A stretch of DNA of 64,000 bases from Dehalococcoidia bacterium (GTDB lineage Bacteria > Chloroflexota > Dehalococcoidia > GIF9 > UBA5629): NCBI GenBank assembly GCA_041653995.1, contig JBAZEK010000001.1:1030613-1094612 (forward strand), read 5' to 3'. Below are positions 1 through 64,000 of this stretch, in pieces; position 1 is the first letter of the stretch, and every line of letters starts with the position of its first letter. Under the pieces are notes generated by a model. It saw only the letters and a list, made by a program, of their open reading frames with translations, was not told where the DNA came from and did not search any database. Made by a program: the position numbers and the translations under genes.

Positions 1-60
1 CCCGCAGGTGGCAACGGTTCTGCCGAATATGATGCGCAACTGAACAGGAGGACGCAAACA

Positions 61-876
61 ATGGATACTTCGACTGACGAGCTGTTATTCGAGTGTGACA
101 ACGGGATTGGGGTTATCACTCTCAACCGGCCGGAAAGGAGAAATGCGATCACCTCAACGATGGGTGAAAGCTTTGTTAAAGTATTGGAACAGGCCAGAAA
201 AAGGGATGATATCAAGGTACTGATCATCACTGGCAGCGGCGAAGGCTTCTGCGCCGGCGCCGATGCTGCCAGCCGTCTCAAAGAACGGATAGGAGACGGC
301 GGTTACAAAGCGCTGGAGAAATCCCGCTCGGAGCTTCTGGAACCCGGCATGATAGTAATGCCCCACGCGCTTATGGACCTCGGTAAACCCGTAATTGCCG
401 CTGTTAACGGTGTCGCTGCCGCCTCGGGCCTTTCTCTGGCGCTGTTGTGTGACTTTCGCATAGCTTCAGAAAAAGCCAGGTTTGTCGCTTCATGGGTAAG
501 GATAGGGTTGATGCCGGACGCAGGCGCAAGCTACTGGCTGCCAAGGATAGTGGGGGTTGATAATGCTCTGAAGCTATTTTATACTGGTGAAGCGATTGAT
601 GCGGCCGAGGCAAAGAGGATAAACCTTGTTACACAGGTTGTTCCGCATGAAGAGCTCATGAGTACAGCCATGGACTTTGCAGGCAAAATAGCCAGTATGC
701 CCTCGGTGTCGATTGAGTTGACCCACCGTACGGTTTACCGTTTATTCAACGAGGAGTTGGCGAGGCAGCTGTTTAATGAAAACCTGGCAATGAACATCTG
801 CTTTAACACGGAAGATTTCAGAGAAGGTACAAAGGCTTTTCTCGAGAAGCGAAAGCCCGTATTTAAAGGCATCTAG
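61..876 (+). CDS. enoyl-CoA hydratase/isomerase (crotonase) family protein
   Basis: 271-aa ORF with crotonase motifs (ITLNRPERRNA, GSGEGFCAGAD, AAVNGVAAASG, FREGTKAFLEKRKP). AGGAGG lies upstream of the ATG. Confidence 0.85.
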   Translation: MDTSTDELLFECDNGIGVITLNRPERRNAITSTMGESFVKVLEQARKRDDIKVLIITGSGEGFCAGADAASRLKERIGDGGYKALEKSRSELLEPGMIVMPHALMDLGKPVIAAVNGVAAASGLSLALLCDFRIASEKARFVASWVRIGLMPDAGASYWLPRIVGVDNALKLFYTGEAIDAAEAKRINLVTQVVPHEELMSTAMDFAGKIASMPSVSIELTHRTVYRLFNEELARQLFNENLAMNICFNTEDFREGTKAFLEKRKPVFKGI

Positions 877-906
877 TCAATCAAAGAATCTAGAAGGAGT
901 GCTACA

Positions 907-2271
907 GTGAAGAAAATCAGGATCGGGGCGGGTTCGGGTTACGCGCCTTCCAAGACGGGTGAAGCACTGAGGCTCGTGCTGGAAGGGAATTTAAATTACA
1001 TCTGCTTCGACCAGCTGGCCGAGCTAACCATGTCCATCATGTCCAAGAACCAGCAGAAGGATCCCTCCAAGGGTTACCTTACCCAGCACATCGACGGTAT
1101 GAAACAGGTACTGCCTGAAGCTCACAAGAGGGGCGTTAAAATCATCACCAACGGCGGTGGCGTCAATCCCGAGGCGGCGGCTGACCAGATACTCAAAATA
1201 GCCTCCGATAATAACATCAAAGGTTTGAAAGTTGCCGTGATCAAAGGCGACAATATAGCAGGCAGGATCGACGAGCTGCTCAAGAAAGGATGGAAGTTCA
1301 CCAACCTGGAGACAGGCGAGGACGATATCAGCCGGATAAAAGACAATATCCTGATCGCCAATGCTTACATCGGCTCCGACTCCATTGTCGAAGCACTGGA
1401 GGCCGGCGCTGACGTGGTTGTGGCTGGCAGATGTTCTGATAGCGCGCTTTTCGTTGCCCCAATGATGCACGAGTTCGGATGGAAGTTTGAAGACACATAC
1501 TGGCCACGCATAGGCGCTGCCATTACCATCGGCCACACGCTGGAATGCGCCGATTTCGTCACGGGAGTGGCCAGCCCGGTGTGGGAACATGTACCCAAGC
1601 CGAACGAGATCGTCTATCCGCTGGCCGAGGTATCCGAGGACGGGACGGCCATACTGGAGATGCCGTCATCGGGAGGCGGCCTGCTCAACGAATGGACCGT
1701 CAAAAGCCAGCTCGTTTACGAGGTGCATGATCCTAAAAACTATATTATGCCCGACGGCGTGGCCGATATGACGGCGGTAAAGGTGGAGGACCTGGGCAAC
1801 AACAGGGTGAAGCTGAGCAATATGACCGGCAAGCGCAGGCCGGACACCCTCAAGGTGATCATCGGGTATCCGGGTGGGTTCATAGCGGAGACCATGAACT
1901 ACATATCGGCGCCTAAAGCCCTGACCAAGGCCAGAAGAGTGGAGGAACTGGGCTGGAAGAACCTTACCAAATACGGCATGAAGCGCGAGGATGTGGACGT
2001 ACAGATCGATTACGTCGGCTTGAATTCGATACTCAAGTCCATAGTCCCCCTGCCGGACGAAGACAGTATCAACGAACTCTGCCTGCGTATAGCGGCCAGG
2101 GGTAAAAATCCTCTCGAGGCGGGCATGATAGCCGTGTCTTTCCTGGACATGTCGCCGGTTGGTTTCACTGTATCGGTCCCTTCCAAGCCGAGAAGCTATA
2201 TATCCCTGTGGCCGACGCTGATACCGCGCGAAGAAGTCCCAACGAGTTTTATTATGAAGAGGCTGGAATAA
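907..2271 (+). CDS. AtuA-like (DUF1446) family protein, large part
   Basis: 454-aa ORF with GTG start after GAAGGAG. N-terminus 'IRIGAGSGYA' and length resemble DUF1446/AtuA proteins. Assignment is from memory, not searched. Confidence 0.6.
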   Translation: MKKIRIGAGSGYAPSKTGEALRLVLEGNLNYICFDQLAELTMSIMSKNQQKDPSKGYLTQHIDGMKQVLPEAHKRGVKIITNGGGVNPEAAADQILKIASDNNIKGLKVAVIKGDNIAGRIDELLKKGWKFTNLETGEDDISRIKDNILIANAYIGSDSIVEALEAGADVVVAGRCSDSALFVAPMMHEFGWKFEDTYWPRIGAAITIGHTLECADFVTGVASPVWEHVPKPNEIVYPLAEVSEDGTAILEMPSSGGGLLNEWTVKSQLVYEVHDPKNYIMPDGVADMTAVKVEDLGNNRVKLSNMTGKRRPDTLKVIIGYPGGFIAETMNYISAPKALTKARRVEELGWKNLTKYGMKREDVDVQIDYVGLNSILKSIVPLPDEDSINELCLRIAARGKNPLEAGMIAVSFLDMSPVGFTVSVPSKPRSYISLWPTLIPREEVPTSFIMKRLE

Positions 2272-2273
2272 AA

Positions 2274-2624
2274 ATGAGCAAGAAAGTGTTGATTAAAGAG
2301 CTGGCCTATGTCCGCAGCGGCGATAAAGGCGATATCTCCAACGTGGGGATAATGGCGTTCAATAAAGAGAACTACGAGATCATTAAAAAGCAGGTTACGC
2401 CTCAGAAGGTCAAGGACCATTACAAAGAGCTGGTCAAAGGCGAAGTCAAGGTATACGAGATGCCCAATATCGACGCTCTGCAGGTGGTCATGTACAGAGC
2501 CCTGGGAGGCGGCGCTACCTCTACACTCAGGTTCGATGAGACGGGAAAAGCCATGTGCCTGGGCATGCTATTCATGCCGGTCGAGGTGCCGGACGGATTC
2601 AAGCCGGCCAAACCTCCCATGTAA
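2274..2624 (+). CDS. small AtuA C-terminal-like protein
   Basis: ATG at 2274, 3 nt after the upstream stop and in frame with track ORF 2208..2624. 'VRSGDKGDISNVG' resembles the ~100-aa C-terminal module that is fused in many AtuA proteins. Confidence 0.5.
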   Translation: MSKKVLIKELAYVRSGDKGDISNVGIMAFNKENYEIIKKQVTPQKVKDHYKELVKGEVKVYEMPNIDALQVVMYRALGGGATSTLRFDETGKAMCLGMLFMPVEVPDGFKPAKPPM

Positions 2625-2671
2625 AATGTGTTATAAAAGGTCCAGCGCTTTCGTGCCGGCCATTCCGACTG

Positions 2672-3040
2672 CTATACGCCAGCCAGCCACTCCAGCAATC
2701 CGAATACCAGAACGCAGGCGATAAAATCTATACAGATACCGAAGCCTATTGCCTTGGTCACGCCGCCCTTACGTTTAACGGCGAAAACGACCAATACTAT
2801 TATTGCTATTCCGACCAGCCCAAGAGCTATAACGAAAAATGTATTTGCCAGAACTGACACCCCCGCCATTCCGGTGGCATTGCCGAGCACTTGTGAAGCA
2901 ATAGCAAGCAGGAGCGCCAGACATGGTGGAATTATTGTTGCGGGTATAGCCAGTCTGGCGGGACCAACCAGTTTCTCTTTTGGCCGGATCACCCATGCAA
3001 GAACGATGGCAGCAATGGTCAGCGGGATGGTCAATAACAT
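2672..3040 (-). CDS. small integral membrane protein
   Basis: Internal ATG at 3040 preceded by GGAGGA. About 4 hydrophobic helices. Downstream of the XRE gene in the same orientation. Confidence 0.5.
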   Translation of the reverse strand: MLLTIPLTIAAIVLAWVIRPKEKLVGPARLAIPATIIPPCLALLLAIASQVLGNATGMAGVSVLANTFFVIALGLVGIAIIVLVVFAVKRKGGVTKAIGFGICIDFIACVLVFGLLEWLAGV

Positions 3041-3098
3041 AATGAATTCTCCTCCACTTTTTGGTTTTCTGTCAGAATGTAATTTAGCACGCCTTCCG

Positions 3099-3302
3099 CT
3101 ATCCCTCTTTATCATTCAGAATAAAGATATCTTCGATGGCAGCTCCCAGCGCGCGAGAAATTCCATAAGCCAGCTTGAGCGATGGATTATATTTGCCTTG
3201 CTCGAGAAAGATAATGGTCTCGCGCCGCACCCCCACCATCTCCGCCAGCTTCTCCTGGGTCAGGCCGAGGCGGGCGCGATATTCTTTCATCCTTGTTTTC
3301 AT
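3099..3302 (-). CDS. XRE-family helix-turn-helix transcriptional regulator (short, YozG-like)
   Basis: 67 aa with '[29 protein letters not shown]' HTH. 4-nt ATGA overlap with the upstream membrane ORF. Confidence 0.85.
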
Positions 3303-3919
3303 GACTGTTCAACGGCACTGAAACTTGCACATAATCCCTTGCTATAGATTACCAGGCATCCCAGCAGGCTTAATGCCAGCACCGCCGGCGCCACCAGCAG
3401 CCCGAGTATAAAGAAGAAAGCATCCTCGAAGCCGAACCAGACGCTGACCAGATTATGCAGGACGATGGCCAGCGCGATTGTGCTGAGACAGAGCCCGGCT
3501 GTAATCAGGCATATCCTGAGCCATCTTGCCGCTTTCTCACCCAGGCAGGGACGGACACGGTCATAGTAATAATAGCCGATGACATAGACGAAGCCCACGA
3601 CCACGAGTTGTCCGCTGATGATCAGCTCTTTGGGAGTATTCTTGAAGACATTGAACCTGAACAGCAATATCAGCACTATGCTGGCAATAAAGAAAAATAT
3701 TCCGGTCAGGCGCATTGCACCTGTGAGATTATCGCGAACCCGTTCATCGATGACGGGCATCCGGCCGTGACGGATGAGCGACCACAATTCACGATGCCCC
3801 AGCAGCAAAATACCGGCTATCAGCGCTATCACTACGTACAGGTTCTCTCTGGAAAGCATCAGCATCAATGCCAGCAAACTGACAGCGGCATAGGCTATTA
3901 GTATCCATCTTGCTTTCAC
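3299..3919 (-). CDS. multi-pass membrane protein (DUF2178-like partner of short XRE regulators)
   Basis: 206 aa with several TM helices, translationally coupled to the XRE gene. The paralogous pair at 23503..24129 has the same organisation. Confidence 0.55.
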
Positions 3920-4357
3920 CGCATTTCCTCCCTATGTTAGAAATATTTAACGTTAGATATATATAACATATCACGTTCAAAAAGACCTGTCAAGGATTCC
4001 CACAGAAGCATGATGCAATTAAGCGCAGGTCACTGAGAAGAGTTACTTCGAAAAGCGGAGAGGGTTGATGACAGTCCGAGATAATTTACGCTTTGGTGGG
4101 GCATTGTGGACAGTTCCCGAACTCCTGTTTGAGAGCAAAAAGCTTATTTCGGTGCTGCAGCAATTGCTCACTGAAGGCTAACATGACCTTGTTTCCTTCC
4201 CTCCGACAACCACTTGCTCCTCGCCGGGATAAAACCTTTTCGTTTTGCTAAGCAAGACGCTCGAGATTATAAAGGCAGACCACTGACAGAAATCAAACTT
4301 GACAATTTATACCGGAGAAAGCATCTTCAATGTAGATACTATTGAAGGAGGCTTGGA

Positions 4358-4600
4358 TTGAAAGCTCGTATACAGAAATGGGGAAATAGTCTTGCTTTGC
4401 GTATCCCCAAGTCTTTTGCTTCAGAAGCAGGTTTGCAAAGAGAAACCTCTATTGAAATTTCACTATCAGAGGGAAAGCTCATAATAACACCATTGGCTAA
4501 TCCGAAATTTACTCTTAAACAGCTATTGGCAAAGGTTAATAAAGAGAATTTGCATCATGAGACGGATACTGGCCCCGCCGCAGGTAACGAAGCATGGTAA
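4358..4600 (+). CDS. mazE: AbrB/SpoVT-fold antitoxin MazE
   Basis: 80 aa with 'IQKWGNSLALRIPKSFA' looped-hinge-helix motif. TTG start after GAAGGAGG. Overlaps the toxin ORF. Confidence 0.75.
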   Translation: MKARIQKWGNSLALRIPKSFASEAGLQRETSIEISLSEGKLIITPLANPKFTLKQLLAKVNKENLHHETDTGPAAGNEAW

Positions 4601-4940
4601 GCGCTTCACCTATATTCCAAGATGCGGAGACATAGTGTGGATAACCTTAAATCCTCAAGCAGGACATGAACAATCAGGACGCCGCCCCGCCCTGGTAGTT
4701 TCACCTGTTAGTTATAATGATAAGACAGGGTTGGCCGTCCTTTGTCCCATCAGCAGCATTGTCAAGGGCTACCCTTTCGAAGTACTACTTCCAGAAGGAT
4801 CACCAGTGGCGGGGGCAATCTTATCTGACCAGGTAAAAAGCATGGATTGGCGTATTAGAAATGCAGTACTATTATGCACACTGCCTGCCGGAAATATCTC
4901 TGAGGTGCTCTTAAAACTGAACACCTTGTTATCACACTAA
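4557..4940 (+). CDS. mazF: MazF/PemK-family endoribonuclease toxin
   Basis: 'YIPRCGDIVWITLNPQAGHEQSGRRPALVVS...LAVLCPISS' is typical of MazF/PemK. Start is uncertain: ATG 4557 overlaps mazE by 44 nt. Confidence 0.8.
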   Translation: MRRILAPPQVTKHGKRFTYIPRCGDIVWITLNPQAGHEQSGRRPALVVSPVSYNDKTGLAVLCPISSIVKGYPFEVLLPEGSPVAGAILSDQVKSMDWRIRNAVLLCTLPAGNISEVLLKLNTLLSH

Positions 4941-5137
4941 ACAAATGCAATAAGGTCGTAGCCGGGTTGCGACTTGGACTACTTTACGATACGGCCTAAC
5001 AACTCTATACCGTTCGCAATATGAGTGTACATGCATAATAAAGTCAGCTTTAAATTCTGACACGCCGGCTTGACTGTGCCTTAATTTTCCCTTAATATTT
5101 CGCTCAACCATGACGTGAGGTTTAGGAGGATTGAAAT

Positions 5138-7201
5138 ATGGTGACAATGCTGAGGCTCTGCATAGCCCTGATTATCATTATCGCATTGGTCCTGCCAGGA
5201 ACAGGTTGTATTAAATTGGGCAAACTGCCGGGAAAACAGGCCGCGGAAAATAAGACTGCAGCATCAGGCGTCACGGCCGGGGGAACTGCCGGACAGTCAG
5301 GATCACAGGCGCCGGACACGGCGGGCAATCAGCCCGGTCAGGGCGGACAACCGGGCGCCCAACCCTCCGGCCAGGAGGCACAGGTCATTACCGGCGGTGG
5401 TGGAGTTGCCGTTGCCAACTGGATCGGCACCTGGCAATGCGGCAACTTTAAAATGTATCTGAACCAGGCAGGTGACCGGGTAACTGGGTGGTACGAGTAC
5501 GAAAACAGCGACATCGAAGGCACTGCTACCGGCAACACTCTCACCGGTACCTGGACTGTATCAGGTGTTAAATATGGTTTTCAGATTGTTCAGTCCTCTG
5601 ACGGCAAATCCTTTTCCGGCCGTTATAACCAGGGAACTTCAAGCAATCAAGGTGGATCATGGTCATGCACAAGGATAAGCACGGCCATGCCCACTGCAAA
5701 ATCATCAGGAGAAAATTCCCAGGTAATCACCCAGGGAGGAGGCGTGGCCGTTGCCAACTGGATCGGCACCTGGCAGTGCGGCAACAATAAAATGTACTTG
5801 GACCAATCAGGAAATCAGGTGACCGGGTGGTTCGATTCTGAAAATAGCGATATTGAGGGCTTTGCCACAGGCAATACACTTGTGGGTACCTGGACCAAGG
5901 GCGGAGTCAAATATGATTTCCAACTGGATCAGTCGTCTGACGGTAAATCATTTGCCGGACATTTTCGCCAGGGATCATCAGGCGCATGGACGGGAGAATG
6001 GTTCTGTATACGCACCAGCAGCGCCAGACCTCCGGCGAAACCAGCCACATCATATCCCCCCTCAGCCATACAGACTGCAAGCTGGACAGGTACATGGGAA
6101 TGCAATAATTATAAAATGTACCTGACCCAGACAGGCAGCAAGGTGACCGGCTGGACTGAACTGGATAATGGTGACATCGAAGGCTATGCAACCGGTAACA
6201 CAATTGTCGGCACCTGGACACTCTCCGGAATTGAATATGATATTCAGCTAAACCAGTCATCCGACGGCAAATCCTTTACAGGCCATTACCGTCAGGGTTC
6301 ATCAGGCAATTGGGCAGGAAGCTGGCCCTGCACTTTTATAACCAACGCACAGCCTCTGCCAAAGTCCGCAGTTCGATCTCAGCCTGCACCGACAGCACCC
6401 CCCACAAGCTGGACCGGCACATGGCAGTGCGGCCAGAAACAAATATGGCTACTTCAGACGGGCAGCCAGGTCATTGGCTGGTATGATGAACAGAGCGGTG
6501 ATATTCAGGGCTATGTCACAGGAAATACACTGGTAGGAACCTGGGCGGACGCCTCGGGTGAAAAAGATATTCAGCTGTCCATGTCCGCAGACGGGAATGC
6601 TTTTTCGGGTCATTACCGCACCAGCCCTTCAGCAAGCTGGATCAGCCACTTCTCCTGCACGAAAAAAAGCGCGGAATTACCCGCACCCAAAGTAACATTT
6701 GATATACAGCCCGTAAGTATTACCAGGGGGATGTCCGCGCAGTTATCCTGGAGCACTATACTGGCTACTTCTGTAGATATTAAACCGGACATAGGTCCCT
6801 GTGGCGCTAATGGCAAAATAAATGTCAAGCCCGACGCAGACATCTCATATACATTGAGCGCGAGCAACCCATTTGGCGGATCTAAAGTAACAGTTCCCCT
6901 AAAGGTAACATCGCCGAACTGGAGCGGGGAATGGGACTGCGGAAGCTTTGGGCATATGATACTCACCCAATCCGGCAACCAGGTTAACGGAATATATACA
7001 TACCAGGGCGGTAAAATCAGTGGCTATGTTAACGGGAATAAGCTTGCAGGAACGTGGTCTGAGGACCCGACCCATAAAGCTCCTGATGATGCGGGTGGTT
7101 GCGAATTCACCCAGTCAGCAGATGGTCTTTCCTTTACCGGTTATTATGACTACGGGTTTTCAGGCGCCGTGAGTCCCTGGAACGGGAAAAGGATTAGATA
7201 G
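5138..7201 (+). CDS. secreted lipoprotein with five ~105-aa Trp/Cys-containing repeats plus one Ig-like domain
   Basis: 687 aa with lipobox 'LPGTGC'. Repeats start W(I/T/S)G(T/E)W(Q/E/D)C and end (W/F)xC. AGGAGG upstream of the ATG. Confidence 0.8.
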   Translation: MVTMLRLCIALIIIIALVLPGTGCIKLGKLPGKQAAENKTAASGVTAGGTAGQSGSQAPDTAGNQPGQGGQPGAQPSGQEAQVITGGGGVAVANWIGTWQCGNFKMYLNQAGDRVTGWYEYENSDIEGTATGNTLTGTWTVSGVKYGFQIVQSSDGKSFSGRYNQGTSSNQGGSWSCTRISTAMPTAKSSGENSQVITQGGGVAVANWIGTWQCGNNKMYLDQSGNQVTGWFDSENSDIEGFATGNTLVGTWTKGGVKYDFQLDQSSDGKSFAGHFRQGSSGAWTGEWFCIRTSSARPPAKPATSYPPSAIQTASWTGTWECNNYKMYLTQTGSKVTGWTELDNGDIEGYATGNTIVGTWTLSGIEYDIQLNQSSDGKSFTGHYRQGSSGNWAGSWPCTFITNAQPLPKSAVRSQPAPTAPPTSWTGTWQCGQKQIWLLQTGSQVIGWYDEQSGDIQGYVTGNTLVGTWADASGEKDIQLSMSADGNAFSGHYRTSPSASWISHFSCTKKSAELPAPKVTFDIQPVSITRGMSAQLSWSTILATSVDIKPDIGPCGANGKINVKPDADISYTLSASNPFGGSKVTVPLKVTSPNWSGEWDCGSFGHMILTQSGNQVNGIYTYQGGKISGYVNGNKLAGTWSEDPTHKAPDDAGGCEFTQSADGLSFTGYYDYGFSGAVSPWNGKRIR

Positions 7202-7331
7202 GAGCATTATTGGTTTATGGTAAGTATTTTGGCTTCTATATTTAGTGCCAAATAACCAATATCCCATTGAATACCAGTCCATGCTAAAAAGAGATAAGTG
7301 GTGGTAGTATTACCTGGGGGCAGGTCATTTT

Positions 7332-7407
7332 TGGTGGACCTGGGGAGATTCGAACTCCCGACCTCCTGAATGCAAATCAGGCGCTCTCCCAATTGAGCTA
7401 CAGGCCC
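7332..7407 (-). tRNA. tRNA-Ala (anticodon UGC), CCA encoded
   Basis: Reverse complement GGGCCTGTAGCTCAATTGGGAGAGCGCCTGATTTGCATTCAGGAGGTCGGGAGTTCGAATCTCCCCAGGTCCACCA folds as a cloverleaf. G3:U70 is present; anticodon loop is TTTGCAT. Confidence 0.9.
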
Positions 7408-7468
7408 GCAAGACTACATATTATACTAAATCCGCTTCTGTTTGCTAAACGCCAGTGCGGCGATATAG

Positions 7469-8026
7469 CTATTTCTTGCCTTTGGCTGGTTTAGATGGAC
7501 GCGGCTCCGGTGAGCCCATCCAGCGCTCGTAGTGCACGCGCTCCGGCTTGAACCTGTCCTCCATGCGCGGCCTCTCGTCCGGATAGCCTACGGAAACGAG
7601 GGCGATCGGCACTATCCTGGTCGGCATGTTGAGCAGTTTCCTCATACCGTTCATCCTTTCCACCACCGGATAGACGCCGACCCACACCGCCCCCAGTCCC
7701 AGATCATGTGCGGCCAGCAGGATGTTCTGCGTGGCCGCCGAGCAGTCCAGCACACCCCTGCCTCTGGTCAGCTCGAGGCCGCTGTCGTTACACACCAGTA
7801 TGGCAAGCGCGGCTTCCTTGAGCATATGCGCGTGCGGATGAAAGGTCGGCACCTGTACGAGCGTCTTGCGCTCGGTGATGACCACGAAATGCCACGGCTG
7901 CTCATTGGCTGCCGAAGGGGCTGCCATCCCGGCCCGCAGGAGTTGCTCGACAACTTCCGCCGGCACGCGGTTATCCGTATATTTCCTGATGCTTCTGCGC
8001 GTCATGATTGATTCAAATGTTTCCAT
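7469..8026 (-). CDS. nitroreductase family protein
   Basis: 185 aa with 'RRSIRKYTD...AAPSAANEQPWHFVV' FMN-nitroreductase N-terminal signature. Confidence 0.85.
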   Translation of the reverse strand: METFESIMTRRSIRKYTDNRVPAEVVEQLLRAGMAAPSAANEQPWHFVVITERKTLVQVPTFHPHAHMLKEAALAILVCNDSGLELTRGRGVLDCSAATQNILLAAHDLGLGAVWVGVYPVVERMNGMRKLLNMPTRIVPIALVSVGYPDERPRMEDRFKPERVHYERWMGSPEPRPSKPAKGKK

Positions 8027-8050
8027 CGGTTCACCTCGTAAGCGCCGGAT

Positions 8051-9532
8051 CTATATACGCCGCCTGACCCTGGCAATCCAGCGCCCGATTAAAACGATCA
8101 GTGTAATGACTACCGCCGCCAGAACATAAGGCCAGATCATCTCGTAAAGCGGTGTGGGCGGCGGTTGCCTGTATCCGGTTAAATTCACCTTGAGCCTGTT
8201 GTCCAGTCCGCCGGCTATATGGAAAGTAGTCGCAGTCCTCTTGCCTTCTTTCTCGACAACTATCTTATATGTGCCGTAGAAGCCGCGCATTCTGGCGATG
8301 CCGTCATCACCCGTGTACACATCGCCGCGCGACCACCATTTATCACGGATAAGAGTCAGCAGGCGGTTATAGGCCGGCTTTTTCGTCATATCCATCCGCA
8401 ACAGCCCGGCCGGCGCCCCCTGCCAGGCGCCACTATCCGACAGGTCCCACCAGGTTATGGCCTGCACGGACGGGTGGCTGAAGAGCAGTATGTAGAACTT
8501 CTCCGCGTAATCAGCCTGCTCGTTCTCGCCTGCAGGTGTGGACGGCCACTCGGACGGCTGCTCCTGGGACGATATGCCCGTCCTGGGCTTGCCGCTCAAC
8601 ACGGTCACTTCGGTGAAATGAATGGGGGCATCGAAATCCTTGAACCGCTCGCAGGTATCCCAGACTTGGTATAAAGGCCAGTTGCCGCGGTGCATATGCG
8701 ATTGTATGCCTATGGCATCGAATTTACCCTTCTGCCTGACGATCCCCTGGAGCAGATCGCTATAATCCTGGTCGGTGCGAAAATCGTTGATTATGAGCGT
8801 CGACGTCGGGCAGGCCGACCTGGCCCAGCCCAGCGCATCCGCGCAGACCGTCACAGGTGTACGCTGGGACATCCACTTGCCCACCCGGGTGCTCACCTGC
8901 GCGCTCATGGTCGGCTCATTCACAACATCCCAATAATCGATCGTTCCGCAGAATTCACCGGCAATCTCCTTGACCCGCTTCTCCTGCGCTTTTTGCATAT
9001 CATCGGGCCCGACGGGCGCCCAGCCGGGCACCGATTCAGCCCAGATCAGAGGATGTCCCTTTACCGTGATACCCCTTTTCTCACACCATTCCGCAACCAT
9101 CTCGAGCATAATGGCTGATGACTGGCCCTGCTGCTCTTCATAGCTATCCCAGTAAAAAGGCGCGGTGCCGTAATTGAAAAAAGCGCTCAATGCTTCAGCC
9201 CAGTCCTGGTTGACTGCGGTGGGCCCGTTCTCGGCCAGCGGCGCCAGGCCGGTTCCGAAAAGGAAGTCATGGCTCTGCTGCTCGTAGTATACGCGCGCGC
9301 CCCTCACAGGAACGTTGTTCTCGTCCAGCACCTGTATAACGCCATCCCCCTTGCGTATCTTCTCGATACGGTCGCCGGCGCTCTGCATAATGAACCACTC
9401 AAATATCCCATTGTAAGCCTGAATGATGACATTGCCCGCGCTGACCCCAGGCGCCTGGCAGGCCGCCGCAGGCACAAGCAAAGAGACAACCACAATGGTC
9501 AGCGTCGCTATATAAAAACATCTTCTGTTCAT
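8051..9532 (-). CDS. glycoside hydrolase family 10-like (xylanase-like), membrane anchored
   Basis: 'YWDVVNEP' (acid/base Glu) and 'IHFTEVTV' (nucleophile Glu) motifs. N-terminal signal/anchor from the internal Met 'MNRRCFYIATLTIVVV'. C-terminal TM helix. Confidence 0.55.
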   Translation of the reverse strand: MNRRCFYIATLTIVVVSLLVPAAACQAPGVSAGNVIIQAYNGIFEWFIMQSAGDRIEKIRKGDGVIQVLDENNVPVRGARVYYEQQSHDFLFGTGLAPLAENGPTAVNQDWAEALSAFFNYGTAPFYWDSYEEQQGQSSAIMLEMVAEWCEKRGITVKGHPLIWAESVPGWAPVGPDDMQKAQEKRVKEIAGEFCGTIDYWDVVNEPTMSAQVSTRVGKWMSQRTPVTVCADALGWARSACPTSTLIINDFRTDQDYSDLLQGIVRQKGKFDAIGIQSHMHRGNWPLYQVWDTCERFKDFDAPIHFTEVTVLSGKPRTGISSQEQPSEWPSTPAGENEQADYAEKFYILLFSHPSVQAITWWDLSDSGAWQGAPAGLLRMDMTKKPAYNRLLTLIRDKWWSRGDVYTGDDGIARMRGFYGTYKIVVEKEGKRTATTFHIAGGLDNRLKVNLTGYRQPPPTPLYEMIWPYVLAAVVITLIVLIGRWIARVRRRI

Positions 9533-9637
9533 TTCCAACCCTGTCAACGAAAATACTTTATCTATTTTAGCACAGCATCCAATCTGTCTATACCGGCCTG
9601 CAGCCGCGAATGCCATTAACCCGACCGATAGTATTTT

Positions 9638-9666
9638 TTGACTATTGTTATAAACATCAATATAAT
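9638..9666 (+). promoter_or_regulatory. sigma-70-type promoter TTGACT-17 nt-TATAAT
   Basis: TTGACT at 9638-9643, a 17-nt spacer, then TATAAT at 9661-9666, about 20 nt upstream of the ArsR-family ORF. Confidence 0.6.
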
Positions 9667-9684
9667 ATATGATAATATGAGTAT

Positions 9685-10050
9685 ATGGTAATATATTCAG
9701 GGAGTAATCATTTGGCTGAATTGAAATTGGACCGGGTCACGCTGTATGAGTTTCATGCTCAGTTCTGCAAGACGCTGGCTGACGCCAATCGTTTGCTGAT
9801 CATCGCAGAACTTGTCGGTGGAGAGAAGTCTGTGACCGATCTGGCGCACAATCTGGGCCTCGGTCAGTCCAATGTGTCGAAGCACCTGGCGCTGATGAGG
9901 GAGCGCGGACTGGTGGAAACCAGGCGTGACGGCGCGTCCATCTACTACTCACTGTCGGACCCCAGAATCTTTAAGGCTATTGAACTGCTGGTGCAGGTTC
10001 AAACCGAACAGGTTGCCAGAAGGCATAGCCTTGCGCAGCACAGCCGCTGA
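9685..10050 (+). CDS. ArsR/SmtB-family transcriptional regulator
   Basis: 'FCKTLADANRLLIIAELVGGEKSVTDLAHNLGLGQSNVSKHLALMRERGLV' winged-HTH signature. Confidence 0.85.
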   Translation: MVIYSGSNHLAELKLDRVTLYEFHAQFCKTLADANRLLIIAELVGGEKSVTDLAHNLGLGQSNVSKHLALMRERGLVETRRDGASIYYSLSDPRIFKAIELLVQVQTEQVARRHSLAQHSR

Positions 10051-10116
10051 CGCCGTACGGCGTAGTATCAGCTATGAACGTTGGATTTTAATCAAAAGTT
10101 AAGGAGGCTATTCGAA

Positions 10117-10596
10117 ATGGATAACCAGGCAGACGGGGTGACCATAATAGTAATGAGTGGCGACATGGATAAGATAATAGCTGCGTTCAATATCTCCATT
10201 GGCGCCGCAGCTCTGGGCAAAGAAGCTAATATGTTTTTCACATTCTGGGGCATCAAGGCCATTCAGAAGGGCAACCTGACCGGAGACAGTTTCTTCGGCA
10301 AGATGATGGGGCTTCTGAACCGCGGCGGCATTGATCGCATCGGCCCCTCCCGCTTCAACTTCTGGGGCATGGGGAAATGGATGTTCAACCAGATGATGAA
10401 AATGCATAAGATCACACCCATAGCCGAGCTGCGTCAAACCGCCATCGACCTGGGAGTCAAGCTTCTACCCTGCCAGATGAGTATGGAAGTAATGGAAATC
10501 AAAAAAGAGGATCTCATCGACGAGGCCCAGCCTGCCTGCGGTGTGGCCACCATGCTGGAAATGGCCTACCGCTCCAAGGCGACCCTCTTTATTTAA
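10117..10596 (+). CDS. DsrE/DsrF-like family protein
   Basis: ATG 10117 preceded by AAGGAGG. 'VTIIVMSGDMDKIIAAFNISIGAAALG...FFTFWG' resembles DsrE-family (DrsE_2) proteins. Sits beside TusA. Confidence 0.6.
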   Translation: MDNQADGVTIIVMSGDMDKIIAAFNISIGAAALGKEANMFFTFWGIKAIQKGNLTGDSFFGKMMGLLNRGGIDRIGPSRFNFWGMGKWMFNQMMKMHKITPIAELRQTAIDLGVKLLPCQMSMEVMEIKKEDLIDEAQPACGVATMLEMAYRSKATLFI

Positions 10597-10606
10597 GGAG
10601 CATATT

Positions 10607-11059
10607 ATGTCAGTAGAAAATGAAGTAGTAATGACGCTTAACCTGGAAGGTCTCCTCTGTCCCATCCCGGTAGTTAAAGTCAGCAAAGCAATGCAGGACC
10701 TTCCCGTCGGGGGCGTGCTGGAAGCGACGGCCACCGACCCGGGCGTGCTTGCCGACATCCCCGCCTGGGCGCGCACCACCGGCAACGAGGTCATCAAGAT
10801 CGAACGAGAAGGCAAGCTGGTCAAATTTCAGATCCGAAGATTGAAATATTATACCCGCCATGATCGATCTATCGTTGGCTGTTCTCCTGGTCTCGTTGGC
10901 CGTTGCCCTGGCAGGCGTGGCGGTATGGATTTACCAGCTCTTCTCCAGGCCGAGCGCGTGCGATCCATCGCCCGGCAAGGGTTCGGACAAGCTGGGAGTA
11001 CTGTATGCCTTTACACTTGGCATGCTGCCGTGGAAGAAGGAAAGCGCCGGCCTGCATAA
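10607..11059 (+). CDS. TusA/SirA-family sulfur carrier (domain in first ~80 aa; ORF lacks a nearby stop)
   Basis: 'LNLEGLLCPIPVVKVSKAM' CPxP motif with AAGGAG upstream. The frame continues 200 nt into the next gene with a Gly/Arg-rich tail. Confidence 0.65.
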   Translation: MSVENEVVMTLNLEGLLCPIPVVKVSKAMQDLPVGGVLEATATDPGVLADIPAWARTTGNEVIKIEREGKLVKFQIRRLKYYTRHDRSIVGCSPGLVGRCPGRRGGMDLPALLQAERVRSIARQGFGQAGSTVCLYTWHAAVEEGKRRPA

Positions 11060-11504
11060 AATAGTCTATCTAAGGGGTATCTGCTTTCACATCGGCATTT
11101 TCGCCGGTATAGTGGCGCTAATACTTAGTATCTTCGGCATAGCGGCCGGCAGCACGTTGAACCTGGTGCTGAGCATACTGATGTGGATCGGCGCCGTTGC
11201 AGGCGTTACAGCAATAATATCACGCGCAACCGAAGCCAACCTGAGGGGGATCAGCCGCCCCGACGATTACATCTCGCCCGCGTTGATCACGCTCTTTATG
11301 TCCATGGGCGCGCTGCACGCCATGAACCTCGTCGATACCGTGTATTTTTATGCTGCCGCCAGCGTGCTGTGCCTTTACCTCCCCTGGAGCAAGGTCCGGC
11401 ACTGCGTTTACTTCTTCTTCATGCGCGGTAAGATCGGCGCGATGATGGGCCATCGAGGTCTGCTGGGCACGACGCAACGACAGACGAGGAAAGGAACACC
11501 ATGA
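10860..11504 (+). CDS. NarI/HdrE/DsrM-like polytopic membrane protein
   Basis: 214 aa with 5-6 TM helices. Position immediately before an HdrD/DsrK-like gene, with a 4-nt ATGA overlap at 11501. Confidence 0.5.
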   Translation: MIDLSLAVLLVSLAVALAGVAVWIYQLFSRPSACDPSPGKGSDKLGVLYAFTLGMLPWKKESAGLHKIVYLRGICFHIGIFAGIVALILSIFGIAAGSTLNLVLSILMWIGAVAGVTAIISRATEANLRGISRPDDYISPALITLFMSMGALHAMNLVDTVYFYAAASVLCLYLPWSKVRHCVYFFFMRGKIGAMMGHRGLLGTTQRQTRKGTP

Positions 11505-12790
11505 GCGACAACGACACAGCCACATTAACACCGGCGAATCCGGCATCTACGGACGCCGATATGCTTGATAAGCAGCTGACCAGAGAGGTTGAAGCTGCGC
11601 TGGGCGGCTGCGTACGCTGCGGCCTCTGCGCCGAGTCCTGCCATTACTACTCCGCCCAGCCTCAACTTCAGAATATGCCCGTCTACCGGGGTGAGGCCGT
11701 GAGAAAATTTTTCCGCCAGGCCGGCAGCCGGGCGAAGGGATTATTTCATCGGCCTGCAAAGGCGAAAACCGATGTATCGTCCCTTGACACGCTGGCGGAT
11801 ATGGCCTTCGGCAAGTGCACCCTTTGCCGCCGCTGCACGGTGAACTGCCCTGTGGGAGTGGATACGGCGGCGCTCATGCGTACCGCACGCGCCATCGCCA
11901 CGGCCTCCGGCAAAGCGCCGGAGATACTGGTCCAGCTCGCCGATGCGGCCATCAGCCGCGGGGAGAACATGGAGCTCTTTCGCGATATGTTGCTGGACCG
12001 TTTCAAAGAGCTTGAGGTCGAGACACGCAACAAGATCAATGATCCCGCTTTTTCGATTCCCGTGGGTAAAAAAGGCGCCGATATGCTGTTCGTAGGCCTC
12101 TCGGGCGAGCACAGCATAGTGCCCCCCGCCATATTGTTTCATTACGCCGGGGCAAACTGGACACTCAGCCTGTTTGAGGCGTCCAATTATGGCTCATTCC
12201 TGGGCGACAGCGAGAGATCGAAAAAAATAGCTCAACGCATAATCGACGAAGCCGGAGACCTTGGTGTGAAAGAGGTTGTGATCGGCGAGTGCGGCCACGC
12301 ATATACGGTGCTGCGCTGGGAGGCGCCCAAGTGGTTCAAAAAAGCGCTGCCGTTTCGTGTCAGGAGCCTGATAGAGGTGCTGGCCGAGTGGATACAGAGC
12401 GGGCGGCTGATCCTCAATCCCGAGGCCAATCCCGATCCTGTCACATATCATGATTCCTGCAACCTGGGCCGCAACGGCGGCCTTCTGGAGGAGCCACGCG
12501 TTGTGCTGCGCGCTGCAGTCAAGGATTTCCGCGAGATGTACCCCAACAGGGAGGAAAGCTATTGCTGCGGAGGAGGCAGCGGCATGGTGGCCGTTTCCGA
12601 ATGGGAAGAACGGCGCATGCTGGCGGGCTTGCCTAAAGCCAGGCAGATCAAGGCCACCGGCGCTAAAATCGTTGTCGCTTCCTGCGACAACTGCCGTATC
12701 CAGCTTGGCGAGCTCAACGAGCGCTACAACCTGGGCATCAAAGTGACCGGCCTGGCCGACCTGGTTGTGAACGCCGTCGTCAAAAAATAG
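11501..12790 (+). CDS. HdrD/DsrK-like (Fe-S)-binding oxidoreductase with CCG domains
   Basis: Two ferredoxin-type motifs (CVRCGLCAESC, CTLCRRCTVNCP) and cysteine-rich CCG-type motifs (HDSCNLGR, YCCGGGSG, SCDNC). Confidence 0.75.
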   Translation: MSDNDTATLTPANPASTDADMLDKQLTREVEAALGGCVRCGLCAESCHYYSAQPQLQNMPVYRGEAVRKFFRQAGSRAKGLFHRPAKAKTDVSSLDTLADMAFGKCTLCRRCTVNCPVGVDTAALMRTARAIATASGKAPEILVQLADAAISRGENMELFRDMLLDRFKELEVETRNKINDPAFSIPVGKKGADMLFVGLSGEHSIVPPAILFHYAGANWTLSLFEASNYGSFLGDSERSKKIAQRIIDEAGDLGVKEVVIGECGHAYTVLRWEAPKWFKKALPFRVRSLIEVLAEWIQSGRLILNPEANPDPVTYHDSCNLGRNGGLLEEPRVVLRAAVKDFREMYPNREESYCCGGGSGMVAVSEWEERRMLAGLPKARQIKATGAKIVVASCDNCRIQLGELNERYNLGIKVTGLADLVVNAVVKK

Positions 12791-12834
12791 TTCCAGTGGG
12801 CCTTTTCTCTCCCTGCATTGCCGGCGCTTATTAG

Positions 12835-12920
12835 TCATTGCGAGGAACGTAGTGACGAAGCAATCCTGTACGTGATTGCGTATACACAAGATTGCCACGC
12901 TTCGCTCGCAATGACGAGGA
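12835..12920. repeat. REP-like palindromic intergenic element, copy 1
   Basis: 'tcattgcgaggaacgtagtgacgaagcaatc...gattgccacgcttcgctcgcaatga'. Terminal inverted repeat cattgcgag/ctcgcaatg and inner gcaatc/gattgc. Translates as the FARNDE-type pseudo-ORF. Confidence 0.7.
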
Positions 12921-12988
12921 GAGAAACGCTGGCAACGACGTCTCGGCAAATACACCTCTTAACAGCGCCGTATGTTATCATTTGAGAC

Positions 12989-13720
12989 GTGGAATCCATT
13001 CCCCTCCTCAAGTACCTTGTGGAAGCCGGAATCGGCGCCAGGCGCCAGGTAGTAGCCGCCATCAAGATCGGCCGCGTATCAGTCAACGGGAAGCAGGCCG
13101 AGAGCTATACCATGCCGGTCTATCCGCAGGCGGACAGGATCACCTTCGACGGTAAACCCGTCGCGTTCCACAGCCGTGCCAGAATCGTCCTTATGCTGCA
13201 CAAACCGCTGAACCTGCTGACTACCACTAGCGACGACCGCGGCAGGCAGACTGTGCTCGATATCCTCCCAGCCGAGTACCGCGGACTGGGCCTGTATCCT
13301 GTGGGAAGACTGGACCACGATACCACCGGGCTGCTACTTCTGACCAATGACGGCAACCTTACCTACCGCCTGACGCATCCCCGCTTCGAGCTGGGCAAGG
13401 AATACTTTGTGCACATAGAAGGTACGCTGAGCCGGCAGGAAAAAGAGCTGCTGGAAAAAGGCGTGATGCTGGACGACGGCATCACAGCGCCCGCCGGAGT
13501 GAAGGAGATCGGCTACGAGCCGCCCTACAATTACAGCATCACCATCCACGAAGGGCGCAACCGCCAGGTCAGGCGCATGTTCGCCCATCTCGGATATACC
13601 GTCAAATCCTTAAAACGTGTCAGGATGGGGAATCTCCGGCTGGGCGACCTGGCTGAAGGAAGCTTCAGAAGACTCTCTGCACAGGAGATCGCATCGGCCC
13701 TGCGCCAGCACAAACAATAG
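12989..13720 (+). CDS. pseudouridine synthase, RsuA/RluB family
   Basis: N-terminal S4 domain and catalytic 'GRLDHDTTGLLLLTNDG'. GTG start. Confidence 0.85.
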   Translation: MESIPLLKYLVEAGIGARRQVVAAIKIGRVSVNGKQAESYTMPVYPQADRITFDGKPVAFHSRARIVLMLHKPLNLLTTTSDDRGRQTVLDILPAEYRGLGLYPVGRLDHDTTGLLLLTNDGNLTYRLTHPRFELGKEYFVHIEGTLSRQEKELLEKGVMLDDGITAPAGVKEIGYEPPYNYSITIHEGRNRQVRRMFAHLGYTVKSLKRVRMGNLRLGDLAEGSFRRLSAQEIASALRQHKQ

Positions 13721-13837
13721 CACGCTCGAGTTCATAATCATTGACGGGTAAGTCAATGATGTGCAGCCGTTGCCCTGTTGGTGTACAATATGCAGGGTTT
13801 TGCTCGCAACTAATTAAAATAAGGAGTGTGATTCAAT

Positions 13838-14779
13838 ATGGGTGACAGGCTAAAGGGCAAGGTAGCAATCGTTACGGGTTCCGGACGCGGCATCGGCCGT
13901 GCCGAGGCCATGGCGCTGGCCGCTGAGGGCGCCAAGGTTGTTGTCAACGACCTCGGCGCAGCTTCAGACGGCTCCGGCAAATCGGCCAGCCCGGCGGAGG
14001 AAGTCTGCCAGGAGATCAAGAAGCTGGGCGGCGAGGCCGTACCCAATTTTGATTCTGTGGCCACCTGGGCCGGCGGCGAGAATATCGTAAAGACCGCTAT
14101 CGATAAATTCGGCCGCATCGACATCCTGGTCAATAACGCGGGCATCCTGCGCGACCGCATGCTCTTCAACATGAGCGAGGACGAGTGGGATATTATTCTC
14201 AAAATACATCTATATGGCCATTTTTACTGTGCCAGGGCTGCTTCTCCCTATATGCGCCAGCAGCGCTGGGGGCGCATCATCAACACCTCATCCATCGCCG
14301 GCCTGGGCAATATGGGCCAGACCAACTACAGCGCAGCCAAAGAGGGCATCGTCGGATTCACCCGCTCGGCGGCTCTGGATCTGGGCAAATACGGCATAAC
14401 CTGCAATGCCATCCGTCCCAATGCAGCCACGCGCATGACGGTTACACCCGAGCTCAAGGCCGCCTGGGAGAAGAGGGCCGCAGCGGCGGGCATCACCGAT
14501 AAGGCGCAGTTCGAGGCCATGATCAGCCAGATGTTCGCCTCCAAACCTGAGAATATCGCCCCTGTAGTGGTTTTCCTCTGCACGGACGAGGCTGCCAACA
14601 TCAACGGCAGGACCCTCTTTATCAACCTCAACCAGGTCGGCCTGTATTCAGAGCCTGCCCTGATCAAGGAGATCAATAAGGCCGAAGGCTTCTGGTCTGT
14701 TGATGAACTGGTCAAAGAGATCCCGGGCAAGCTGACCGGCGACCTGGTGAATCCGGCGCCGCCTCAGCCGGCCAAATAA
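13838..14779 (+). CDS. short-chain dehydrogenase/reductase (SDR)
   Basis: 'GKVAIVTGSGRGIGRA' Rossmann motif, 'NNAG', and 'YSAAKEG' catalytic YxxxK. Confidence 0.85.
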   Translation: MGDRLKGKVAIVTGSGRGIGRAEAMALAAEGAKVVVNDLGAASDGSGKSASPAEEVCQEIKKLGGEAVPNFDSVATWAGGENIVKTAIDKFGRIDILVNNAGILRDRMLFNMSEDEWDIILKIHLYGHFYCARAASPYMRQQRWGRIINTSSIAGLGNMGQTNYSAAKEGIVGFTRSAALDLGKYGITCNAIRPNAATRMTVTPELKAAWEKRAAAAGITDKAQFEAMISQMFASKPENIAPVVVFLCTDEAANINGRTLFINLNQVGLYSEPALIKEINKAEGFWSVDELVKEIPGKLTGDLVNPAPPQPAK

Positions 14780-14878
14780 ACCGCTCAAACAGATAAGCTA
14801 AACAGAAGGGCATCACCCTAAAAGATGCCCTTCTGTTATAATCTCCTTTAACAAGCGCCGGCAGGCTTCAATCAGAGG

Positions 14879-16351
14879 TTGAAAATGACTGATTTCATCG
14901 TGCAGGACAGCCGACGTCAGCTCTGGATCGTCATAAGCGTGGCATTTGCAGCGTTTATGGCGGCGCTGGATACCTATATTGTCAACGTGGCCCTGCCCAC
15001 CATAGCGTCGGATTTCAATGCCAGCCCCACCGATGCGGCGCTCATCACGCTTTCATATCTGCTGGTCATCACCAGCACCCTGCTTATCTTCGGTAAGATC
15101 GGGGAGAGGACAGGCTTCAAAGTCGTGTTTGTCGCCGGATTCGCCCTGTTCGCCGTCGGCTCTTTCCTGAGTGGACTGGCTCCCACGCTGTACCTGCTCT
15201 CAGGCGCGCGCTGCATACAGGGATTTGGCGCCGCCATGCTTTACGCCGTGGGGATGGCCATGATAATCAGGTACATACCGCCGGGCAAGCGCGGCTGGGC
15301 TTTCGGCATCACCTCGACCGGGGCCGGTATGGGCGTGATTATAGGCGCGCCCATGGGCGGCTTTATCACGCAGTACCTGGACTGGCACTGGATATTCTGG
15401 TTCAACGTGCCGGTCGGTATCGCCGCCGTCATCGTGGCGCTGAAGGTGATGCCCAACGACCGCGTCCGCCGCAAAAAGGGCGTCAAACTTCCCCCCTTCG
15501 ATATCGCCGGCGCCCTGATGAGCTTTTTCGCGCTGGCGCTCCTTGTGGGAGCTATAAACCGGGGCCAGCAGTTCGGCTGGGACCACTGGGGCATCTGGGG
15601 CTCATTCACTCTCTCCGCCATACTTTTCATAGCGTTCGTACTGTGGGAGAAGAGGTGCCGCGATCCCCTGCTCGACATGTCCCTTTTCAAGTTCGCCAGC
15701 TTCGGCTTCGGATCGTTCGCCGCACTGGCCGCATGGAGTATGTACTCCGGAGGCAACTTCCTCTTCCCCTTCTACCTGACCATGATCCAGGGCCTTTCAT
15801 CCAGCATGATCGGCTCCATCTTCCTTATCAGCTCCGTTGTATATATCGCCACCAGCCTTTACATGGGACGGCTGTCCGACCGGATCGGCAGGCGGGTGCT
15901 ATGCTGCGCCGGCATGATCTCGGCCTGCGCGGCGCTGATTTTCCTGGCGCTGACGATGGGCCTGCCCTCCCTCATTCCCATGATGGTTTATCTGGCATGG
16001 GTCGGCGTATCCATGGGCACATTCGTCTCACCCAATAACAGCCTTATGCTCGGATCCATACCGACAGATAACCAGGGCGAAGCGTCGGCGGCGTCCAGGG
16101 CCATGCAAAACCTGGGCATGGTGCTGGGCGTGGCTATCTTTGAGACCGTGTTCTCGGCCTTCATACCATCCGCCGACCTGGGCTCCGAGCAGGCCGTTGC
16201 AGGTGTGCCCACAAACGTGCTTGTGATGGGCTTCAGCGCCGCATGTTTCGTGGGCGCCGCCATGTGCGTTTTATCCCTCATCCTATCCTGGCTGGCCAAA
16301 GAAGACAGTGCGGCTGCAACGGGCGAAAAGCCCGGGCCCATAGCGATTTAG
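14879..16351 (+). CDS. MFS transporter, DHA2 (EmrB/QacA-like, ~14 TMS)
   Basis: 490 aa. 'LDTYIVNVALPTIASDF' and 'GKIGERTGFK' motifs are typical of DHA2. Start is TTG 14879 or ATG 14885. Confidence 0.8.
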   Translation: MKMTDFIVQDSRRQLWIVISVAFAAFMAALDTYIVNVALPTIASDFNASPTDAALITLSYLLVITSTLLIFGKIGERTGFKVVFVAGFALFAVGSFLSGLAPTLYLLSGARCIQGFGAAMLYAVGMAMIIRYIPPGKRGWAFGITSTGAGMGVIIGAPMGGFITQYLDWHWIFWFNVPVGIAAVIVALKVMPNDRVRRKKGVKLPPFDIAGALMSFFALALLVGAINRGQQFGWDHWGIWGSFTLSAILFIAFVLWEKRCRDPLLDMSLFKFASFGFGSFAALAAWSMYSGGNFLFPFYLTMIQGLSSSMIGSIFLISSVVYIATSLYMGRLSDRIGRRVLCCAGMISACAALIFLALTMGLPSLIPMMVYLAWVGVSMGTFVSPNNSLMLGSIPTDNQGEASAASRAMQNLGMVLGVAIFETVFSAFIPSADLGSEQAVAGVPTNVLVMGFSAACFVGAAMCVLSLILSWLAKEDSAAATGEKPGPIAI

Positions 16352-16378
16352 CGTACCTTTATACAGAGGTTACTTTCG

Positions 16379-16873
16379 ATGCAGGGCTATGAGATAAGAC
16401 GGGTACGGGAGGCGGACCGCAGCACCGTGGTGAGCATCTTCAACTACTTCGTTGAGAACAGCTTCGCTGCCTACCCCGATAAAAAAGTGGGGCCGGAGAT
16501 CTTCGACCTGCTTAAAAATATGAGCAGGGCGGGGGTTTTTTATGTGGCGGAAACGGCAGACAAAGAGGTGATAGGCTTCGCCCTGCTGAGACATCACCAG
16601 GTTGCAGAGGCGTTCAAGCGTGCCGGCGAGATCACCTATTTCATTCTGCCCGGGCACGAACGCAGGGGCCTGGGCTCCCGCTTTATGGAGACCATTATTA
16701 TTGATGCCAGGGCTGCAGGTGTGGAAACGCTACTGGCCAATATATCATCGCTCAACGAGGTGAGCCTAAATTTCCACCTCAAGCACGGATTCAAAGAGTG
16801 CGGAAGCTTCCAGCGCATCGGGCAGAAGTTCGGCCGGGATTTCGACGTCGTCTGGATGCAGAAATTCCTGTAG
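16379..16873 (+). CDS. GNAT-family N-acetyltransferase
   Basis: 164 aa with 'HERRGLGSRFME' acetyl-CoA binding-type motif. Overall resembles phosphinothricin-acetyltransferase-like GNATs. Confidence 0.75.
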   Translation: MQGYEIRRVREADRSTVVSIFNYFVENSFAAYPDKKVGPEIFDLLKNMSRAGVFYVAETADKEVIGFALLRHHQVAEAFKRAGEITYFILPGHERRGLGSRFMETIIIDARAAGVETLLANISSLNEVSLNFHLKHGFKECGSFQRIGQKFGRDFDVVWMQKFL

Positions 16874-16886
16874 GCCGGCGCACGCG

Positions 16887-16972
16887 TCATTACGAGGAAC
16901 GCAGTGACGAAGCAATCTTGTGCCGTCATGCGCGTGAACAGGATTGCCGCGCCCTCCGGGCTCGCAATGACC
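16887..16972. repeat. REP-like palindromic intergenic element, copy 2
   Basis: 'tcattacgaggaacgcagtgacgaagcaatc...gattgccgcgccctccgggctcgcaatga'. The left half differs from copy 1 at only 2-3 positions. Lies between convergent genes. Confidence 0.7.
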
Positions 16973-16990
16973 AATGATGATTAATACTTA

Positions 16991-18259
16991 CTACTTCGAG
17001 CGGAAATCGAAAGGCCCGATTTTAAATTCGTACTGATCTGAGTCCGGCGCCGGTATCCAATCCTGGCCGTCGCCCTGGTCGAACTCATAGTACCCCGGCA
17101 GCCTGTCGGGCCATTCAGCCAGCTCAACCGGCACCGAGAGCTGCTGATCCCCTCTCTGTATAGACAGTGTGACTTTATCCCCCGGCTTCTTGCCGTTGAA
17201 ATAAGAAAGGATATCGTTCACTTTAGCTACAGGTGTATCATCAACCGCCAGGATAATGTCGCCACCCGCCGCAGGCTCGTTTTGTTTATTCCTGCCGCTC
17301 TCCACCAACCCGGCCCTGTCCGCAGGGCTGCCGGTTATAACGCCGACGATGTACACGCCCTTCGTCGCCTTGAGATCCAGCTTGTCCTCCAGGTCTCGGC
17401 TGACGGGCATGCCCTCGATGCCGAGCCAGGGGGCCCTGATGGTGCTGCCCTTGATCAGCTCAGGCAGTACTTTTTTAGCGGTATTGATAGGTACGGCAAA
17501 TCCCACCCCGTTGGCTGTGGCCTCTATAGCAGTATTGATACCGACTACTTCGCCTTTCGAATTGAGCAGCGGGCCGCCGGAATTGCCGGGATTGATTGCG
17601 GCGTCCGTCTGTATGATATCCGTTATATTGCGGCTGTTGGAATTTGGTATGGACCTGCCCGTGCCGCTGATGATGCCGATGGTGATAGAGCCCTGCAGAC
17701 CGTAGGGCGAACCAAGGGCCAACGCCATCTGGCCGGGTTTGACCTCGCTGGAATCTGCCATCACCAGGTATGTCAGGTTCGGCACTTTGGAAGCATCCAC
17801 CTGCAGCAGGGCTACATCGTTATTGAGGTCTGCTCCGATGACCTTTCCCTGGAGCTCGCTGCCGTCGCTGAGCACGATCTTGACGGTGGAAGCCCTGTCC
17901 ACCACGTGGTTATTGGTGAGAATATGGCCTTCCGTATCGATGATGAAGCCCGATCCCTGCCCCCTCATATTGGGTATATCCAGGCCGAAGGGGCCGAGCA
18001 ATTTAGAGGCGATCGTTGTCTCGGATTCCACCTGCACCACGGCCGGTATGCACTTTTCATACAGCGAAACAACCGTGTCTTCATCGTAGAGCGGCGTCAC
18101 CTGCACCGTCGCCGATGAGGAGGGAAGGTTGATGGACTTCTGCTCCGTGGAAACGGATCCCGCGCTGCAGCCGGTAAGCAGGAGCGCAGCAATTAAAAGG
18201 GCAGCGGCCGGCGTTCCGATCATGCTGCGCCGTCCACTGCAAATTTTTAATAAAGACAT
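16991..18259 (-). CDS. HtrA/DegP-type trypsin-like serine protease with PDZ domain
   Basis: 'GSGFIIDTEGHILTNNHVV', 'DVALLQV' and 'GNSGGPL' catalytic triad motifs, a C-terminal PDZ, and a lipoprotein-type signal. Confidence 0.9.
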   Translation of the reverse strand: MSLLKICSGRRSMIGTPAAALLIAALLLTGCSAGSVSTEQKSINLPSSSATVQVTPLYDEDTVVSLYEKCIPAVVQVESETTIASKLLGPFGLDIPNMRGQGSGFIIDTEGHILTNNHVVDRASTVKIVLSDGSELQGKVIGADLNNDVALLQVDASKVPNLTYLVMADSSEVKPGQMALALGSPYGLQGSITIGIISGTGRSIPNSNSRNITDIIQTDAAINPGNSGGPLLNSKGEVVGINTAIEATANGVGFAVPINTAKKVLPELIKGSTIRAPWLGIEGMPVSRDLEDKLDLKATKGVYIVGVITGSPADRAGLVESGRNKQNEPAAGGDIILAVDDTPVAKVNDILSYFNGKKPGDKVTLSIQRGDQQLSVPVELAEWPDRLPGYYEFDQGDGQDWIPAPDSDQYEFKIGPFDFRSK

Positions 18260-18294
18260 TTATAACCTCCCGGTATTCGATATCCGTAGTGAGA

Positions 18295-19104
18295 TCAAAG
18301 GTTCTGCGGCCCGAAGAATATCTCGTAGTAGTACATGTTGCCCGCCTCCGGCTCCGTGATACGCTCAACGCGGCCCTGCTCGAGGTCGACCAGCGCCAGC
18401 CAGGTTTTCCCATCGAGCTGCACCGATACGATGGCCTGTGCCGCGGCGGGCGTAACTTTCAGAATGGAGCCTCCGATAACGGACATATTGGAGACGGAGG
18501 AAAAAATAGGGAAGACCCTGTCCACACTTCCACCCCTGTCCATGACACTTTTCATCCTCTCATCCGCAGCGGCGATTTTTATCGCGCCTTCACGCTCATC
18601 CTGGGCCAGCTCCGGCATAAAAAGCCCCTCGTAGCGCCGTGCGCTTACCACCGTTTTGACGTTTATATCCACATCGGCTTCGATTAAATCCCCCATACAT
18701 CGCCCGCAGATGACGCTGGCCATACCGTCCCTCACATCCACGCGCATTATGATGATCTCCCCCGTGCCGTTGAGGCGCTGCTGTATGCCGGGATCCCTTT
18801 TGACCACGTCCGCAGCGACAACCGAGGGCGAGGGGGCGGCCAGATAAAAGGCCAGCGATAGCACGGCGGCCACAACGAAGATGGCCAGGCCGCTGGCGGC
18901 GGCCATCCTCCAGGACGGCGCGCGCAGCCAGTTCAGCCAGCCCTTAAAGATGTTCCCCGGCGATTCCAGGCTTCCGCCCGCTGCCAGAGCTTTCGCATAG
19001 GCACCCTGCAGCAGCACCTTTCGCAGGCTGCTTTTGTGTCCCGCTACCATCAGGTCGGGCAGATCAGTGCTTTCCAGCATCCTGATAAGCGCTTCTTTTT
19101 TCAT
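18295..19104 (-). CDS. single-pass membrane protein, putative anti-sigma factor
   Basis: 269 aa with one TM helix ('MAAASGLAIFVVAAVLSLAFYLA'), immediately downstream of the ECF sigma gene. Function is inferred from position only. Confidence 0.4.
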   Translation of the reverse strand: MKKEALIRMLESTDLPDLMVAGHKSSLRKVLLQGAYAKALAAGGSLESPGNIFKGWLNWLRAPSWRMAAASGLAIFVVAAVLSLAFYLAAPSPSVVAADVVKRDPGIQQRLNGTGEIIIMRVDVRDGMASVICGRCMGDLIEADVDINVKTVVSARRYEGLFMPELAQDEREGAIKIAAADERMKSVMDRGGSVDRVFPIFSSVSNMSVIGGSILKVTPAAAQAIVSVQLDGKTWLALVDLEQGRVERITEPEAGNMYYYEIFFGPQNL

Positions 19105-19156
19105 AATCCTATGCTTCCGTCCAATAATATAATGTGTTTTAACATAAAAAGTTGCA

Positions 19157-19750
19157 TCACTTCATTTGTTCGCGGAGCTTTTCGACCCCCCTGTGCAGCA
19201 GCGACTTGATTGTTCCCTCTTTCTTGCCCAGTATCTTCACCATCTCGCGTATCTTCTTTTTTTCGAAGAACTTCAGGGCTATGACCTCCTGATAAATAAA
19301 GGGCAGCTCGGAGATCTTTTTGTGCAGTGTAATGAATTCCTCGTGCCGGCTCAGCTCCTCCTCCGCCTCGCTTATCTCGTCGCTGTAATCACCGGTGTCC
19401 GCCAGGTCGGCGATGGATTCGATGCTGGATATCCTCCTTCCCCCCTCCCTGCGGTAATGGTCATTAACCTCATTGCTGGCGATACGGTAAAGCCAGGCCG
19501 CGAAGGGCACGTCCCGCCAGCGATACTTTTTAATCTGCGCAAAGGCTTTGAGAAAGGTTATCGATGTTATGTCAAGTGCTAACTGAACACTGGCAGTTCG
19601 TTTCAAAGCATAGTTGAAGATGCGCCGGTAGTAGATTTCGTACAGTTCTCCGAAGGCTTCCGGGCTGTGCTGGGCGCGCTTCACCAGCTCCTTTTCCGCT
19701 TGCAACTGGTCCGGCGAAAGCGAAGTATCAGACGTCATATGATCAGGCAT
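19157..19750 (-). CDS. ECF-type RNA polymerase sigma-70 family factor
   Basis: Region 2 ('FGELYEIYYRRIFNYALKR', 'DVPFAAWLYRIASN') and region 4 HTH ('IREMVKILGKKEGTIKSLLHRG'). Confidence 0.85.
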   Translation of the reverse strand: MPDHMTSDTSLSPDQLQAEKELVKRAQHSPEAFGELYEIYYRRIFNYALKRTASVQLALDITSITFLKAFAQIKKYRWRDVPFAAWLYRIASNEVNDHYRREGGRRISSIESIADLADTGDYSDEISEAEEELSRHEEFITLHKKISELPFIYQEVIALKFFEKKKIREMVKILGKKEGTIKSLLHRGVEKLREQMK

Positions 19751-19881
19751 GTAACACAGTTTAACTCATAACGTAATGGATGCAAAAAGGTTGCATGCGT
19801 AAAACAGGCTGCAACGATATTGGTAATTGTGGCAGGCAACATGCACGGCCTGTATGCGAACTGACGGGCAGCGCGATCCGG

Positions 19882-20559
19882 CTACTGGTTCTTGAAACCC
19901 CAGCGCCAGATGACTGCCGCCAGGATGCCGCCTATGAGGGGCGCAACCCAGAAGAGCCAGAGCTGCGACAGTGCCTCTCCGCCAACTACCAGCGCGGGCC
20001 CAAAGCTGCGCGCCGGATTAACAGAGGTCCCTGTGATGGGTATCCCCACCAGGTGGATAAGCACCAGCGAGAGACCGATGGCCAGCCCGGCAAAGCCCGC
20101 CGGGGCATTTTTGCTGATGGATCCGAAGATAACGAAAAGGAAGAGGGCGGTCAGCACGATTTCAGCCACGAAACAGGATAACAGGTTGAACTGGCCGGGA
20201 GATAGAGCGCCGTATCCGTTCTGGCCCAGGCCGTTAACCGCCAGTGAGTATTCGGGCATACCGCTGGCTATCAGCCACAGCAGCAGGGCAGCCAGCACAC
20301 CGCCCACACACTGGAATATCACGTAAAAAATGGTGTCTTTCCAGCCCAGCCTTCCGGCAACCAGCATGGCCACGGATATGGCCGGATTAATATGGCAGCC
20401 TGATATGTTGCCGATGGCGTACACCATCGCCAGCACGGTCAGACCGAAGGCGAAGGAGATGCCCATGAAGCCGATATACTTGCCGGCGATAACGGCGCTG
20501 CCGCATCCTATCAGCACCAGCGCAAATGTGCCTATCAGTTCCGCCCAGTACTTTTTCAC
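19882..20559 (-). CDS. aqpZ: aquaporin Z / MIP-family channel
   Basis: Two NPA boxes ('GCHINPAISVA', 'GTSVNPARSFGP') and 6 TM helices. Confidence 0.9.
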   Translation of the reverse strand: MKKYWAELIGTFALVLIGCGSAVIAGKYIGFMGISFAFGLTVLAMVYAIGNISGCHINPAISVAMLVAGRLGWKDTIFYVIFQCVGGVLAALLLWLIASGMPEYSLAVNGLGQNGYGALSPGQFNLLSCFVAEIVLTALFLFVIFGSISKNAPAGFAGLAIGLSLVLIHLVGIPITGTSVNPARSFGPALVVGGEALSQLWLFWVAPLIGGILAAVIWRWGFKNQ

Positions 20560-20592
20560 TTCCCGTTTACCTCCTTTCCCGGATTATTCGAT

Positions 20593-21294
20593 CTACTTTT
20601 TCAGCGAATCAAGCGCATTCTGCCAGGCAAGCACGGTCGCATAGGCTGTATTCTTATTAAATGCGATATACAGGTCGACCTTGTGCACAAAGGCCACCGC
20701 TTCGATCTCAGCCGGATCCACGCCCGCCTGCTTGGCCACCAACGCCACATCGGCGCCCGTGCCCAGCCAGAGGTCTGCTTCTCCCGCCACCAGCTTCTTC
20801 AGGCCATCGGCGGTTGAATCGACATAAGCGAAATTGATGCATCCCTGCTGAGCCAGCTTCTGCTGGCCCGCTTCATCTTTAACAACGGCAATGCATTTAA
20901 CGGTCCTGGCCTCATCGATACTGCTAACTCTGACATTCGAGCCCTTCCTGGCATAGAGCCAGTTCTCGTAAGAGCCTATAGGACCCACCCACATGAAAAG
21001 GTTTTCCCTTTCCGACGTCCTGGCCATGGAATAAAGCGCGGTATCGGGTTCCGCAAGCACGACCTCGTAGGCCTGTGACCACGGCAACACCTCGATGGTG
21101 ATGTTCTCGCCCAGCTTGTTGATTACACCTTTGACCGCCTCGGTGGATGAACCGACCAGGTTGCCGCCGGCATCGGTGTAATTGAAAGGAGGATATTCCT
21201 CCGTCATAACGCGCAGTTTAGCGGGCTGCGCCGGCGTTGTGCATGCAGTGACAAGCAGTATTACTGCTATAAGAGCAAAACAAAGTCTCTTCAT
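20593..21294 (-). CDS. periplasmic solute-binding protein (family 3 / amino-acid-type), lipoprotein
   Basis: Signal peptide 'MKRLCFALIAVILLVTAC' from the internal Met. 'EEYPPFNY' motif is typical of SBP_bac_3. Confidence 0.65.
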   Translation of the reverse strand: MKRLCFALIAVILLVTACTTPAQPAKLRVMTEEYPPFNYTDAGGNLVGSSTEAVKGVINKLGENITIEVLPWSQAYEVVLAEPDTALYSMARTSERENLFMWVGPIGSYENWLYARKGSNVRVSSIDEARTVKCIAVVKDEAGQQKLAQQGCINFAYVDSTADGLKKLVAGEADLWLGTGADVALVAKQAGVDPAEIEAVAFVHKVDLYIAFNKNTAYATVLAWQNALDSLKK

Positions 21295-21558
21295 ATCTCC
21301 TACCTCAGTGGTTTTTAACAAGATTATACTCCAGATTCGGCAATGTCAATAGGTGAATGGTACTGGACCAAACACTGGGACAAGATGAAAATCGAGATCG
21401 AGGCGGCGCAGCAATACGAGAGCCGTGAATCGCCTGCTTAATCATTCAGACAGGTCAGTCCGCCTTTGTGTGAATCTGATGCAATTTGGTAGCCCTGCAC
21501 AACGGAGCTATAATGCAATTCAGACCCGAGTATAGTGTCGCTGGAGGTTCTGTCTAAT

Positions 21559-22032
21559 ATGAACTTCAAATTTATTCCGGCATTGCTCTTAATGATACTG
21601 GTTTTATCCGGCTGCGCTTCCGGCACAGCTGATTCCAACACCCCACCAACTCCCACCCCGTCAGATAACTCAACTTCAGCGCCTTCGGACAAGGCGCCGC
21701 GCATCAGCATCGAAGAGCTGTTGCAGAAGATGAACAGCGGATCGGATATCCTCATTGTCGATGCCAGGAGGGATGTGGAAGAACAATTCAAGATAGCGCA
21801 TATCAAGGGCGCCATTGCGGTTCCTCCCGATAAAATCACGGCGGGACAATGGACGCCGCCGCCTGATCTAAACAGAGAAATAGTCATCTACTGCTCCTGT
21901 CCCAACGATGGGACAAGCGCCAGCGCTGTGCTTGTACTGGTTAGTAAAGGTTACACCAACGTCAGGGCATTGAAGGGCGGCTGGAACGCCTGGCAGGCAG
22001 CCGGATACCCTGTGGAATCCGGTACCGATTAG
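21559..22032 (+). CDS. rhodanese-domain lipoprotein
   Basis: ATG 21559 after GGAGG. Lipobox 'LSGC'. 'ILIVDARRDVEEQFKIAHIKGA...IVIYCSCPNDGTSA' rhodanese active-site loop. Confidence 0.8.
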   Translation: MNFKFIPALLLMILVLSGCASGTADSNTPPTPTPSDNSTSAPSDKAPRISIEELLQKMNSGSDILIVDARRDVEEQFKIAHIKGAIAVPPDKITAGQWTPPPDLNREIVIYCSCPNDGTSASAVLVLVSKGYTNVRALKGGWNAWQAAGYPVESGTD

Positions 22033-22053
22033 GGAGTTTACTTCCGGCTCATT

Positions 22054-23361
22054 TTACTCAGGCGTAATCTCAGAGATATAGGAAACGCCGGCAACAGCAC
22101 GTTTGATGCGGGTTGTATCCAGAAGGTGACGCATATCCACAAACTCACCGGCGCGCGCGATCCTTCTGATTTCTCCGTCCAGATCCAGGGCATAATCCCA
22201 CTGCATATTTTCAAAGACCACACCGTGGTTATGCAGCAGCATCATCTTCTTATCGCCGACATTGGCCGGGTGCATATAGAACGCGTTCTCCAGTGCTGAT
22301 TTCGACAGGTGGGACAGGTCGGCCGTCAGGTCCAGCCCCAGTCCGAAGCTGATCATGGTCCGGCCGGGCAGCTTCGGCTCCAGATTAATGTCCATCCATT
22401 TCTCTATATTTTCAGGATCCGTAATCAGTCCTTTGTTGGCCGGGGCGTGTTTTTTGATGGGGGAGATTTTGACGCCGGAGCTGAAAAGCACGTCCAGGTC
22501 GGCTATCATGGCCACGCTCACCAGGCCACGATTAATCACCTGCCGCTCCCGGGCTATATCGAAAACGGCTTCGTACAGCTCGCTGAGGGTAATCGCTTTG
22601 CTGCCAGCGTCGTCACCTACCAGCATGATATCGTTAAATTCACCATGCAAAGCCAGATTGAGACCGGTGTGGATCATGACCTCGCCTGTATCTTTTTGAG
22701 GGATGAGAAAATCGGGTGTGTCGTTTCCGTCGGTGGGCAGCCAGACCATGGTGCCTCCGCTGGTCATCATTTCGCCCAGCAGCGGCAGGCAGTCTTCAAG
22801 GCTACCGCCCAACGCCCCCAGGCCGATGGAATACTCCGCCTCGGAGAAACGCCTCTGCCGTATATCGCCTGATTCCAGGGTGGCATTCATTACTTTGCTC
22901 AGATCGCCCACGGTCTTCAGAGTGGCGGGGCGATCGGTAACGTGGAAGACGTGAAAGCTGGTATCCTTTCTGTGGTAACAGGGAAGGCTTCCCCAGTCCT
23001 TTTCGGAGCGTCTCATATCCTTCAGCATGGAGCTGTGGTTGACGGCTTCGTCCACCGTAGAATAGGTGGGGAACATGCCTTCCATACCCGCCATCTTCAA
23101 GACCTGGGCCGGGTATTCCGTAATTCCACACAGGGAGAGATGCCCTTTTCTGCCGGCCAGTTTTTTATGTATGGAGAGAAGGAGCCTGATGCCCCCGCTG
23201 CTCAAATACAGCGCGCCGGACATATCGAGCACCAGATAGTGATCGTCCTCCGTTACAAGGAACTCAAGCTCTTTGCCCAGGCCGGCGGCCTCAAAGGCGC
23301 CCAGCCTGCCCTCCAGAGCCACCACCAGGATGCCGTTTCTGCGTTCCGATTTAATGCTCAC
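22054..23361 (-). CDS. STAS-domain protein fused to a ~320-aa unrecognised C-terminal domain
   Basis: N-terminal ~105 aa look like an anti-sigma-factor antagonist ('ILVVALEGRLGAFEAAGLGKEL...LVLDMSGALYLSSGGIRLLLS'). I do not recognise the remainder. Confidence 0.7.
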   Translation of the reverse strand: MSIKSERRNGILVVALEGRLGAFEAAGLGKELEFLVTEDDHYLVLDMSGALYLSSGGIRLLLSIHKKLAGRKGHLSLCGITEYPAQVLKMAGMEGMFPTYSTVDEAVNHSSMLKDMRRSEKDWGSLPCYHRKDTSFHVFHVTDRPATLKTVGDLSKVMNATLESGDIRQRRFSEAEYSIGLGALGGSLEDCLPLLGEMMTSGGTMVWLPTDGNDTPDFLIPQKDTGEVMIHTGLNLALHGEFNDIMLVGDDAGSKAITLSELYEAVFDIARERQVINRGLVSVAMIADLDVLFSSGVKISPIKKHAPANKGLITDPENIEKWMDINLEPKLPGRTMISFGLGLDLTADLSHLSKSALENAFYMHPANVGDKKMMLLHNHGVVFENMQWDYALDLDGEIRRIARAGEFVDMRHLLDTTRIKRAVAGVSYISEITPE

Positions 23362-23502
23362 AACGATTCAATTTAATTAATAAGCCGGAGTATGTCAACA
23401 GACAGCAGTCCGAATAAAGACGGTACACAACCGGTAATACACTTGACAGAATGTATAGTATGCTTTACAATTAGTATAATAAACTATATAGGAGACGTTG
23501 TA

Positions 23503-23883
23503 ATGCAAGTAAGCAGATTCCGAGTCTACAGGGCGATTATAGCCGCCGGGCTGGCCGTTGCCGTGGCGATTGCGATCGCCACCGATATCCCCTTAATCGC
23601 GCTGGTCGCGGTTGTCGTTGCTATCGCGCTTGCCATAGTTCTGGAACGCCGCAACAAAGAGATCGTGCGGGATGAGCGGATCCAGCAGATCGGCGGGAGG
23701 GCCGCCACTGCATCTTTCAACAGCGTGATTATACTGGCGGCTGTGGCCGCGCTGGGCGCTGCCCTTTTCCGCAATCAATTGCCTGAAAATATTGTATTCG
23801 TCGGCAACATCATGGGCTATTTCGTCTGCATCGCCATAATACTGCACCTGTGCTTTTACGCATATTTCAGCCGCAAGCTTTAG
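23503..23883 (+). CDS. multi-pass membrane protein (DUF2178-like)
   Basis: ATG 23503 after AGGAGA. 4 TM helices. Followed 9 nt later by a short XRE gene; paralogous organisation to 3099..3919. Confidence 0.55.
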   Translation: MQVSRFRVYRAIIAAGLAVAVAIAIATDIPLIALVAVVVAIALAIVLERRNKEIVRDERIQQIGGRAATASFNSVIILAAVAALGAALFRNQLPENIVFVGNIMGYFVCIAIILHLCFYAYFSRKL

Positions 23884-23892
23884 GGTGTAAAT

Positions 23893-24129
23893 ATGAAAAA
23901 CAGGTTAAAGGTATTCCGGGCCATGCACGACCTCACACAGGAGGCGCTGGCCGATCGATTGCGCGTGACCAGGCAGACGGTCATATCCATCGAAAACGGC
24001 AAATACGACCCTTCCCTGCCGCTTGCCTTCCGTATCGCCAATCTTTTTAACGTGAAAATCGAGGACGTCTTCTTCTACGAAGGTGGTCCGGGTGAGTTCC
24101 ACGGCTATCCACCCAGGTCTGAAAAATGA
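23893..24129 (+). CDS. XRE-family HTH regulator (short, YozG-like)
   Basis: 'LTQEALADRLRVTRQTVISIENGKYDPSLPLAFRIANLF'. Confidence 0.85.
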   Translation: MKNRLKVFRAMHDLTQEALADRLRVTRQTVISIENGKYDPSLPLAFRIANLFNVKIEDVFFYEGGPGEFHGYPPRSEK

Positions 24130-24148
24130 AGCCGCCGCAAAGAAGCAG

Positions 24149-24538
24149 TCATGCCTTCCCAAAAGCGCCCTGGAGTATCAGTAGAGCCGAAATTGTAAAA
24201 ATAACCGGACAAAGTCTATATGGAATAAAATCGATTTGGGCGCCTGTAAACAGCGACAGCACTGCCATCGCTATCAGCATGACCGCTGCTGATACAAACA
24301 CAACTTTCCGTGATTTCAGATTACTGTAGTTGAGTGCTGCAACGAGAATTACCAACCCTCCCAGGAATAAGAGCGTCAGGCCTTCATTTATCCATTCCAT
24401 CAAAACTATTCTTGTATTGTCGACTGAAATGGCGCCGAATCCATCGACAACCGAATCAGTGGGAATCAAGTGAGCAATACCCCATAAGATACACAGTGCG
24501 CCACCGATTATAACCAATACTTTCCTGGCCATCTTCAC
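24149..24538 (-). CDS. small integral membrane protein (4 TM)
   Basis: 129-aa hydrophobic ORF, convergent with the XRE gene. Confidence 0.5.
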   Translation of the reverse strand: MKMARKVLVIIGGALCILWGIAHLIPTDSVVDGFGAISVDNTRIVLMEWINEGLTLLFLGGLVILVAALNYSNLKSRKVVFVSAAVMLIAMAVLSLFTGAQIDFIPYRLCPVIFTISALLILQGAFGKA

Positions 24539-24642
24539 ACTCCTTCAATTTGTTACCGCACCATCCAGTTCAGGCAGCTGCCCAATCAATTACAATAGTA
24601 TCCCATCCGACCTCCCATAGTCATCACGCCATTTTCATTTCA

Positions 24643-24666
24643 GTAATCTCACGACTGTTTCTTAAA
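24643..24666. repeat. 24-nt direct repeat, left copy, flanking TA cassette
   Basis: 'gtaatctcacgactgtttcttaaa' recurs at 25312-25335 with 1 mismatch. Confidence 0.8.
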
Positions 24667-24701
24667 TATGGTATGATAATATGTAATACCAGGAGGTCAT
24701 A

Positions 24702-24944
24702 ATGGGCAAGGAAAAGATAGCGATCACTATTGATGGGCAGCTTGTCAGCGAACTTGACGGGCTGGTGGGTAAAAACGTCTTTCAGAGCCGCAGCCAGGCT
24801 ATTCAGGAAGCTGTCCATGAAAAACTTATGCGAATCAGAAAGACCCGCCTGGCGGAAGAGTGCGCCAAACTTAATCCTTCATTTGAAAGAGCCCTCTCCG
24901 AGGACGGATTTGAAGGGGATATTAAACAGTGGCCGGAATACTGA
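24702..24944 (+). CDS. ribbon-helix-helix (CopG/MazE-like) antitoxin
   Basis: 'KIAITIDGQLVSELDGLV...SRSQAIQEAVHEKL' RHH pattern. AGGAGG upstream. Overlaps the toxin ORF by 16 nt. Confidence 0.75.
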   Translation: MGKEKIAITIDGQLVSELDGLVGKNVFQSRSQAIQEAVHEKLMRIRKTRLAEECAKLNPSFERALSEDGFEGDIKQWPEY

Positions 24945-25264
24945 GGGGAGAGATCCGCTGGGCGGACTTAAGCCCAACTCGGGGACATGAACAAACGGGT
25001 TTGCGCCCCGTGCTCGTTGTCAGTCACGACGTTTTCAATGAACGCTCGGGCACCGCTATTGTAGTCGCAATCACGAGTCAGCTGCAGCAGGCTGGTTTTC
25101 CACTTGTCCTGGAGTTGAAAACGGGAGGCCTTCCCAAGCGTTCATGGGCAAAAATCAGCCAGATCAGGACCGTTTCAACTGAAAGGCTGGGCAATAAAGT
25201 CGGTAGATTATCCCACGAAGAGCTGGCAAAAATCATCGATGGTCTGAACGAAATCGTTGCATAA
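24929..25264 (+). CDS. MazF/PemK-family toxin
   Basis: 'RGEIRWADLSPTRGHEQTGLRPVLVVSHDVFN...AIVVAITS'. GTG start. Confidence 0.8.
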   Translation: MAGILRGEIRWADLSPTRGHEQTGLRPVLVVSHDVFNERSGTAIVVAITSQLQQAGFPLVLELKTGGLPKRSWAKISQIRTVSTERLGNKVGRLSHEELAKIIDGLNEIVA

Positions 25265-25311
25265 ATATACGCCGGGCAGCTTCGAGAAAAACATACTGCA
25301 TTATTATTTAG

Positions 25312-25335
25312 GTAATCTCACGACTGCTTCTTAAA
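25312..25335. repeat. 24-nt direct repeat, right copy
   Basis: 'gtaatctcacgactgcttcttaaa', 23/24 identical to 24643-24666. Confidence 0.8.
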
Positions 25336-25368
25336 CAGGCATGCAACCTGCATCACCAACCTGCCGGG

Positions 25369-25397
25369 TTGAATTCACCGGTCACTGGTGATAGTAT
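25369..25397 (+). promoter_or_regulatory. candidate promoter TTGAAT-17 nt-TAGTAT
   Basis: Hexamers at 25369-25374 and 25392-25397. The spacer contains the small inverted repeat tcacc...ggtga. Confidence 0.4.
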
Positions 25398-25430
25398 TTC
25401 CAACATAATACGCATAAAGGAGGACTATTG

Positions 25431-25484
25431 ATGCTTGCCATTTTAATAACTGCGGATATTACATCCCTTGAGGTTTCAGGCTAG
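25431..25484 (+). CDS. 17-aa mini-ORF (MLAILITADITSLEVSG)
   Basis: AAAGGAGG lies 6 nt upstream of the ATG. Bracketed by the candidate promoter and an intrinsic terminator. No homology claim. Confidence 0.3.
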   Translation: MLAILITADITSLEVSG

Positions 25485-25517
25485 ATACCATATCATCGTT
25501 TAACCGATAGATTGCCG

Positions 25518-25543
25518 GTCGTTCCGCAGGGAACGGCTTTTTT
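25518..25543 (+). terminator. intrinsic terminator
   Basis: Stem cgttcc/ggaacg (extendable) with loop gcag, followed by TTTTTT at 25538-25543. Confidence 0.6.
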
Positions 25544-25654
25544 GTTCTTCTCCTGATCAGGAAGTAAGGCTTAATTACGCACGGGGTGTGAGTCCGTGGA
25601 TTATTCGACATTGAATAATGTCCTGATTAACTTACTTTCGAAAAGGAGCAAGAA

Positions 25655-26764
25655 TTGAATATAGCTTCAAACCATTCACGAACACCCAACCTCCAGGATA
25701 TAGGGTGGAATTCGTTTTTTCAGAAGAGCTACCGGGCGTTGCAAATCCCGGACACCATGCCTGCCAGAGTCATCACCGAACTCAAGGATGCTTTTCAGGT
25801 TTACACTGAATGCGGGGAATTGACTGCCGCGGTTTCAGGCAGGATGAGACACTTCGCTGAAAGTGAAGAACGATATCCGGCCGTCGGCGACTGGGTTGTC
25901 ATCAAACGGCTGAATAACGAACGGAAAGCGGTAATCCATGCCGTACTGCCGAGAAAGAGCAAATTCTCCAGGAAAGTTGCCGGGGAACGTACCGAAGAGC
26001 AGATTGTCTCGGCTAACATAGACACCGTTTTCATTGTCAGCGCTATGGACGGCGGCAGGAACTTCAATCTCCGGCGGATTGAGCGATATCTCACACTTGC
26101 CTGGAGCAGCGGCGCCACCCCGGTAGTTGTCCTCAATAAAGTCGACCTGTGCACGGATATCGATACGCCCGTTCACGAAGTCGAGACTGTCGCTCCGGGC
26201 ATATCCATTCACCCGGTCAGCGCCCGTGAGAAAATCGGTCTGGATGCGCTCACAGCTTACCTGGGAAGAGGAAAAACGACTGCTTTTCTGGGCTCCTCGG
26301 GCGTGGGCAAATCCGCACTGATCAATGCGCTGCTCGGCGTGGAGAGACAGAAGACGGGAGAGGTCCGGGGAGACGACCGCATGGGCAGGCACACCACGAC
26401 CAGACGCGAACTGATCATCCTTCCCGGCGGCGGCATGGTGATTGATACGCCGGGTATGAGGGAAATCCAGATGTGGGCCGGAGAAGAGGACCTGCAGGCG
26501 GCATTTCAAGATATCGAGATGCTGGCCGGACAATGCCGCTTCAGCGATTGCAGTCACAACACGGAATCCGGCTGCGCCGTAAAAGCAGCAATCGCCAGGG
26601 GCGCTCTTGACCCATCCAGGCTGGAGAGCTTCAGGAAACTGCAGAGGGAAATAGATTACCTTGCATACAGGGAAGAGCATGGTACACGCCTGTACGAAAA
26701 GCTCAGATGGAAGAAAGTAGCTAAGCTGGTGAAAGAAATAAAGCATAATCCCAAGAATCGTTAA
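25655..26764 (+). CDS. rsgA: ribosome small-subunit-dependent GTPase A
   Basis: Circularly permuted GTPase: 'VVLNKVDL' (G4) precedes 'GSSGVGKSALINAL' (G1). C-terminal zinc knuckle 'CRFSDCSHNTESGCAV'. TTG start after AAGGAG. Confidence 0.9.
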   Translation: MNIASNHSRTPNLQDIGWNSFFQKSYRALQIPDTMPARVITELKDAFQVYTECGELTAAVSGRMRHFAESEERYPAVGDWVVIKRLNNERKAVIHAVLPRKSKFSRKVAGERTEEQIVSANIDTVFIVSAMDGGRNFNLRRIERYLTLAWSSGATPVVVLNKVDLCTDIDTPVHEVETVAPGISIHPVSAREKIGLDALTAYLGRGKTTAFLGSSGVGKSALINALLGVERQKTGEVRGDDRMGRHTTTRRELIILPGGGMVIDTPGMREIQMWAGEEDLQAAFQDIEMLAGQCRFSDCSHNTESGCAVKAAIARGALDPSRLESFRKLQREIDYLAYREEHGTRLYEKLRWKKVAKLVKEIKHNPKNR

Positions 26765-26831
26765 CCGGCTGCAGACGTTTGAACCAATAGTCTCCCTCGC
26801 ATCATTCTTGATCGCAGGGGGGCTATCAGTT

Positions 26832-26871
26832 TTGACCATTTGATTAATAATTGCTACAGTTATTGATATCA
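26832..26871 (+). promoter_or_regulatory. candidate promoter (TTGACC-17-TACAGT) overlapped by an AT-rich inverted repeat (possible Fur/PerR box)
   Basis: 'tgattaataattg' (26841-53) and 'cagttattgatatca' (26857-71) are imperfect inverted copies, directly upstream of the Fur-family gene. Confidence 0.35.
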
Positions 26872-26886
26872 GGATGTATTACTAAT

Positions 26887-29545
<2,659 letters not shown>

Positions 29546-29561
29546 TACCATAAACGCTTTT

Positions 29562-29600
29562 CTGTGATTCAAAGGTAACAATGTTACCTTTGAATCACAG
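29562..29600. terminator. perfect 18-bp stem hairpin downstream of katG
   Basis: 'ctgtgattcaaaggtaac'-aat-'gttacctttgaatcacag'. No T-tract follows, so terminator function is inferred. Confidence 0.45.
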
Positions 29601-29661
29601 TAGCAATCCATTATGAACCCGCAGGCAGGGCAGAATGACTATGCTATGATAGATACTCACA

Positions 29662-30966
29662 ATGGTCTATTTCGAAATAATCATCATTATCTTTTTGACT
29701 ATGCTCAACGGCTTGCTCGCCATGTCCGAGCTTGCTATTGTCTCTTCACGTAAAAGCCGTCTTGAACAGATGATGAAAAACGGGGACAAGGGGGCGCGTT
29801 CAGCTCTCCGGCTCCTCGAGAATCCCAGCCGGTTCCTTTCAACCGTCCAGATAGGCATCACTCTTATCGGCCTGATCGCCGGTGCATTTAGTGGAGCAAC
29901 GATCGGACACCGCCTTGGGCTTTGGCTGGATTCCTTTCCAGTGATCTCACCATATGGTGACATACTGGGTATAGGTGTTACGGTTATAGCCATTACGTAT
30001 TTATCTGTGATAATAGGTGAACTCGTCCCAAAGCGGATTGCCTTTGCCCAACCTGAGAGGATTGCTGCTTCCATTGCCAGGCCAATGCAGGTGCTCTCGC
30101 TCATATTCACGCCTGCGGTCTGGTTGCTTCACGTATCAACCGAAGGAGTGTTGCGTGTATTCCACATGTCGGCAAACAGGGAAACAAGCATCACTGAAGA
30201 TGAGGTCAAATCACTCATCACCGAAGGGACAAGAGCGGGTGTCTTTGCTCCGCAAGAAAAGGAGATGATCGATGGTGTACTCAGGCTGGCAGACCGCCCG
30301 GTAAGAGCAATCATGACACCGCATTCCAAGATAATCTGGTTGGACTTACAATCAGATCGGGATACTATACTCAAGATACTGGAGACCAACCGCTTTTCCC
30401 GTGTTTTAGTCTGTGATGGAACTCTGGATAAGCCGATTGGCGTTGTGAATGCTAAAGACCTTCTGCCAAAAGCCATGACTTGCGCTGATATTAATCTGGC
30501 TGATTTGATTACACCTTTGCTTTATGTTCCTGAAAACACATCTATCCTTATACTTCTCAATCAATTCAAGAAAGAAAAGGTGCATGTGGCCGCCGTAATC
30601 GACGAATACGGCATGACTAAAGGGCTGGTCACGCTCACCGATGTAATCGAAGCAGTCGCTGGAGATTTGCCGGAACTTGGCGAAGATATGACTCCTGAGA
30701 TTACCCAAAGAGATGACGGATCGTGGCTGATCGACGGCATGCTGCCGACGGATGAATTGGAATCCATCACCGGCATCAGCGTGGGGAAAAGTATGAAGAT
30801 CCTTGCCGGATTCGTAATGGAACAGCTTGGACATATACCGGCAGCAGGTGAGAGCTTCATCTATGGGAGCTATCGGTTTGAAGTGGTGGACATGGACGGC
30901 AACCGTATCGACAAGGTACTCATCCAAAACATTCAAAACGCTGCTGAAGCTCAAAGCTCGGATTAG
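29662..30966 (+). CDS. CNNM/TlyC-family protein (DUF21-CBS pair-CorC_HlyC)
   Basis: 434 aa. N-terminal 4-TM DUF21 ('LAMSELAIVSSRKSRL'), CBS region, and C-terminal transporter-associated domain. Confidence 0.85.
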   Translation: MVYFEIIIIIFLTMLNGLLAMSELAIVSSRKSRLEQMMKNGDKGARSALRLLENPSRFLSTVQIGITLIGLIAGAFSGATIGHRLGLWLDSFPVISPYGDILGIGVTVIAITYLSVIIGELVPKRIAFAQPERIAASIARPMQVLSLIFTPAVWLLHVSTEGVLRVFHMSANRETSITEDEVKSLITEGTRAGVFAPQEKEMIDGVLRLADRPVRAIMTPHSKIIWLDLQSDRDTILKILETNRFSRVLVCDGTLDKPIGVVNAKDLLPKAMTCADINLADLITPLLYVPENTSILILLNQFKKEKVHVAAVIDEYGMTKGLVTLTDVIEAVAGDLPELGEDMTPEITQRDDGSWLIDGMLPTDELESITGISVGKSMKILAGFVMEQLGHIPAAGESFIYGSYRFEVVDMDGNRIDKVLIQNIQNAAEAQSSD

Positions 30967-31005
30967 CAATCATTATCTTTGGCTTTGCCGCTCCCTTTGA
31001 CGCTC

Positions 31006-31029
31006 GCCCGCCCGGTTGCGGGCCGTTTT
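31006..31029 (+). terminator. possible intrinsic terminator
   Basis: gcccgc-ccggtt-gcgggc followed by cgTTTTg. Confidence 0.35.
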
Positions 31030-31038
31030 GATCTGGGT

Positions 31039-31275
31039 TTACATGATGTAGGGCGTGCGGCAGCATTTAAGTGCAACACGATGAGAACATATGGTGGGCG
31101 ATACTGGATTTGAACCAGTGACCCCCTGTGTGTAAGACAGGTAAAAACCTTTAATTGACTGGAGCTTATTGATAATCTCTAGGGAAGCCTTACGTTGTCC
31201 TGAAAGAATCATGCTCAAATAGCTTTTACTGATACCTAATTCTTTGGCTAATTGACTCTGTGTTAACTTTTTCAT
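31039..31275 (-). CDS. HTH protein = putative N-terminal fragment of the split integrase (Int-N)
   Basis: ATG 31275 abuts the xis-like stop. HTH 'LTQSQLAKELGISKSYLSMILSG'. Residues 49-61 are encoded by the att/tRNA copy and the last 17 aa by host flank. Confidence 0.6.
   Translation of the reverse strand: MKKLTQSQLAKELGISKSYLSMILSGQRKASLEIINKLQSIKGFYLSYTQGVTGSNPVSPTICSHRVALKCCRTPYIM
31092..31142. repeat. att site (distal copy): 3' 51 nt of tRNA-Val(UAC) without the 5' half
   Basis: 'tggtgggcgatactggatttgaaccagtgaccccctgtgtgtaagacaggt' is identical to 43144-43194. Confidence 0.95.
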
Positions 31276-31530
31276 TTATTTCACCCGCCTTTTTATATCC
31301 TTTAAGCCTGCGTTTCCAATTATCGGTAAATATTGGTACGACTTCTTCTGTCTTCCTTTTGCACTAAAGTTCCCCTGTGGTTTTCTCACAAAATGACAGT
31401 CTACCTCATCAATAAGCCATCTCCGTCCAATGTAGAGTGCATTAATCCGTCCCTCTGACAAAAGCTTACGAACCCGTCTCTCAGATATACCAAGCCTTTC
31501 TGCTGCCTGTGGAACCGTAAGTAGTTTCAT
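31276..31530 (-). CDS. excisionase-family DNA-binding protein (Xis-like)
   Basis: 'LLTVPQAAERLGISERRVRKLLSEGRINALYIGRRWLI' is the typical excisionase/MerR-type HTH_17 pattern. Confidence 0.7.
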   Translation of the reverse strand: MKLLTVPQAAERLGISERRVRKLLSEGRINALYIGRRWLIDEVDCHFVRKPQGNFSAKGRQKKSYQYLPIIGNAGLKDIKRRVK

Positions 31531-31706
31531 TCAATTACCTTCTATCATTTTAATATTATACCGTTATCGGAATAATGTCAAGTATAATTACAAGCTAAAA
31601 TATCTTTTCTTTTTGCCGCATTTTTCCATAATACTCCGCAGAATTTTTTCAAATCGTATTTAAATTAAGTTTTAAAAGTTCAAGAATGAGGGTTTATAAT
31701 ATGCAT

Positions 31707-31817
31707 ATAAACTGGAAGCATATGGAAGGAAGCACGATAGAAAGTTAGAACGTAAGCAAGCGAGTAAGCAAGAAGGAAAGCAGGCGAGCAGGGAAGCTAT
31801 GTTGCTTTCCTTTTTTT
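31707..31817 (+). ncRNA. candidate ~110-nt purine-rich small RNA or leader ending in an intrinsic terminator
   Basis: TATAAT at 31695-31700. Five GGA motifs. 8-bp stem ggaaagca/tgctttcc (31775-82 / 31803-10) followed by T7. Confidence 0.3.
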
Positions 31818-31841
31818 AATTTTTTGATTCGGAGGTACGAA

Positions 31842-32057
31842 ATGACTGAAAACAAGGTCAAGGAAATTAGATTGAGCAAATGCATGAATCAGAGAGAACT
31901 GGCAGAGAGAGCTCATATCTGTCAAACAGCTATTTCAGACATTGAAAGGGGGGTAAGACTACCATGGAAAGCAGCGTCTGAAAAGCTTGCTATTGCATTG
32001 GGTGTCACAATCGAGGAATTATTCCCAAACAATCTTAGGGGAGGTAAAAATTGCTAA
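31842..32057 (+). CDS. Cro/CI-type XRE HTH regulator
   Basis: ATG 31842 after GGAGG. 'MNQRELAERAHICQTAISDIERGVRLP'. Divergent from xis-int. Confidence 0.75.
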   Translation: MTENKVKEIRLSKCMNQRELAERAHICQTAISDIERGVRLPWKAASEKLAIALGVTIEELFPNNLRGGKNC

Positions 32058-32398
32058 ACAAAAATAGAACGTCTTTAAAGCTGGGAAACAAGAAAGTAGG
32101 CTACTTTGAAGGTGATAAATTCATCAAACCCGTAATCGGCTCAAAGCATCTGCTGAAATTTCCTTACCAAGCTTGGGCAATTGATGCCAAAGTATTTGAC
32201 GATGAAATTAAACCTAACGCCAATTATTTTATTGTAAGAGATAGGGAGTCGGGGCTTGAATATAGTTGTACGGTAAAGGACTTCGACAATTTAAAGCGAA
32301 CCATTAACAGAGGGTATGGTAAGCAGTACAGTCTATCTCTAAAACATTGGAAAATAGCAGCTATGGAAGACGCTGAAGCTTCCAGTAACGCAACATAG
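32051..32398 (+). CDS. hypothetical protein
   Basis: 115-aa ORF with TTG start after GGAGG, overlapping the cro-like stop by 7 nt. No recognisable motifs. Confidence 0.5.
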   Translation: MLNKNRTSLKLGNKKVGYFEGDKFIKPVIGSKHLLKFPYQAWAIDAKVFDDEIKPNANYFIVRDRESGLEYSCTVKDFDNLKRTINRGYGKQYSLSLKHWKIAAMEDAEASSNAT

Positions 32399-32579
32399 AG
32401 TAGTGCAGCACCCGTTTTAGTAGTTGGAGGTGCTGTGTAAAAATGGTATTAGACAGAAGGAAAAGGCTGATGGAGGAGGGTATGACTCGCCATGATATTT
32501 CAGGAGCCTACTTATTTAATCAATTCAAGTGAGTTGTAATAGATGGTCATACCTATTCGATGGTCTTAAGGAGGAAAAT

Positions 32580-33026
32580 ATGATTCAGGGCATAGAAAAT
32601 TATATAAATTTAACAGATACCAAGAATGAATGGGCAAAATTTCTAAATGGCTTTGAATGGCATTGGTTCTTTACTCTCACATTTGATAAAAAGGTAAGTG
32701 ATGACTTGGCATACAAGCAATTCTTTAGGTGGAAGAATTGGATAAAGAGTTCAGTAGGACACAGAATTTTCTATCTAATTATTCCTGAGCGTCCCAAGTA
32801 TAAGGGAGATAATACTCATATTCATGGATTTCTTAATGGTGTTGAAAATGAGAAACCCTACATATGGAGAAGGAAATGGGAGGCAATGGCAGGCTTTTCT
32901 CGGATTCAACCCTATGATAGTTCAAGGGGTGCAAGCTATTATCTAGCGGATAAAATTGTATTTAAAGAAGAGGATATTTATCATAGCAAAGACCTAAATA
33001 TGATAAAGATAAATACACTCAATTAA
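32580..33026 (+). CDS. HUH-superfamily rolling-circle replication initiator (Rep)-like protein
   Basis: ATG 32580 after AAGGAGG. Motif I 'FFTLTF', motif II 'THIHGFL' (HUH), motif III 'YYLADK'. Confidence 0.55.
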   Translation: MIQGIENYINLTDTKNEWAKFLNGFEWHWFFTLTFDKKVSDDLAYKQFFRWKNWIKSSVGHRIFYLIIPERPKYKGDNTHIHGFLNGVENEKPYIWRRKWEAMAGFSRIQPYDSSRGASYYLADKIVFKEEDIYHSKDLNMIKINTLN

Positions 33027-33117
33027 ATCCATTATATATATCAATATGATTATTACTACAAACATCAATATTTATTTCTTTTACTTTTACTTTTCCTTAT
33101 GCCCCTTTTTTATTTTT

Positions 33118-33172
33118 GCCCCAAATATGAATTAAATATAAATATCTACAATTAATTGCATAAAATTGGGGC
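33118..33172. other. hairpin (7-bp GC-rich stem, 41-nt AT-rich loop): candidate replication origin
   Basis: gccccaa (33118-24) pairs with ttggggc (33166-72). The loop holds 'taaatataaatatctacaa' (33133-51), which recurs at 34198-34216. Confidence 0.35.
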
Positions 33173-33231
33173 ATAGGGAAAAAATCACATATAAAATTCA
33201 AATAGAAAGTCAGGAGGAATCAGTAAGTAAA

Positions 33232-33858
33232 ATGAGTACAATAATTTCAAAACCTACGACAATTCAAATTAGCATGCTTGGGACACATGCCTTTTGTGAA
33301 TATAGGATATATCTTGAGCTTGTTATGGGTTTTAAAGCACGAGGTACACCAGAAATGCTTGAAGGCACAAAAGCACACTCAAGGATAAATACGATGGCTT
33401 TCTTAACGAGAGATTCAAATATTAGCATTGAGGATGCGTTGCTCCAAGCAGAGTCAGACGGAAGAGAAATAACAAAAAGGAACGTACGGGTAACAGGTAA
33501 GATACTACGTGGGAATATCGATGAAATTCACATTGGGCCAAAAGAAATTACGATTATAGATGATAAAAAATGGGCAGAGCATTATCCATCATATAAAAAT
33601 CAAGTCTTTGGCTATTGCCTTGCGTTTAAAGAACAATACAACCCAAAGCAGCCGATATACGGTGCCATAAAGAATTATCAGTCTGGAAAGGAAGTCTGGA
33701 AAAAACAATTTTCAGTTTTGGAAGAGGAATATATAAACGGCATTGTTCAAAGAATACTGGGGATAATTCGTGAGGATATCACTCCAAAACCCATTGGTGT
33801 TAGAGAAGTATGCTGGCAATGTGGATTTAAAAATTACTGCAATGTAAGGACACGATAG
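33232..33858 (+). CDS. Cas4-like PD-(D/E)XK nuclease with 4-Cys cluster
   Basis: N-terminal Cys 'HAFCEYRIYLE', 'IDEIH', 'IIDDKK', 'NQVFGY' (QxxxY), C-terminal 'CWQCGFKNYC' (C-x2-C-x5-C). AGGAGG upstream of ATG 33232. Confidence 0.6.
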   Translation: MSTIISKPTTIQISMLGTHAFCEYRIYLELVMGFKARGTPEMLEGTKAHSRINTMAFLTRDSNISIEDALLQAESDGREITKRNVRVTGKILRGNIDEIHIGPKEITIIDDKKWAEHYPSYKNQVFGYCLAFKEQYNPKQPIYGAIKNYQSGKEVWKKQFSVLEEEYINGIVQRILGIIREDITPKPIGVREVCWQCGFKNYCNVRTR

Positions 33859-33895
33859 CAAAATGGTGGAAAAAGGAAAAAGAAGAAACTAACTA

Positions 33896-34159
33896 CTATA
33901 CTGCCTTGAAACCCACAATAAAGTAATTTGATTTATCAAATATAAGTCTTATCTTGTGTTCTGAATTATCCTTGCCGGCCAGGGCAATTAAGAATGATAG
34001 CTTCTTTGGATTAGTAACTGTCTTAGAAATTGGACGATGGACAATAAAACCCTCAAGTTCAATCTTCACATATCTACAGCCAGTCTTCGGATATGGCAAA
34101 TCCTTCTCTTCCACAATATCTATATATTTGCATATGGCTGAATTTGTCCTTCTTGGCAT
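33896..34159 (-). CDS. hypothetical protein
   Basis: 87-aa ORF on the opposite strand, with purine-rich SD (AAGGGAAGAAAGGAA) upstream of the ATG. Confidence 0.4.
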   Translation of the reverse strand: MPRRTNSAICKYIDIVEEKDLPYPKTGCRYVKIELEGFIVHRPISKTVTNPKKLSFLIALAGKDNSEHKIRLIFDKSNYFIVGFKAV

Positions 34160-34503
34160 ATTTATTTCCTTTCTTCCCTTTTCCGCTAAATTTAAACTAA
34201 ATATAAATATCTACAAATTATTATATTAAATCCACAACCAAATTTGAATATGAATGCCACAGATAAATGGCGGAAAAGAAAAAGAGTCTTAGAGATATTA
34301 TTATTTTGTATTATTTTCTTTAATAGTCAGATAGCAAGTGTGGCTAAGGGCAATTTTACCTTTAAAAATATTGAATCTGGTTGTCATTTGTCTAGTGCTT
34401 TAAAAATAGAAAACCTTCACGTGTGAGAAATGCCAGTAGCACGTGTATTAGAAGCGGCATTTTAAATAAAATCTTAGCCCAAAGTCATAGCAAATATAGA
34501 TTG

Positions 34504-34532
34504 TTGCATGCGTCCTTTTAATACGATAGAAT
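34504..34532 (+). promoter_or_regulatory. promoter TTGCAT-17 nt-TAGAAT (copy A)
   Basis: Both hexamers and the spacing are conserved in the duplicated unit at 40413-40441. Confidence 0.5.
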
Positions 34533-34558
34533 ACGGTCAATGTAGTGAGGCTGGGGAG

Positions 34559-36502
34559 ATGAAATATTTACTTGCTTGTTTCATAGCACTATTCGTTATA
34601 TCAGCCTGTGCATCTCAAGTCCATGTTGGTGACCAAGCTCCAAACTTCACACTGACAGATATAAATGGTAAACGTATTAGTCTGCAAGATTTTCGTGGCA
34701 AGCAGGTTGTTCTTTATCTTTGGTTTTTATATTGTCCTGAATGTACAGAAGACCTTGCTGAGATTCAAGAGTTGAATAATAATAGTGACGAAAGAGTCAT
34801 TAAGTTCCTAACCATTAACCCAGAAAATTCATCAAAAGACGTTGCGGATTTTTTCACTAAAAATGGATATAGTTTCCCAGTTTTGTTTGATTTAGATGGA
34901 AGTATTTACAAGCAATATAATTTACGACCTCGGTCTGCACCCTACACAATAATTATTGCTCCTGATGGAAAGATTAACAATATTACAGTGGGGAATCTTC
35001 ATTATCAAGGTGGTTTAAAACGGTTAATTGGAGATAACGTAACATCCTTCAGTCCAAGTGCACAAACTCAAAAGACTCCAATAATTATCGTACCCAGTTT
35101 ACAATCTCATGGTGTCGATGAACTTGCTTATGTATCTAGCGAAACGAACACGAACTCTATATATGTCGTGAATGCAAACGGGGAATATATTGCTAACTCA
35201 TCTGGAAAAATGGATGCATTATACCATGTTAGTTGGTCGCCAAACGGAGATAAGATTATTTTTGAAGTGGTTAAAGATATCAATATAGACCAGAGAAATA
35301 TGACCCTTATTTCTTCGTCTGATATTTATTCTCTTGATATTAAAGACCATGAAGAGCGTAGACTTACTTCAAATTATCCGTATAGCAATTGTTCTCCCAC
35401 ATGGATTGAAGACGATAAAATCGTATTTTATTCAACAAGGGGAAGTTCGTATGGCAGTTTTTTACAAAATATATACATCATGAACGCAGACGGAAGTAAT
35501 CAGATAAATTTAACTAATTGTGCAGAGAATGTACCTATGGTATTAGAACCAATATTATCGCCTGACCACTTGTCTGCAGCATATATTACGGGTAAGTTAT
35601 TCGATGAAGATATATATGTGATAAACCTAGTGAATGGAAATAAATTTGAAATAGGCCATAATCCAACATTTGCACCCTGGACTTGGTGGTCTCCAAACAG
35701 TAAACAGATAGCGTATATATCTGCCTCTCTAAACGGGGGGCCTGAATCATTTTATCTCTACGATGTCGAAAAACAGAAACCGATAAAATACTATGATAGC
35801 CCTCAATCTTATTCTATTATGGAAATAGCATGGTCGCCAGACAGTAACAAAGTCGCTATTTTTGAAAAACCGCAGAGCTTGTATGTTTTAGATTGTCTGA
35901 GTTCCAAGTTTACAAAACTTGATGGGATATGTGACTGGGTAGTAGAGATGAAATGGATACCTAATAACCAACAAATAGCCATTATTGGTGACAGGTTTAC
36001 AAACAGAAACTTGTATGTAATTGATATTGGTGAGCAGAGTAAGCATAAAATCAATCCAGAGGGAACGGCAGTCGAGTCGTATCGATGGTCAACTGATAAT
36101 ACAAGAATCATTTATTGCTTAGATGATGGATATCTTTACACAACTTTCCTACCCAACTTAAATACCATAAAACTAATGCAACTTAATAAAAATACGATAA
36201 AAGGGTTAGCTTTGTCACCAGACGGTTTATTAATCGCTGTTGCTCTGAGTGACGATACTCTAACTGTAATTTCATTAAACAATAACAAGGTGTGCTTGTT
36301 AACTAATGATTATTACAATATTGGAGCAATTTCTTGGTCGCAAAACAGTAACATACTTGCATTTGAATACGGAACTTTATGGGATAGTCCGTTTGTATGC
36401 AGTAACATTCAAATCATCAATTTCGAAAACGAGGAACAGTTCATTAAATTAGATAAACCAATCTCAGGACGCTCTCCAATTTGGGCGAGAAAGGAAAAAT
36501 AA
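34559..36502 (+). CDS. lipoprotein: TlpA/ResA-like thioredoxin domain (CPEC) fused to TolB-like beta-propeller
   Basis: Signal 'MKYLLACFIALFVISAC'. 'VGDQAPNFTLTDINGKRISLQDFRGKQVVLYLWFLYCPEC'. Then >=8 PD40-like blades ('SWSPNGDKIIFE', 'WWSPNSKQIAYIS', 'AWSPDSNKVAIF', 'ALSPDGLLIAVA'). Confidence 0.75.
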   Translation: MKYLLACFIALFVISACASQVHVGDQAPNFTLTDINGKRISLQDFRGKQVVLYLWFLYCPECTEDLAEIQELNNNSDERVIKFLTINPENSSKDVADFFTKNGYSFPVLFDLDGSIYKQYNLRPRSAPYTIIIAPDGKINNITVGNLHYQGGLKRLIGDNVTSFSPSAQTQKTPIIIVPSLQSHGVDELAYVSSETNTNSIYVVNANGEYIANSSGKMDALYHVSWSPNGDKIIFEVVKDINIDQRNMTLISSSDIYSLDIKDHEERRLTSNYPYSNCSPTWIEDDKIVFYSTRGSSYGSFLQNIYIMNADGSNQINLTNCAENVPMVLEPILSPDHLSAAYITGKLFDEDIYVINLVNGNKFEIGHNPTFAPWTWWSPNSKQIAYISASLNGGPESFYLYDVEKQKPIKYYDSPQSYSIMEIAWSPDSNKVAIFEKPQSLYVLDCLSSKFTKLDGICDWVVEMKWIPNNQQIAIIGDRFTNRNLYVIDIGEQSKHKINPEGTAVESYRWSTDNTRIIYCLDDGYLYTTFLPNLNTIKLMQLNKNTIKGLALSPDGLLIAVALSDDTLTVISLNNNKVCLLTNDYYNIGAISWSQNSNILAFEYGTLWDSPFVCSNIQIINFENEEQFIKLDKPISGRSPIWARKEK

Positions 36503-36527
36503 GAAATTTCAAAAATGGAGACTGAAT

Positions 36528-36824
36528 ATGACTGGCGAATTGGGAAATTTTGTTATCGTCATGGGATTACCCTGTTTAGGAGCGCTGTTAATAGCTTTTT
36601 GTTCATTACCAACCGATAAATGGACAATAAAACACACTTTTATGTTGGTGGGAACTTCACTAATTTTTATTAGCTTTATTTTGCAAGCATATCAGATTAT
36701 TGATAAATACCCTGATAAAAATGAATATATATTTGGATGGTGGATTGTCGGTTTAGCTACCGTTATCATGGCTATAATAGGGCAAATTATTAGAATCAGA
36801 TACGGTAAAAGTTGGTTCCAATAG
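36528..36824 (+). CDS. small membrane protein (3 TM)
   Basis: 98-aa hydrophobic ORF, 26 nt after the upstream stop. Confidence 0.5.
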   Translation: MTGELGNFVIVMGLPCLGALLIAFCSLPTDKWTIKHTFMLVGTSLIFISFILQAYQIIDKYPDKNEYIFGWWIVGLATVIMAIIGQIIRIRYGKSWFQ

Positions 36825-36920
36825 GATAATAAAATAGTGGGAAAGGAAAGAGAAGGAAATTTAATTAGCTATCTATATTTAAGATAAGAGTGACTTATAG
36901 AACTTCATTGAGGTTGGGAG

Positions 36921-37451
36921 ATGCAACAACAGTATCAATGCCCTAATTGTAGGTATCCAGTTGCTTATGGGAATAATTTCTGTGGACATTGTAGACAACA
37001 ACTAATCTGGCAACAATTAATGCCACCTTCACCACCAGTACACCATCAGCAAACACCACAAGGCATTATTGGGAAATCACACGAGCAAAACACTTCTGGA
37101 CAAGGTGGTCAATCAATAATACCCGATGAAAAGCGTATTAAACTTCCAAAACTCAATATTCGTTTCGACTTTGAGTTGTTTCAAGCAATTGAGGACAATG
37201 ACCGTAAACTGGCTGAACAGCTCAAAGCAAAATATGGGGATGATGTTTATAATTCCAATTTTTATAACCTGCTTAGTATCGAAGACGCTAACTCAGTAGA
37301 CTCACTTCATCTTAAACTAGTATCAGTTGAAAAAATGAATTTCAATGATATTTTATGCGAAAGTATCAAAATAGAGACTGAAAAAGTACGCAAAAGGATA
37401 GAGGAGCTTGAGAATATAAAAAATTTACGCAACGGGATTGAGGAAGTGTAA
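36921..37451 (+). CDS. zinc-ribbon protein with Pro-rich linker and helical C-terminus
   Basis: 'MQQQYQCPNCRYPVAYGNNFCGHCRQQLIW'. Head is homologous to the host ORFs at 57880(-) and 58107(+). No TM helix. Confidence 0.65.
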   Translation: MQQQYQCPNCRYPVAYGNNFCGHCRQQLIWQQLMPPSPPVHHQQTPQGIIGKSHEQNTSGQGGQSIIPDEKRIKLPKLNIRFDFELFQAIEDNDRKLAEQLKAKYGDDVYNSNFYNLLSIEDANSVDSLHLKLVSVEKMNFNDILCESIKIETEKVRKRIEELENIKNLRNGIEEV

Positions 37452-37511
37452 GGAACTGACTAAACCCCTGAAACTGGCAGCTCGAGTAAGAAAAATGGCG
37501 GGAAAGAAAAT

Positions 37512-39368
37512 TTGATTTATATGTTATGGGATGATACGTATCGTAAAGATGCAGCGGAGTATGAAATCTATCTGCGTATGCATCATAAAGAAAAAAACGA
37601 TTACGAGAAGCTTTTATCTAATCTTGAACGTGAGTGGTCAGAAAAATCAGTTAAAGAAGAAAACTACATATCGCTTAAAAAGGAATACACAGCGAAACTA
37701 CAGGAAACAAAGAAGTACATTTCAAAGCTGAAATTCCAGATTACAGCACTCATTAAAAAATGTAATAAAGACATAGATAAAATCGATAGCCAAATTGAAC
37801 AAATTAAATTGCGGCACAAAGTTGGTGAATATTCAGAGGAGAAACTCAAAGAACTATTATCACCATCTGAAACAGAAAGAAGGCAATTTGAATCCTTAAT
37901 AATCGAACTGAAACGCATACATGGCTTGAAATATATACCTAAACCAACTACCGATGATGTTGTATCAGAAACAGAACCGAGTCAGCCTAGAAGGTCTCCT
38001 ATCCCAACGTCATCTACTTCTATTTCAACAGCTGAAGAGCAAGCCCCCGAAATATCAGCACCAATGAGTTTTGAAGAACCGCCTCCTATTTTGGTACCTG
38101 CTGTATTTAAAAAGTCTTCACCTGTAAGAGTAAAGAAGAGTCTGTGGATTATGGCTTCGATTACTATGTTTGTAATATTAATTCTCTGTTTTGTTATTTG
38201 GAATATAGAAGTGCATAAAAAGGTAATCCCTCAGATTGGAGACCAAGCTCCAAACTTCTCTCTCCCAGATATGAATGGTAAAACGGTTAACCTTCAGGAC
38301 TTTCACGGAAAGGGTGTTGTTCTTTACCTTTGGGACACATCATGTCCTTACTGCAAAAATGACCTTAGCTGGATAAATGAATTAAATGGCTGCACCTATG
38401 ACGAAGCAATAATATTTTTAACTATTAATATCTCAGATTCACGTGGAACAGCTATTAAATATTTTGAGGAAAATGGATATAGTATTCCCGTTTTAAATGA
38501 TATGCGTGGGACGGTTATTAAGCAGTATGTAAAGTACACCTTAGGCCATACGTATCCAGATACTATTCTTATTGGTTCAAATGGCCAGATTCGTAATGTA
38601 AAAGTCGGGCCCTTCCAAAGCAAGACTGAATTAAAAACATTTATAGAATCAGGTTTAACCCCCCGTTGGGATAATACTCCTCCACAAATTTATGATATTA
38701 ATCTTTCTAAGGCCTCTATTTTGAGTTGGAAAACGGATGAGGAAACACATAGTAATATACAAGGGTTTCGTAATAGTGTCGGAGGTGCTGGAGTCACTCT
38801 TGGTGAAAATTGGACAAGATATCATAGCGTAAATGAAACAGTTTGCACTAATGGCTACTATGACCAAATTCAAATCAACTCGTATGACCGCTGCGGTAAT
38901 TCTGCTTCAAAAGTTTTTACACTGCCCAACTGCATAAATTTAGGTTGTAGAGCTCCTGATTTCACAGCAACTTCAACTAATAATCAGGATATAACGCTGT
39001 CCGCAGTACCTAGCAAAATGACTCTACTTCACTTCTGGCTACTCGGATGTGGTGCATGTGAAAAGGAACTTCCATTAATCCAAAAACTATATTATGAGCG
39101 TCCTAGAGAAGAACTTGAGATATTGGCTGTGAATGTTAGAGGTGACATATACAGCATAAATGACTTCGTTACTGCAAATGGTTATAGATTAATTATTTTA
39201 CTAGATACAGAAGGCATAATAGATGCCGCCTATCATAATCCAAGGTTCCCCACAACCTTTTTATTGGATTGCAATAAGGTAATTATTAACAAGCATGACG
39301 GTGCCTTTCAAAATTATGAAGAAATCGTTGATTTTGTAGGTCAGTATCCAAAACTTCCTGGTAAATAG
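37512..39368 (+). CDS. coiled-coil / TM / thioredoxin (CPYC) / Fn3-like / thioredoxin (CGAC) protein
   Basis: 618 aa. TM 'LWIMASITMFVILILCFVIW'. 'IGDQAPNFSLPDMNGKTVNLQDFHGKGVVLYLWDTSCPYC', 'ILSWKTDEETHS', 'CRAPDFTATS...LLHFWLLGCGAC'. Start uncertain (TTG 37512, ATG 37521, or frameshifted ATG 37495). Confidence 0.7.
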   Translation: MIYMLWDDTYRKDAAEYEIYLRMHHKEKNDYEKLLSNLEREWSEKSVKEENYISLKKEYTAKLQETKKYISKLKFQITALIKKCNKDIDKIDSQIEQIKLRHKVGEYSEEKLKELLSPSETERRQFESLIIELKRIHGLKYIPKPTTDDVVSETEPSQPRRSPIPTSSTSISTAEEQAPEISAPMSFEEPPPILVPAVFKKSSPVRVKKSLWIMASITMFVILILCFVIWNIEVHKKVIPQIGDQAPNFSLPDMNGKTVNLQDFHGKGVVLYLWDTSCPYCKNDLSWINELNGCTYDEAIIFLTINISDSRGTAIKYFEENGYSIPVLNDMRGTVIKQYVKYTLGHTYPDTILIGSNGQIRNVKVGPFQSKTELKTFIESGLTPRWDNTPPQIYDINLSKASILSWKTDEETHSNIQGFRNSVGGAGVTLGENWTRYHSVNETVCTNGYYDQIQINSYDRCGNSASKVFTLPNCINLGCRAPDFTATSTNNQDITLSAVPSKMTLLHFWLLGCGACEKELPLIQKLYYERPREELEILAVNVRGDIYSINDFVTANGYRLIILLDTEGIIDAAYHNPRFPTTFLLDCNKVIINKHDGAFQNYEEIVDFVGQYPKLPGK

Positions 39369-39441
39369 ATAATTTCTTGATATTAAGAAATCGAGGTGTA
39401 CTGGTCTGAACCCCTGAAACTGGACAGCTTGAGTAAGAAAA

Positions 39442-39951
39442 ATGGCGGAAAAAGAAATGCAACAGGAGGAGCATCCCCTAAATATGGGGAAGCTACTTGT
39501 GAATTTCCAATCACTTGAGATAGCTCTCCGTCTATTTCTTTATAATGATGAAATTGCCTCTAGAGTTTCATCTCCTCAGGCGGTAAACCTAAATGCTATG
39601 AATGCGGGGGATATAGTAGCTGAAAATGCGTTCACAAACTATGATAGTCTAAGTCAACTCATTGATAAATATAATAACCATCCCAACATCATATCGACAG
39701 GTCTAACCATTGATAAGACTTTAGTGGACATACGTGATGCAATAGCTCATGGAAGAGTCGCTGGAGTCACTCCTTTGCTTGTGCCTCCTTTAAAACTAAT
39801 GAAGTTTGATAAACCAAAGAACAAAAGTGTGAAAGTAACATTTAGCGTTTTATTGACAAGGGAATGGTTCATTCTAGAGATGGCTAAGGTTCAAGATGCA
39901 GTTTTTAAAGTCTTTCAAGCTATCCAAATAATACAGAGTGCTAAGACATAA
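39442..39951 (+). CDS. hypothetical protein with RxxxxH (HEPN-like) motif
   Basis: 169 aa, predicted helical. 'VDIRDAIAHGRV' matches the Rx4-6H HEPN signature. Motif-level evidence only. Confidence 0.45.
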   Translation: MAEKEMQQEEHPLNMGKLLVNFQSLEIALRLFLYNDEIASRVSSPQAVNLNAMNAGDIVAENAFTNYDSLSQLIDKYNNHPNIISTGLTIDKTLVDIRDAIAHGRVAGVTPLLVPPLKLMKFDKPKNKSVKVTFSVLLTREWFILEMAKVQDAVFKVFQAIQIIQSAKT

Positions 39952-40412
39952 GTGGTGCCCTCTGAAATCGCTCTGAGGGGCTGAAATCAGGGTGTTGCAT
40001 ATTGAACATGACGGATTCCACCTGTCATTACTATTCCAGCTTAATTAGAGCCTTTAAAGTATTAAACAGTAAAGGTAATAACTCTACTTCCTTTCCCTTA
40101 AGCCCCTTTATTATTTCTTCGCCTAAGTTTCCGTTCAAGTGAATTATGTCGCTTTTAAGACCAACAAACGCTGGTACACCATAAACACGTTTACGTTCAA
40201 GCCAATTATGTCGTTTTGCATATATTATTTCCAGCTTAAATTAACTACAGAAAAATGGGGCAAAAAGAGAAAAAGGGGAATTATATATCAATTTATTGTC
40301 AATAATCTTTGAAATACTATTACTTCATCTGAGAGAGATGCCAGCAGCTAAGTGTAACGGCATTGAATTTTAAATAACTTCTCAGCCCAAAGTGGTAACG
40401 CATATAGGTCTA

Positions 40413-40441
40413 TTGCATAAGTATTGTTCATATAATAGAAT
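40413..40441 (+). promoter_or_regulatory. promoter TTGCAT-17 nt-TAGAAT (copy B)
   Basis: Same hexamers and spacing as 34504-34532. Followed by an identical 5' UTR and signal-peptide coding sequence. Confidence 0.5.
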
Positions 40442-40467
40442 ACGGTCAATGTAGTGAGGCTGGGGAG

Positions 40468-41880
40468 ATGAAATATTTACTTGCTTGTTTCATAGCACTA
40501 TTCGTTATATCAGCCTGCACACCAAATAACTCAATAAACAACGTTGAGACATTCCCAAAAATCGGAGATAAGATACCGAATATCTCATGGACTACTATCA
40601 ATGGCGAAAAGATTGATTTAAATCAGTTTAAAGGCAGTTGGGTGCTACTATGCTATTGGTGCTCTTGCCCTGTACATAGGAATGACATACTGACTATTCA
40701 TAATGTTTATGATTCATTATATGATAAGAATCTCGATGTCATTGTAATTAATGATACTTATGCTCAGATAGAATTAGAGGCATTTGGAAAACAAAACAAT
40801 GTACCGTTTTATTTAATTGAAGATAATCAAAAAACAATTGATAAACTTGTACCATTTGGCAACAGGCCAATATATCTCTTAATTGATGGGAGTGGGGATT
40901 TACATGCTATCGAAATAGGTACATTTCGCTCTGGCGAAAATAGCGTTAACAATGTAATCAATTTCCTTGATGATGTGATTAAGGTAAGAATCGATAATAT
41001 TACAGTCACTAATATTACTTCAAATAGGGCAACTGTGAGATGGAAAACAGATAAGGCAGTACCGTGTTGGTTGGAAATTCACCCCCAAGGTGACCCAATC
41101 GGAAAGTGCATCGGCAAGACAAATCCAAATACATTTCATGAATTGATATTAAACTGTAATCCCAACACAGCTTACACTTTTAACGTAGCTGCTAGTGGAT
41201 TAGATAATTCTTTAATTAACGATGCAAGCAATCGTAGTAGTGAATTTTCATTTCAAACATTACCAAATTGGGTTACTTCTTTATATGAGGTTGACTCTAC
41301 TAAACCAAAAATATCGAATGTTAAAGTTTCTATAATTACAGATACGAGTGCAGAGTTATATTGGGAAACTGATGTGGAAGCTCAAGTCACCGCTACAATC
41401 TGTAAATATATATCCAGTACTGATGCGCCCTTAAACTCCCAGAAAATTGATTTTATAGAAGACATATATTTTACAAAGAAACATAGCTTTACAATTAGCT
41501 CTCTTGAGCCAAGACGATTATATGACGTTGGTTTAAATGCCAAAGATAGAATGGGAAGGGTTGCCGATTACAGTGTCGAATTTTTAACACAACCTTCAAA
41601 TTATACTCACGGAGCGAAGATATCCAATATATCTTTATATGACATCACGGACAGGAGTGCTAAATTAAAATGGTCAACTGACAAGTCAGTATGGAGTTCA
41701 GCCTGCTATAAATATGAGTGCTCTTCTGGGGACATCAACACTGAGCATTCATATACACTATCCTATGGTCTGGAACCCGATACAGAATACTGGGTGCAAA
41801 TTCTAGCACATGGGGAATCGGTATCTGATGTATTCAACTTCAGAACATTAAAGACAACAGATAAGGTAGATATGAAATGA
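40468..41880 (+). CDS. lipoprotein: degenerate thioredoxin-like domain (WCSCP) plus three Fn3-like domains
   Basis: Identical signal 'MKYLLACFIALFVISAC'. 'IGDKIPNISWTTINGEKIDLNQFKGSWVLLCYWCSCP'. Fn3-like starts 'ITSNRATVRWKTDK', 'ITDTSAELYWETDV', 'ITDRSAKLKWSTDK'. Confidence 0.7.
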   Translation: MKYLLACFIALFVISACTPNNSINNVETFPKIGDKIPNISWTTINGEKIDLNQFKGSWVLLCYWCSCPVHRNDILTIHNVYDSLYDKNLDVIVINDTYAQIELEAFGKQNNVPFYLIEDNQKTIDKLVPFGNRPIYLLIDGSGDLHAIEIGTFRSGENSVNNVINFLDDVIKVRIDNITVTNITSNRATVRWKTDKAVPCWLEIHPQGDPIGKCIGKTNPNTFHELILNCNPNTAYTFNVAASGLDNSLINDASNRSSEFSFQTLPNWVTSLYEVDSTKPKISNVKVSIITDTSAELYWETDVEAQVTATICKYISSTDAPLNSQKIDFIEDIYFTKKHSFTISSLEPRRLYDVGLNAKDRMGRVADYSVEFLTQPSNYTHGAKISNISLYDITDRSAKLKWSTDKSVWSSACYKYECSSGDINTEHSYTLSYGLEPDTEYWVQILAHGESVSDVFNFRTLKTTDKVDMK

Positions 41881-41907
41881 AAGAAAATCAAAAGGGAGGT
41901 AAAGAAG

Positions 41908-42084
41908 ATGGTAGCAAATAAGAAGAAGTATTATGCAGGGGAATCAGCTAAAGTCTCTGGCAAATACAACGAATGCAGATTGGGCACAGGCAAAACAGGA
42001 GTAACAGCAAATGTCAAGAAGGGGGATACACTCCCACCACATAAAATAGGAGCTCATTGGGAGTTATCAAGAAAATCTAAATAA
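41908..42084 (+). CDS. small YjzC-like protein (58 aa)
   Basis: Not in the track (<60 aa). AAGGGAGG lies 8 nt upstream. 'GESAKVSGKYNE...VKKGDTLPPHKIGAHWEL' resembles the YjzC family pattern (from memory). Confidence 0.5.
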   Translation: MVANKKKYYAGESAKVSGKYNECRLGTGKTGVTANVKKGDTLPPHKIGAHWELSRKSK

Positions 42085-42316
42085 TATAGACATATTTAAG
42101 AAAGTGGTGACTTATAAAACTTCATGCTGTCCTGAAAGCTGAATGACCGAGTATATCTTTGCACCATAATAAAGTTCAGCCAAGGCACCGTTAAAATGTA
42201 CTACAGAATTGTTCTAAAGGGCCAAAATGGGGTATATAATATAGGGCATGACAGATTCTTCCTGCCTGAGCTTTTCAAGCTTAATTATTGAACAAATAAC
42301 TATGAAATCCTGATTG

Positions 42317-43081
42317 CTAACGAGGTAACTGATTTGAGCCGTTCACATCTTTGTAGACTTGAAGAGCATCCTCAAAGGATAAAGATTTTGAATACCTTTC
42401 AACCATAGAAATGCTTTCCCAACCGCCTAGATTTTGCACAATACGAGTGGATAACCCAGACTTAATATTGTGAATACAAAACCCTCTTCTATAGCTATGG
42501 GCGTTGGACTTAATGCCAGTTTCTTTAGACAATCGTTTAAGCATAGTTTTAATGCCAGCTCTTGATATTTCAAAACTATCATGCTCATCAAACCACTTTC
42601 CGATAACACCATTACCAGCTAAAGCCTTACGATACTTGTTACCCTTGCCCAGAATGGTTACTGTACCTTCACCCCAGTCAAAGTCTTTAGCGTGCACATT
42701 AGCACATTCACTCAGCCTTACTCCTGAGTACCATAAGAAACTAATTAATGCTCTATCACGTTCACAATGACAATGATTTATCAGAACTTCTAATTGTTCT
42801 TTTGATACCGCAGGCAATAGCTTCTTTTGAATTTTTGGGCTAGGAACTTTGTCAATAACCTTGTCGTGAATATAGCTATTGCTGTATAGCCATGAAATGA
42901 GAGTTTTGAGAGCTTGATAGAATCTTGCTTTGCCATTATGACAGGTAAGTGATTTTAGATAAGCATTAACTCCATCTGGACTTAGGGGATAACCAATAAA
43001 ATGAGTTAAAGTATATTCGTAAAATTCAATAGTTCGCTTACTACAACCATCGGGGCGAGAAGAAATAAACTTCTCCAACAA
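42317..43081 (-). CDS. tyrosine recombinase, C-terminal part of split integrase (Int-C)
   Basis: Catalytic residues in 'GVRLSE' (R), 'HSYRRGF' (HxxR) and 'MVERY' (Y). No ATG or SD (track start is TTG) and first Met codon is at residue 180. The frame stays open upstream through attR. Confidence 0.85.
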   Translation of the reverse strand: MLEKFISSRPDGCSKRTIEFYEYTLTHFIGYPLSPDGVNAYLKSLTCHNGKARFYQALKTLISWLYSNSYIHDKVIDKVPSPKIQKKLLPAVSKEQLEVLINHCHCERDRALISFLWYSGVRLSECANVHAKDFDWGEGTVTILGKGNKYRKALAGNGVIGKWFDEHDSFEISRAGIKTMLKRLSKETGIKSNAHSYRRGFCIHNIKSGLSTRIVQNLGGWESISMVERYSKSLSFEDALQVYKDVNGSNQLPR

Positions 43082-43143
43082 TTCTTTTGTGAACTTTTTG
43101 TAGCTAACTTGTGAATATTGTGAAATTGAGCTGTAGTTTTCTT

Positions 43144-43219
43144 TGGTGGGCGATACTGGATTTGAACCAGTGACCCCCTGTGTGTAAGACAGGTGCTCTA
43201 ACCGCTGAGCTAATCGCCC
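43144..43219 (-). tRNA. tRNA-Val (anticodon UAC), CCA encoded; integration target
   Basis: GGGCGATTAGCTCAGCGGTTAGAGCACCTGTCTTACACACAGGGGGTCACTGGTTCAAATCCAGTATCGCCCACCA. Anticodon loop CTTACAC. The 3' 51 nt form attR. Confidence 0.9.
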
Positions 43220-43226
43220 TGGGGAG

Positions 43227-43302
43227 TGGCACGCCTGGTGGGGCTTGAACCCACGGCCTCAGCCTCCGCAGGGCTGCGCTCTATCCACTGAGCTACAGGC
43301 GC
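43227..43302 (-). tRNA. tRNA-Arg (anticodon GCG), CCA encoded
   Basis: GCGCCTGTAGCTCAGTGGATAGAGCGCAGCCCTGCGGAGGCTGAGGCCGTGGGTTCAAGCCCCACCAGGCGTGCCA. Anticodon loop CTGCGGA. G1:U72 pair. Confidence 0.75.
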
Positions 43303-43308
43303 ATAAAA

Positions 43309-43397
43309 TGGTGCCGAAGGTGGGAGTTGAACCCACACATCCGTTACGGATACTACGCCCTGAACGTAGCGCGTCTGCCATTCCGCCACTTCGGCCC
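43309..43397 (-). tRNA. tRNA-Leu (anticodon CAG), long variable arm, CCA encoded
   Basis: GGGCCGAAGTGGCGGAATGGCAGACGCGCTACGTTCAGGGCGTAGTATCCGTAACGGATGTGTGGGTTCAACTCCCACCTTCGGCACCA. Confidence 0.9.
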
Positions 43398-43470
43398 TGG
43401 GCAGCACAGGATTTGAACCTGTGACCCCTTGCGTGTGAAGCAAGTGCTCTAACCGCTGAGCTAGCCGCCC
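43398..43470 (-). tRNA. tRNA-Val (anticodon CAC), CCA not encoded
   Basis: GGGCGGCTAGCTCAGCGGTTAGAGCACTTGCTTCACACGCAAGGGGTCACAGGTTCAAATCCTGTGCTGCCCA. Its discriminator base directly abuts the 5' end of tRNA-Leu. Confidence 0.9.
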
Positions 43471-43605
43471 TCTAACGCTATATTTTATTCTTTAACAAGG
43501 TTTAAAAGCAAGGCGAACCGCCCCGTACAATCATAGTTCATCAGGATTTATAAGCCCGCGCTGTGGACATCCCTCTACTCCAATGCATATAATTCAACTA
43601 CACCC

Positions 43606-44448
43606 ATGTTATCTTTTAAGCCGCTTGAAGCCGGCCCATCATCGCTGCTGAGTGTCCTCATCCTGCTTGCCGTGCTGGCTGTGGCCTGTGCATCACCCCT
43701 GCCGTCGCAACCGACGCCGGGCGACGATAATTCTCAACCCACGGCTGAGCCGGCGCAGATACCGGCTGCTCCTCCACCGGAACCGGCTGAATCCGAGAAC
43801 GTCTCCACAACAGTTGCCACTCCGGGATCGCCCGTCCGGATAAAGCTTATCCACTACAGGGGCACGCTCAGCAGGATCGGTTGCTGCAATCCGGGACTTT
43901 ACGAGAGAGATGAATTCGTTGTCATCCAGAATGTCGGAGATACGTATGTCGATATCGTCGACTGGCGTCTGACCAATATTACCAGGGGCTATCCCACTTT
44001 CATATTCCCGTCGCACTTCCCCTGCGTCCCCTACGAGCTGCCGCCGCCGGACCCGACCGAGGAAATAATATCGACCGAAAGCTATTACTCCTTGACCAAG
44101 AACCCGGCGCAGTCCGAGATCTACAGGTTCACGACAAATCCCCAGCAGTCCAAACCGACCAATGTGCCCAACAGTGAAATAGACTGGGCTTCATGCACGC
44201 CGGTGGAACCGCTGGACGAGACGCCCATGCAGCCGATAGCGGGCGAACAGGGAGTGCCGCCGCAGTGCATCCTCTACCCCGGTCAAACGATACTGGTATT
44301 CACAGATGAAATTCACTGCCAGACCGGAGGCTTCTCCTTCAACTGGGGACTGGGCAATATCTGGAACAACGTGACCGCCGATACGGCCGCGCTGTATAAC
44401 GCCCGCGGCGAAGAGGTATCGCGCAGGAGCTACCTTGTCGGCAGATAG
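43606..44448 (+). CDS. secreted protein, possibly lamin-tail-domain (LTD)-like
   Basis: Signal/lipobox 'LAVACASP'. 'DEFVVIQNVGDTYVDIVDWRLTN' and 'AALYNARGEEVSRRSY' resemble LTD strands. Weak, from memory. Confidence 0.35.
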   Translation: MLSFKPLEAGPSSLLSVLILLAVLAVACASPLPSQPTPGDDNSQPTAEPAQIPAAPPPEPAESENVSTTVATPGSPVRIKLIHYRGTLSRIGCCNPGLYERDEFVVIQNVGDTYVDIVDWRLTNITRGYPTFIFPSHFPCVPYELPPPDPTEEIISTESYYSLTKNPAQSEIYRFTTNPQQSKPTNVPNSEIDWASCTPVEPLDETPMQPIAGEQGVPPQCILYPGQTILVFTDEIHCQTGGFSFNWGLGNIWNNVTADTAALYNARGEEVSRRSYLVGR

Positions 44449-44586
44449 CGGCATGTTTTTCTCCCCGAATTATTAAGTTTATTGATTTATTTAATACCTG
44501 TGTATATAATCAAGAAAATGGTTAAACATAGTCCGCCGGAAATACGTTTTCTCTATGGATAGTTATGGATGTGATGGAGAGATGAA

Positions 44587-45612
44587 ATGCAGCAATGGAT
44601 AAGATGCACCAGATGCGGCGCCAATAATGCTCCCGGACAGAAATTCTGTAACGCATGCGGTACACCCCTGCCGACCGTCTGCCCCAATTGCGGAACCCCG
44701 GCAGGTCCCGGCAGCACTTTCTGCGCCAGGTGCGGCATGACATTCAGCGGTATGCCCCAGCAGACCGGATATTACCCTCCGCAGCAGCCGGGATATCCTC
44801 AGCAACCTGGCTATCCGCAGCAACCGGCATATCCGCAACAGCCGGGCTATCCTCAGCAACCGGGCTATCCTCAGCAACCGGGCTATCCGCAACAGCCGGG
44901 ATACCCGCAACAGCCTGGATATCCGCAGCAGCCCCCCGGCTACCCGCCTCAACAGACCGGCTATTATCCTCCGCAGCAGCCGGGTTATCCTCCACAGCCG
45001 GGATATCCGCAGCAACCGCCCGGTTATCCGCCGCAGCCGGGATATCCGCAACAGCCCGGCTATCCCCAGCAACCGGGATATCCGCCGGGCTATCCTCCGC
45101 AGCAGCCGCCACGCGGAGCGTATCCGCCGGGCGCAAGGCCACCCCAGCAAGGCGGCGGCAAAGGCATGCTCATATTGCTGCTGGTTGTTCTGATTGCCGG
45201 CCTGGCAGGCTTCGGTTACTGGGCTTACAGCCAGGGCTACCTCAAGGGCATACTTAACTTCGGCAGCGATAACACCACCACCTCCACAGGGAAACAGAAG
45301 GACACTGTGCCGCCCACCATCAGCGGCGTAGAAGTTAGCGCCAAGGCCATAAACGAAGTCGGCATTATCTGGAAGACGGACAAGCCATCCAGTTCTCAGG
45401 TGGAATGGGGTCCCAAGGGATCGTTCGGCAACAAGACGACACTACAGGATGACCCCGTGAGCGGTACCAGCATCGGTGTCACCGATCACGGGGTTATCGT
45501 CAAGGGATTAACGGCAAATACTGAATACCAGTACCGTGTGTTATCACATACCGACGGCAACGTTGACGCCGTATCCGCCACCAATACTTTCACGACACCT
45601 TCGGCAGATTAA
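44587..45612 (+). CDS. double zinc-ribbon / PGYPQQ-repeat / TM / Fn3-like domain protein
   Basis: '[19 protein letters not shown]...[19 protein letters not shown]', 132-aa Pro/Gln/Tyr repeat, TM '[21 protein letters not shown]', and C-terminal '[16 protein letters not shown]...TEYQYRV'. Confidence 0.8.
44755..45150. repeat. 18-nt tandem repeat (P-G-Y-P-Q-Q) coding region
   Basis: About 20 degenerate copies of 'ccgggctatcctcagcaa'. This generates the long spurious ORFs in other frames and on the other strand. Confidence 0.9.
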
Positions 45613-45644
45613 CCCTCCTTTTCGCTGCGTTTACAGATTTTCTA

Positions 45645-46529
45645 ATGTATCAATCAACAGTACCCTGCCCTAAATGCGGCGCGCAGAACCTGCGGGGACA
45701 GTGGGTATGCGCGTACTGCGGAAATACGCTTGTCGTTTATTGTCCATCCTGCCATACCGGCAACGCCATCGACAGCCAGTATTGCCACGCCTGCCATGCA
45801 GTTCTCGCGTATACCGGCGTTCCGCCGGCTCAACCACAGTATCAACCCCAACCCCAGCAGCCTCAACCATATCCGCAGTACCCGCAATATCCTCCCGGGC
45901 AAACTGACCAGGGCCAGTACCCTCCGCAGTATCCACCCTACCCTCCACCCGGTTATCCACCACAGCAACCACCCTACCCGGACTACCAGGCCGGATACGG
46001 CCAGCCCGGCGATTATAAACCATACTCGGTTCACGGCGGCGAAGCCTACGCCGGAGGCGGGCTGGACGGCCTGATCGACAGGCTCAAAGAGTTCGTGCGC
46101 AATACCAATCCCATTCTCCTCTCTTCGCTGGTGGTGCTGGTAGTCGGTCTGACCATCTTCCTCATCCTGGCCTTCCAGTTCGGCTGGATCAAGACGGGTT
46201 CGGCGCCCAAAGTAGAAACAGTTAAAGATACCACAGCTCCTGTGATAACTTATTTAACTTATGAGCCCGGTGAAAATAGAAGCATTATAATAATTTGGGC
46301 AACCAATGAGCCAGCAAGTACGCGGGTCGAGTGGGGTATCGCACCTGTTTTCAACCAATTCACACTTATAGAAAACGATCCCCAAGTTGGCCAAGGTACA
46401 CTTTCACATAGGGTAACATTGACTAACCTGCTACCAAACACCAGCTATATTTACCGCGCAATATCATATGACAAAGCAGGGAACAAATGCATGAGTCCTA
46501 CTATGCCATTCCAAACTACGAACTACTAG
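45645..46529 (+). CDS. double zinc-ribbon / PQ-rich / TM / Fn3-like domain protein (paralogous architecture)
   Basis: 'CPKCGAQNLRGQWVCAYCG...CPSCHTGNAIDSQYCHACH', PQY-rich linker, TM 'ILLSSLVVLVVGLTIFLILAF', and 'IIIWATNEPASTRVEWG...TSYIYRA'. Confidence 0.8.
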   Translation: MYQSTVPCPKCGAQNLRGQWVCAYCGNTLVVYCPSCHTGNAIDSQYCHACHAVLAYTGVPPAQPQYQPQPQQPQPYPQYPQYPPGQTDQGQYPPQYPPYPPPGYPPQQPPYPDYQAGYGQPGDYKPYSVHGGEAYAGGGLDGLIDRLKEFVRNTNPILLSSLVVLVVGLTIFLILAFQFGWIKTGSAPKVETVKDTTAPVITYLTYEPGENRSIIIIWATNEPASTRVEWGIAPVFNQFTLIENDPQVGQGTLSHRVTLTNLLPNTSYIYRAISYDKAGNKCMSPTMPFQTTNY

Positions 46530-46632
46530 TAGAAACGCACCCTGCCTCAAAGCCCGCGTAACATCCGACACCGATCATACATTGCTCCGGGCCCGCATTG
46601 GACATACAATATTAAGCATTTAAGGGATTATC

Positions 46633-46917
46633 ATGCAGCAAAACTTTCTCTGTCCCATCTGCTGGCAAGAAAATACGGCCGGCAGCACGGTGTGCAGCCA
46701 CTGCCACTCACAACTCGGCGTTCTGGGCGCCGTCAATTCCAATTGCCCCCATCCCGGCTGCCGATGGCCGCGCGTACCCTACGACCGCTTCTGCGGCAAC
46801 TGCGGAAGCCCTCTGCAACCCATCTGCCCTAACTGCGGCAACAACATCTCCAGGGACTCGAGATACTGCCCCAAATGCAGCTTTTTCTGCGGCGGGGGCC
46901 GGGAAGGATTAAAATAA
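46633..46917 (+). CDS. stand-alone multi zinc-ribbon protein
   Basis: 94 aa with repeated CxxC pairs ('CPICW...CSHCH', 'CPHPGC...CGNCG', 'CPNCG...CPKC'). Confidence 0.65.
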   Translation: MQQNFLCPICWQENTAGSTVCSHCHSQLGVLGAVNSNCPHPGCRWPRVPYDRFCGNCGSPLQPICPNCGNNISRDSRYCPKCSFFCGGGREGLK

Positions 46918-46942
46918 TCATATAGCACTGCTGGAGAAGTAT

Positions 46943-47263
46943 ATGGCTGATATCCTTGACGAAGCTCAATCGTTATTACAGTGCAAGACCTGCCCCTGGT
47001 ATAAGAACTGCGTCCTGCCTGTCCGCGTGACGGAGCTCGACCTGAAAAAGCAACTCGGCTCGAATATATCTTTCTCCACGCCTCCCGGCATGGAGGACCT
47101 GGGTCTCAACCAGTTGCTGGGGGGTCTGGCTTCAGCCGCCGAAAATTCGATGCTGGAAGGCTGCCCGGTTTTCATCGATAGACTGCGCTCCAATCCCAAT
47201 CTGGCCCTGCGCATTAAAAAGGTCATGCAGGAGTGGTCGGACGAAAGCGGCGACCAGCAATAG
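46943..47263 (+). CDS. hypothetical protein
   Basis: 106-aa ORF ending 4 nt before xth. Contains a 'CKTCPWYKNC' motif. Confidence 0.5.
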   Translation: MADILDEAQSLLQCKTCPWYKNCVLPVRVTELDLKKQLGSNISFSTPPGMEDLGLNQLLGGLASAAENSMLEGCPVFIDRLRSNPNLALRIKKVMQEWSDESGDQQ

Positions 47264-47266
47264 CTG

Positions 47267-48130
47267 ATGAGCGATCAGATCAAGCTTATCTCCTGGAACG
47301 TGGTCAGCATGCGAAACATGCTGGATAAGGCCAACCTGGCGCCGGACGGACAACCACATTTGCCCTTTCTCGACTGGTTGAAACGGGAATCGCCCGACGT
47401 TGTCTGTTTCCAGGAAACGAAGCTGCAGCAGTCCCAGCTCCCTCCCGCCCTCGAAAACCCGGCCGGCTACTTCACGCTCTGGAATTTCGCAGAGAAGAAG
47501 GGCTACAGCGGTGTGGCCACATTCAGCCGTAATAAGCCTCTTTCCCACAGCAGCGGGCTGGGGATAGAAAGGTTCGACAGCGAGGGCAGGGTGCTGATGA
47601 CCGAACACCCCGGATTCAAACTCTTCAACATCTATTTTCCCAAGGCCTATTCGCCAAAGGAGGTGGCCACAGCCCGCAAAGAGGGCGCAGGAAATGCCGA
47701 TAAAATGGCGGAACGGCTGCCCTTCAAGCTGGCCTTTTACGATGCGCTGCTGGAACACGTGGACCGATTATCGGAGCGGGGCGAAAAAATTGTTATCTGC
47801 GGCGACTTCAATGTAGCCCATACCGAGATAGACCTTGCCCGTCCCAGGGAAAACCGCGAGACCTCCGGATTCCTGCCCGAGGAACGCGCATGGATGGATA
47901 AGCTGATCGACCATGGGTACGTCGACACCTTCCGCCATATCTATAAGGACGCCGGGCATTACACCTGGTGGAGCTACCGCTTCAAAGCACGGGAAAAAGA
48001 TATCGGTTGGCGTCTCGACTATTTCTTTATCTCACGCAATCTGACCGAATCGCTGACCGGCGCATTCATCCTCAAAAACGTGCTGGGATCGGACCACTGC
48101 CCGGTGGGCATAACGTTGAAAATAGGCTGA
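47267..48130 (+). CDS. xth: exodeoxyribonuclease III
   Basis: 'ISWNV', 'DVVCFQETK', 'GYSGVA', 'VICGDFNVAH', 'WRLDYFF' and 'GSDHCPV' EEP-family motifs. Confidence 0.9.
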   Translation: MSDQIKLISWNVVSMRNMLDKANLAPDGQPHLPFLDWLKRESPDVVCFQETKLQQSQLPPALENPAGYFTLWNFAEKKGYSGVATFSRNKPLSHSSGLGIERFDSEGRVLMTEHPGFKLFNIYFPKAYSPKEVATARKEGAGNADKMAERLPFKLAFYDALLEHVDRLSERGEKIVICGDFNVAHTEIDLARPRENRETSGFLPEERAWMDKLIDHGYVDTFRHIYKDAGHYTWWSYRFKAREKDIGWRLDYFFISRNLTESLTGAFILKNVLGSDHCPVGITLKIG

Positions 48131-48153
48131 GCAGGCCTTAATATAAAGGGTAT

Positions 48154-48453
48154 ATGATCGACGCCCTGCACGAACTGAAAAACAATATAGCGCGCGTAGA
48201 GCAGAGCCATCCCCACCTGGGCAACGACCTTTCATCCACATGCGACAGGGCCATCACGGAACTGCAGGAGATCCACCGACGGCAGCGCATGGCCGGGACG
48301 AGGGATAGCGCTGAAGCCGCGCCGCGGACAACCGGGACCAATCCCCTTTCGCAGATGATCGATAAGACAGGCGCCTGTATCATAAGCGGACTGGACAGGA
48401 TGGGCGACGCCATCATATTTCTCTTCGTAAAGATCGGCAGGGTATTCAGTTAG
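48154..48453 (+). CDS. hypothetical protein
   Basis: 99-aa ORF with no recognisable motif. Confidence 0.4.
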   Translation: MIDALHELKNNIARVEQSHPHLGNDLSSTCDRAITELQEIHRRQRMAGTRDSAEAAPRTTGTNPLSQMIDKTGACIISGLDRMGDAIIFLFVKIGRVFS

Positions 48454-48498
48454 ACGCCTGATTTCAATACAAAGCGGCTTCTCTGTTAAGATATTTGC

Positions 48499-49443
48499 AT
48501 GAAAAAAACGCAGCGCATCGCTGTGATAGGCGCCGGCGCCGTGGGAAGCTATTACGGGGGACGTCTGGCCGAGGCCGGACATGATGTCCGATTCCTGGTC
48601 AGGCGTGATTACCATACCGTCAGGTCGTCCGGCCTGAATGTAACCAGTCCGGACGGGGATTTCCTGCTGGCACGTCCTTTTACAGCTGCAGACAGCACGG
48701 AGATAGGTACGGTGGACTGGGTGATCTGCGCGCTCAAGTCAACCTCCATTCATGCCGCACACAAGCTGGTCCAGCCCTGCGTGGGCGCCGACACCCGCAT
48801 ACTGGTGCTGATGAACGGCCTGGGATTGGAGGACCATTTCGCCGGGTGGTTCGGCCAAGAACGCATATTCGGAGGCCTGGCCTTTACCTGTATCAACAGA
48901 GGCAAGCCCGGTAACGTGCATCACCTGGCATACGGAACGGTTACACTGGGACACTACAAAAACGATCAAGGCGAGATCGACAAAGCCCTTGCGCTGTGGT
49001 CGGGCAGCAAAACCAGCGTTGTCTCAGCGTCCTCGCTTTTGAAGGCCCGCTGGGAGAAGCTTTGCTGGAATATACCTTTCAGCGGCCTGTGCGTGGCCGG
49101 CGGAGGTATCACGACCGACCGCATCATGGCGGACGAAGGACTGCGCGCCGCTGCAAAGGCATTGATGCAGGAAGTCATATGCGCGGGAAACGCCGACCTG
49201 GCATATCACGGCGAAAAATCCGACATCGACCGCAATACAATAATAAATAGTCTGTTTCAGAAGACTTCCACCATGGGAGCATATAAGCCGAGCACCATGA
49301 TCGATTTCGTGGAGGGCAAGGCTATGGAGGTCGACGCCATCTTCGCTGAGCCGCTACGGCGCGCCCGTGAACTCAAGGTCCCCACCCACCGCCTTGCGCT
49401 GCTTACAACCCTGCTGAGATCCCTCAACCACGGCCGGCAATAG
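48499..49443 (+). CDS. panE: 2-dehydropantoate 2-reductase (ApbA/PanE family)
   Basis: 'IAVIGAGAVGSYYGGRLAEAGHDV' Rossmann motif, 'KSTS' and 'WEKLCWN' family motifs. Confidence 0.8.
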   Translation: MKKTQRIAVIGAGAVGSYYGGRLAEAGHDVRFLVRRDYHTVRSSGLNVTSPDGDFLLARPFTAADSTEIGTVDWVICALKSTSIHAAHKLVQPCVGADTRILVLMNGLGLEDHFAGWFGQERIFGGLAFTCINRGKPGNVHHLAYGTVTLGHYKNDQGEIDKALALWSGSKTSVVSASSLLKARWEKLCWNIPFSGLCVAGGGITTDRIMADEGLRAAAKALMQEVICAGNADLAYHGEKSDIDRNTIINSLFQKTSTMGAYKPSTMIDFVEGKAMEVDAIFAEPLRRARELKVPTHRLALLTTLLRSLNHGRQ

Positions 49444-49455
49444 GGCCCGAGGCCG

Positions 49456-49866
49456 CTACGGTACCGTTATGCCCGATTCCCCTGAGATAGGCACGTATCT
49501 GAATGGACCGCTGTAATCCAGACCCTCCATGCCCATTTTAATATCGTTTACATCCCATATCGAGCTGATGATCCAGACCACCGCCACCTGTTTGCTGGCG
49601 GTAAGCTTTATTAGTATGGGGGCGAAGTCCTTTGTTCCCTGTTTATAGTACTCGATGGGGCCTATCTCGTAACCCTCAGCGACGGATCGCTGCTTCATCG
49701 CGGCCAGCGAGCTCCTTCCGGTCTCATTATCGAGGACCAGGAAAGAGGCATAACTTTTGGATGGATCATAGGTGAAGCCCTGTTCCGGCAACAACGAACA
49801 TGCAAGACACGGCAACGCAAGCAGGACGAGAGCCGCCAGGGTAGCAAGAAGCAGTTTCAGACGCAT
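49456..49866 (-). CDS. lipoprotein, function unknown
   Basis: Internal ATG 49866 gives the signal 'MRLKLLLATLAALVLLALPCLAC'. The longer track ORF's N-terminal extension is antisense to a better + strand gene. Confidence 0.55.
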   Translation of the reverse strand: MRLKLLLATLAALVLLALPCLACSLLPEQGFTYDPSKSYASFLVLDNETGRSSLAAMKQRSVAEGYEIGPIEYYKQGTKDFAPILIKLTASKQVAVVWIISSIWDVNDIKMGMEGLDYSGPFRYVPISGESGITVP

Positions 49867-49950
49867 CTTTTTAATTTCCTTACCGGTATTCCGTATATTA
49901 TACAAAATGGCAGGCCTGGACGCCCAATTCGATGTATAATCGTCAGTAAT

Positions 49951-50160
49951 ATGAAAAGGGTCTACCACAACGATAAAATAACGGTTTTCTGGGATTCGGA
50001 GAAGTGTATACATTCCGGCAACTGCTTCTCCAACCTGCCCGAGGTTTTTAAACCGATGAGGCGTCCCTGGGTGGATATCAATGCCGCCGAAGCGGCGACT
50101 ATTAAAAGCGCCATAGACAAATGCCCATCGGGCGCGCTTACCTGTGAACTGCATAAATAG
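49951..50160 (+). CDS. small divergent 4Fe-4S mono-cluster protein (YjdI-like)
   Basis: 69 aa: 'ITVFWDSEKCIHSGNCFSNLPEVF...IDKCPSGAL'. Confidence 0.65.
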   Translation: MKRVYHNDKITVFWDSEKCIHSGNCFSNLPEVFKPMRRPWVDINAAEAATIKSAIDKCPSGALTCELHK

Positions 50161-50252
50161 CGGGTGACTGTCGTTAGGGACATTGGGGGCATGACTAAAT
50201 ACCTATTGATACCGGAATATCTGCTGTTATAATAAGCAGTTGGAGGTGATCT

Positions 50253-50900
50253 ATGGGAATCCAGAATGCGGGACAGGTGCTCGGTGTCGTATGCCTGGGT
50301 CTGGCATCCCTGGCAGCATTTCTCATGGTGCCGGCGCGCGAACTGAGCATACGGGAGAGGATCGGCATACATACGTTTTACTGGGCTTTTGCCGTCTACG
50401 CAGCCTGGACCATATTCTTCATGTCGGCAGACCAGGGCTGGGAAAGATATTTTTATACCTGCATACCGTTGATGCTGGGATTGATCCTCAGCCTGTTGTC
50501 CGAGCTGCAGTCCAAACAGCCGCCCATCAATATAAACGATGCCCGTCTCAAAAAGATCGCCGTCCGGACGTGGCAAAGGCTGCCTAATCACGTGAAAAGA
50601 GGGCTGCAGAGCACCGTCATGAATATACAGGAGGTCCCGGAGTGGGACGAGCTGGACGAGGAATATTCCAGGGATTCCACGGCCAGGGCAGCGCGCTGGT
50701 ATACCATCCTGCCCCTGCCGACCAGAGGTATAATACACGTATCGGAAAGCGACTGCCGAAACCTGCAGGACCAGGCTGTAGCGGCAGCCCTGGCACGCGA
50801 GTTAGGCATGGCATATCAATCCACCAAAACCCCCTTCGACAGCAACGCCATCGAAAAAGCCGGCGACGAGCTGCCTGTTAAATGGAAGTTCACTAAATAG
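50253..50900 (+). CDS. membrane protein with soluble C-terminal domain, function unknown
   Basis: 215 aa with 3 N-terminal TM helices. Confidence 0.5.
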   Translation: MGIQNAGQVLGVVCLGLASLAAFLMVPARELSIRERIGIHTFYWAFAVYAAWTIFFMSADQGWERYFYTCIPLMLGLILSLLSELQSKQPPININDARLKKIAVRTWQRLPNHVKRGLQSTVMNIQEVPEWDELDEEYSRDSTARAARWYTILPLPTRGIIHVSESDCRNLQDQAVAAALARELGMAYQSTKTPFDSNAIEKAGDELPVKWKFTK

Positions 50901-50990
50901 GTCCGGCCTGTTGCATTCGTCTCATATCAACCGTATCATGGTGACGGTTCACTATCTATGCCCGCGGGGAACTGAGGAGGAGAACAGTAT

Positions 50991-52187
50991 ATGCTGAGCA
51001 AAAGCAGGACCTCTGTCAGGGCCGTCGATGTCGACGATGTGCTTTCCGAGTGGCGTTCCAGGGCGGTCACGGTTTTAACTTACGTGGTTCTGATAGTGGC
51101 GCTGCCGGCATTTGCGATTTCAGCGTTCTCCATGTACGCGTCAAAATCCTGGGCCGCGTTTGTCGTGATGAGCGCGGCTTACCTGGGGATGATCGCGCTT
51201 GCCTTATTAAAAAAGATCGATTTCAGGTTGCGGGCCTGGGTGCTGATCACACTGGGCTATATGATGGCCGCGGTCAATTTATGGTATTTCGGGTCCGCGG
51301 GTTCCGCGCGCGTTTATCTCCTGGCATTACCCATTTTGGGATTCATTCTAATCGGTACGCGCACCGGATGGGTCACCACCGCCTTCAGCGCCCTGCTCTA
51401 CGCTGTTTTCTGCCTTCTTGACTATTACGCAATCCTCTCGCCCCGCTTATTGCCTCTCGATAGATTTGATTTGTTGAACTGGGTTACGACTGGTTTTACT
51501 ATGATGATGCTGCTGGTTATCATCGTGATCCTGCTGATACGCATGTACCGTTTCCTGATCAACACCCTGAGGAAAGAGCGTGTCCTTTCGGCCGAGCTGG
51601 AACAGACCTACGACGCGACTCTGGAGGGCTGGGCTACTGCACTGGAATATCGCGACCTTGAAACGGCCGGACACTGTCACCGCGTCAGCGCAATAACCAA
51701 AAGGCTGGCGGAGGCCGACGGCACGGGAGCGCTCGATATAATGGACGTCCATCGCGGCTCCCTTCTGCACGACGTCGGCAAAATGGGCATACCGGACAGC
51801 GTCCTGCTCAAGCCGGGCAAGCTCACCGATGAGGAATTCAAGCAGATGCAGCAGCATACAACCTATGCGTATGAACTGTTGTCCCATATACCCTATCTCA
51901 AACATGCGCTGGATATACCTTACTGCCACCACGAGAAATGGGATGGCAGCGGCTATCCGCGCGGGTTGAAGGGCACGGATATCCCCCTTTCGGCCCGCAT
52001 CTTCTCGGTGGTCGACGTCTACGATGCCCTCATCTCGGACCGCCCATACCGCAAAGCCTGGCAGGAAGAGAAGGCGATCGAATATATAAAAGAGAGATCG
52101 GGCAAAGATTTCGACCCGGCCGTGGTCCAGGCGTTTGTAAAGCTGGCCGAAGAGGAAACCGATTCGCTTTCCAGCAGCGAAGAATGA
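50991..52187 (+). CDS. membrane-anchored HD-GYP domain phosphodiesterase
   Basis: 5-6 TM helices, then 'HCHRVS', 'LLHDVGKMGIPDSVLLKPGKLT' and 'HHEKWDGSGYPRGL'. Confidence 0.85.
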   Translation: MLSKSRTSVRAVDVDDVLSEWRSRAVTVLTYVVLIVALPAFAISAFSMYASKSWAAFVVMSAAYLGMIALALLKKIDFRLRAWVLITLGYMMAAVNLWYFGSAGSARVYLLALPILGFILIGTRTGWVTTAFSALLYAVFCLLDYYAILSPRLLPLDRFDLLNWVTTGFTMMMLLVIIVILLIRMYRFLINTLRKERVLSAELEQTYDATLEGWATALEYRDLETAGHCHRVSAITKRLAEADGTGALDIMDVHRGSLLHDVGKMGIPDSVLLKPGKLTDEEFKQMQQHTTYAYELLSHIPYLKHALDIPYCHHEKWDGSGYPRGLKGTDIPLSARIFSVVDVYDALISDRPYRKAWQEEKAIEYIKERSGKDFDPAVVQAFVKLAEEETDSLSSSEE

Positions 52188-52350
52188 CAGACCATAGCAA
52201 ACCCGAGGCTATGTCGCTTCAAGCTGTTATGAAAATCCTTCTCAAGAATAATTAATCAGCCCGCTACTGAATTAGGTATGCCTACGTATTTATCAGGCGG
52301 CGCTAAGATTGTATACTTTCCACTCACTACAATGGAGGAGAAAGTATACA

Positions 52351-53187
52351 ATGATAAAAATAATCTGCGACAGCACCGGAGACATTCCCGAGGAAATAAG
52401 AAAGCAGTACGACATCACCATCGTGCCGCTTAACGTGCAATTCGGCACCGACAGCTATCAGGACGGCGTGAACCTTACTGGAACTCAGTTCTATAAGATG
52501 CTGGTGGAGGGCAAGGTGCATCCCACCACATCCCAGCCCGCGCCCGGCGTGTTTGCCGAGGCATATGAGAAGCTGGCCAAACAAACGGATGAAATACTGG
52601 TGCTGACCATATCGGCCGGCATCAGCGGCACCTACGACAGCGCCATGCAGGCCAAACAACTTGTGGACAGCAAGCTTAAAATCGAGGTCATCGATAGCAA
52701 GTGGACCTGCGCCGGGCTGCTGCTGCCCACACTCAAAGCTGCCAGGGCGGTTGAAAAGGGCATGAAGATGGCGGAGATCACCAGTATGATAAAGGATATC
52801 CTGCCTAAGATCCGTGTCTACATGATTTTCGACACCCTGGAATACCTGAGGAAAGGCGGCCGCATCGGCCGGGCCAAGGCGCTGCTGGGGGGTATGCTCA
52901 AACTGAACCCGGTTTTGACGCTCAAGGACGGTGTAATCCACCCGGTGACTCAAGCTCGCGGCCGTGCCAAAGCCGTAGATCTATTGGTTGACCTGATTAA
53001 AAAGACCGGTAATCCTGACGAAATCGTGGTGGAAGATGCCACCACACCGGATGAGCTCGAAGACCTGGCCAAACGTATAGGCTCCGCCATCCCCAACGCC
53101 AAAATAATCCGCACCAAGGTTGGCCCCACTATCGGCGTCCACGCCGGTCCGAGGATTATGGTCGCCGGCGCAATAGCCACCGTCTGA
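52351..53187 (+). CDS. DegV-family fatty-acid-binding protein
   Basis: ATG 52351 after GGAGGAG. 'IKIICDSTGDIP', 'TSQPAPG' and 'SAGISGTY' DegV motifs. Confidence 0.85.
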   Translation: MIKIICDSTGDIPEEIRKQYDITIVPLNVQFGTDSYQDGVNLTGTQFYKMLVEGKVHPTTSQPAPGVFAEAYEKLAKQTDEILVLTISAGISGTYDSAMQAKQLVDSKLKIEVIDSKWTCAGLLLPTLKAARAVEKGMKMAEITSMIKDILPKIRVYMIFDTLEYLRKGGRIGRAKALLGGMLKLNPVLTLKDGVIHPVTQARGRAKAVDLLVDLIKKTGNPDEIVVEDATTPDELEDLAKRIGSAIPNAKIIRTKVGPTIGVHAGPRIMVAGAIATV

Positions 53188-53234
53188 TCCTCCTCTCCAT
53201 CAGTCAGACTACTGGAACCTGTGAAGAATCCCGA

Positions 53235-53284
53235 TGTGAGCCGGGTGCGGTCTATGTCGTTATCCGGCTCACAGGTTTTTTTTG
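53235..53284 (+). terminator. intrinsic terminator
   Basis: 10-bp stem tgtgagccgg/ccggctcaca followed by a T8 tract. Confidence 0.7.
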
Positions 53285-53479
53285 CTTTCAGCCCTTCCGC
53301 CGCCTGCAATCGATCCCATTTCAGCAGTGTTTCGGATCAACCCTGTATTAACCCAGTACCTAAGTCATAGTACCATAGTAGTATTGCTAATTTGAATATA
53401 CTGAGGTTATATATATGACATATGTATATGAGGTCGGATGTGAGGGTCCCCTTCAAATCAAACTTATATACATGCAAGG

Positions 53480-55312
53480 GTGAGGGTGAAACCGAATAGA
53501 TATGAAAAAGATCGATCTTTAAGTGAGGCATGGGCCGGCATCGACCGCGAGAGCTGTGATCAGCTGTTCAAATCGATATTTTTGAATTCCCCCATAGGTA
53601 AATACGTTGGGCAGAACGGCAAGTTCGTGCTCTTTAATCCTGCCTTTGAAAAGATCACCGGTCATAAGAAAGACGATCTCAGGGACATGCGCCATTTGAG
53701 CCTGGTCGTCCCGGCCGACAGGGAGCTCGTCAGAAGGAATGCCGTGCGCATGCTTAAAGGTTTGCGCAAAACACCCTACCGGTTCAGGGTATGTACGCGC
53801 ACGGGCGAGGTGCGCTGGATAATCGAGACAGTCGTGCCCATCGTGTACCGGGGCCGGCGCGCCGTCCTGGGCAATTCCACGGACATCACCAGCCAGAAAA
53901 ACCTGGGGGAGTCGTTTAAGGCAAGCGAGGAAAAATACCGCGCGCTGGTGGAGAATATCAACGACGTTTTATTCACGCTGGACACCAGGAAGACTATAAC
54001 TTATATAAGTCCGGTCGTAGAGCGCGTCACCAGCTATAAAGTTAAGGAATTGCTGGGACAACCCTTTACCTCATATGTACATCCGGATGACCTGCCGGGC
54101 CTGCTGGGCAGCTACAAACGCCTGCTGTCGGGGATAGTGGAGCCATGGGAATTCCGCCTGAAGGACAGGGACGGTGAAACCAGATTCGTGCGTTCCTCCA
54201 GCCGCCCGATCTACCGGGAAAAACGCATCGTGGGGGTTTCCGGCCTGATAACCGATATAACCGAGCACAGGAAAGCTGAGGACGAGCTTGTGAGATCCAA
54301 GAACCTGTTGCAGAACGTGATAGACGCCACTCCCGACTGGATGTGCGTCAAAGATTTCGAGCATAAATACATATTAGTCAACAAGAGCTTTGCTCAGGCT
54401 CAGCACCTTTCACCCCGGGATATGATAGGCAGGCCGGATACCGACTTCTTCGCGGAAGAGCTATGCGTGGGTAATCCGGGAAAAGGCATCGCGGGATTTC
54501 ACCATGACGACATGCAGGCCTTTCAGGGCCTCCTCGTGCAGAATCCCGGGACCGTTGTAACCTGGGCCGATAGCTCACAACATATTTACGATATATACAA
54601 TATCCCGTTGAGGGACAACTCGGGAAATGTGTACGCCGCCCTCACGTACAGCCGCGACTCCACAGAGAGACAGAAGGCGGAGGAAGAGCGCGAGGCATCC
54701 ATCAACGCCCTACAGAGGACTTTGCGGGCCCTGGTGGATACCATGGTCAAGGTGGTGGAGATGCGAGACCCATATACCGCCGAACACCAGCACCGGGTGG
54801 CCGACCTGGCGGGCGCCATTGCCAGGGAAATGAAGATGGATGAGCTGCGGATCGAACACCTGGTGATGGCGGCCAAAATCCACGATATCGGCAAGATGTA
54901 TGTGCCGTCGGATATACTCAGCAAGCCCGGCAAACTGACCGACACCGAACTGGACCTGATCAAGACGCATACCCTCGGCAGCTATTCCATACTGCGGGAC
55001 ATCGAGTTCTCCCGTCCCATCGCCTTAATGGTCCTGCAGCACCATGAAAGGCTGGACGGTTCCGGTTACCCCCGGGGATCGACGGGCAAAGAGATGCTGA
55101 CGGAGTCCAAGATACTGGCTGTGGCCGATGTGGTGGAAGCCATGTCGTCGCACCGCCCCTACAGAGCGGCGCTGGGTATAGATAAAGCCCTGAATGAAAT
55201 ATCAAAGAATCAAGGCAGGCTGTACGATCCCGAAGTTGTCGACGTCTGCCTGATGCTGTTTAAAGAGAAAGGATTTAAATTCGAGGACAGGTTCGTCTAC
55301 AGGGACCTGTAG
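53480..55312 (+). CDS. multi-PAS sensor with C-terminal HD-GYP domain
   Basis: Three PAS-like segments ('FEKITGHKKDDL', 'VERVTSYKVKEL', 'NKSFAQAQHLSPRDM'), then 'HQHRVA', 'KIHDIGKMYVPSDILSKPGKLT' and 'HHERLDGSGYPRG'. GTG start is uncertain. Confidence 0.8.
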   Translation: MRVKPNRYEKDRSLSEAWAGIDRESCDQLFKSIFLNSPIGKYVGQNGKFVLFNPAFEKITGHKKDDLRDMRHLSLVVPADRELVRRNAVRMLKGLRKTPYRFRVCTRTGEVRWIIETVVPIVYRGRRAVLGNSTDITSQKNLGESFKASEEKYRALVENINDVLFTLDTRKTITYISPVVERVTSYKVKELLGQPFTSYVHPDDLPGLLGSYKRLLSGIVEPWEFRLKDRDGETRFVRSSSRPIYREKRIVGVSGLITDITEHRKAEDELVRSKNLLQNVIDATPDWMCVKDFEHKYILVNKSFAQAQHLSPRDMIGRPDTDFFAEELCVGNPGKGIAGFHHDDMQAFQGLLVQNPGTVVTWADSSQHIYDIYNIPLRDNSGNVYAALTYSRDSTERQKAEEEREASINALQRTLRALVDTMVKVVEMRDPYTAEHQHRVADLAGAIAREMKMDELRIEHLVMAAKIHDIGKMYVPSDILSKPGKLTDTELDLIKTHTLGSYSILRDIEFSRPIALMVLQHHERLDGSGYPRGSTGKEMLTESKILAVADVVEAMSSHRPYRAALGIDKALNEISKNQGRLYDPEVVDVCLMLFKEKGFKFEDRFVYRDL

Positions 55313-55453
55313 CTACCGCCTGCCGATATCACCGCCATCTTTCTAAACCACTTTGCTTTCCTCTACGTTTTAATATTTGATCAATATTTGAGCTGTATAC
55401 TGTTTATGTAAACAGCTTAAGATGGTCAATTATAGTGCGCAGGACGTAGATAA

Positions 55454-55651
55454 ATGCTGAAGAATTTGTACTGCCCCAGGTGCATGGCGCGGGTTATGTG
55501 CGGTGAGAGATTCTGTGGGAATTGCGGTGCAAACCTTGTATGGGCGGTGCGGCCGGCACAGTCAGGTGTGCCTGTGACGCCCATCAGCAAGGATATCTCC
55601 AGATTACTGGCAGACTTCGAGAAGCATATTAAATACAGCCATTCCAACTGA
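55454..55651 (+). CDS. small zinc-ribbon protein
   Basis: 65 aa: 'YCPRCMARVMCGERFCGNCGANLVW'. Confidence 0.5.
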   Translation: MLKNLYCPRCMARVMCGERFCGNCGANLVWAVRPAQSGVPVTPISKDISRLLADFEKHIKYSHSN

Positions 55652-55751
55652 AGTAATACACCGCCCGTTTAAGTTTAAGAGTTGCATAATAAGGAAGCGC
55701 TGACCGGGTCGATGCGATCAGCGCTTCCCTGTTTTATAAGACGTCAGGCTG

Positions 55752-56180
55752 CTACGGCATGGGCGGCGGGGGTGGCATGGTGCCGGGGAAGGGGCCGGGG
55801 AACGGGCCGGGGAACGGAGCGGGCCGCGGCGCCGGGTATGAACGATACGGGTAGTTATACCAGGGTGTGCCGTAGGAGTAGGTCCGGTAATAGATAACGG
55901 TGGGTTGATAGGCCGGCTGCGCAGAAGTTACATACGTATTCTGCTGCCGCAGTTTGGCCTGGGCTTCAGCCAGCGATTGCTGGGTAGTATTCAGTTGCTG
56001 CTGGGTTGAAGACAACTGCTGCTGTGTAGAGTTCAGCGAGTTGTTGAGTGAGTTCACCTGGCCTTGCAGGGCCATGTACTGCTCGCTGCTTATACCAGTG
56101 GAAATGCAACCCGCAGACATCACCGTCATCAGCAATACGACTGATAGAACCGCGATAATTGCTGTCTTTTTCATTTTCAC
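55752..56180 (-). CDS. lipoprotein with Gln-rich coiled coil and Pro-rich tail
   Basis: Signal 'AIIAVLSVVLLMTVMSAGC'. 'LNSTQQQLSSTQQQLNTTQQSLAEAQAKL'. GGAGG upstream. Confidence 0.6.
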   Translation of the reverse strand: MKMKKTAIIAVLSVVLLMTVMSAGCISTGISSEQYMALQGQVNSLNNSLNSTQQQLSSTQQQLNTTQQSLAEAQAKLRQQNTYVTSAQPAYQPTVIYYRTYSYGTPWYNYPYRSYPAPRPAPFPGPFPGPFPGTMPPPPPMP

Positions 56181-56281
56181 CTCCTTTTTCTTAGCATAAA
56201 GGAGGTGAACTCAGTATGCTTGACGGCAATCTGACAAGTTACTGATATCAGGCTAACAAATTATCGATCGAGGCTGAATTG

Positions 56282-57880
56282 TCACGGGGTTACGCTCACG
56301 GTGACCGTGGCGTTATCAGTCCCGTAGCTGTTGATGGCGGTCAAGGTAAAGCTGGTGGTTTCAGCCGGCGATACAGCCTGCGTGTATTTCGAGGCTGGAA
56401 CGCCGATGCCCTGGTCAATAATGTATAAAGTAGCGCCATTCACATTCCAGGAAAGGTTGGATGTCCCGCCCTGAGAAATGCCGGTAGGCGTGGCCGTGAA
56501 AGATCTTATTATCGGCGCAGTGCCGTCGGTTAAAACGCCTACCGCAACCGTGACTTCCTTCTTTACGGAGCCGAACGTGTTGACCGCGGTCAGCTCATAA
56601 GTGGTGGAAGCGGTCGGTATCACCTTCGTCCAGCCGGAAGACGGTACGCTGCCGACATTCGGGCTGATAGAGACTGTCCTGGCCGCATCGACCGTCCAAT
56701 TGAGTGTCACCTCCTCCCCCAGCATGATCGAATTGTTGCTTACGGAGAAGGTTTTAATCCGGGGCGGGTCTTTGGTCAGCGCCGGACCGGTGCTCAGGCT
56801 GGAAGCATCCACGCTGATAGTGACCGTCCTGGTTACCGAGCCGTAGTCGCTGTCGGCCCTCAATGTATATACTGCGGTCTCGGAGGGCGTTATTCTGACC
56901 GTACCCTTTAAGGCCACGCCGCCGATGCCCGGACTGATATTAATCGATTTCGCGCCGATGATATCCCATGCCAGCGTCGCTTCGTCGCCGGCTTTAATCG
57001 AGGACGGGCTGGCGCTGAAGATCGTGATGATGGGCGTCTTGGATGTGCTTACCTCCAGCGCGGCTGAAGCGGTTGTATTGCCGTTGATATTGGCCGCCGT
57101 CAGCACATAGCGGGTGGTCGCTCCCGGGGAAACGACTTTCGATCCGGTCGAAGATACGGTTCCCACCTCCGGCTGGATGGAAACCGATGTTGCGCCGGAG
57201 ACGTTCCAGGATAAAGTGGACGTCTGCCCCACATAGATACCGCCAGGGCTGGCAACAAAGCTGTTGACCGTCGGCGGCTTGCCGGTGACCTCAACGGTTA
57301 TCTCCCTGCTCACAGAGCCGCCGAAACGGCTATCGGCGGTCAGCTTATAGGTAGTGGTTTCATCCGGCGACATTTTCTTTGTTCCGCTGAAAGACACCGT
57401 CCCTATGCCGGGGCTGATGGAGACGGCGGTTGCCTCGCCGACATCCCACTGTAAAGTCACCTCCTGGCCGGATATAATCGTAGATGAACTGGCCTCGAAA
57501 GCTGTAATAACCGGCGGCGCAAACAGTTTTTCAATATCTCCCTTCAAAGCAACGCCCGTGACGATAAGCGCTGTAACAACAAGCAAGGCAGAGGCTATAG
57601 CAATAGTCTTTGTCCGGTTATCTTTTATCCGCTGCAGCAGTTTCGATACGACGCTATTATTCGGCGGTTGTTCCTGTCCCTGCGAATCCTGACCCGCCCA
57701 TTGATTACCTTCCTGCGACTGATACCATTGCTGCTGCTGATCATGCCGGGAATCGTATGACTGGGACTGGCCCTGCGTCTGGGATCCCTGCCAGTTGAGG
57801 ACGGTTTTGCAGTATGAGCACTGCGCCTGTCCGTAGACGACAGGTGTGTTGCAGTAGGGGCAGTAATACATTTGCTGCAT
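56282..57880 (-). CDS. zinc-ribbon / Gln-rich / TM / 5x Ig-like repeat surface protein
   Basis: 'MQQMYYCPYCNTPVVYGQAQCSYCKTVLNW', TM 'IAIASALLVVTALIVTGVAL', and five ~80-aa repeats with core 'TLSWNVSGATSVSI.P..G.V...G...V.P..TT.Y.LTA'. Confidence 0.85.
   Translation of the reverse strand: MQQMYYCPYCNTPVVYGQAQCSYCKTVLNWQGSQTQGQSQSYDSRHDQQQQWYQSQEGNQWAGQDSQGQEQPPNNSVVSKLLQRIKDNRTKTIAIASALLVVTALIVTGVALKGDIEKLFAPPVITAFEASSSTIISGQEVTLQWDVGEATAVSISPGIGTVSFSGTKKMSPDETTTYKLTADSRFGGSVSREITVEVTGKPPTVNSFVASPGGIYVGQTSTLSWNVSGATSVSIQPEVGTVSSTGSKVVSPGATTRYVLTAANINGNTTASAALEVSTSKTPIITIFSASPSSIKAGDEATLAWDIIGAKSINISPGIGGVALKGTVRITPSETAVYTLRADSDYGSVTRTVTISVDASSLSTGPALTKDPPRIKTFSVSNNSIMLGEEVTLNWTVDAARTVSISPNVGSVPSSGWTKVIPTASTTYELTAVNTFGSVKKEVTVAVGVLTDGTAPIIRSFTATPTGISQGGTSNLSWNVNGATLYIIDQGIGVPASKYTQAVSPAETTSFTLTAINSYGTDNATVTVSVTP
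56285..57517. repeat. five tandem ~240-nt coding repeats (Ig-like domain)
   Basis: Periodic protein motif as described for the CDS. Confidence 0.8.
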
Positions 57881-58106
57881 GATATATTTTTACTTCCGTC
57901 ACAGAGGTAAGTCAAGCTGTATAAATAGTCCGGTGTGCCGGGATTGTTCGATCTTCTCCCTGTGGTTGACGAAGCTTAGCATAATGCATAGTCCGGGCCG
58001 GGTCAACTCATTCTCAGATAAGGACGCCATTGCTTTCGTGCCCTTAATAAATCCTTTATAATTTGCACATAAACTATTACATATATGACAAAAGTGAAGA
58101 TTTGTT

Positions 58107-60068
58107 ATGCAGCAAATGTACTCTTGTCCAAACTGTAGAGCGCTTATTCAGTATGGACAGCCGTATTGCAGCAACTGCGGTATGACCTTTAATTGGCCTC
58201 CTCCACAACCGCCTCCTTACCCATACCCCAACCAGCAATATATGTACGGCAATCAGGGGGCTATGCCGCCCGGGAAAAGCTCGATGGGCGGTTTTGTCTG
58301 GTTTATTGTGATATTGCTGATCGTCGGCGGAGCGATCGGCGGCTTCTATTACGCTACGAACGGAGATGTCTTGAAATGGTTCACCCCACCCTCCGTAACA
58401 TCCTTCGACGCCAGTCCCAAGTCCATCACGTCGGGAGGGACGGCAACATTAAACTGGGCCGTCATGGGGGCTCAATCGGTCTCCATCAGCCCCGACATCG
58501 GGACCGTGTCATCCAGCGGTTCGCAGGCTGTGAATCCTGATAAAACGACCGAGTACACACTGACCGCCTCCAATTTATCCGGCTCCTCCCGCGCCTGGGC
58601 CACCGTTACAGTTACAGCTCCGAGCAAGCCGGCCATCAGCAGCTTCAGTTCCAATCCGGGCACTATCACCGCCGGGCAGTCGGCCACATTATCATGGAAT
58701 GTTACGGGGGCAACCTCGGTTTCCATCAGTCCCGCTGTCGGCAACGTATCATCGAGCGGCTCAAAGACAGTGACACCCACCGAGACAACCAGCTACACGA
58801 TCACCGCCGTCAACGACGCCGGCTCGTCTACAACAACAGCCAAAGTTACGGTGAATCCGTCCGGACCACCGACGATCGCCAGTTTTACAGCCAGCCCGGC
58901 CTCTATCACCTCAGGCGGGAGTTCGACGCTGTCCTGGACCGTCAGCGGCGCAACCTCTGTTACCATTAACCAGGGTGTGGGCACAGTATCGACTTCCGGA
59001 ACCAGGTCGGTATCGCCCTCCACCACAACCACCTACACCCTTACAGCCGGCAACAGCCTGGGCAGCTCCACCGCGACGGCCGCTGTCACGGTCACGGCGG
59101 CAGGCATACCCGTCATAACCATATTCACCGCCAGCCCGTCGCCGATTACCGCAGGGGACAATATGACACTGTCGTGGACCGTAACGGGGGCGACAACGAT
59201 CAATATCTTGCCAGGTGTCGGAACAGTATCGGCAACAGGAACGCGCACTCTGATCCCCGCTGCGACCACCACCTATACGCTAACCGCCACCAACACTAAC
59301 GGCCCGGCGACCGCGACAGCGACGGTGACGGTGGCTTCGGAAGGCCCACCGGTAATCAGCTCGTTTTACCCATCTCCCGTCACCGTTACCTCCGGATCGT
59401 CTTCGACACTGCACTGGACTGTTGCGGATGCGACGGAGGTATCCATTACCCCCGGCATCGGCGTCGTATCTGCCACCGGATTAGAGACGGTAACGCCTTT
59501 ATCCACAACCACCTATGTATTAACCGCCTTTAACAGCCACGGCACAATCACGGCGACGACCGCTGTCACAGTGGCCCCGGCAGGCTATCCCGCGATCAGC
59601 TTCTTCAATGCCGTCCCGGCCTCGGTCGCGTCGGGACAATCGACAACGTTATCATGGACCGTCACTGGGGCGAGCACGGTCTCCATCAACCAGGGCATAG
59701 GCGCCGTTTCGGCCTCGGGTTCCAGGACAATAACTCCCGCCGCCACCACCACATACACAATTACCGCAACCAACGGCTCCGGCTCTGTTGCTGCTTCAGC
59801 TACGGTAACCGTAACGACAACCTCAGGTACGCCTCCGGTAATAGATTCTTTCGGAGCTTCGCCCACTACCATCTCGCCCGGAGGATCATCGCTGCTGAAC
59901 TGGTCCATAACGGGAGCAACTTCCATCTCAATCGAACCCGATATAGGCGAGCCATCATCGTGGGGCTATCAGGACGTATATCCCACGGAGACCACGACTT
60001 ATACCCTGACCGCCTTCAACAGCGCGGGTTCGGATACAGCCACAGTGACCGTGACGGTAACTCCCTGA
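58107..60068 (+). CDS. zinc-ribbon / Pro-rich / TM / 7x Ig-like repeat surface protein
   Basis: 'MQQMYSCPNCRALIQYGQPYCSNCGMTFNW', TM 'FVWFIVILLIVGGAIGGFYY', and seven 80-aa repeats of the same family. Confidence 0.85.
   Translation: MQQMYSCPNCRALIQYGQPYCSNCGMTFNWPPPQPPPYPYPNQQYMYGNQGAMPPGKSSMGGFVWFIVILLIVGGAIGGFYYATNGDVLKWFTPPSVTSFDASPKSITSGGTATLNWAVMGAQSVSISPDIGTVSSSGSQAVNPDKTTEYTLTASNLSGSSRAWATVTVTAPSKPAISSFSSNPGTITAGQSATLSWNVTGATSVSISPAVGNVSSSGSKTVTPTETTSYTITAVNDAGSSTTTAKVTVNPSGPPTIASFTASPASITSGGSSTLSWTVSGATSVTINQGVGTVSTSGTRSVSPSTTTTYTLTAGNSLGSSTATAAVTVTAAGIPVITIFTASPSPITAGDNMTLSWTVTGATTINILPGVGTVSATGTRTLIPAATTTYTLTATNTNGPATATATVTVASEGPPVISSFYPSPVTVTSGSSSTLHWTVADATEVSITPGIGVVSATGLETVTPLSTTTYVLTAFNSHGTITATTAVTVAPAGYPAISFFNAVPASVASGQSTTLSWTVTGASTVSINQGIGAVSASGSRTITPAATTTYTITATNGSGSVAASATVTVTTTSGTPPVIDSFGASPTTISPGGSSLLNWSITGATSISIEPDIGEPSSWGYQDVYPTETTTYTLTAFNSAGSDTATVTVTVTP
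58386..60065. repeat. seven tandem 240-nt coding repeats (Ig-like domain)
   Basis: 560 aa / 7 = 80-aa period. Each unit contains 'S.L.W.V.GA..V.I..G.G.VS..G...V.P...TTY.LTA.N'. Confidence 0.85.
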
Positions 60069-60379
60069 CGTTTTGAACCTGCAATACGTTTGCGTTCAAC
60101 TAAAAACCGGTATAGCTATAGCGAACCAATCATTACAGGGAATCGCTATAATCCGGTGCACTTATACAGCGATGGAACCCGGCAATAACCGGATGCTACT
60201 TCTTCTTGGCTGTGCCCTTTTTAGCTTTGGTCGGCTTACCCTTTGTCTTCGGCGGATTGTGAGCAGCGCACGTCTTGCACATAATATCCTCCTCGCCTTG
60301 AAGCTGTCTCCTTACTTCCGATAATAGTTATTCCGTTTAAAGCTGTCAAATTAAAAGGCATACATACTTAAAAGGTCGA

Positions 60380-61465
60380 TCAAGGGGTGCATGTGATGGT
60401 AAAACTCGCCTGGTTCGACATCATCGGCAACGGGGTAAGGATGCTCACCCTTTCCCAGTACGTGACATTGGAGGCCACATAGATCATCCAGCTCGTTGAT
60501 ACGGTCTTGGTGCCGGCCGCGCTGAAGACGAGGGTCTCCACCGGGCCTGTCGCGCCGTCGATACGCTCCCATCTATATGTTACCGTGCAGGGCCCGTCGA
60601 CAGTGATATCAGCGGACGTGGTAACAGTTTTCGGGCACGGGCCGGTATAGTTGGACGGATTTGCCGTAGCTACAGCGCTTGTCACCTTGGGAGGACCCGA
60701 CCAGCCGCCTCCACCGGGCGGAGTTGCGGGAGGCGGTGTTATCGGTACCGGCGTCCCTACCACAAATGTTCCGACCTGGACTGTTTTTGTAGCTGTCCCA
60801 CCACAGCCGGTGGCTGTCAGTACATAGGTTGTAGAAGTTGTCGGATAAACCACGCGTGAGCCCGGTGACCCCACTTCACCGAAGCCGCCGGGTGAAAGAA
60901 CAACAGAATTCACCAGTTCCCCCGACGTTCCGTTGGTTACCGGACCCCATTCCAGTGTAACCGCCTTGCCGGATTCAACAAAACCGGGATTCGCCTCAAA
61001 ATGGGAAAAAATAGGTGCTCCGGGACATCCGGCGGGCGAGGGTTGCTGCGGTTGGCCCGGTTGCGATGGCTGTTGCGGCTGGCCCGGTTGCGACGGTTGC
61101 TGCGGCGTCCCTGTTCCTGCCACTTCAACCATAACCTCGCGTCTGAGCACAGTGCTGCCTATATCTATCATAAGAGCATAGACGGTGGATTCGGACGGGC
61201 ATACCTGCTTCTGGCCGGAGGCATTCACCGGTTGGCCTTGCAGTTCCACTCCAAAGAAACCTTCGCCCTGAATACTCCAGTTCAGATTAACGCATTCTCC
61301 CGGCTGAATAGTGTTTCTGTCCGTTGTGAAAACTATTTGCGGTTCCCCGGGGGGCTGAGCGCCCTGCGGCGTGCCCGGAGCAACTTCACTTCCTCCCCGG
61401 CATGTGCAGCTGACAGTGGCCAGCATGATCGCAATAAGCACTACAGCAAATACACTTCTACACAT
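60380..61465 (-). CDS. lipoprotein with two Ig-like domains of the same family, PQQPSQPGQ linker and distinct C-terminal domain
   Basis: Signal 'VVLIAIMLATVSCTC'. 'VNLNWSIQGEGFFGVEL...STVYALM' and 'VTLEWGPV...TSTTYVLTA'. Confidence 0.75.
   Translation of the reverse strand: MCRSVFAVVLIAIMLATVSCTCRGGSEVAPGTPQGAQPPGEPQIVFTTDRNTIQPGECVNLNWSIQGEGFFGVELQGQPVNASGQKQVCPSESTVYALMIDIGSTVLRREVMVEVAGTGTPQQPSQPGQPQQPSQPGQPQQPSPAGCPGAPIFSHFEANPGFVESGKAVTLEWGPVTNGTSGELVNSVVLSPGGFGEVGSPGSRVVYPTTSTTYVLTATGCGGTATKTVQVGTFVVGTPVPITPPPATPPGGGGWSGPPKVTSAVATANPSNYTGPCPKTVTTSADITVDGPCTVTYRWERIDGATGPVETLVFSAAGTKTVSTSWMIYVASNVTYWERVSILTPLPMMSNQASFTITCTP
61041..61105. repeat. 27-nt tandem repeat (2.4 copies) encoding PQQPSQPGQ
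   Basis: 'ggttgctgcggttggcccggttgcgat' / 'ggctgttgcggctggcccggttgcgac' / 'ggttgctgcgg'. Confidence 0.85.
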
Positions 61466-61683
61466 TTCAAAACCTCCTCAGTATCATAGCAGTGTGCTGA
61501 GTCCCGACAATACAAACCCGTTAAGGACATATTAAAAGAAATCCCTGGAATCGGCAATCAAGACGATGGTCCCGGCTGATAGAACGTATGATCGGCCTGC
61601 TGACCGCCGGGATTGATTAATGCCGGAGGCAAGATCCCGTTATTGACACCGGGACACATCAGAATCTACAATACTTATCTGAA

Positions 61684-62109
61684 ATGCCGATTGCTTCTTA
61701 TACGCATACCATTGCCACTGTGCTGGGCTTTATTTGCGCGATAGTCTGCGCCGCCCTCATGCTGAACTTGAAGACGGATGAGCAGAGGCTTAAAAGGGCG
61801 CGCATCGCACGTCGCATAGCGCCTGTAACCTGGGTCGCCTTTATCGCGCTTATTATCAGCGGAATCTTTCTGGCCCTGGACAAGAATGACCTCAATGTCT
61901 ATGTATTGGGAGCGAAGCACCTGCTGGTGTTAATACTGCTGGTCGACGCCCTGCTGATTCACTTCCGCTATTTCCCGCGATTTTTCAAACAGATCGGATC
62001 ACCCGAGTTCGCTAAAACATACACGGTGATGCGCCGCATCGGCGCACTGTCCGTTTCCTGCTGGATCATCATCCTTGTGCTTTCGGTCCTGCTTGACCGT
62101 TTGACTTAG
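61684..62109 (+). CDS. integral membrane protein (4 TM), function unknown
   Basis: 141-aa hydrophobic ORF. Confidence 0.5.
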   Translation: MPIASYTHTIATVLGFICAIVCAALMLNLKTDEQRLKRARIARRIAPVTWVAFIALIISGIFLALDKNDLNVYVLGAKHLLVLILLVDALLIHFRYFPRFFKQIGSPEFAKTYTVMRRIGALSVSCWIIILVLSVLLDRLT

Positions 62110-62151
62110 GCTCTTGTTCCCATTTCCTGCGCAAAGACTATAATATCAGCT

Positions 62152-62439
62152 ATGAAAGGCGCCTGGTACGTTTATATAGTCGAGTGCAGTGAGGGTACCC
62201 TTTACACAGGCATCACTAACAATATTGATAAGCGTATAAGGGATCACAATGCAGGGATCGGTTCCAGGTACACCAAAGGGAGGAGGCCTGTTAAATTGCT
62301 CGGGAAGTGGGATTGTGCCGACAAATCACATGCAGCTAAAATGGAGTATAAAATAAAGCGCCTTTCCAGATCAGATAAACTGAGGGCAATCATGGGAATG
62401 GTAAAATCAAAAGGAGAAGGGGAACTTGATCAACGTTAA
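62152..62439 (+). CDS. GIY-YIG nuclease-family protein (UPF0213-like)
   Basis: 'WYVYIVECSEGTLYTGITNNIDKRIRDHN'. Confidence 0.8.
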   Translation: MKGAWYVYIVECSEGTLYTGITNNIDKRIRDHNAGIGSRYTKGRRPVKLLGKWDCADKSHAAKMEYKIKRLSRSDKLRAIMGMVKSKGEGELDQR

Positions 62440-63448
62440 GACTGTTCTGTGTATTATATTGGCTGGATTGGCAACCATTTTATGCGGTTGCATTCCTGCG
62501 GTGGTGGTATCCGATATCCCGGCCCGCAACTGGGTAATGAGCGTCGTGACCAACGAAAACTCAGCCTGGACCAGAGGAGCGCAGCTGTTCGCCGACCTGG
62601 TCAAACAACGCAGCGGCGGCCGGATTCAGATAACAGTTCATCCCGATGCCGGGCTGGCGGGCGGCAACCAGGTGAACGAACTGACCATGCTGCGGGACGG
62701 CAACATTAATTTCACCTATCACTCCAATTTGCTTTATTCCAATCTCGACCAATCGTTCGCGGCCATTTCCATGCCGTGGTTGTTCACGGACTATGCGCAG
62801 GTCGATGCGGCGCTGTCAGGTGCGGCCGGCAGCGAGCTGTTGAAGGAGACGGAAGCCTACGGCATAGTCGGCCTGGCCTACGGCGAGAACGGTTTTCGCC
62901 AGTTGACCAACAGCAAGCTCGCGGTACGTGGACCCGACGACATGCACGGTTTGAAGATCCGTATCCCCGATGTAGGGCTATATAACTCGATTTACACAGA
63001 ACTGGGCGCCACCCCCATAATAATGAACTTCCCCGAGGTTACCGGCGCACTCAAGCAGGGACAAATCGACGGCCAGGAGAATCCCGTGGACATTATTGTG
63101 TCCTCCCGGCTCTACGAGGTACAGAACCATATTACCGTCTGGAACTACTCCTACGACGCCCTTATCCTGGGAATGAACAAGAAGGACTGGGACGGTTTAC
63201 CCGCCGCTGCACAGAATATTATCAGGCAGGCGGCAATCGAAGCTTCACAGGAACAGGTAAAGCTGTCTCGCGATGCCGCCCGGACGAAGTTGAGCCTGTT
63301 GCGTGATAAGGGCATGGCTGTAACCGAACTGACACCGGACCAGGTTAAAGCATTTCGGACTGCGACAGAACCGGTATATGCGGAATGGTCGGGTAAGATC
63401 GAACCCCATATTCAAAAGTTATGGGAGATCAGGAGCCTGTCCCAGTAG
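62426..63448 (+). CDS. TRAP-transporter solute-binding protein (DctP family), lipoprotein
   Basis: Signal 'CIILAGLATILCGC'. Overall DctP-like pattern ('ISMPWLF', 'GLKIRIP', 'GQIDGQENP'). No adjacent DctQ/M genes. Confidence 0.75.
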   Translation: MINVKTVLCIILAGLATILCGCIPAVVVSDIPARNWVMSVVTNENSAWTRGAQLFADLVKQRSGGRIQITVHPDAGLAGGNQVNELTMLRDGNINFTYHSNLLYSNLDQSFAAISMPWLFTDYAQVDAALSGAAGSELLKETEAYGIVGLAYGENGFRQLTNSKLAVRGPDDMHGLKIRIPDVGLYNSIYTELGATPIIMNFPEVTGALKQGQIDGQENPVDIIVSSRLYEVQNHITVWNYSYDALILGMNKKDWDGLPAAAQNIIRQAAIEASQEQVKLSRDAARTKLSLLRDKGMAVTELTPDQVKAFRTATEPVYAEWSGKIEPHIQKLWEIRSLSQ

Positions 63449-63612
63449 CCGCAAGCTACACGGATCGTTTCAACGCTATCATATGGCAGCCATCTGCCGG
63501 CACTATCTGATATTGACCGATATTAATCAGACTTATACAATGTAACTTAACGAACACTTACTTTTTCCACTATCAATAAACGCAGATCAGTCTTGCAATA
63601 TAGGAGGCAGCA

Positions 63613-64000
63613 GTGAAAAAAAACATAGCATCTCAGATATTGGTGGCGATTCTTACTCTGGCTTTATTGTTTGTATCTGCGCCCGTCGTCGCTGATTCCG
63701 GTCTCACCAGCGGGTTTGTAAAAATCAAGGACTGGGATGAGACACATGAAGCCTTCAGTTTTTCATCGGGACAAGTTGCCTGGGGCAGCGGCGACTTCTT
63801 TATTTCACCCAGAGGGATCCATGTTTTTGAATCTCCCGGCATCATCGATATGGGTTTGGTATATCTTGACGATGTAGGCGAGGCGCCGGCAGCGGGATAT
63901 GTGGAGATGGCTGCGCCGGTTGATGGTCATACATATGTTGTGCGCTCCAATGGAAAGTACGGTAAATTCTATCTCGAGGAGACCTATGATTGGCTGACCC
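63613..64000 (+). CDS. secreted protein, 5' partial (continues past window end)
   Basis: GTG after AGGAGG. Signal 'ILVAILTLALLFVSAPVVADS'. The frame is open to base 64000. Not in the track because no stop is reached. Confidence 0.5.
   Translation, partial: MKKNIASQILVAILTLALLFVSAPVVADSGLTSGFVKIKDWDETHEAFSFSSGQVAWGSGDFFISPRGIHVFESPGIIDMGLVYLDDVGEAPAAGYVEMAAPVDGHTYVVRSNGKYGKFYLEETYDWLT

What the first reader, a model, noticed from the sequence alone, without database searches (positions are those of the whole stretch)
56282..60068. Divergently transcribed paralogues with 5 and 7 tandem 80-aa Ig-like repeats
The two genes start 226 nt apart on opposite strands. They share the head MQQMY.CP.C.....YGQ..CS.C...(L/F)NW and a TM helix. 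They then carry 5 versus 7 copies of the unit '(P)..I..F.A.P..I..G...TLSW.V.GA..V.I.P.(I/V)G.V...G...V.P...T.Y.LTA.N..G......V.V'. Copy-number difference between paralogues implies unequal recombination within the arrays. The same unit occurs twice in the adjacent lipoprotein (60380..61465) and once in the Trp/Cys-repeat lipoprotein at 5138..7201, so it is a genome-wide building block for the cell surface. I cannot assign it confidently to a named family (it may be PKD-, Big- or HYR-like).
Basis: seen in the sequence. Interest (0 to 1): 0.55.

Follow-up and report, generated by a model that had tools for sequence, protein, structure and literature searches.

The report
Zinc-ribbon-anchored Ig-repeat surface protein pair
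Two neighbouring, oppositely oriented genes of an uncultured Dehalococcoidia bacterium encode old paralogous membrane proteins, each with a small zinc-binding head inside the cell and a rod of 5 or 7 immunoglobulin-like domains outside. The pair is real but is an ordinary kind of cell-surface protein, and the repeat numbers are fixed rather than actively changing.

Summary
ORF A (56282..57880, -, 532 aa) and ORF B (58107..60068, +, 653 aa) start 226 nt apart. They share a 4-Cys zinc-ribbon head and a TM helix, and carry 5 and 7 copies of an ~80-aa unit. The unit recurs twice in the lipoprotein at 60380..61465 and once in the protein at 5138..7201.

AlphaFold2 folds the unit as an Ig-like beta-sandwich (pLDDT 96.9). 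It is about equally distant from I-set Ig and PKD domains, and no Pfam or NCBIfam model covers it. Its profile still hits about 39,000 of 1.84 billion protein-cluster representatives, so it is a common bacterial Ig-like domain without a family model in these libraries.

The inference of unequal recombination is not supported:
- Units are only 31-60% (protein) and 45-63% (DNA) identical.
- No DNA tandem repeat is detectable.
- Each array position has its own conserved signature.
- Every complete A orthologue found has 5 units and every intact B orthologue has 7.
- The 226-nt spacer is two separately conserved upstream regions. In five related genomes a lipoprotein gene separates them.

Best reading: N-in/C-out surface stalk or adhesion proteins of a monoderm. 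The architecture is well supported; the function is inferred. This is a new member of a known kind, of low to moderate interest.

The parts
56282..57880 (-). Gene A (532 aa; NCBI MFA5399840.1, 'hypothetical protein'): zinc ribbon, Q-rich linker, TM helix, 5 Ig-like units
   Evidence: ORF; units. Full-length AF2 model: ribbon pLDDT 77-86, disordered 32-94, helix 78-119, five confident beta-sandwich domains. Exact match in the public record.
57788..57880 (-). A zinc-ribbon head, aa 1-31 (C7, C10, C21, C24)
   Evidence: CxxC-x10-CxxC. C7, P8, C10, G17, Q18, C21, C24 and W30 are invariant in 33 orthologues. These are the only Cys in the protein. Weak Pfam zinc-ribbon hits.
57536..57604 (-). A transmembrane helix, about aa 93-115, preceded by the basic juxtamembrane stretch LLQRIKDNRTK
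   Evidence: Hydropathy maximum. AF2 helix 89-119. Positive charges on the N-side are read from the sequence.
56285..57517 (-). A array of 5 units: A1 57278..57517, A2 57038..57277, A3 (plus 10-aa linker) 56768..57037, A4 56519..56767, A5 56285..56518
   Evidence: Unit boundaries. HMM E-values 1e-31 to 1e-33. AF2 domains.
57881..58106 (.). 226-nt spacer made of two blocks: an A-proximal block (~57881..57945, with TTGACT-18-AAAAAT on the minus strand) and a B-proximal block (~57974..58106, with TATAAT at 58057..58062)
   Evidence: Sequence; consensus scan. The B-proximal ~130 nt is conserved in 5 genomes whatever the upstream gene. The A-proximal ~60 nt is conserved in L001, L004 and L005. No Rfam match.
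58107..60068 (+). Gene B (653 aa; NCBI annotates only 601 aa from Met53, MFA5399841.1): zinc ribbon, P-rich linker, TM helix, 7 Ig-like units
   Evidence: ORF. The head is conserved in orthologues P0002 and P0004 and in more than 50 family members. The truncated NCBI model is seen.
58107..58199 (+). B zinc-ribbon head, aa 1-31
   Evidence: Pfam Zn_ribbon_3 E 1.3e-4, 21.7 bits against a cut-off of 27. Four Cys only.
58290..58358 (+). B transmembrane helix, about aa 62-84 (GGFVWFIVILLIVGGAIGGFYYA)
   Evidence: Hydropathy maximum; sequence.
58386..60065 (+). B array of 7 units: B1 58386..58625, B2 58626..58865, B3 58866..59105, B4 59106..59345, B5 59346..59585, B6 59586..59831, B7 59832..60065
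   Evidence: E 1e-30 to 1e-34. AF2 of B3: pLDDT 96.9. The ectodomain is 38.6% Ser+Thr and only 4.8% charged.
55752..56180 (-). Coiled-coil lipoprotein (142 aa; lipobox MSAGC, Q-rich coiled coil, Pro/Tyr-rich tail), 101 nt downstream of A on the same strand; likely co-transcribed
   Evidence: ORF. Weak Lpp/OprI alanine-zipper and coiled-coil hits. Found 53-115 nt downstream of A in L001 and L004-L008, and 1.2 kb downstream in L009.
60380..61465 (-). Lipoprotein-like protein (361 aa, MFA5399842.1) with two diverged copies of the unit (about 61115..61333 and 60773..61015)
   Evidence: HMM E 2.8e-8 and 1e-12. Among the related loci it is present only in L007 (84% identity), so it is a variable neighbour.
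6695..6913 (+). Single copy of the unit inside the 5138..7201 repeat lipoprotein
   Evidence: HMM E 2.2e-16; sequence.

Best explanation
A and B are old paralogous single-pass membrane proteins of a Dehalococcoidia bacterium.

**Architecture.** Each has a cytoplasmic N-terminal 4-Cys zinc ribbon (about 30 aa) and a disordered Q- or P-rich linker. One TM helix follows, and then an extracellular unbranched rod of 5 (A) or 7 (B) Ig-like beta-sandwich domains that ends at the C-terminus. At about 4 nm per Ig domain (general knowledge), the rods would reach roughly 20 and 28 nm from the membrane.

**Proposed mechanism.**
- The folded zinc ribbon and the basic juxtamembrane segment stay in the cytoplasm and fix an N-in/C-out topology without a cleaved signal peptide.
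- The Ig rod acts as a stalk, spacer or adhesive element in the envelope of a monoderm.
- The membrane-proximal units (A1/B1, A2/B2) and the tip unit (A5/B7) are the parts retained between the paralogues. The tip carries conserved exposed aromatic residues (KY..Q in A5, W.Y in B7) and is a candidate contact site.
- A probably forms a small envelope operon with the downstream coiled-coil lipoprotein, and in many relatives also with an upstream lipoprotein.

**Repeat number.** It is a fixed, lineage-old property of each paralogue (5 and 7), not a variable array.

**Shown:** gene structure, domain fold, head conservation, fixed copy numbers, synteny.

**Inferred:** zinc binding, topology, surface location, and the structural or adhesive role.
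For: **Architecture**
- ORFs and units.
- AF2 of unit B3: pLDDT 96.9, 8 beta strands.
- Full-length A model: ribbon (pLDDT 77-86), disordered 32-94, helix 78-119, five confident domains.

**Head**
- The only four Cys sit in CxxC-x10-CxxC.
- C7, P8, C10, G17, Q18, C21, C24 and W30 are invariant in 33 A orthologues that are as little as 41% identical overall.
- The same head occurs in more than 50 family members, sometimes duplicated.

**Fixed arrays**
- 5 units in all complete A orthologues and 7 in all intact B orthologues.
- Position-specific profiles discriminate between positions.
- No DNA repeats.

**Paralogue collinearity.** B1 matches A position 1 (111 bits), B2 matches position 2 (109) and B7 matches position 5 (105.5).

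**Envelope context**
- Coiled-coil lipoprotein directly downstream of A in L001 and L004-L008, and 1.2 kb downstream in L009.
- Extra lipoprotein directly upstream of A in 5 relatives.
- The same unit occurs in lipoprotein-type proteins, both in this window and with lipoprotein signal peptides in homologues.
- Two more zinc-ribbon/TM/FN3-like proteins lie in the same window.

**Organism.** Dehalococcoidia MAG. Chloroflexota are currently regarded as monoderms. The cultured Dehalococcoides and Dehalogenimonas are reported to lack peptidoglycan, and S-layers occur in cultured Dehalococcoidia (PMC10284905).
Against: - There is no experimental or annotation evidence for any function. Every source calls these proteins hypothetical.
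- Topology and zinc binding are inferred from sequence only. Pfam zinc-ribbon scores are below the curated cut-offs.
- More distant orthologues have different neighbours: ABC transporter, 2',5'-RNA-ligase-like protein, GGDEF or HD-GYP proteins. No conserved partner supports a specific role.
- The head is conserved more strictly than a passive anchor would seem to need, which leaves room for a signalling or partner-binding role.
- AF2 says nothing reliable about rod rigidity (pTM 0.37).
Confidence: 0.6

Rival explanations
1. Transmembrane sensors or signal transducers. The Ig array senses an extracellular or envelope cue, and the conserved zinc ribbon binds or releases a cytoplasmic partner. 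This would resemble S. aureus TcaA or a zinc-binding anti-sigma factor.
For: - The head is conserved very strictly across the family.
- One homologue (P0112) carries FHA-domain Pfam hits together with the same Ig array, so the array can be coupled to a signalling module.
- A PAS/HD-GYP gene lies convergent to the A operon here and in L001, L004-L006, L008 and L010, and one lies near P0079.
- TcaA is described as a TM protein with an intracellular metal-binding motif, a large extracellular domain and a suspected sensor role (PMC1687195).
Against: - The NCBIfam TcaA model matches only the first 45 aa at E 0.39, 9.5 bits against a cut-off of 550.
- The heads contain no His, so the ZAS anti-sigma motif H-x3-C-x2-C is absent.
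- No sigma factor or kinase domain was found among the neighbours that were scanned.
- The HD-GYP neighbour is missing in L007 and in several other orthologue loci. It is convergently oriented, so it is not co-transcribed with A.
- The cytoplasmic part is only a 30-aa ribbon plus a disordered linker of very variable length.
Confidence: 0.2
2. One reading: the arrays are dynamic and change unit number by unequal recombination. The 5 versus 7 difference would then reflect recent or ongoing length variation (contingency-type surface variation).
For: The paralogues differ in count, and across the wider zinc-ribbon family subfamilies carry 5, 6, 7 or 8 units. Gains or losses have therefore happened at some time.
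Against: - Units share only 45-63% DNA identity.
- TRF finds nothing at score 30, and there is no repeat of at least 18 nt above about 80% identity.
- Counts are invariant in all intact orthologues down to 38% identity.
- Each position has its own conserved signature.
- Even the 10-aa insertion between units 3 and 4 of A is conserved.
Confidence: 0.03
3. Substrate-binding accessory proteins. The beta-sandwich units would act as carbohydrate- or ligand-binding modules that hold polymers or a partner cell at the surface, rather than as inert stalk domains.
Against: These structural scores are no better than those for generic Ig or PKD domains. A and B have no catalytic or known binding domain. 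No conserved aromatic platform is shared by all units.
Confidence: 0.07

Closest known systems
Bacterial surface proteins built from tandem Ig-like (Big/PKD-type) domains, e.g. intimin/invasin, Leptospira Lig proteins, and PKD repeats of the archaeal S-layer protein (PDB 1L0Q)
   Different: No Big_1, Big_2 or PKD Pfam model reaches its threshold on the units. The anchor is an N-terminal zinc ribbon plus TM helix, not a beta-barrel, LPXTG motif or lipid anchor. No lectin or C-terminal effector domain is present; the protein ends with the last Ig unit.
Eukaryotic I-set immunoglobulin domains (titin, obscurin, receptor phosphatases; Pfam PF07679)
   Same: They share the F-G hairpin motif Y-x-(C/L)-x-A-x-N-x-x-G and the overall sandwich. 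They give the best sequence hits in the PDB (titin, E 7e-10 summed) and the best Foldseek hits (TM about 0.7).
   Different: Only the last ~30 residues align. A single unit scores 17.9 bits against the cut-off of 23.7. There is no Cys-Cys pair, and the unit is ~80 aa rather than ~90-100. The resemblance is at the level of fold and motif, not family membership.
Zinc-ribbon/TM/ectodomain proteins of monoderm bacteria, e.g. S. aureus TcaA
   Same: N-terminal intracellular metal-binding CxxC...CxxC motif, one TM helix and a large extracellular domain (PMC1687195). The same plan recurs in this window at 44587..45612 and 45645..46529.
   Different: The ectodomain is unrelated. The TcaA NCBIfam model matches only the ribbon, at E 0.39. 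No link to glycopeptide or cell-wall stress is known here.

Membership tests
Pfam I-set (PF07679) | Match over the whole ~90-position domain model above the gathering score | tested here: not met
   Matches cover only profile positions about 61-90. A single unit scores 17.9 bits against the cut-off of 23.7. Whole-protein scores pass only by summing partial hits.
Pfam I-set (PF07679) | Ig beta-sandwich fold | tested here: met
Pfam I-set (PF07679) | Core B-F disulfide (Cys...Cys) | tested here: not met
   There is no Cys anywhere in the ectodomains.
PKD domain (PF00801) | Significant match to the PKD model | tested here: not met
   Only 14 of 95 units give any hit; the best E is 4.8e-4, below threshold.
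PKD domain (PF00801) | PKD-like fold | tested here: inconclusive
Bacterial Ig-like Big_1, Big_2, Big_3_5, Big_9 and He_PIG families | Significant match to the family model | tested here: not met
   Only 2-7 of 95 units give weak hits (E 1e-2 to 6e-5), and none is consistent.
Zinc-ribbon (Pfam Zn_ribbon_3 PF13248, Zn_Ribbon_1 PF13240, DZR PF12773) | Four Cys as CxxC-x(8-20)-CxxC in a ~25-aa N-terminal module | tested here: met
   C7, C10, C21 and C24 in both proteins; invariant in 33 and 44 aligned homologues. AF2 pLDDT 77-86.
Zinc-ribbon (Pfam Zn_ribbon_3 PF13248, Zn_Ribbon_1 PF13240, DZR PF12773) | Score above the Pfam gathering threshold | tested here: not met
   B scores 21.7 bits against 27 (E 1.3e-4); A scores 11.5 bits. 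Orthologue P0004 carries a precomputed PF13248 hit.
Zinc-ribbon (Pfam Zn_ribbon_3 PF13248, Zn_Ribbon_1 PF13240, DZR PF12773) | Actual zinc binding | not testable with these tools
   Needs metal analysis of the purified head.
TcaA family (NCBIfam NF053815) | Full-length match to the equivalog model | tested here: not met
   E 0.39, 9.5 bits against a cut-off of 550; residues 4-48 only.
ZAS-type anti-sigma factors | H-x3-C-x2-C motif and an adjacent ECF sigma gene | tested here: not met
   There is no His in either ribbon (residues 1-31 of A and B). No sigma-factor domain was found in the neighbours that were scanned.
Variable (contingency-type) tandem-repeat surface genes | Near-identical DNA repeats and copy-number differences between close relatives | tested here: not met
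   TRF finds nothing. DNA identity between units is 45-63%. Counts are fixed at 5 and 7 in all intact orthologues.

The most novel reading that the evidence does not exclude
In Dehalococcoidia lineages that lack peptidoglycan, these zinc-ribbon-anchored rods could be the elements that tie the cytoplasmic membrane to the proteinaceous outer layer (S-layer). Their strictly fixed lengths (5 and 7 Ig domains, about 20 and 28 nm) would then act as molecular rulers that set the width of the pseudo-periplasm. The conserved tip domains (A5/B7) would dock to the outer layer, and the conserved zinc ribbon would couple the rod to a cytoplasmic partner.
Probability: 0.1. Interest if true: 0.6.

Novelty: new member of a known kind. 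Interest (0 to 1): 0.25.

Why it matters
The result is mostly clarifying. An apparently dynamic repeat locus turns out to be a pair of old, stable paralogues of an ordinary type, namely tandem Ig-like surface proteins.

Two points have modest value.
1. The ~80-aa unit belongs to a very large bacterial domain family. Its profile hits about 39,000 50%-identity cluster representatives, with arrays of up to 47-48 copies. Neither the Pfam nor the NCBIfam copy used here has a model that covers it, so its members are labelled only by spurious partial 'I-set' hits. It is a candidate for a curated family.
2. The architecture (zinc ribbon, disordered linker, TM helix, fixed-length Ig rod) is conserved across uncultured Dehalococcoidia. 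The envelope of these organisms is poorly understood, so these proteins are reasonable targets for anyone studying it.

The NCBI gene model for B also starts 52 codons too late and loses the zinc ribbon.

Tried and rejected
1. **Head-only search.** A profile search with the zinc-ribbon head alone was meant to find other ectodomains attached to the same head. The 44-aa version returned only 218 candidates and one 49-aa hit. This was uninformative and used one capped search.
2. **Structure prediction with alignment A5.** It was repeated successfully with A6.
3. **AFDB50 fold search.** Unavailable.
4. **Rfam scan of 55300..61700.** No match at E<=1, so the conserved B-upstream block does not match any RNA family in Rfam.
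5. **Promoter and terminator scans.** Only weak consensus matches, with terminator-like sites at the level expected by chance. Nothing is claimed from these beyond positions.
6. **Context of distant orthologues (P0079, P0101, P0039).** No neighbour is conserved across all of them. The recurring PAS/HD-GYP neighbour was considered as a functional link. It was set aside as probable inherited synteny, because it is convergent and absent in several loci.
7. **Literature searches.** No paper on this family was found. The searches gave only context on TcaA and on Dehalococcoidia envelopes.
8. **M4 as the true start codon.** Rejected. Many homologues have MQSTF, MQYTY or MEQIY with no second Met, and the B orthologues carry a synonymous CAG>CAA change in codon 2.

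Full report
**1. The observation**

The ORF listing returns ORF A at 56282..57880 (-) with 532 aa and ORF B at 58107..60068 (+) with 653 aa. The gap between their ATGs is 226 nt.

Both proteins begin with MQQMY-x-CP-x-C-x10-C-x2-C-x5-W. A low-complexity linker (Q-rich in A, P-rich in B) and one strongly hydrophobic segment follow.

Anchoring on the L-x-W motif splits A into 5 units and B into 7. The period is 80 aa in B, apart from an 82-aa unit 6. In A a 10-aa insertion follows unit 3. I built an HMM from the 12 units and ran it over a six-frame translation of the whole window.
- It recovers all 12 units at independent E-values of 1e-30 to 1e-34. Because the profile was built from these units, those scores are partly circular. 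The repeat is independently evident from the alignment itself, which has 12 invariant columns.
- It finds two diverged copies in the 60380..61465 lipoprotein (2.8e-8 and 1e-12).
- It finds one copy in the 5138..7201 protein (2.2e-16), and nothing else.

**2. What the unit is**

Sequence libraries do not place it:
- Pfam has no model that covers it. The I-set model aligns only to the last ~30 residues (the Y-x-L-x-A-x-N-x-x-G hairpin), and a single unit scores 17.9 bits against a cut-off of 23.7.
- PKD, He_PIG, Big_x and DUF7927 give scattered sub-threshold hits in a minority of 95 diverse units.
- NCBIfam gives nothing meaningful.
- A profile search of PDB sequences again finds only the titin-type F-G hairpin.

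The fold is clear. AlphaFold2 on unit B3, with a 95-sequence alignment of units, gives pLDDT 96.9 and an eight-strand sandwich.
- Foldseek against the PDB ranks titin/obscurin I-set domains first, but only at E about 1e-3 and TM about 0.7. An archaeal S-layer PKD domain and the Deinococcus HPI S-layer also appear in the list.

The unit is thus a generic, cysteine-free Ig-like domain, about equally distant from several named families.

It is far from rare. The 95-unit profile hits 39,318 of 1.84 billion cluster representatives at E<=1e-3 and 5,204 at E<=1e-30. Arrays reach 47-48 copies in proteins of 4,000-5,400 aa.

**3. Whole-protein architecture**

A full-length AF2 model of A, using 32 orthologues, shows the following:
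- a small structured N-terminal ribbon (pLDDT 77-86);
- a disordered stretch (aa 32-94, pLDDT below 50);
- a long helix, aa 78-119, that includes the TM segment;
- five separately confident beta-sandwich domains, with one disordered linker at aa 361-369.

The only cysteines in either protein are C7, C10, C21 and C24. Among 33 A-type orthologues that fall to 41% overall identity, C7, P8, C10, G17, Q18, C21, C24 and W30 are invariant.

The segment before A's TM helix is basic (QRIKDNRTK). Together with a Cys4 metal site, which belongs in the reducing cytoplasm, and the absence of a signal peptide, this argues for an N-in/C-out topology. That topology is an inference.

B's ectodomain is 38.6% Ser+Thr and only 4.8% charged.

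NCBI annotates B from Met53 (601 aa), which omits the ribbon. The conserved head in P0002, P0004 and more than 50 family members shows that the longer ORF is right.

**4. Source and relatives**

The window matches a 1.28-Mb contig of a Dehalococcoidia MAG. A is MFA5399840.1, B is MFA5399841.1 and the lipoprotein is MFA5399842.1. All three are named hypothetical.

A search of one genome per species found 71 loci. Full-length A orthologues (residues 1-532 matched, 38-79% identity) occur only in Dehalococcoidia, Dehalococcoidales and other Chloroflexota MAGs. The bare repeat also occurs in Acidobacteriota (Bryobacterales), Verrucomicrobiota, Patescibacteria and others.

**5. Are the arrays dynamic?**

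No. Four lines of evidence agree.
- **Divergence.** Within the window, units share 31-60% protein and 45-63% codon-aligned DNA identity. TRF reports no tandem repeat in 56200..60100 even at score 30. The longest direct DNA repeats are 21-38 nt at 66-81% identity.
- **Fixed counts.**
  - Every complete A orthologue has exactly 5 units with the same spacing, including the insertion after unit 3. This covers about 18 genome loci and about 45 metagenome proteins.
  - Every intact B orthologue has 7: P0001-P0004, L001/L002, L005, L007 and L008.
  - L006 has 1+6 units split over two ORFs, which looks like a frameshift.
- **Position identity.** Profiles built per array position from A orthologues score 118-139 bits on their own position and 60-89 bits on the others. 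Each position has therefore evolved independently since before these species diverged, and there has been no concerted evolution.
- **Deep time only.** Against these profiles B1 matches position 1 (111 bits), B2 matches position 2 (109) and B7 matches position 5 (105.5). B3-B6 have no clear counterpart. The paralogues thus share their membrane-proximal and distal ends and differ in an old, diverged middle. Zinc-ribbon subfamilies with 5, 6, 7 or 8 units do exist.

**6. Gene neighbourhood and the spacer**

The direct divergent A/B arrangement, with a gap of 224-226 nt, is seen in the window, L005 and L007. In L001/L002 and L008, A and B are 1 kb apart because a 236-aa lipoprotein gene lies 65 nt upstream of A on A's strand. 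The same gene precedes A in L004, L009 and L019.

An alignment of the regions upstream of B shows about 130 nt conserved in all five genomes, whatever lies beyond. This block includes TATAAT at 58057..58062, which ends 44 nt before the ATG. The roughly 60 nt next to A (TTGACT-18-AAAAAT) is separately conserved in L001, L004 and L005. The spacer is therefore two back-to-back upstream regions, not one shared bidirectional element. No Rfam family matches.

A 142-aa coiled-coil lipoprotein (55752..56180, -) lies 101 nt downstream of A. It is conserved in the same position in L001 and L004-L008, and lies 1.2 kb downstream in L009. The two-unit lipoprotein at 60380..61465 is variable and occurs only in L007.

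More distant orthologues have other neighbours: an ABC transporter, a 2',5'-RNA-ligase-like protein, and PAS-HD-GYP or GGDEF proteins. No partner is conserved universally.

**7. Mechanism**

The best-supported reading is a pair of type-II-anchored surface stalk or adhesion proteins of a monoderm.
- The zinc ribbon and basic juxtamembrane segment hold the N-terminus in the cytoplasm.
- The Ig rod would be about 20 nm (A) and 28 nm (B), assuming about 4 nm per domain (general knowledge). It projects into the envelope.
- The distal unit is conserved between the paralogues and has conserved aromatic residues. It is the likeliest contact surface.

On context, Chloroflexota are currently regarded as monoderms, and the cultured Dehalococcoides and Dehalogenimonas are reported to lack peptidoglycan. 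S-layers occur in cultured Dehalococcoidia, and Tepidiforma has about 40 nm between the membrane and the S-layer (PMC10284905). This leaves open, but does not show, a role as a membrane-to-S-layer spacer.

The main rival is a TcaA-like sensor (PMC1687195). The strict conservation of the head and one homologue with FHA-domain Pfam hits (P0112) favour it. The lack of any TcaA, ZAS or sigma-factor signal weakens it.

**8. Comparison and novelty**

The pair works like the many bacterial and archaeal surface proteins built from tandem Ig-like, Big or PKD domains. Its anchor resembles the zinc-ribbon/TM proteins common in monoderms. Two further examples with FN3-like ectodomains lie at 44587..46529 in this window.

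It fails the membership tests for I-set, PKD, Big_x and TcaA. It is therefore a new member of a known kind, built from a large domain family that has no curated model in these libraries.

**Verdict**
- Observation: confirmed.
- Interpretation: partly supported.
- Recombination claim: not supported.
- Interest: low to moderate (0.25).

Noticed in passing
window 44587..45612 (+) and 45645..46529 (+): Two tandem paralogues. Each has an N-terminal double zinc ribbon (Pfam DZR/Zn_Ribbon_1, E about 1e-7 to 1e-12), a long YPQQPG-type Pro/Gln-rich linker, a TM helix and an FN3-like (Pur_ac_phosph_N) ectodomain. This is the same building plan as A and B with a different ectodomain.
   Followed up: partly
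window ~31000..43500: A low-GC island (35% against about 54%). It ends at a tyrosine recombinase gene (42317..43081, -), next to a cluster of four tRNA genes (Val, Arg, Leu, Val; 43144..43470, -). It carries a Rep-like protein (32529..33026), a Cas4/PD-(D/E)XK nuclease (33166..33858) and three AhpC/TSA-redoxin fusion proteins (34508..36502 with a WD40 propeller, 37512..39368, and 40468..41880 with FN3). It looks like an integrated mobile element.
   Followed up: partly
window 58107..58262: The public NCBI gene model for B (MFA5399841.1, 601 aa) starts at Met53 and omits the conserved zinc ribbon. JGI aa.
   Followed up: yes
L001 7066..7776 (-); also L004, L008, L009, L019: A 227-236-aa lipoprotein gene with no Pfam match lies 40-65 nt upstream of A in five related genomes. 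It is absent from the window, L005 and L007. Gain or loss of this gene creates or destroys the direct A/B divergent arrangement.
   Followed up: partly
window 53480..55312 (+) and 50991..52187 (+): Two HD-GYP-type (HD_5) proteins lie close by. A PAS-PAS-HD protein is convergent with the A operon; it is conserved next to A in L001, L004-L006, L008 and L010, and weakly in L020 and L025. The second is a MASE11-HD_5 protein. A link between c-di-GMP signalling and these surface proteins is possible but untested.
   Followed up: partly
window 5138..7201 (+): A lipoprotein with five copies of a ~100-aa W/C-containing repeat (WxGTWxCG...GW...GxxxGxxLxGTW...SxDGxxFxG). One Ig-like unit is inserted before the last copy. 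No Pfam family matches.
   Followed up: no
L006 634..2643 (-): The B orthologue in this MAG is split into two ORFs: zinc ribbon plus 1 unit, then 6 units. This is a frameshift or an assembly error. The total is still 7 units.
   Followed up: no
window 57974..58106: About 130 nt upstream of B is conserved almost base for base across five genomes, more strongly than nearby coding sequence at synonymous sites would suggest. There is no Rfam match. It could hold regulatory sites beyond a core promoter.
   Followed up: partly
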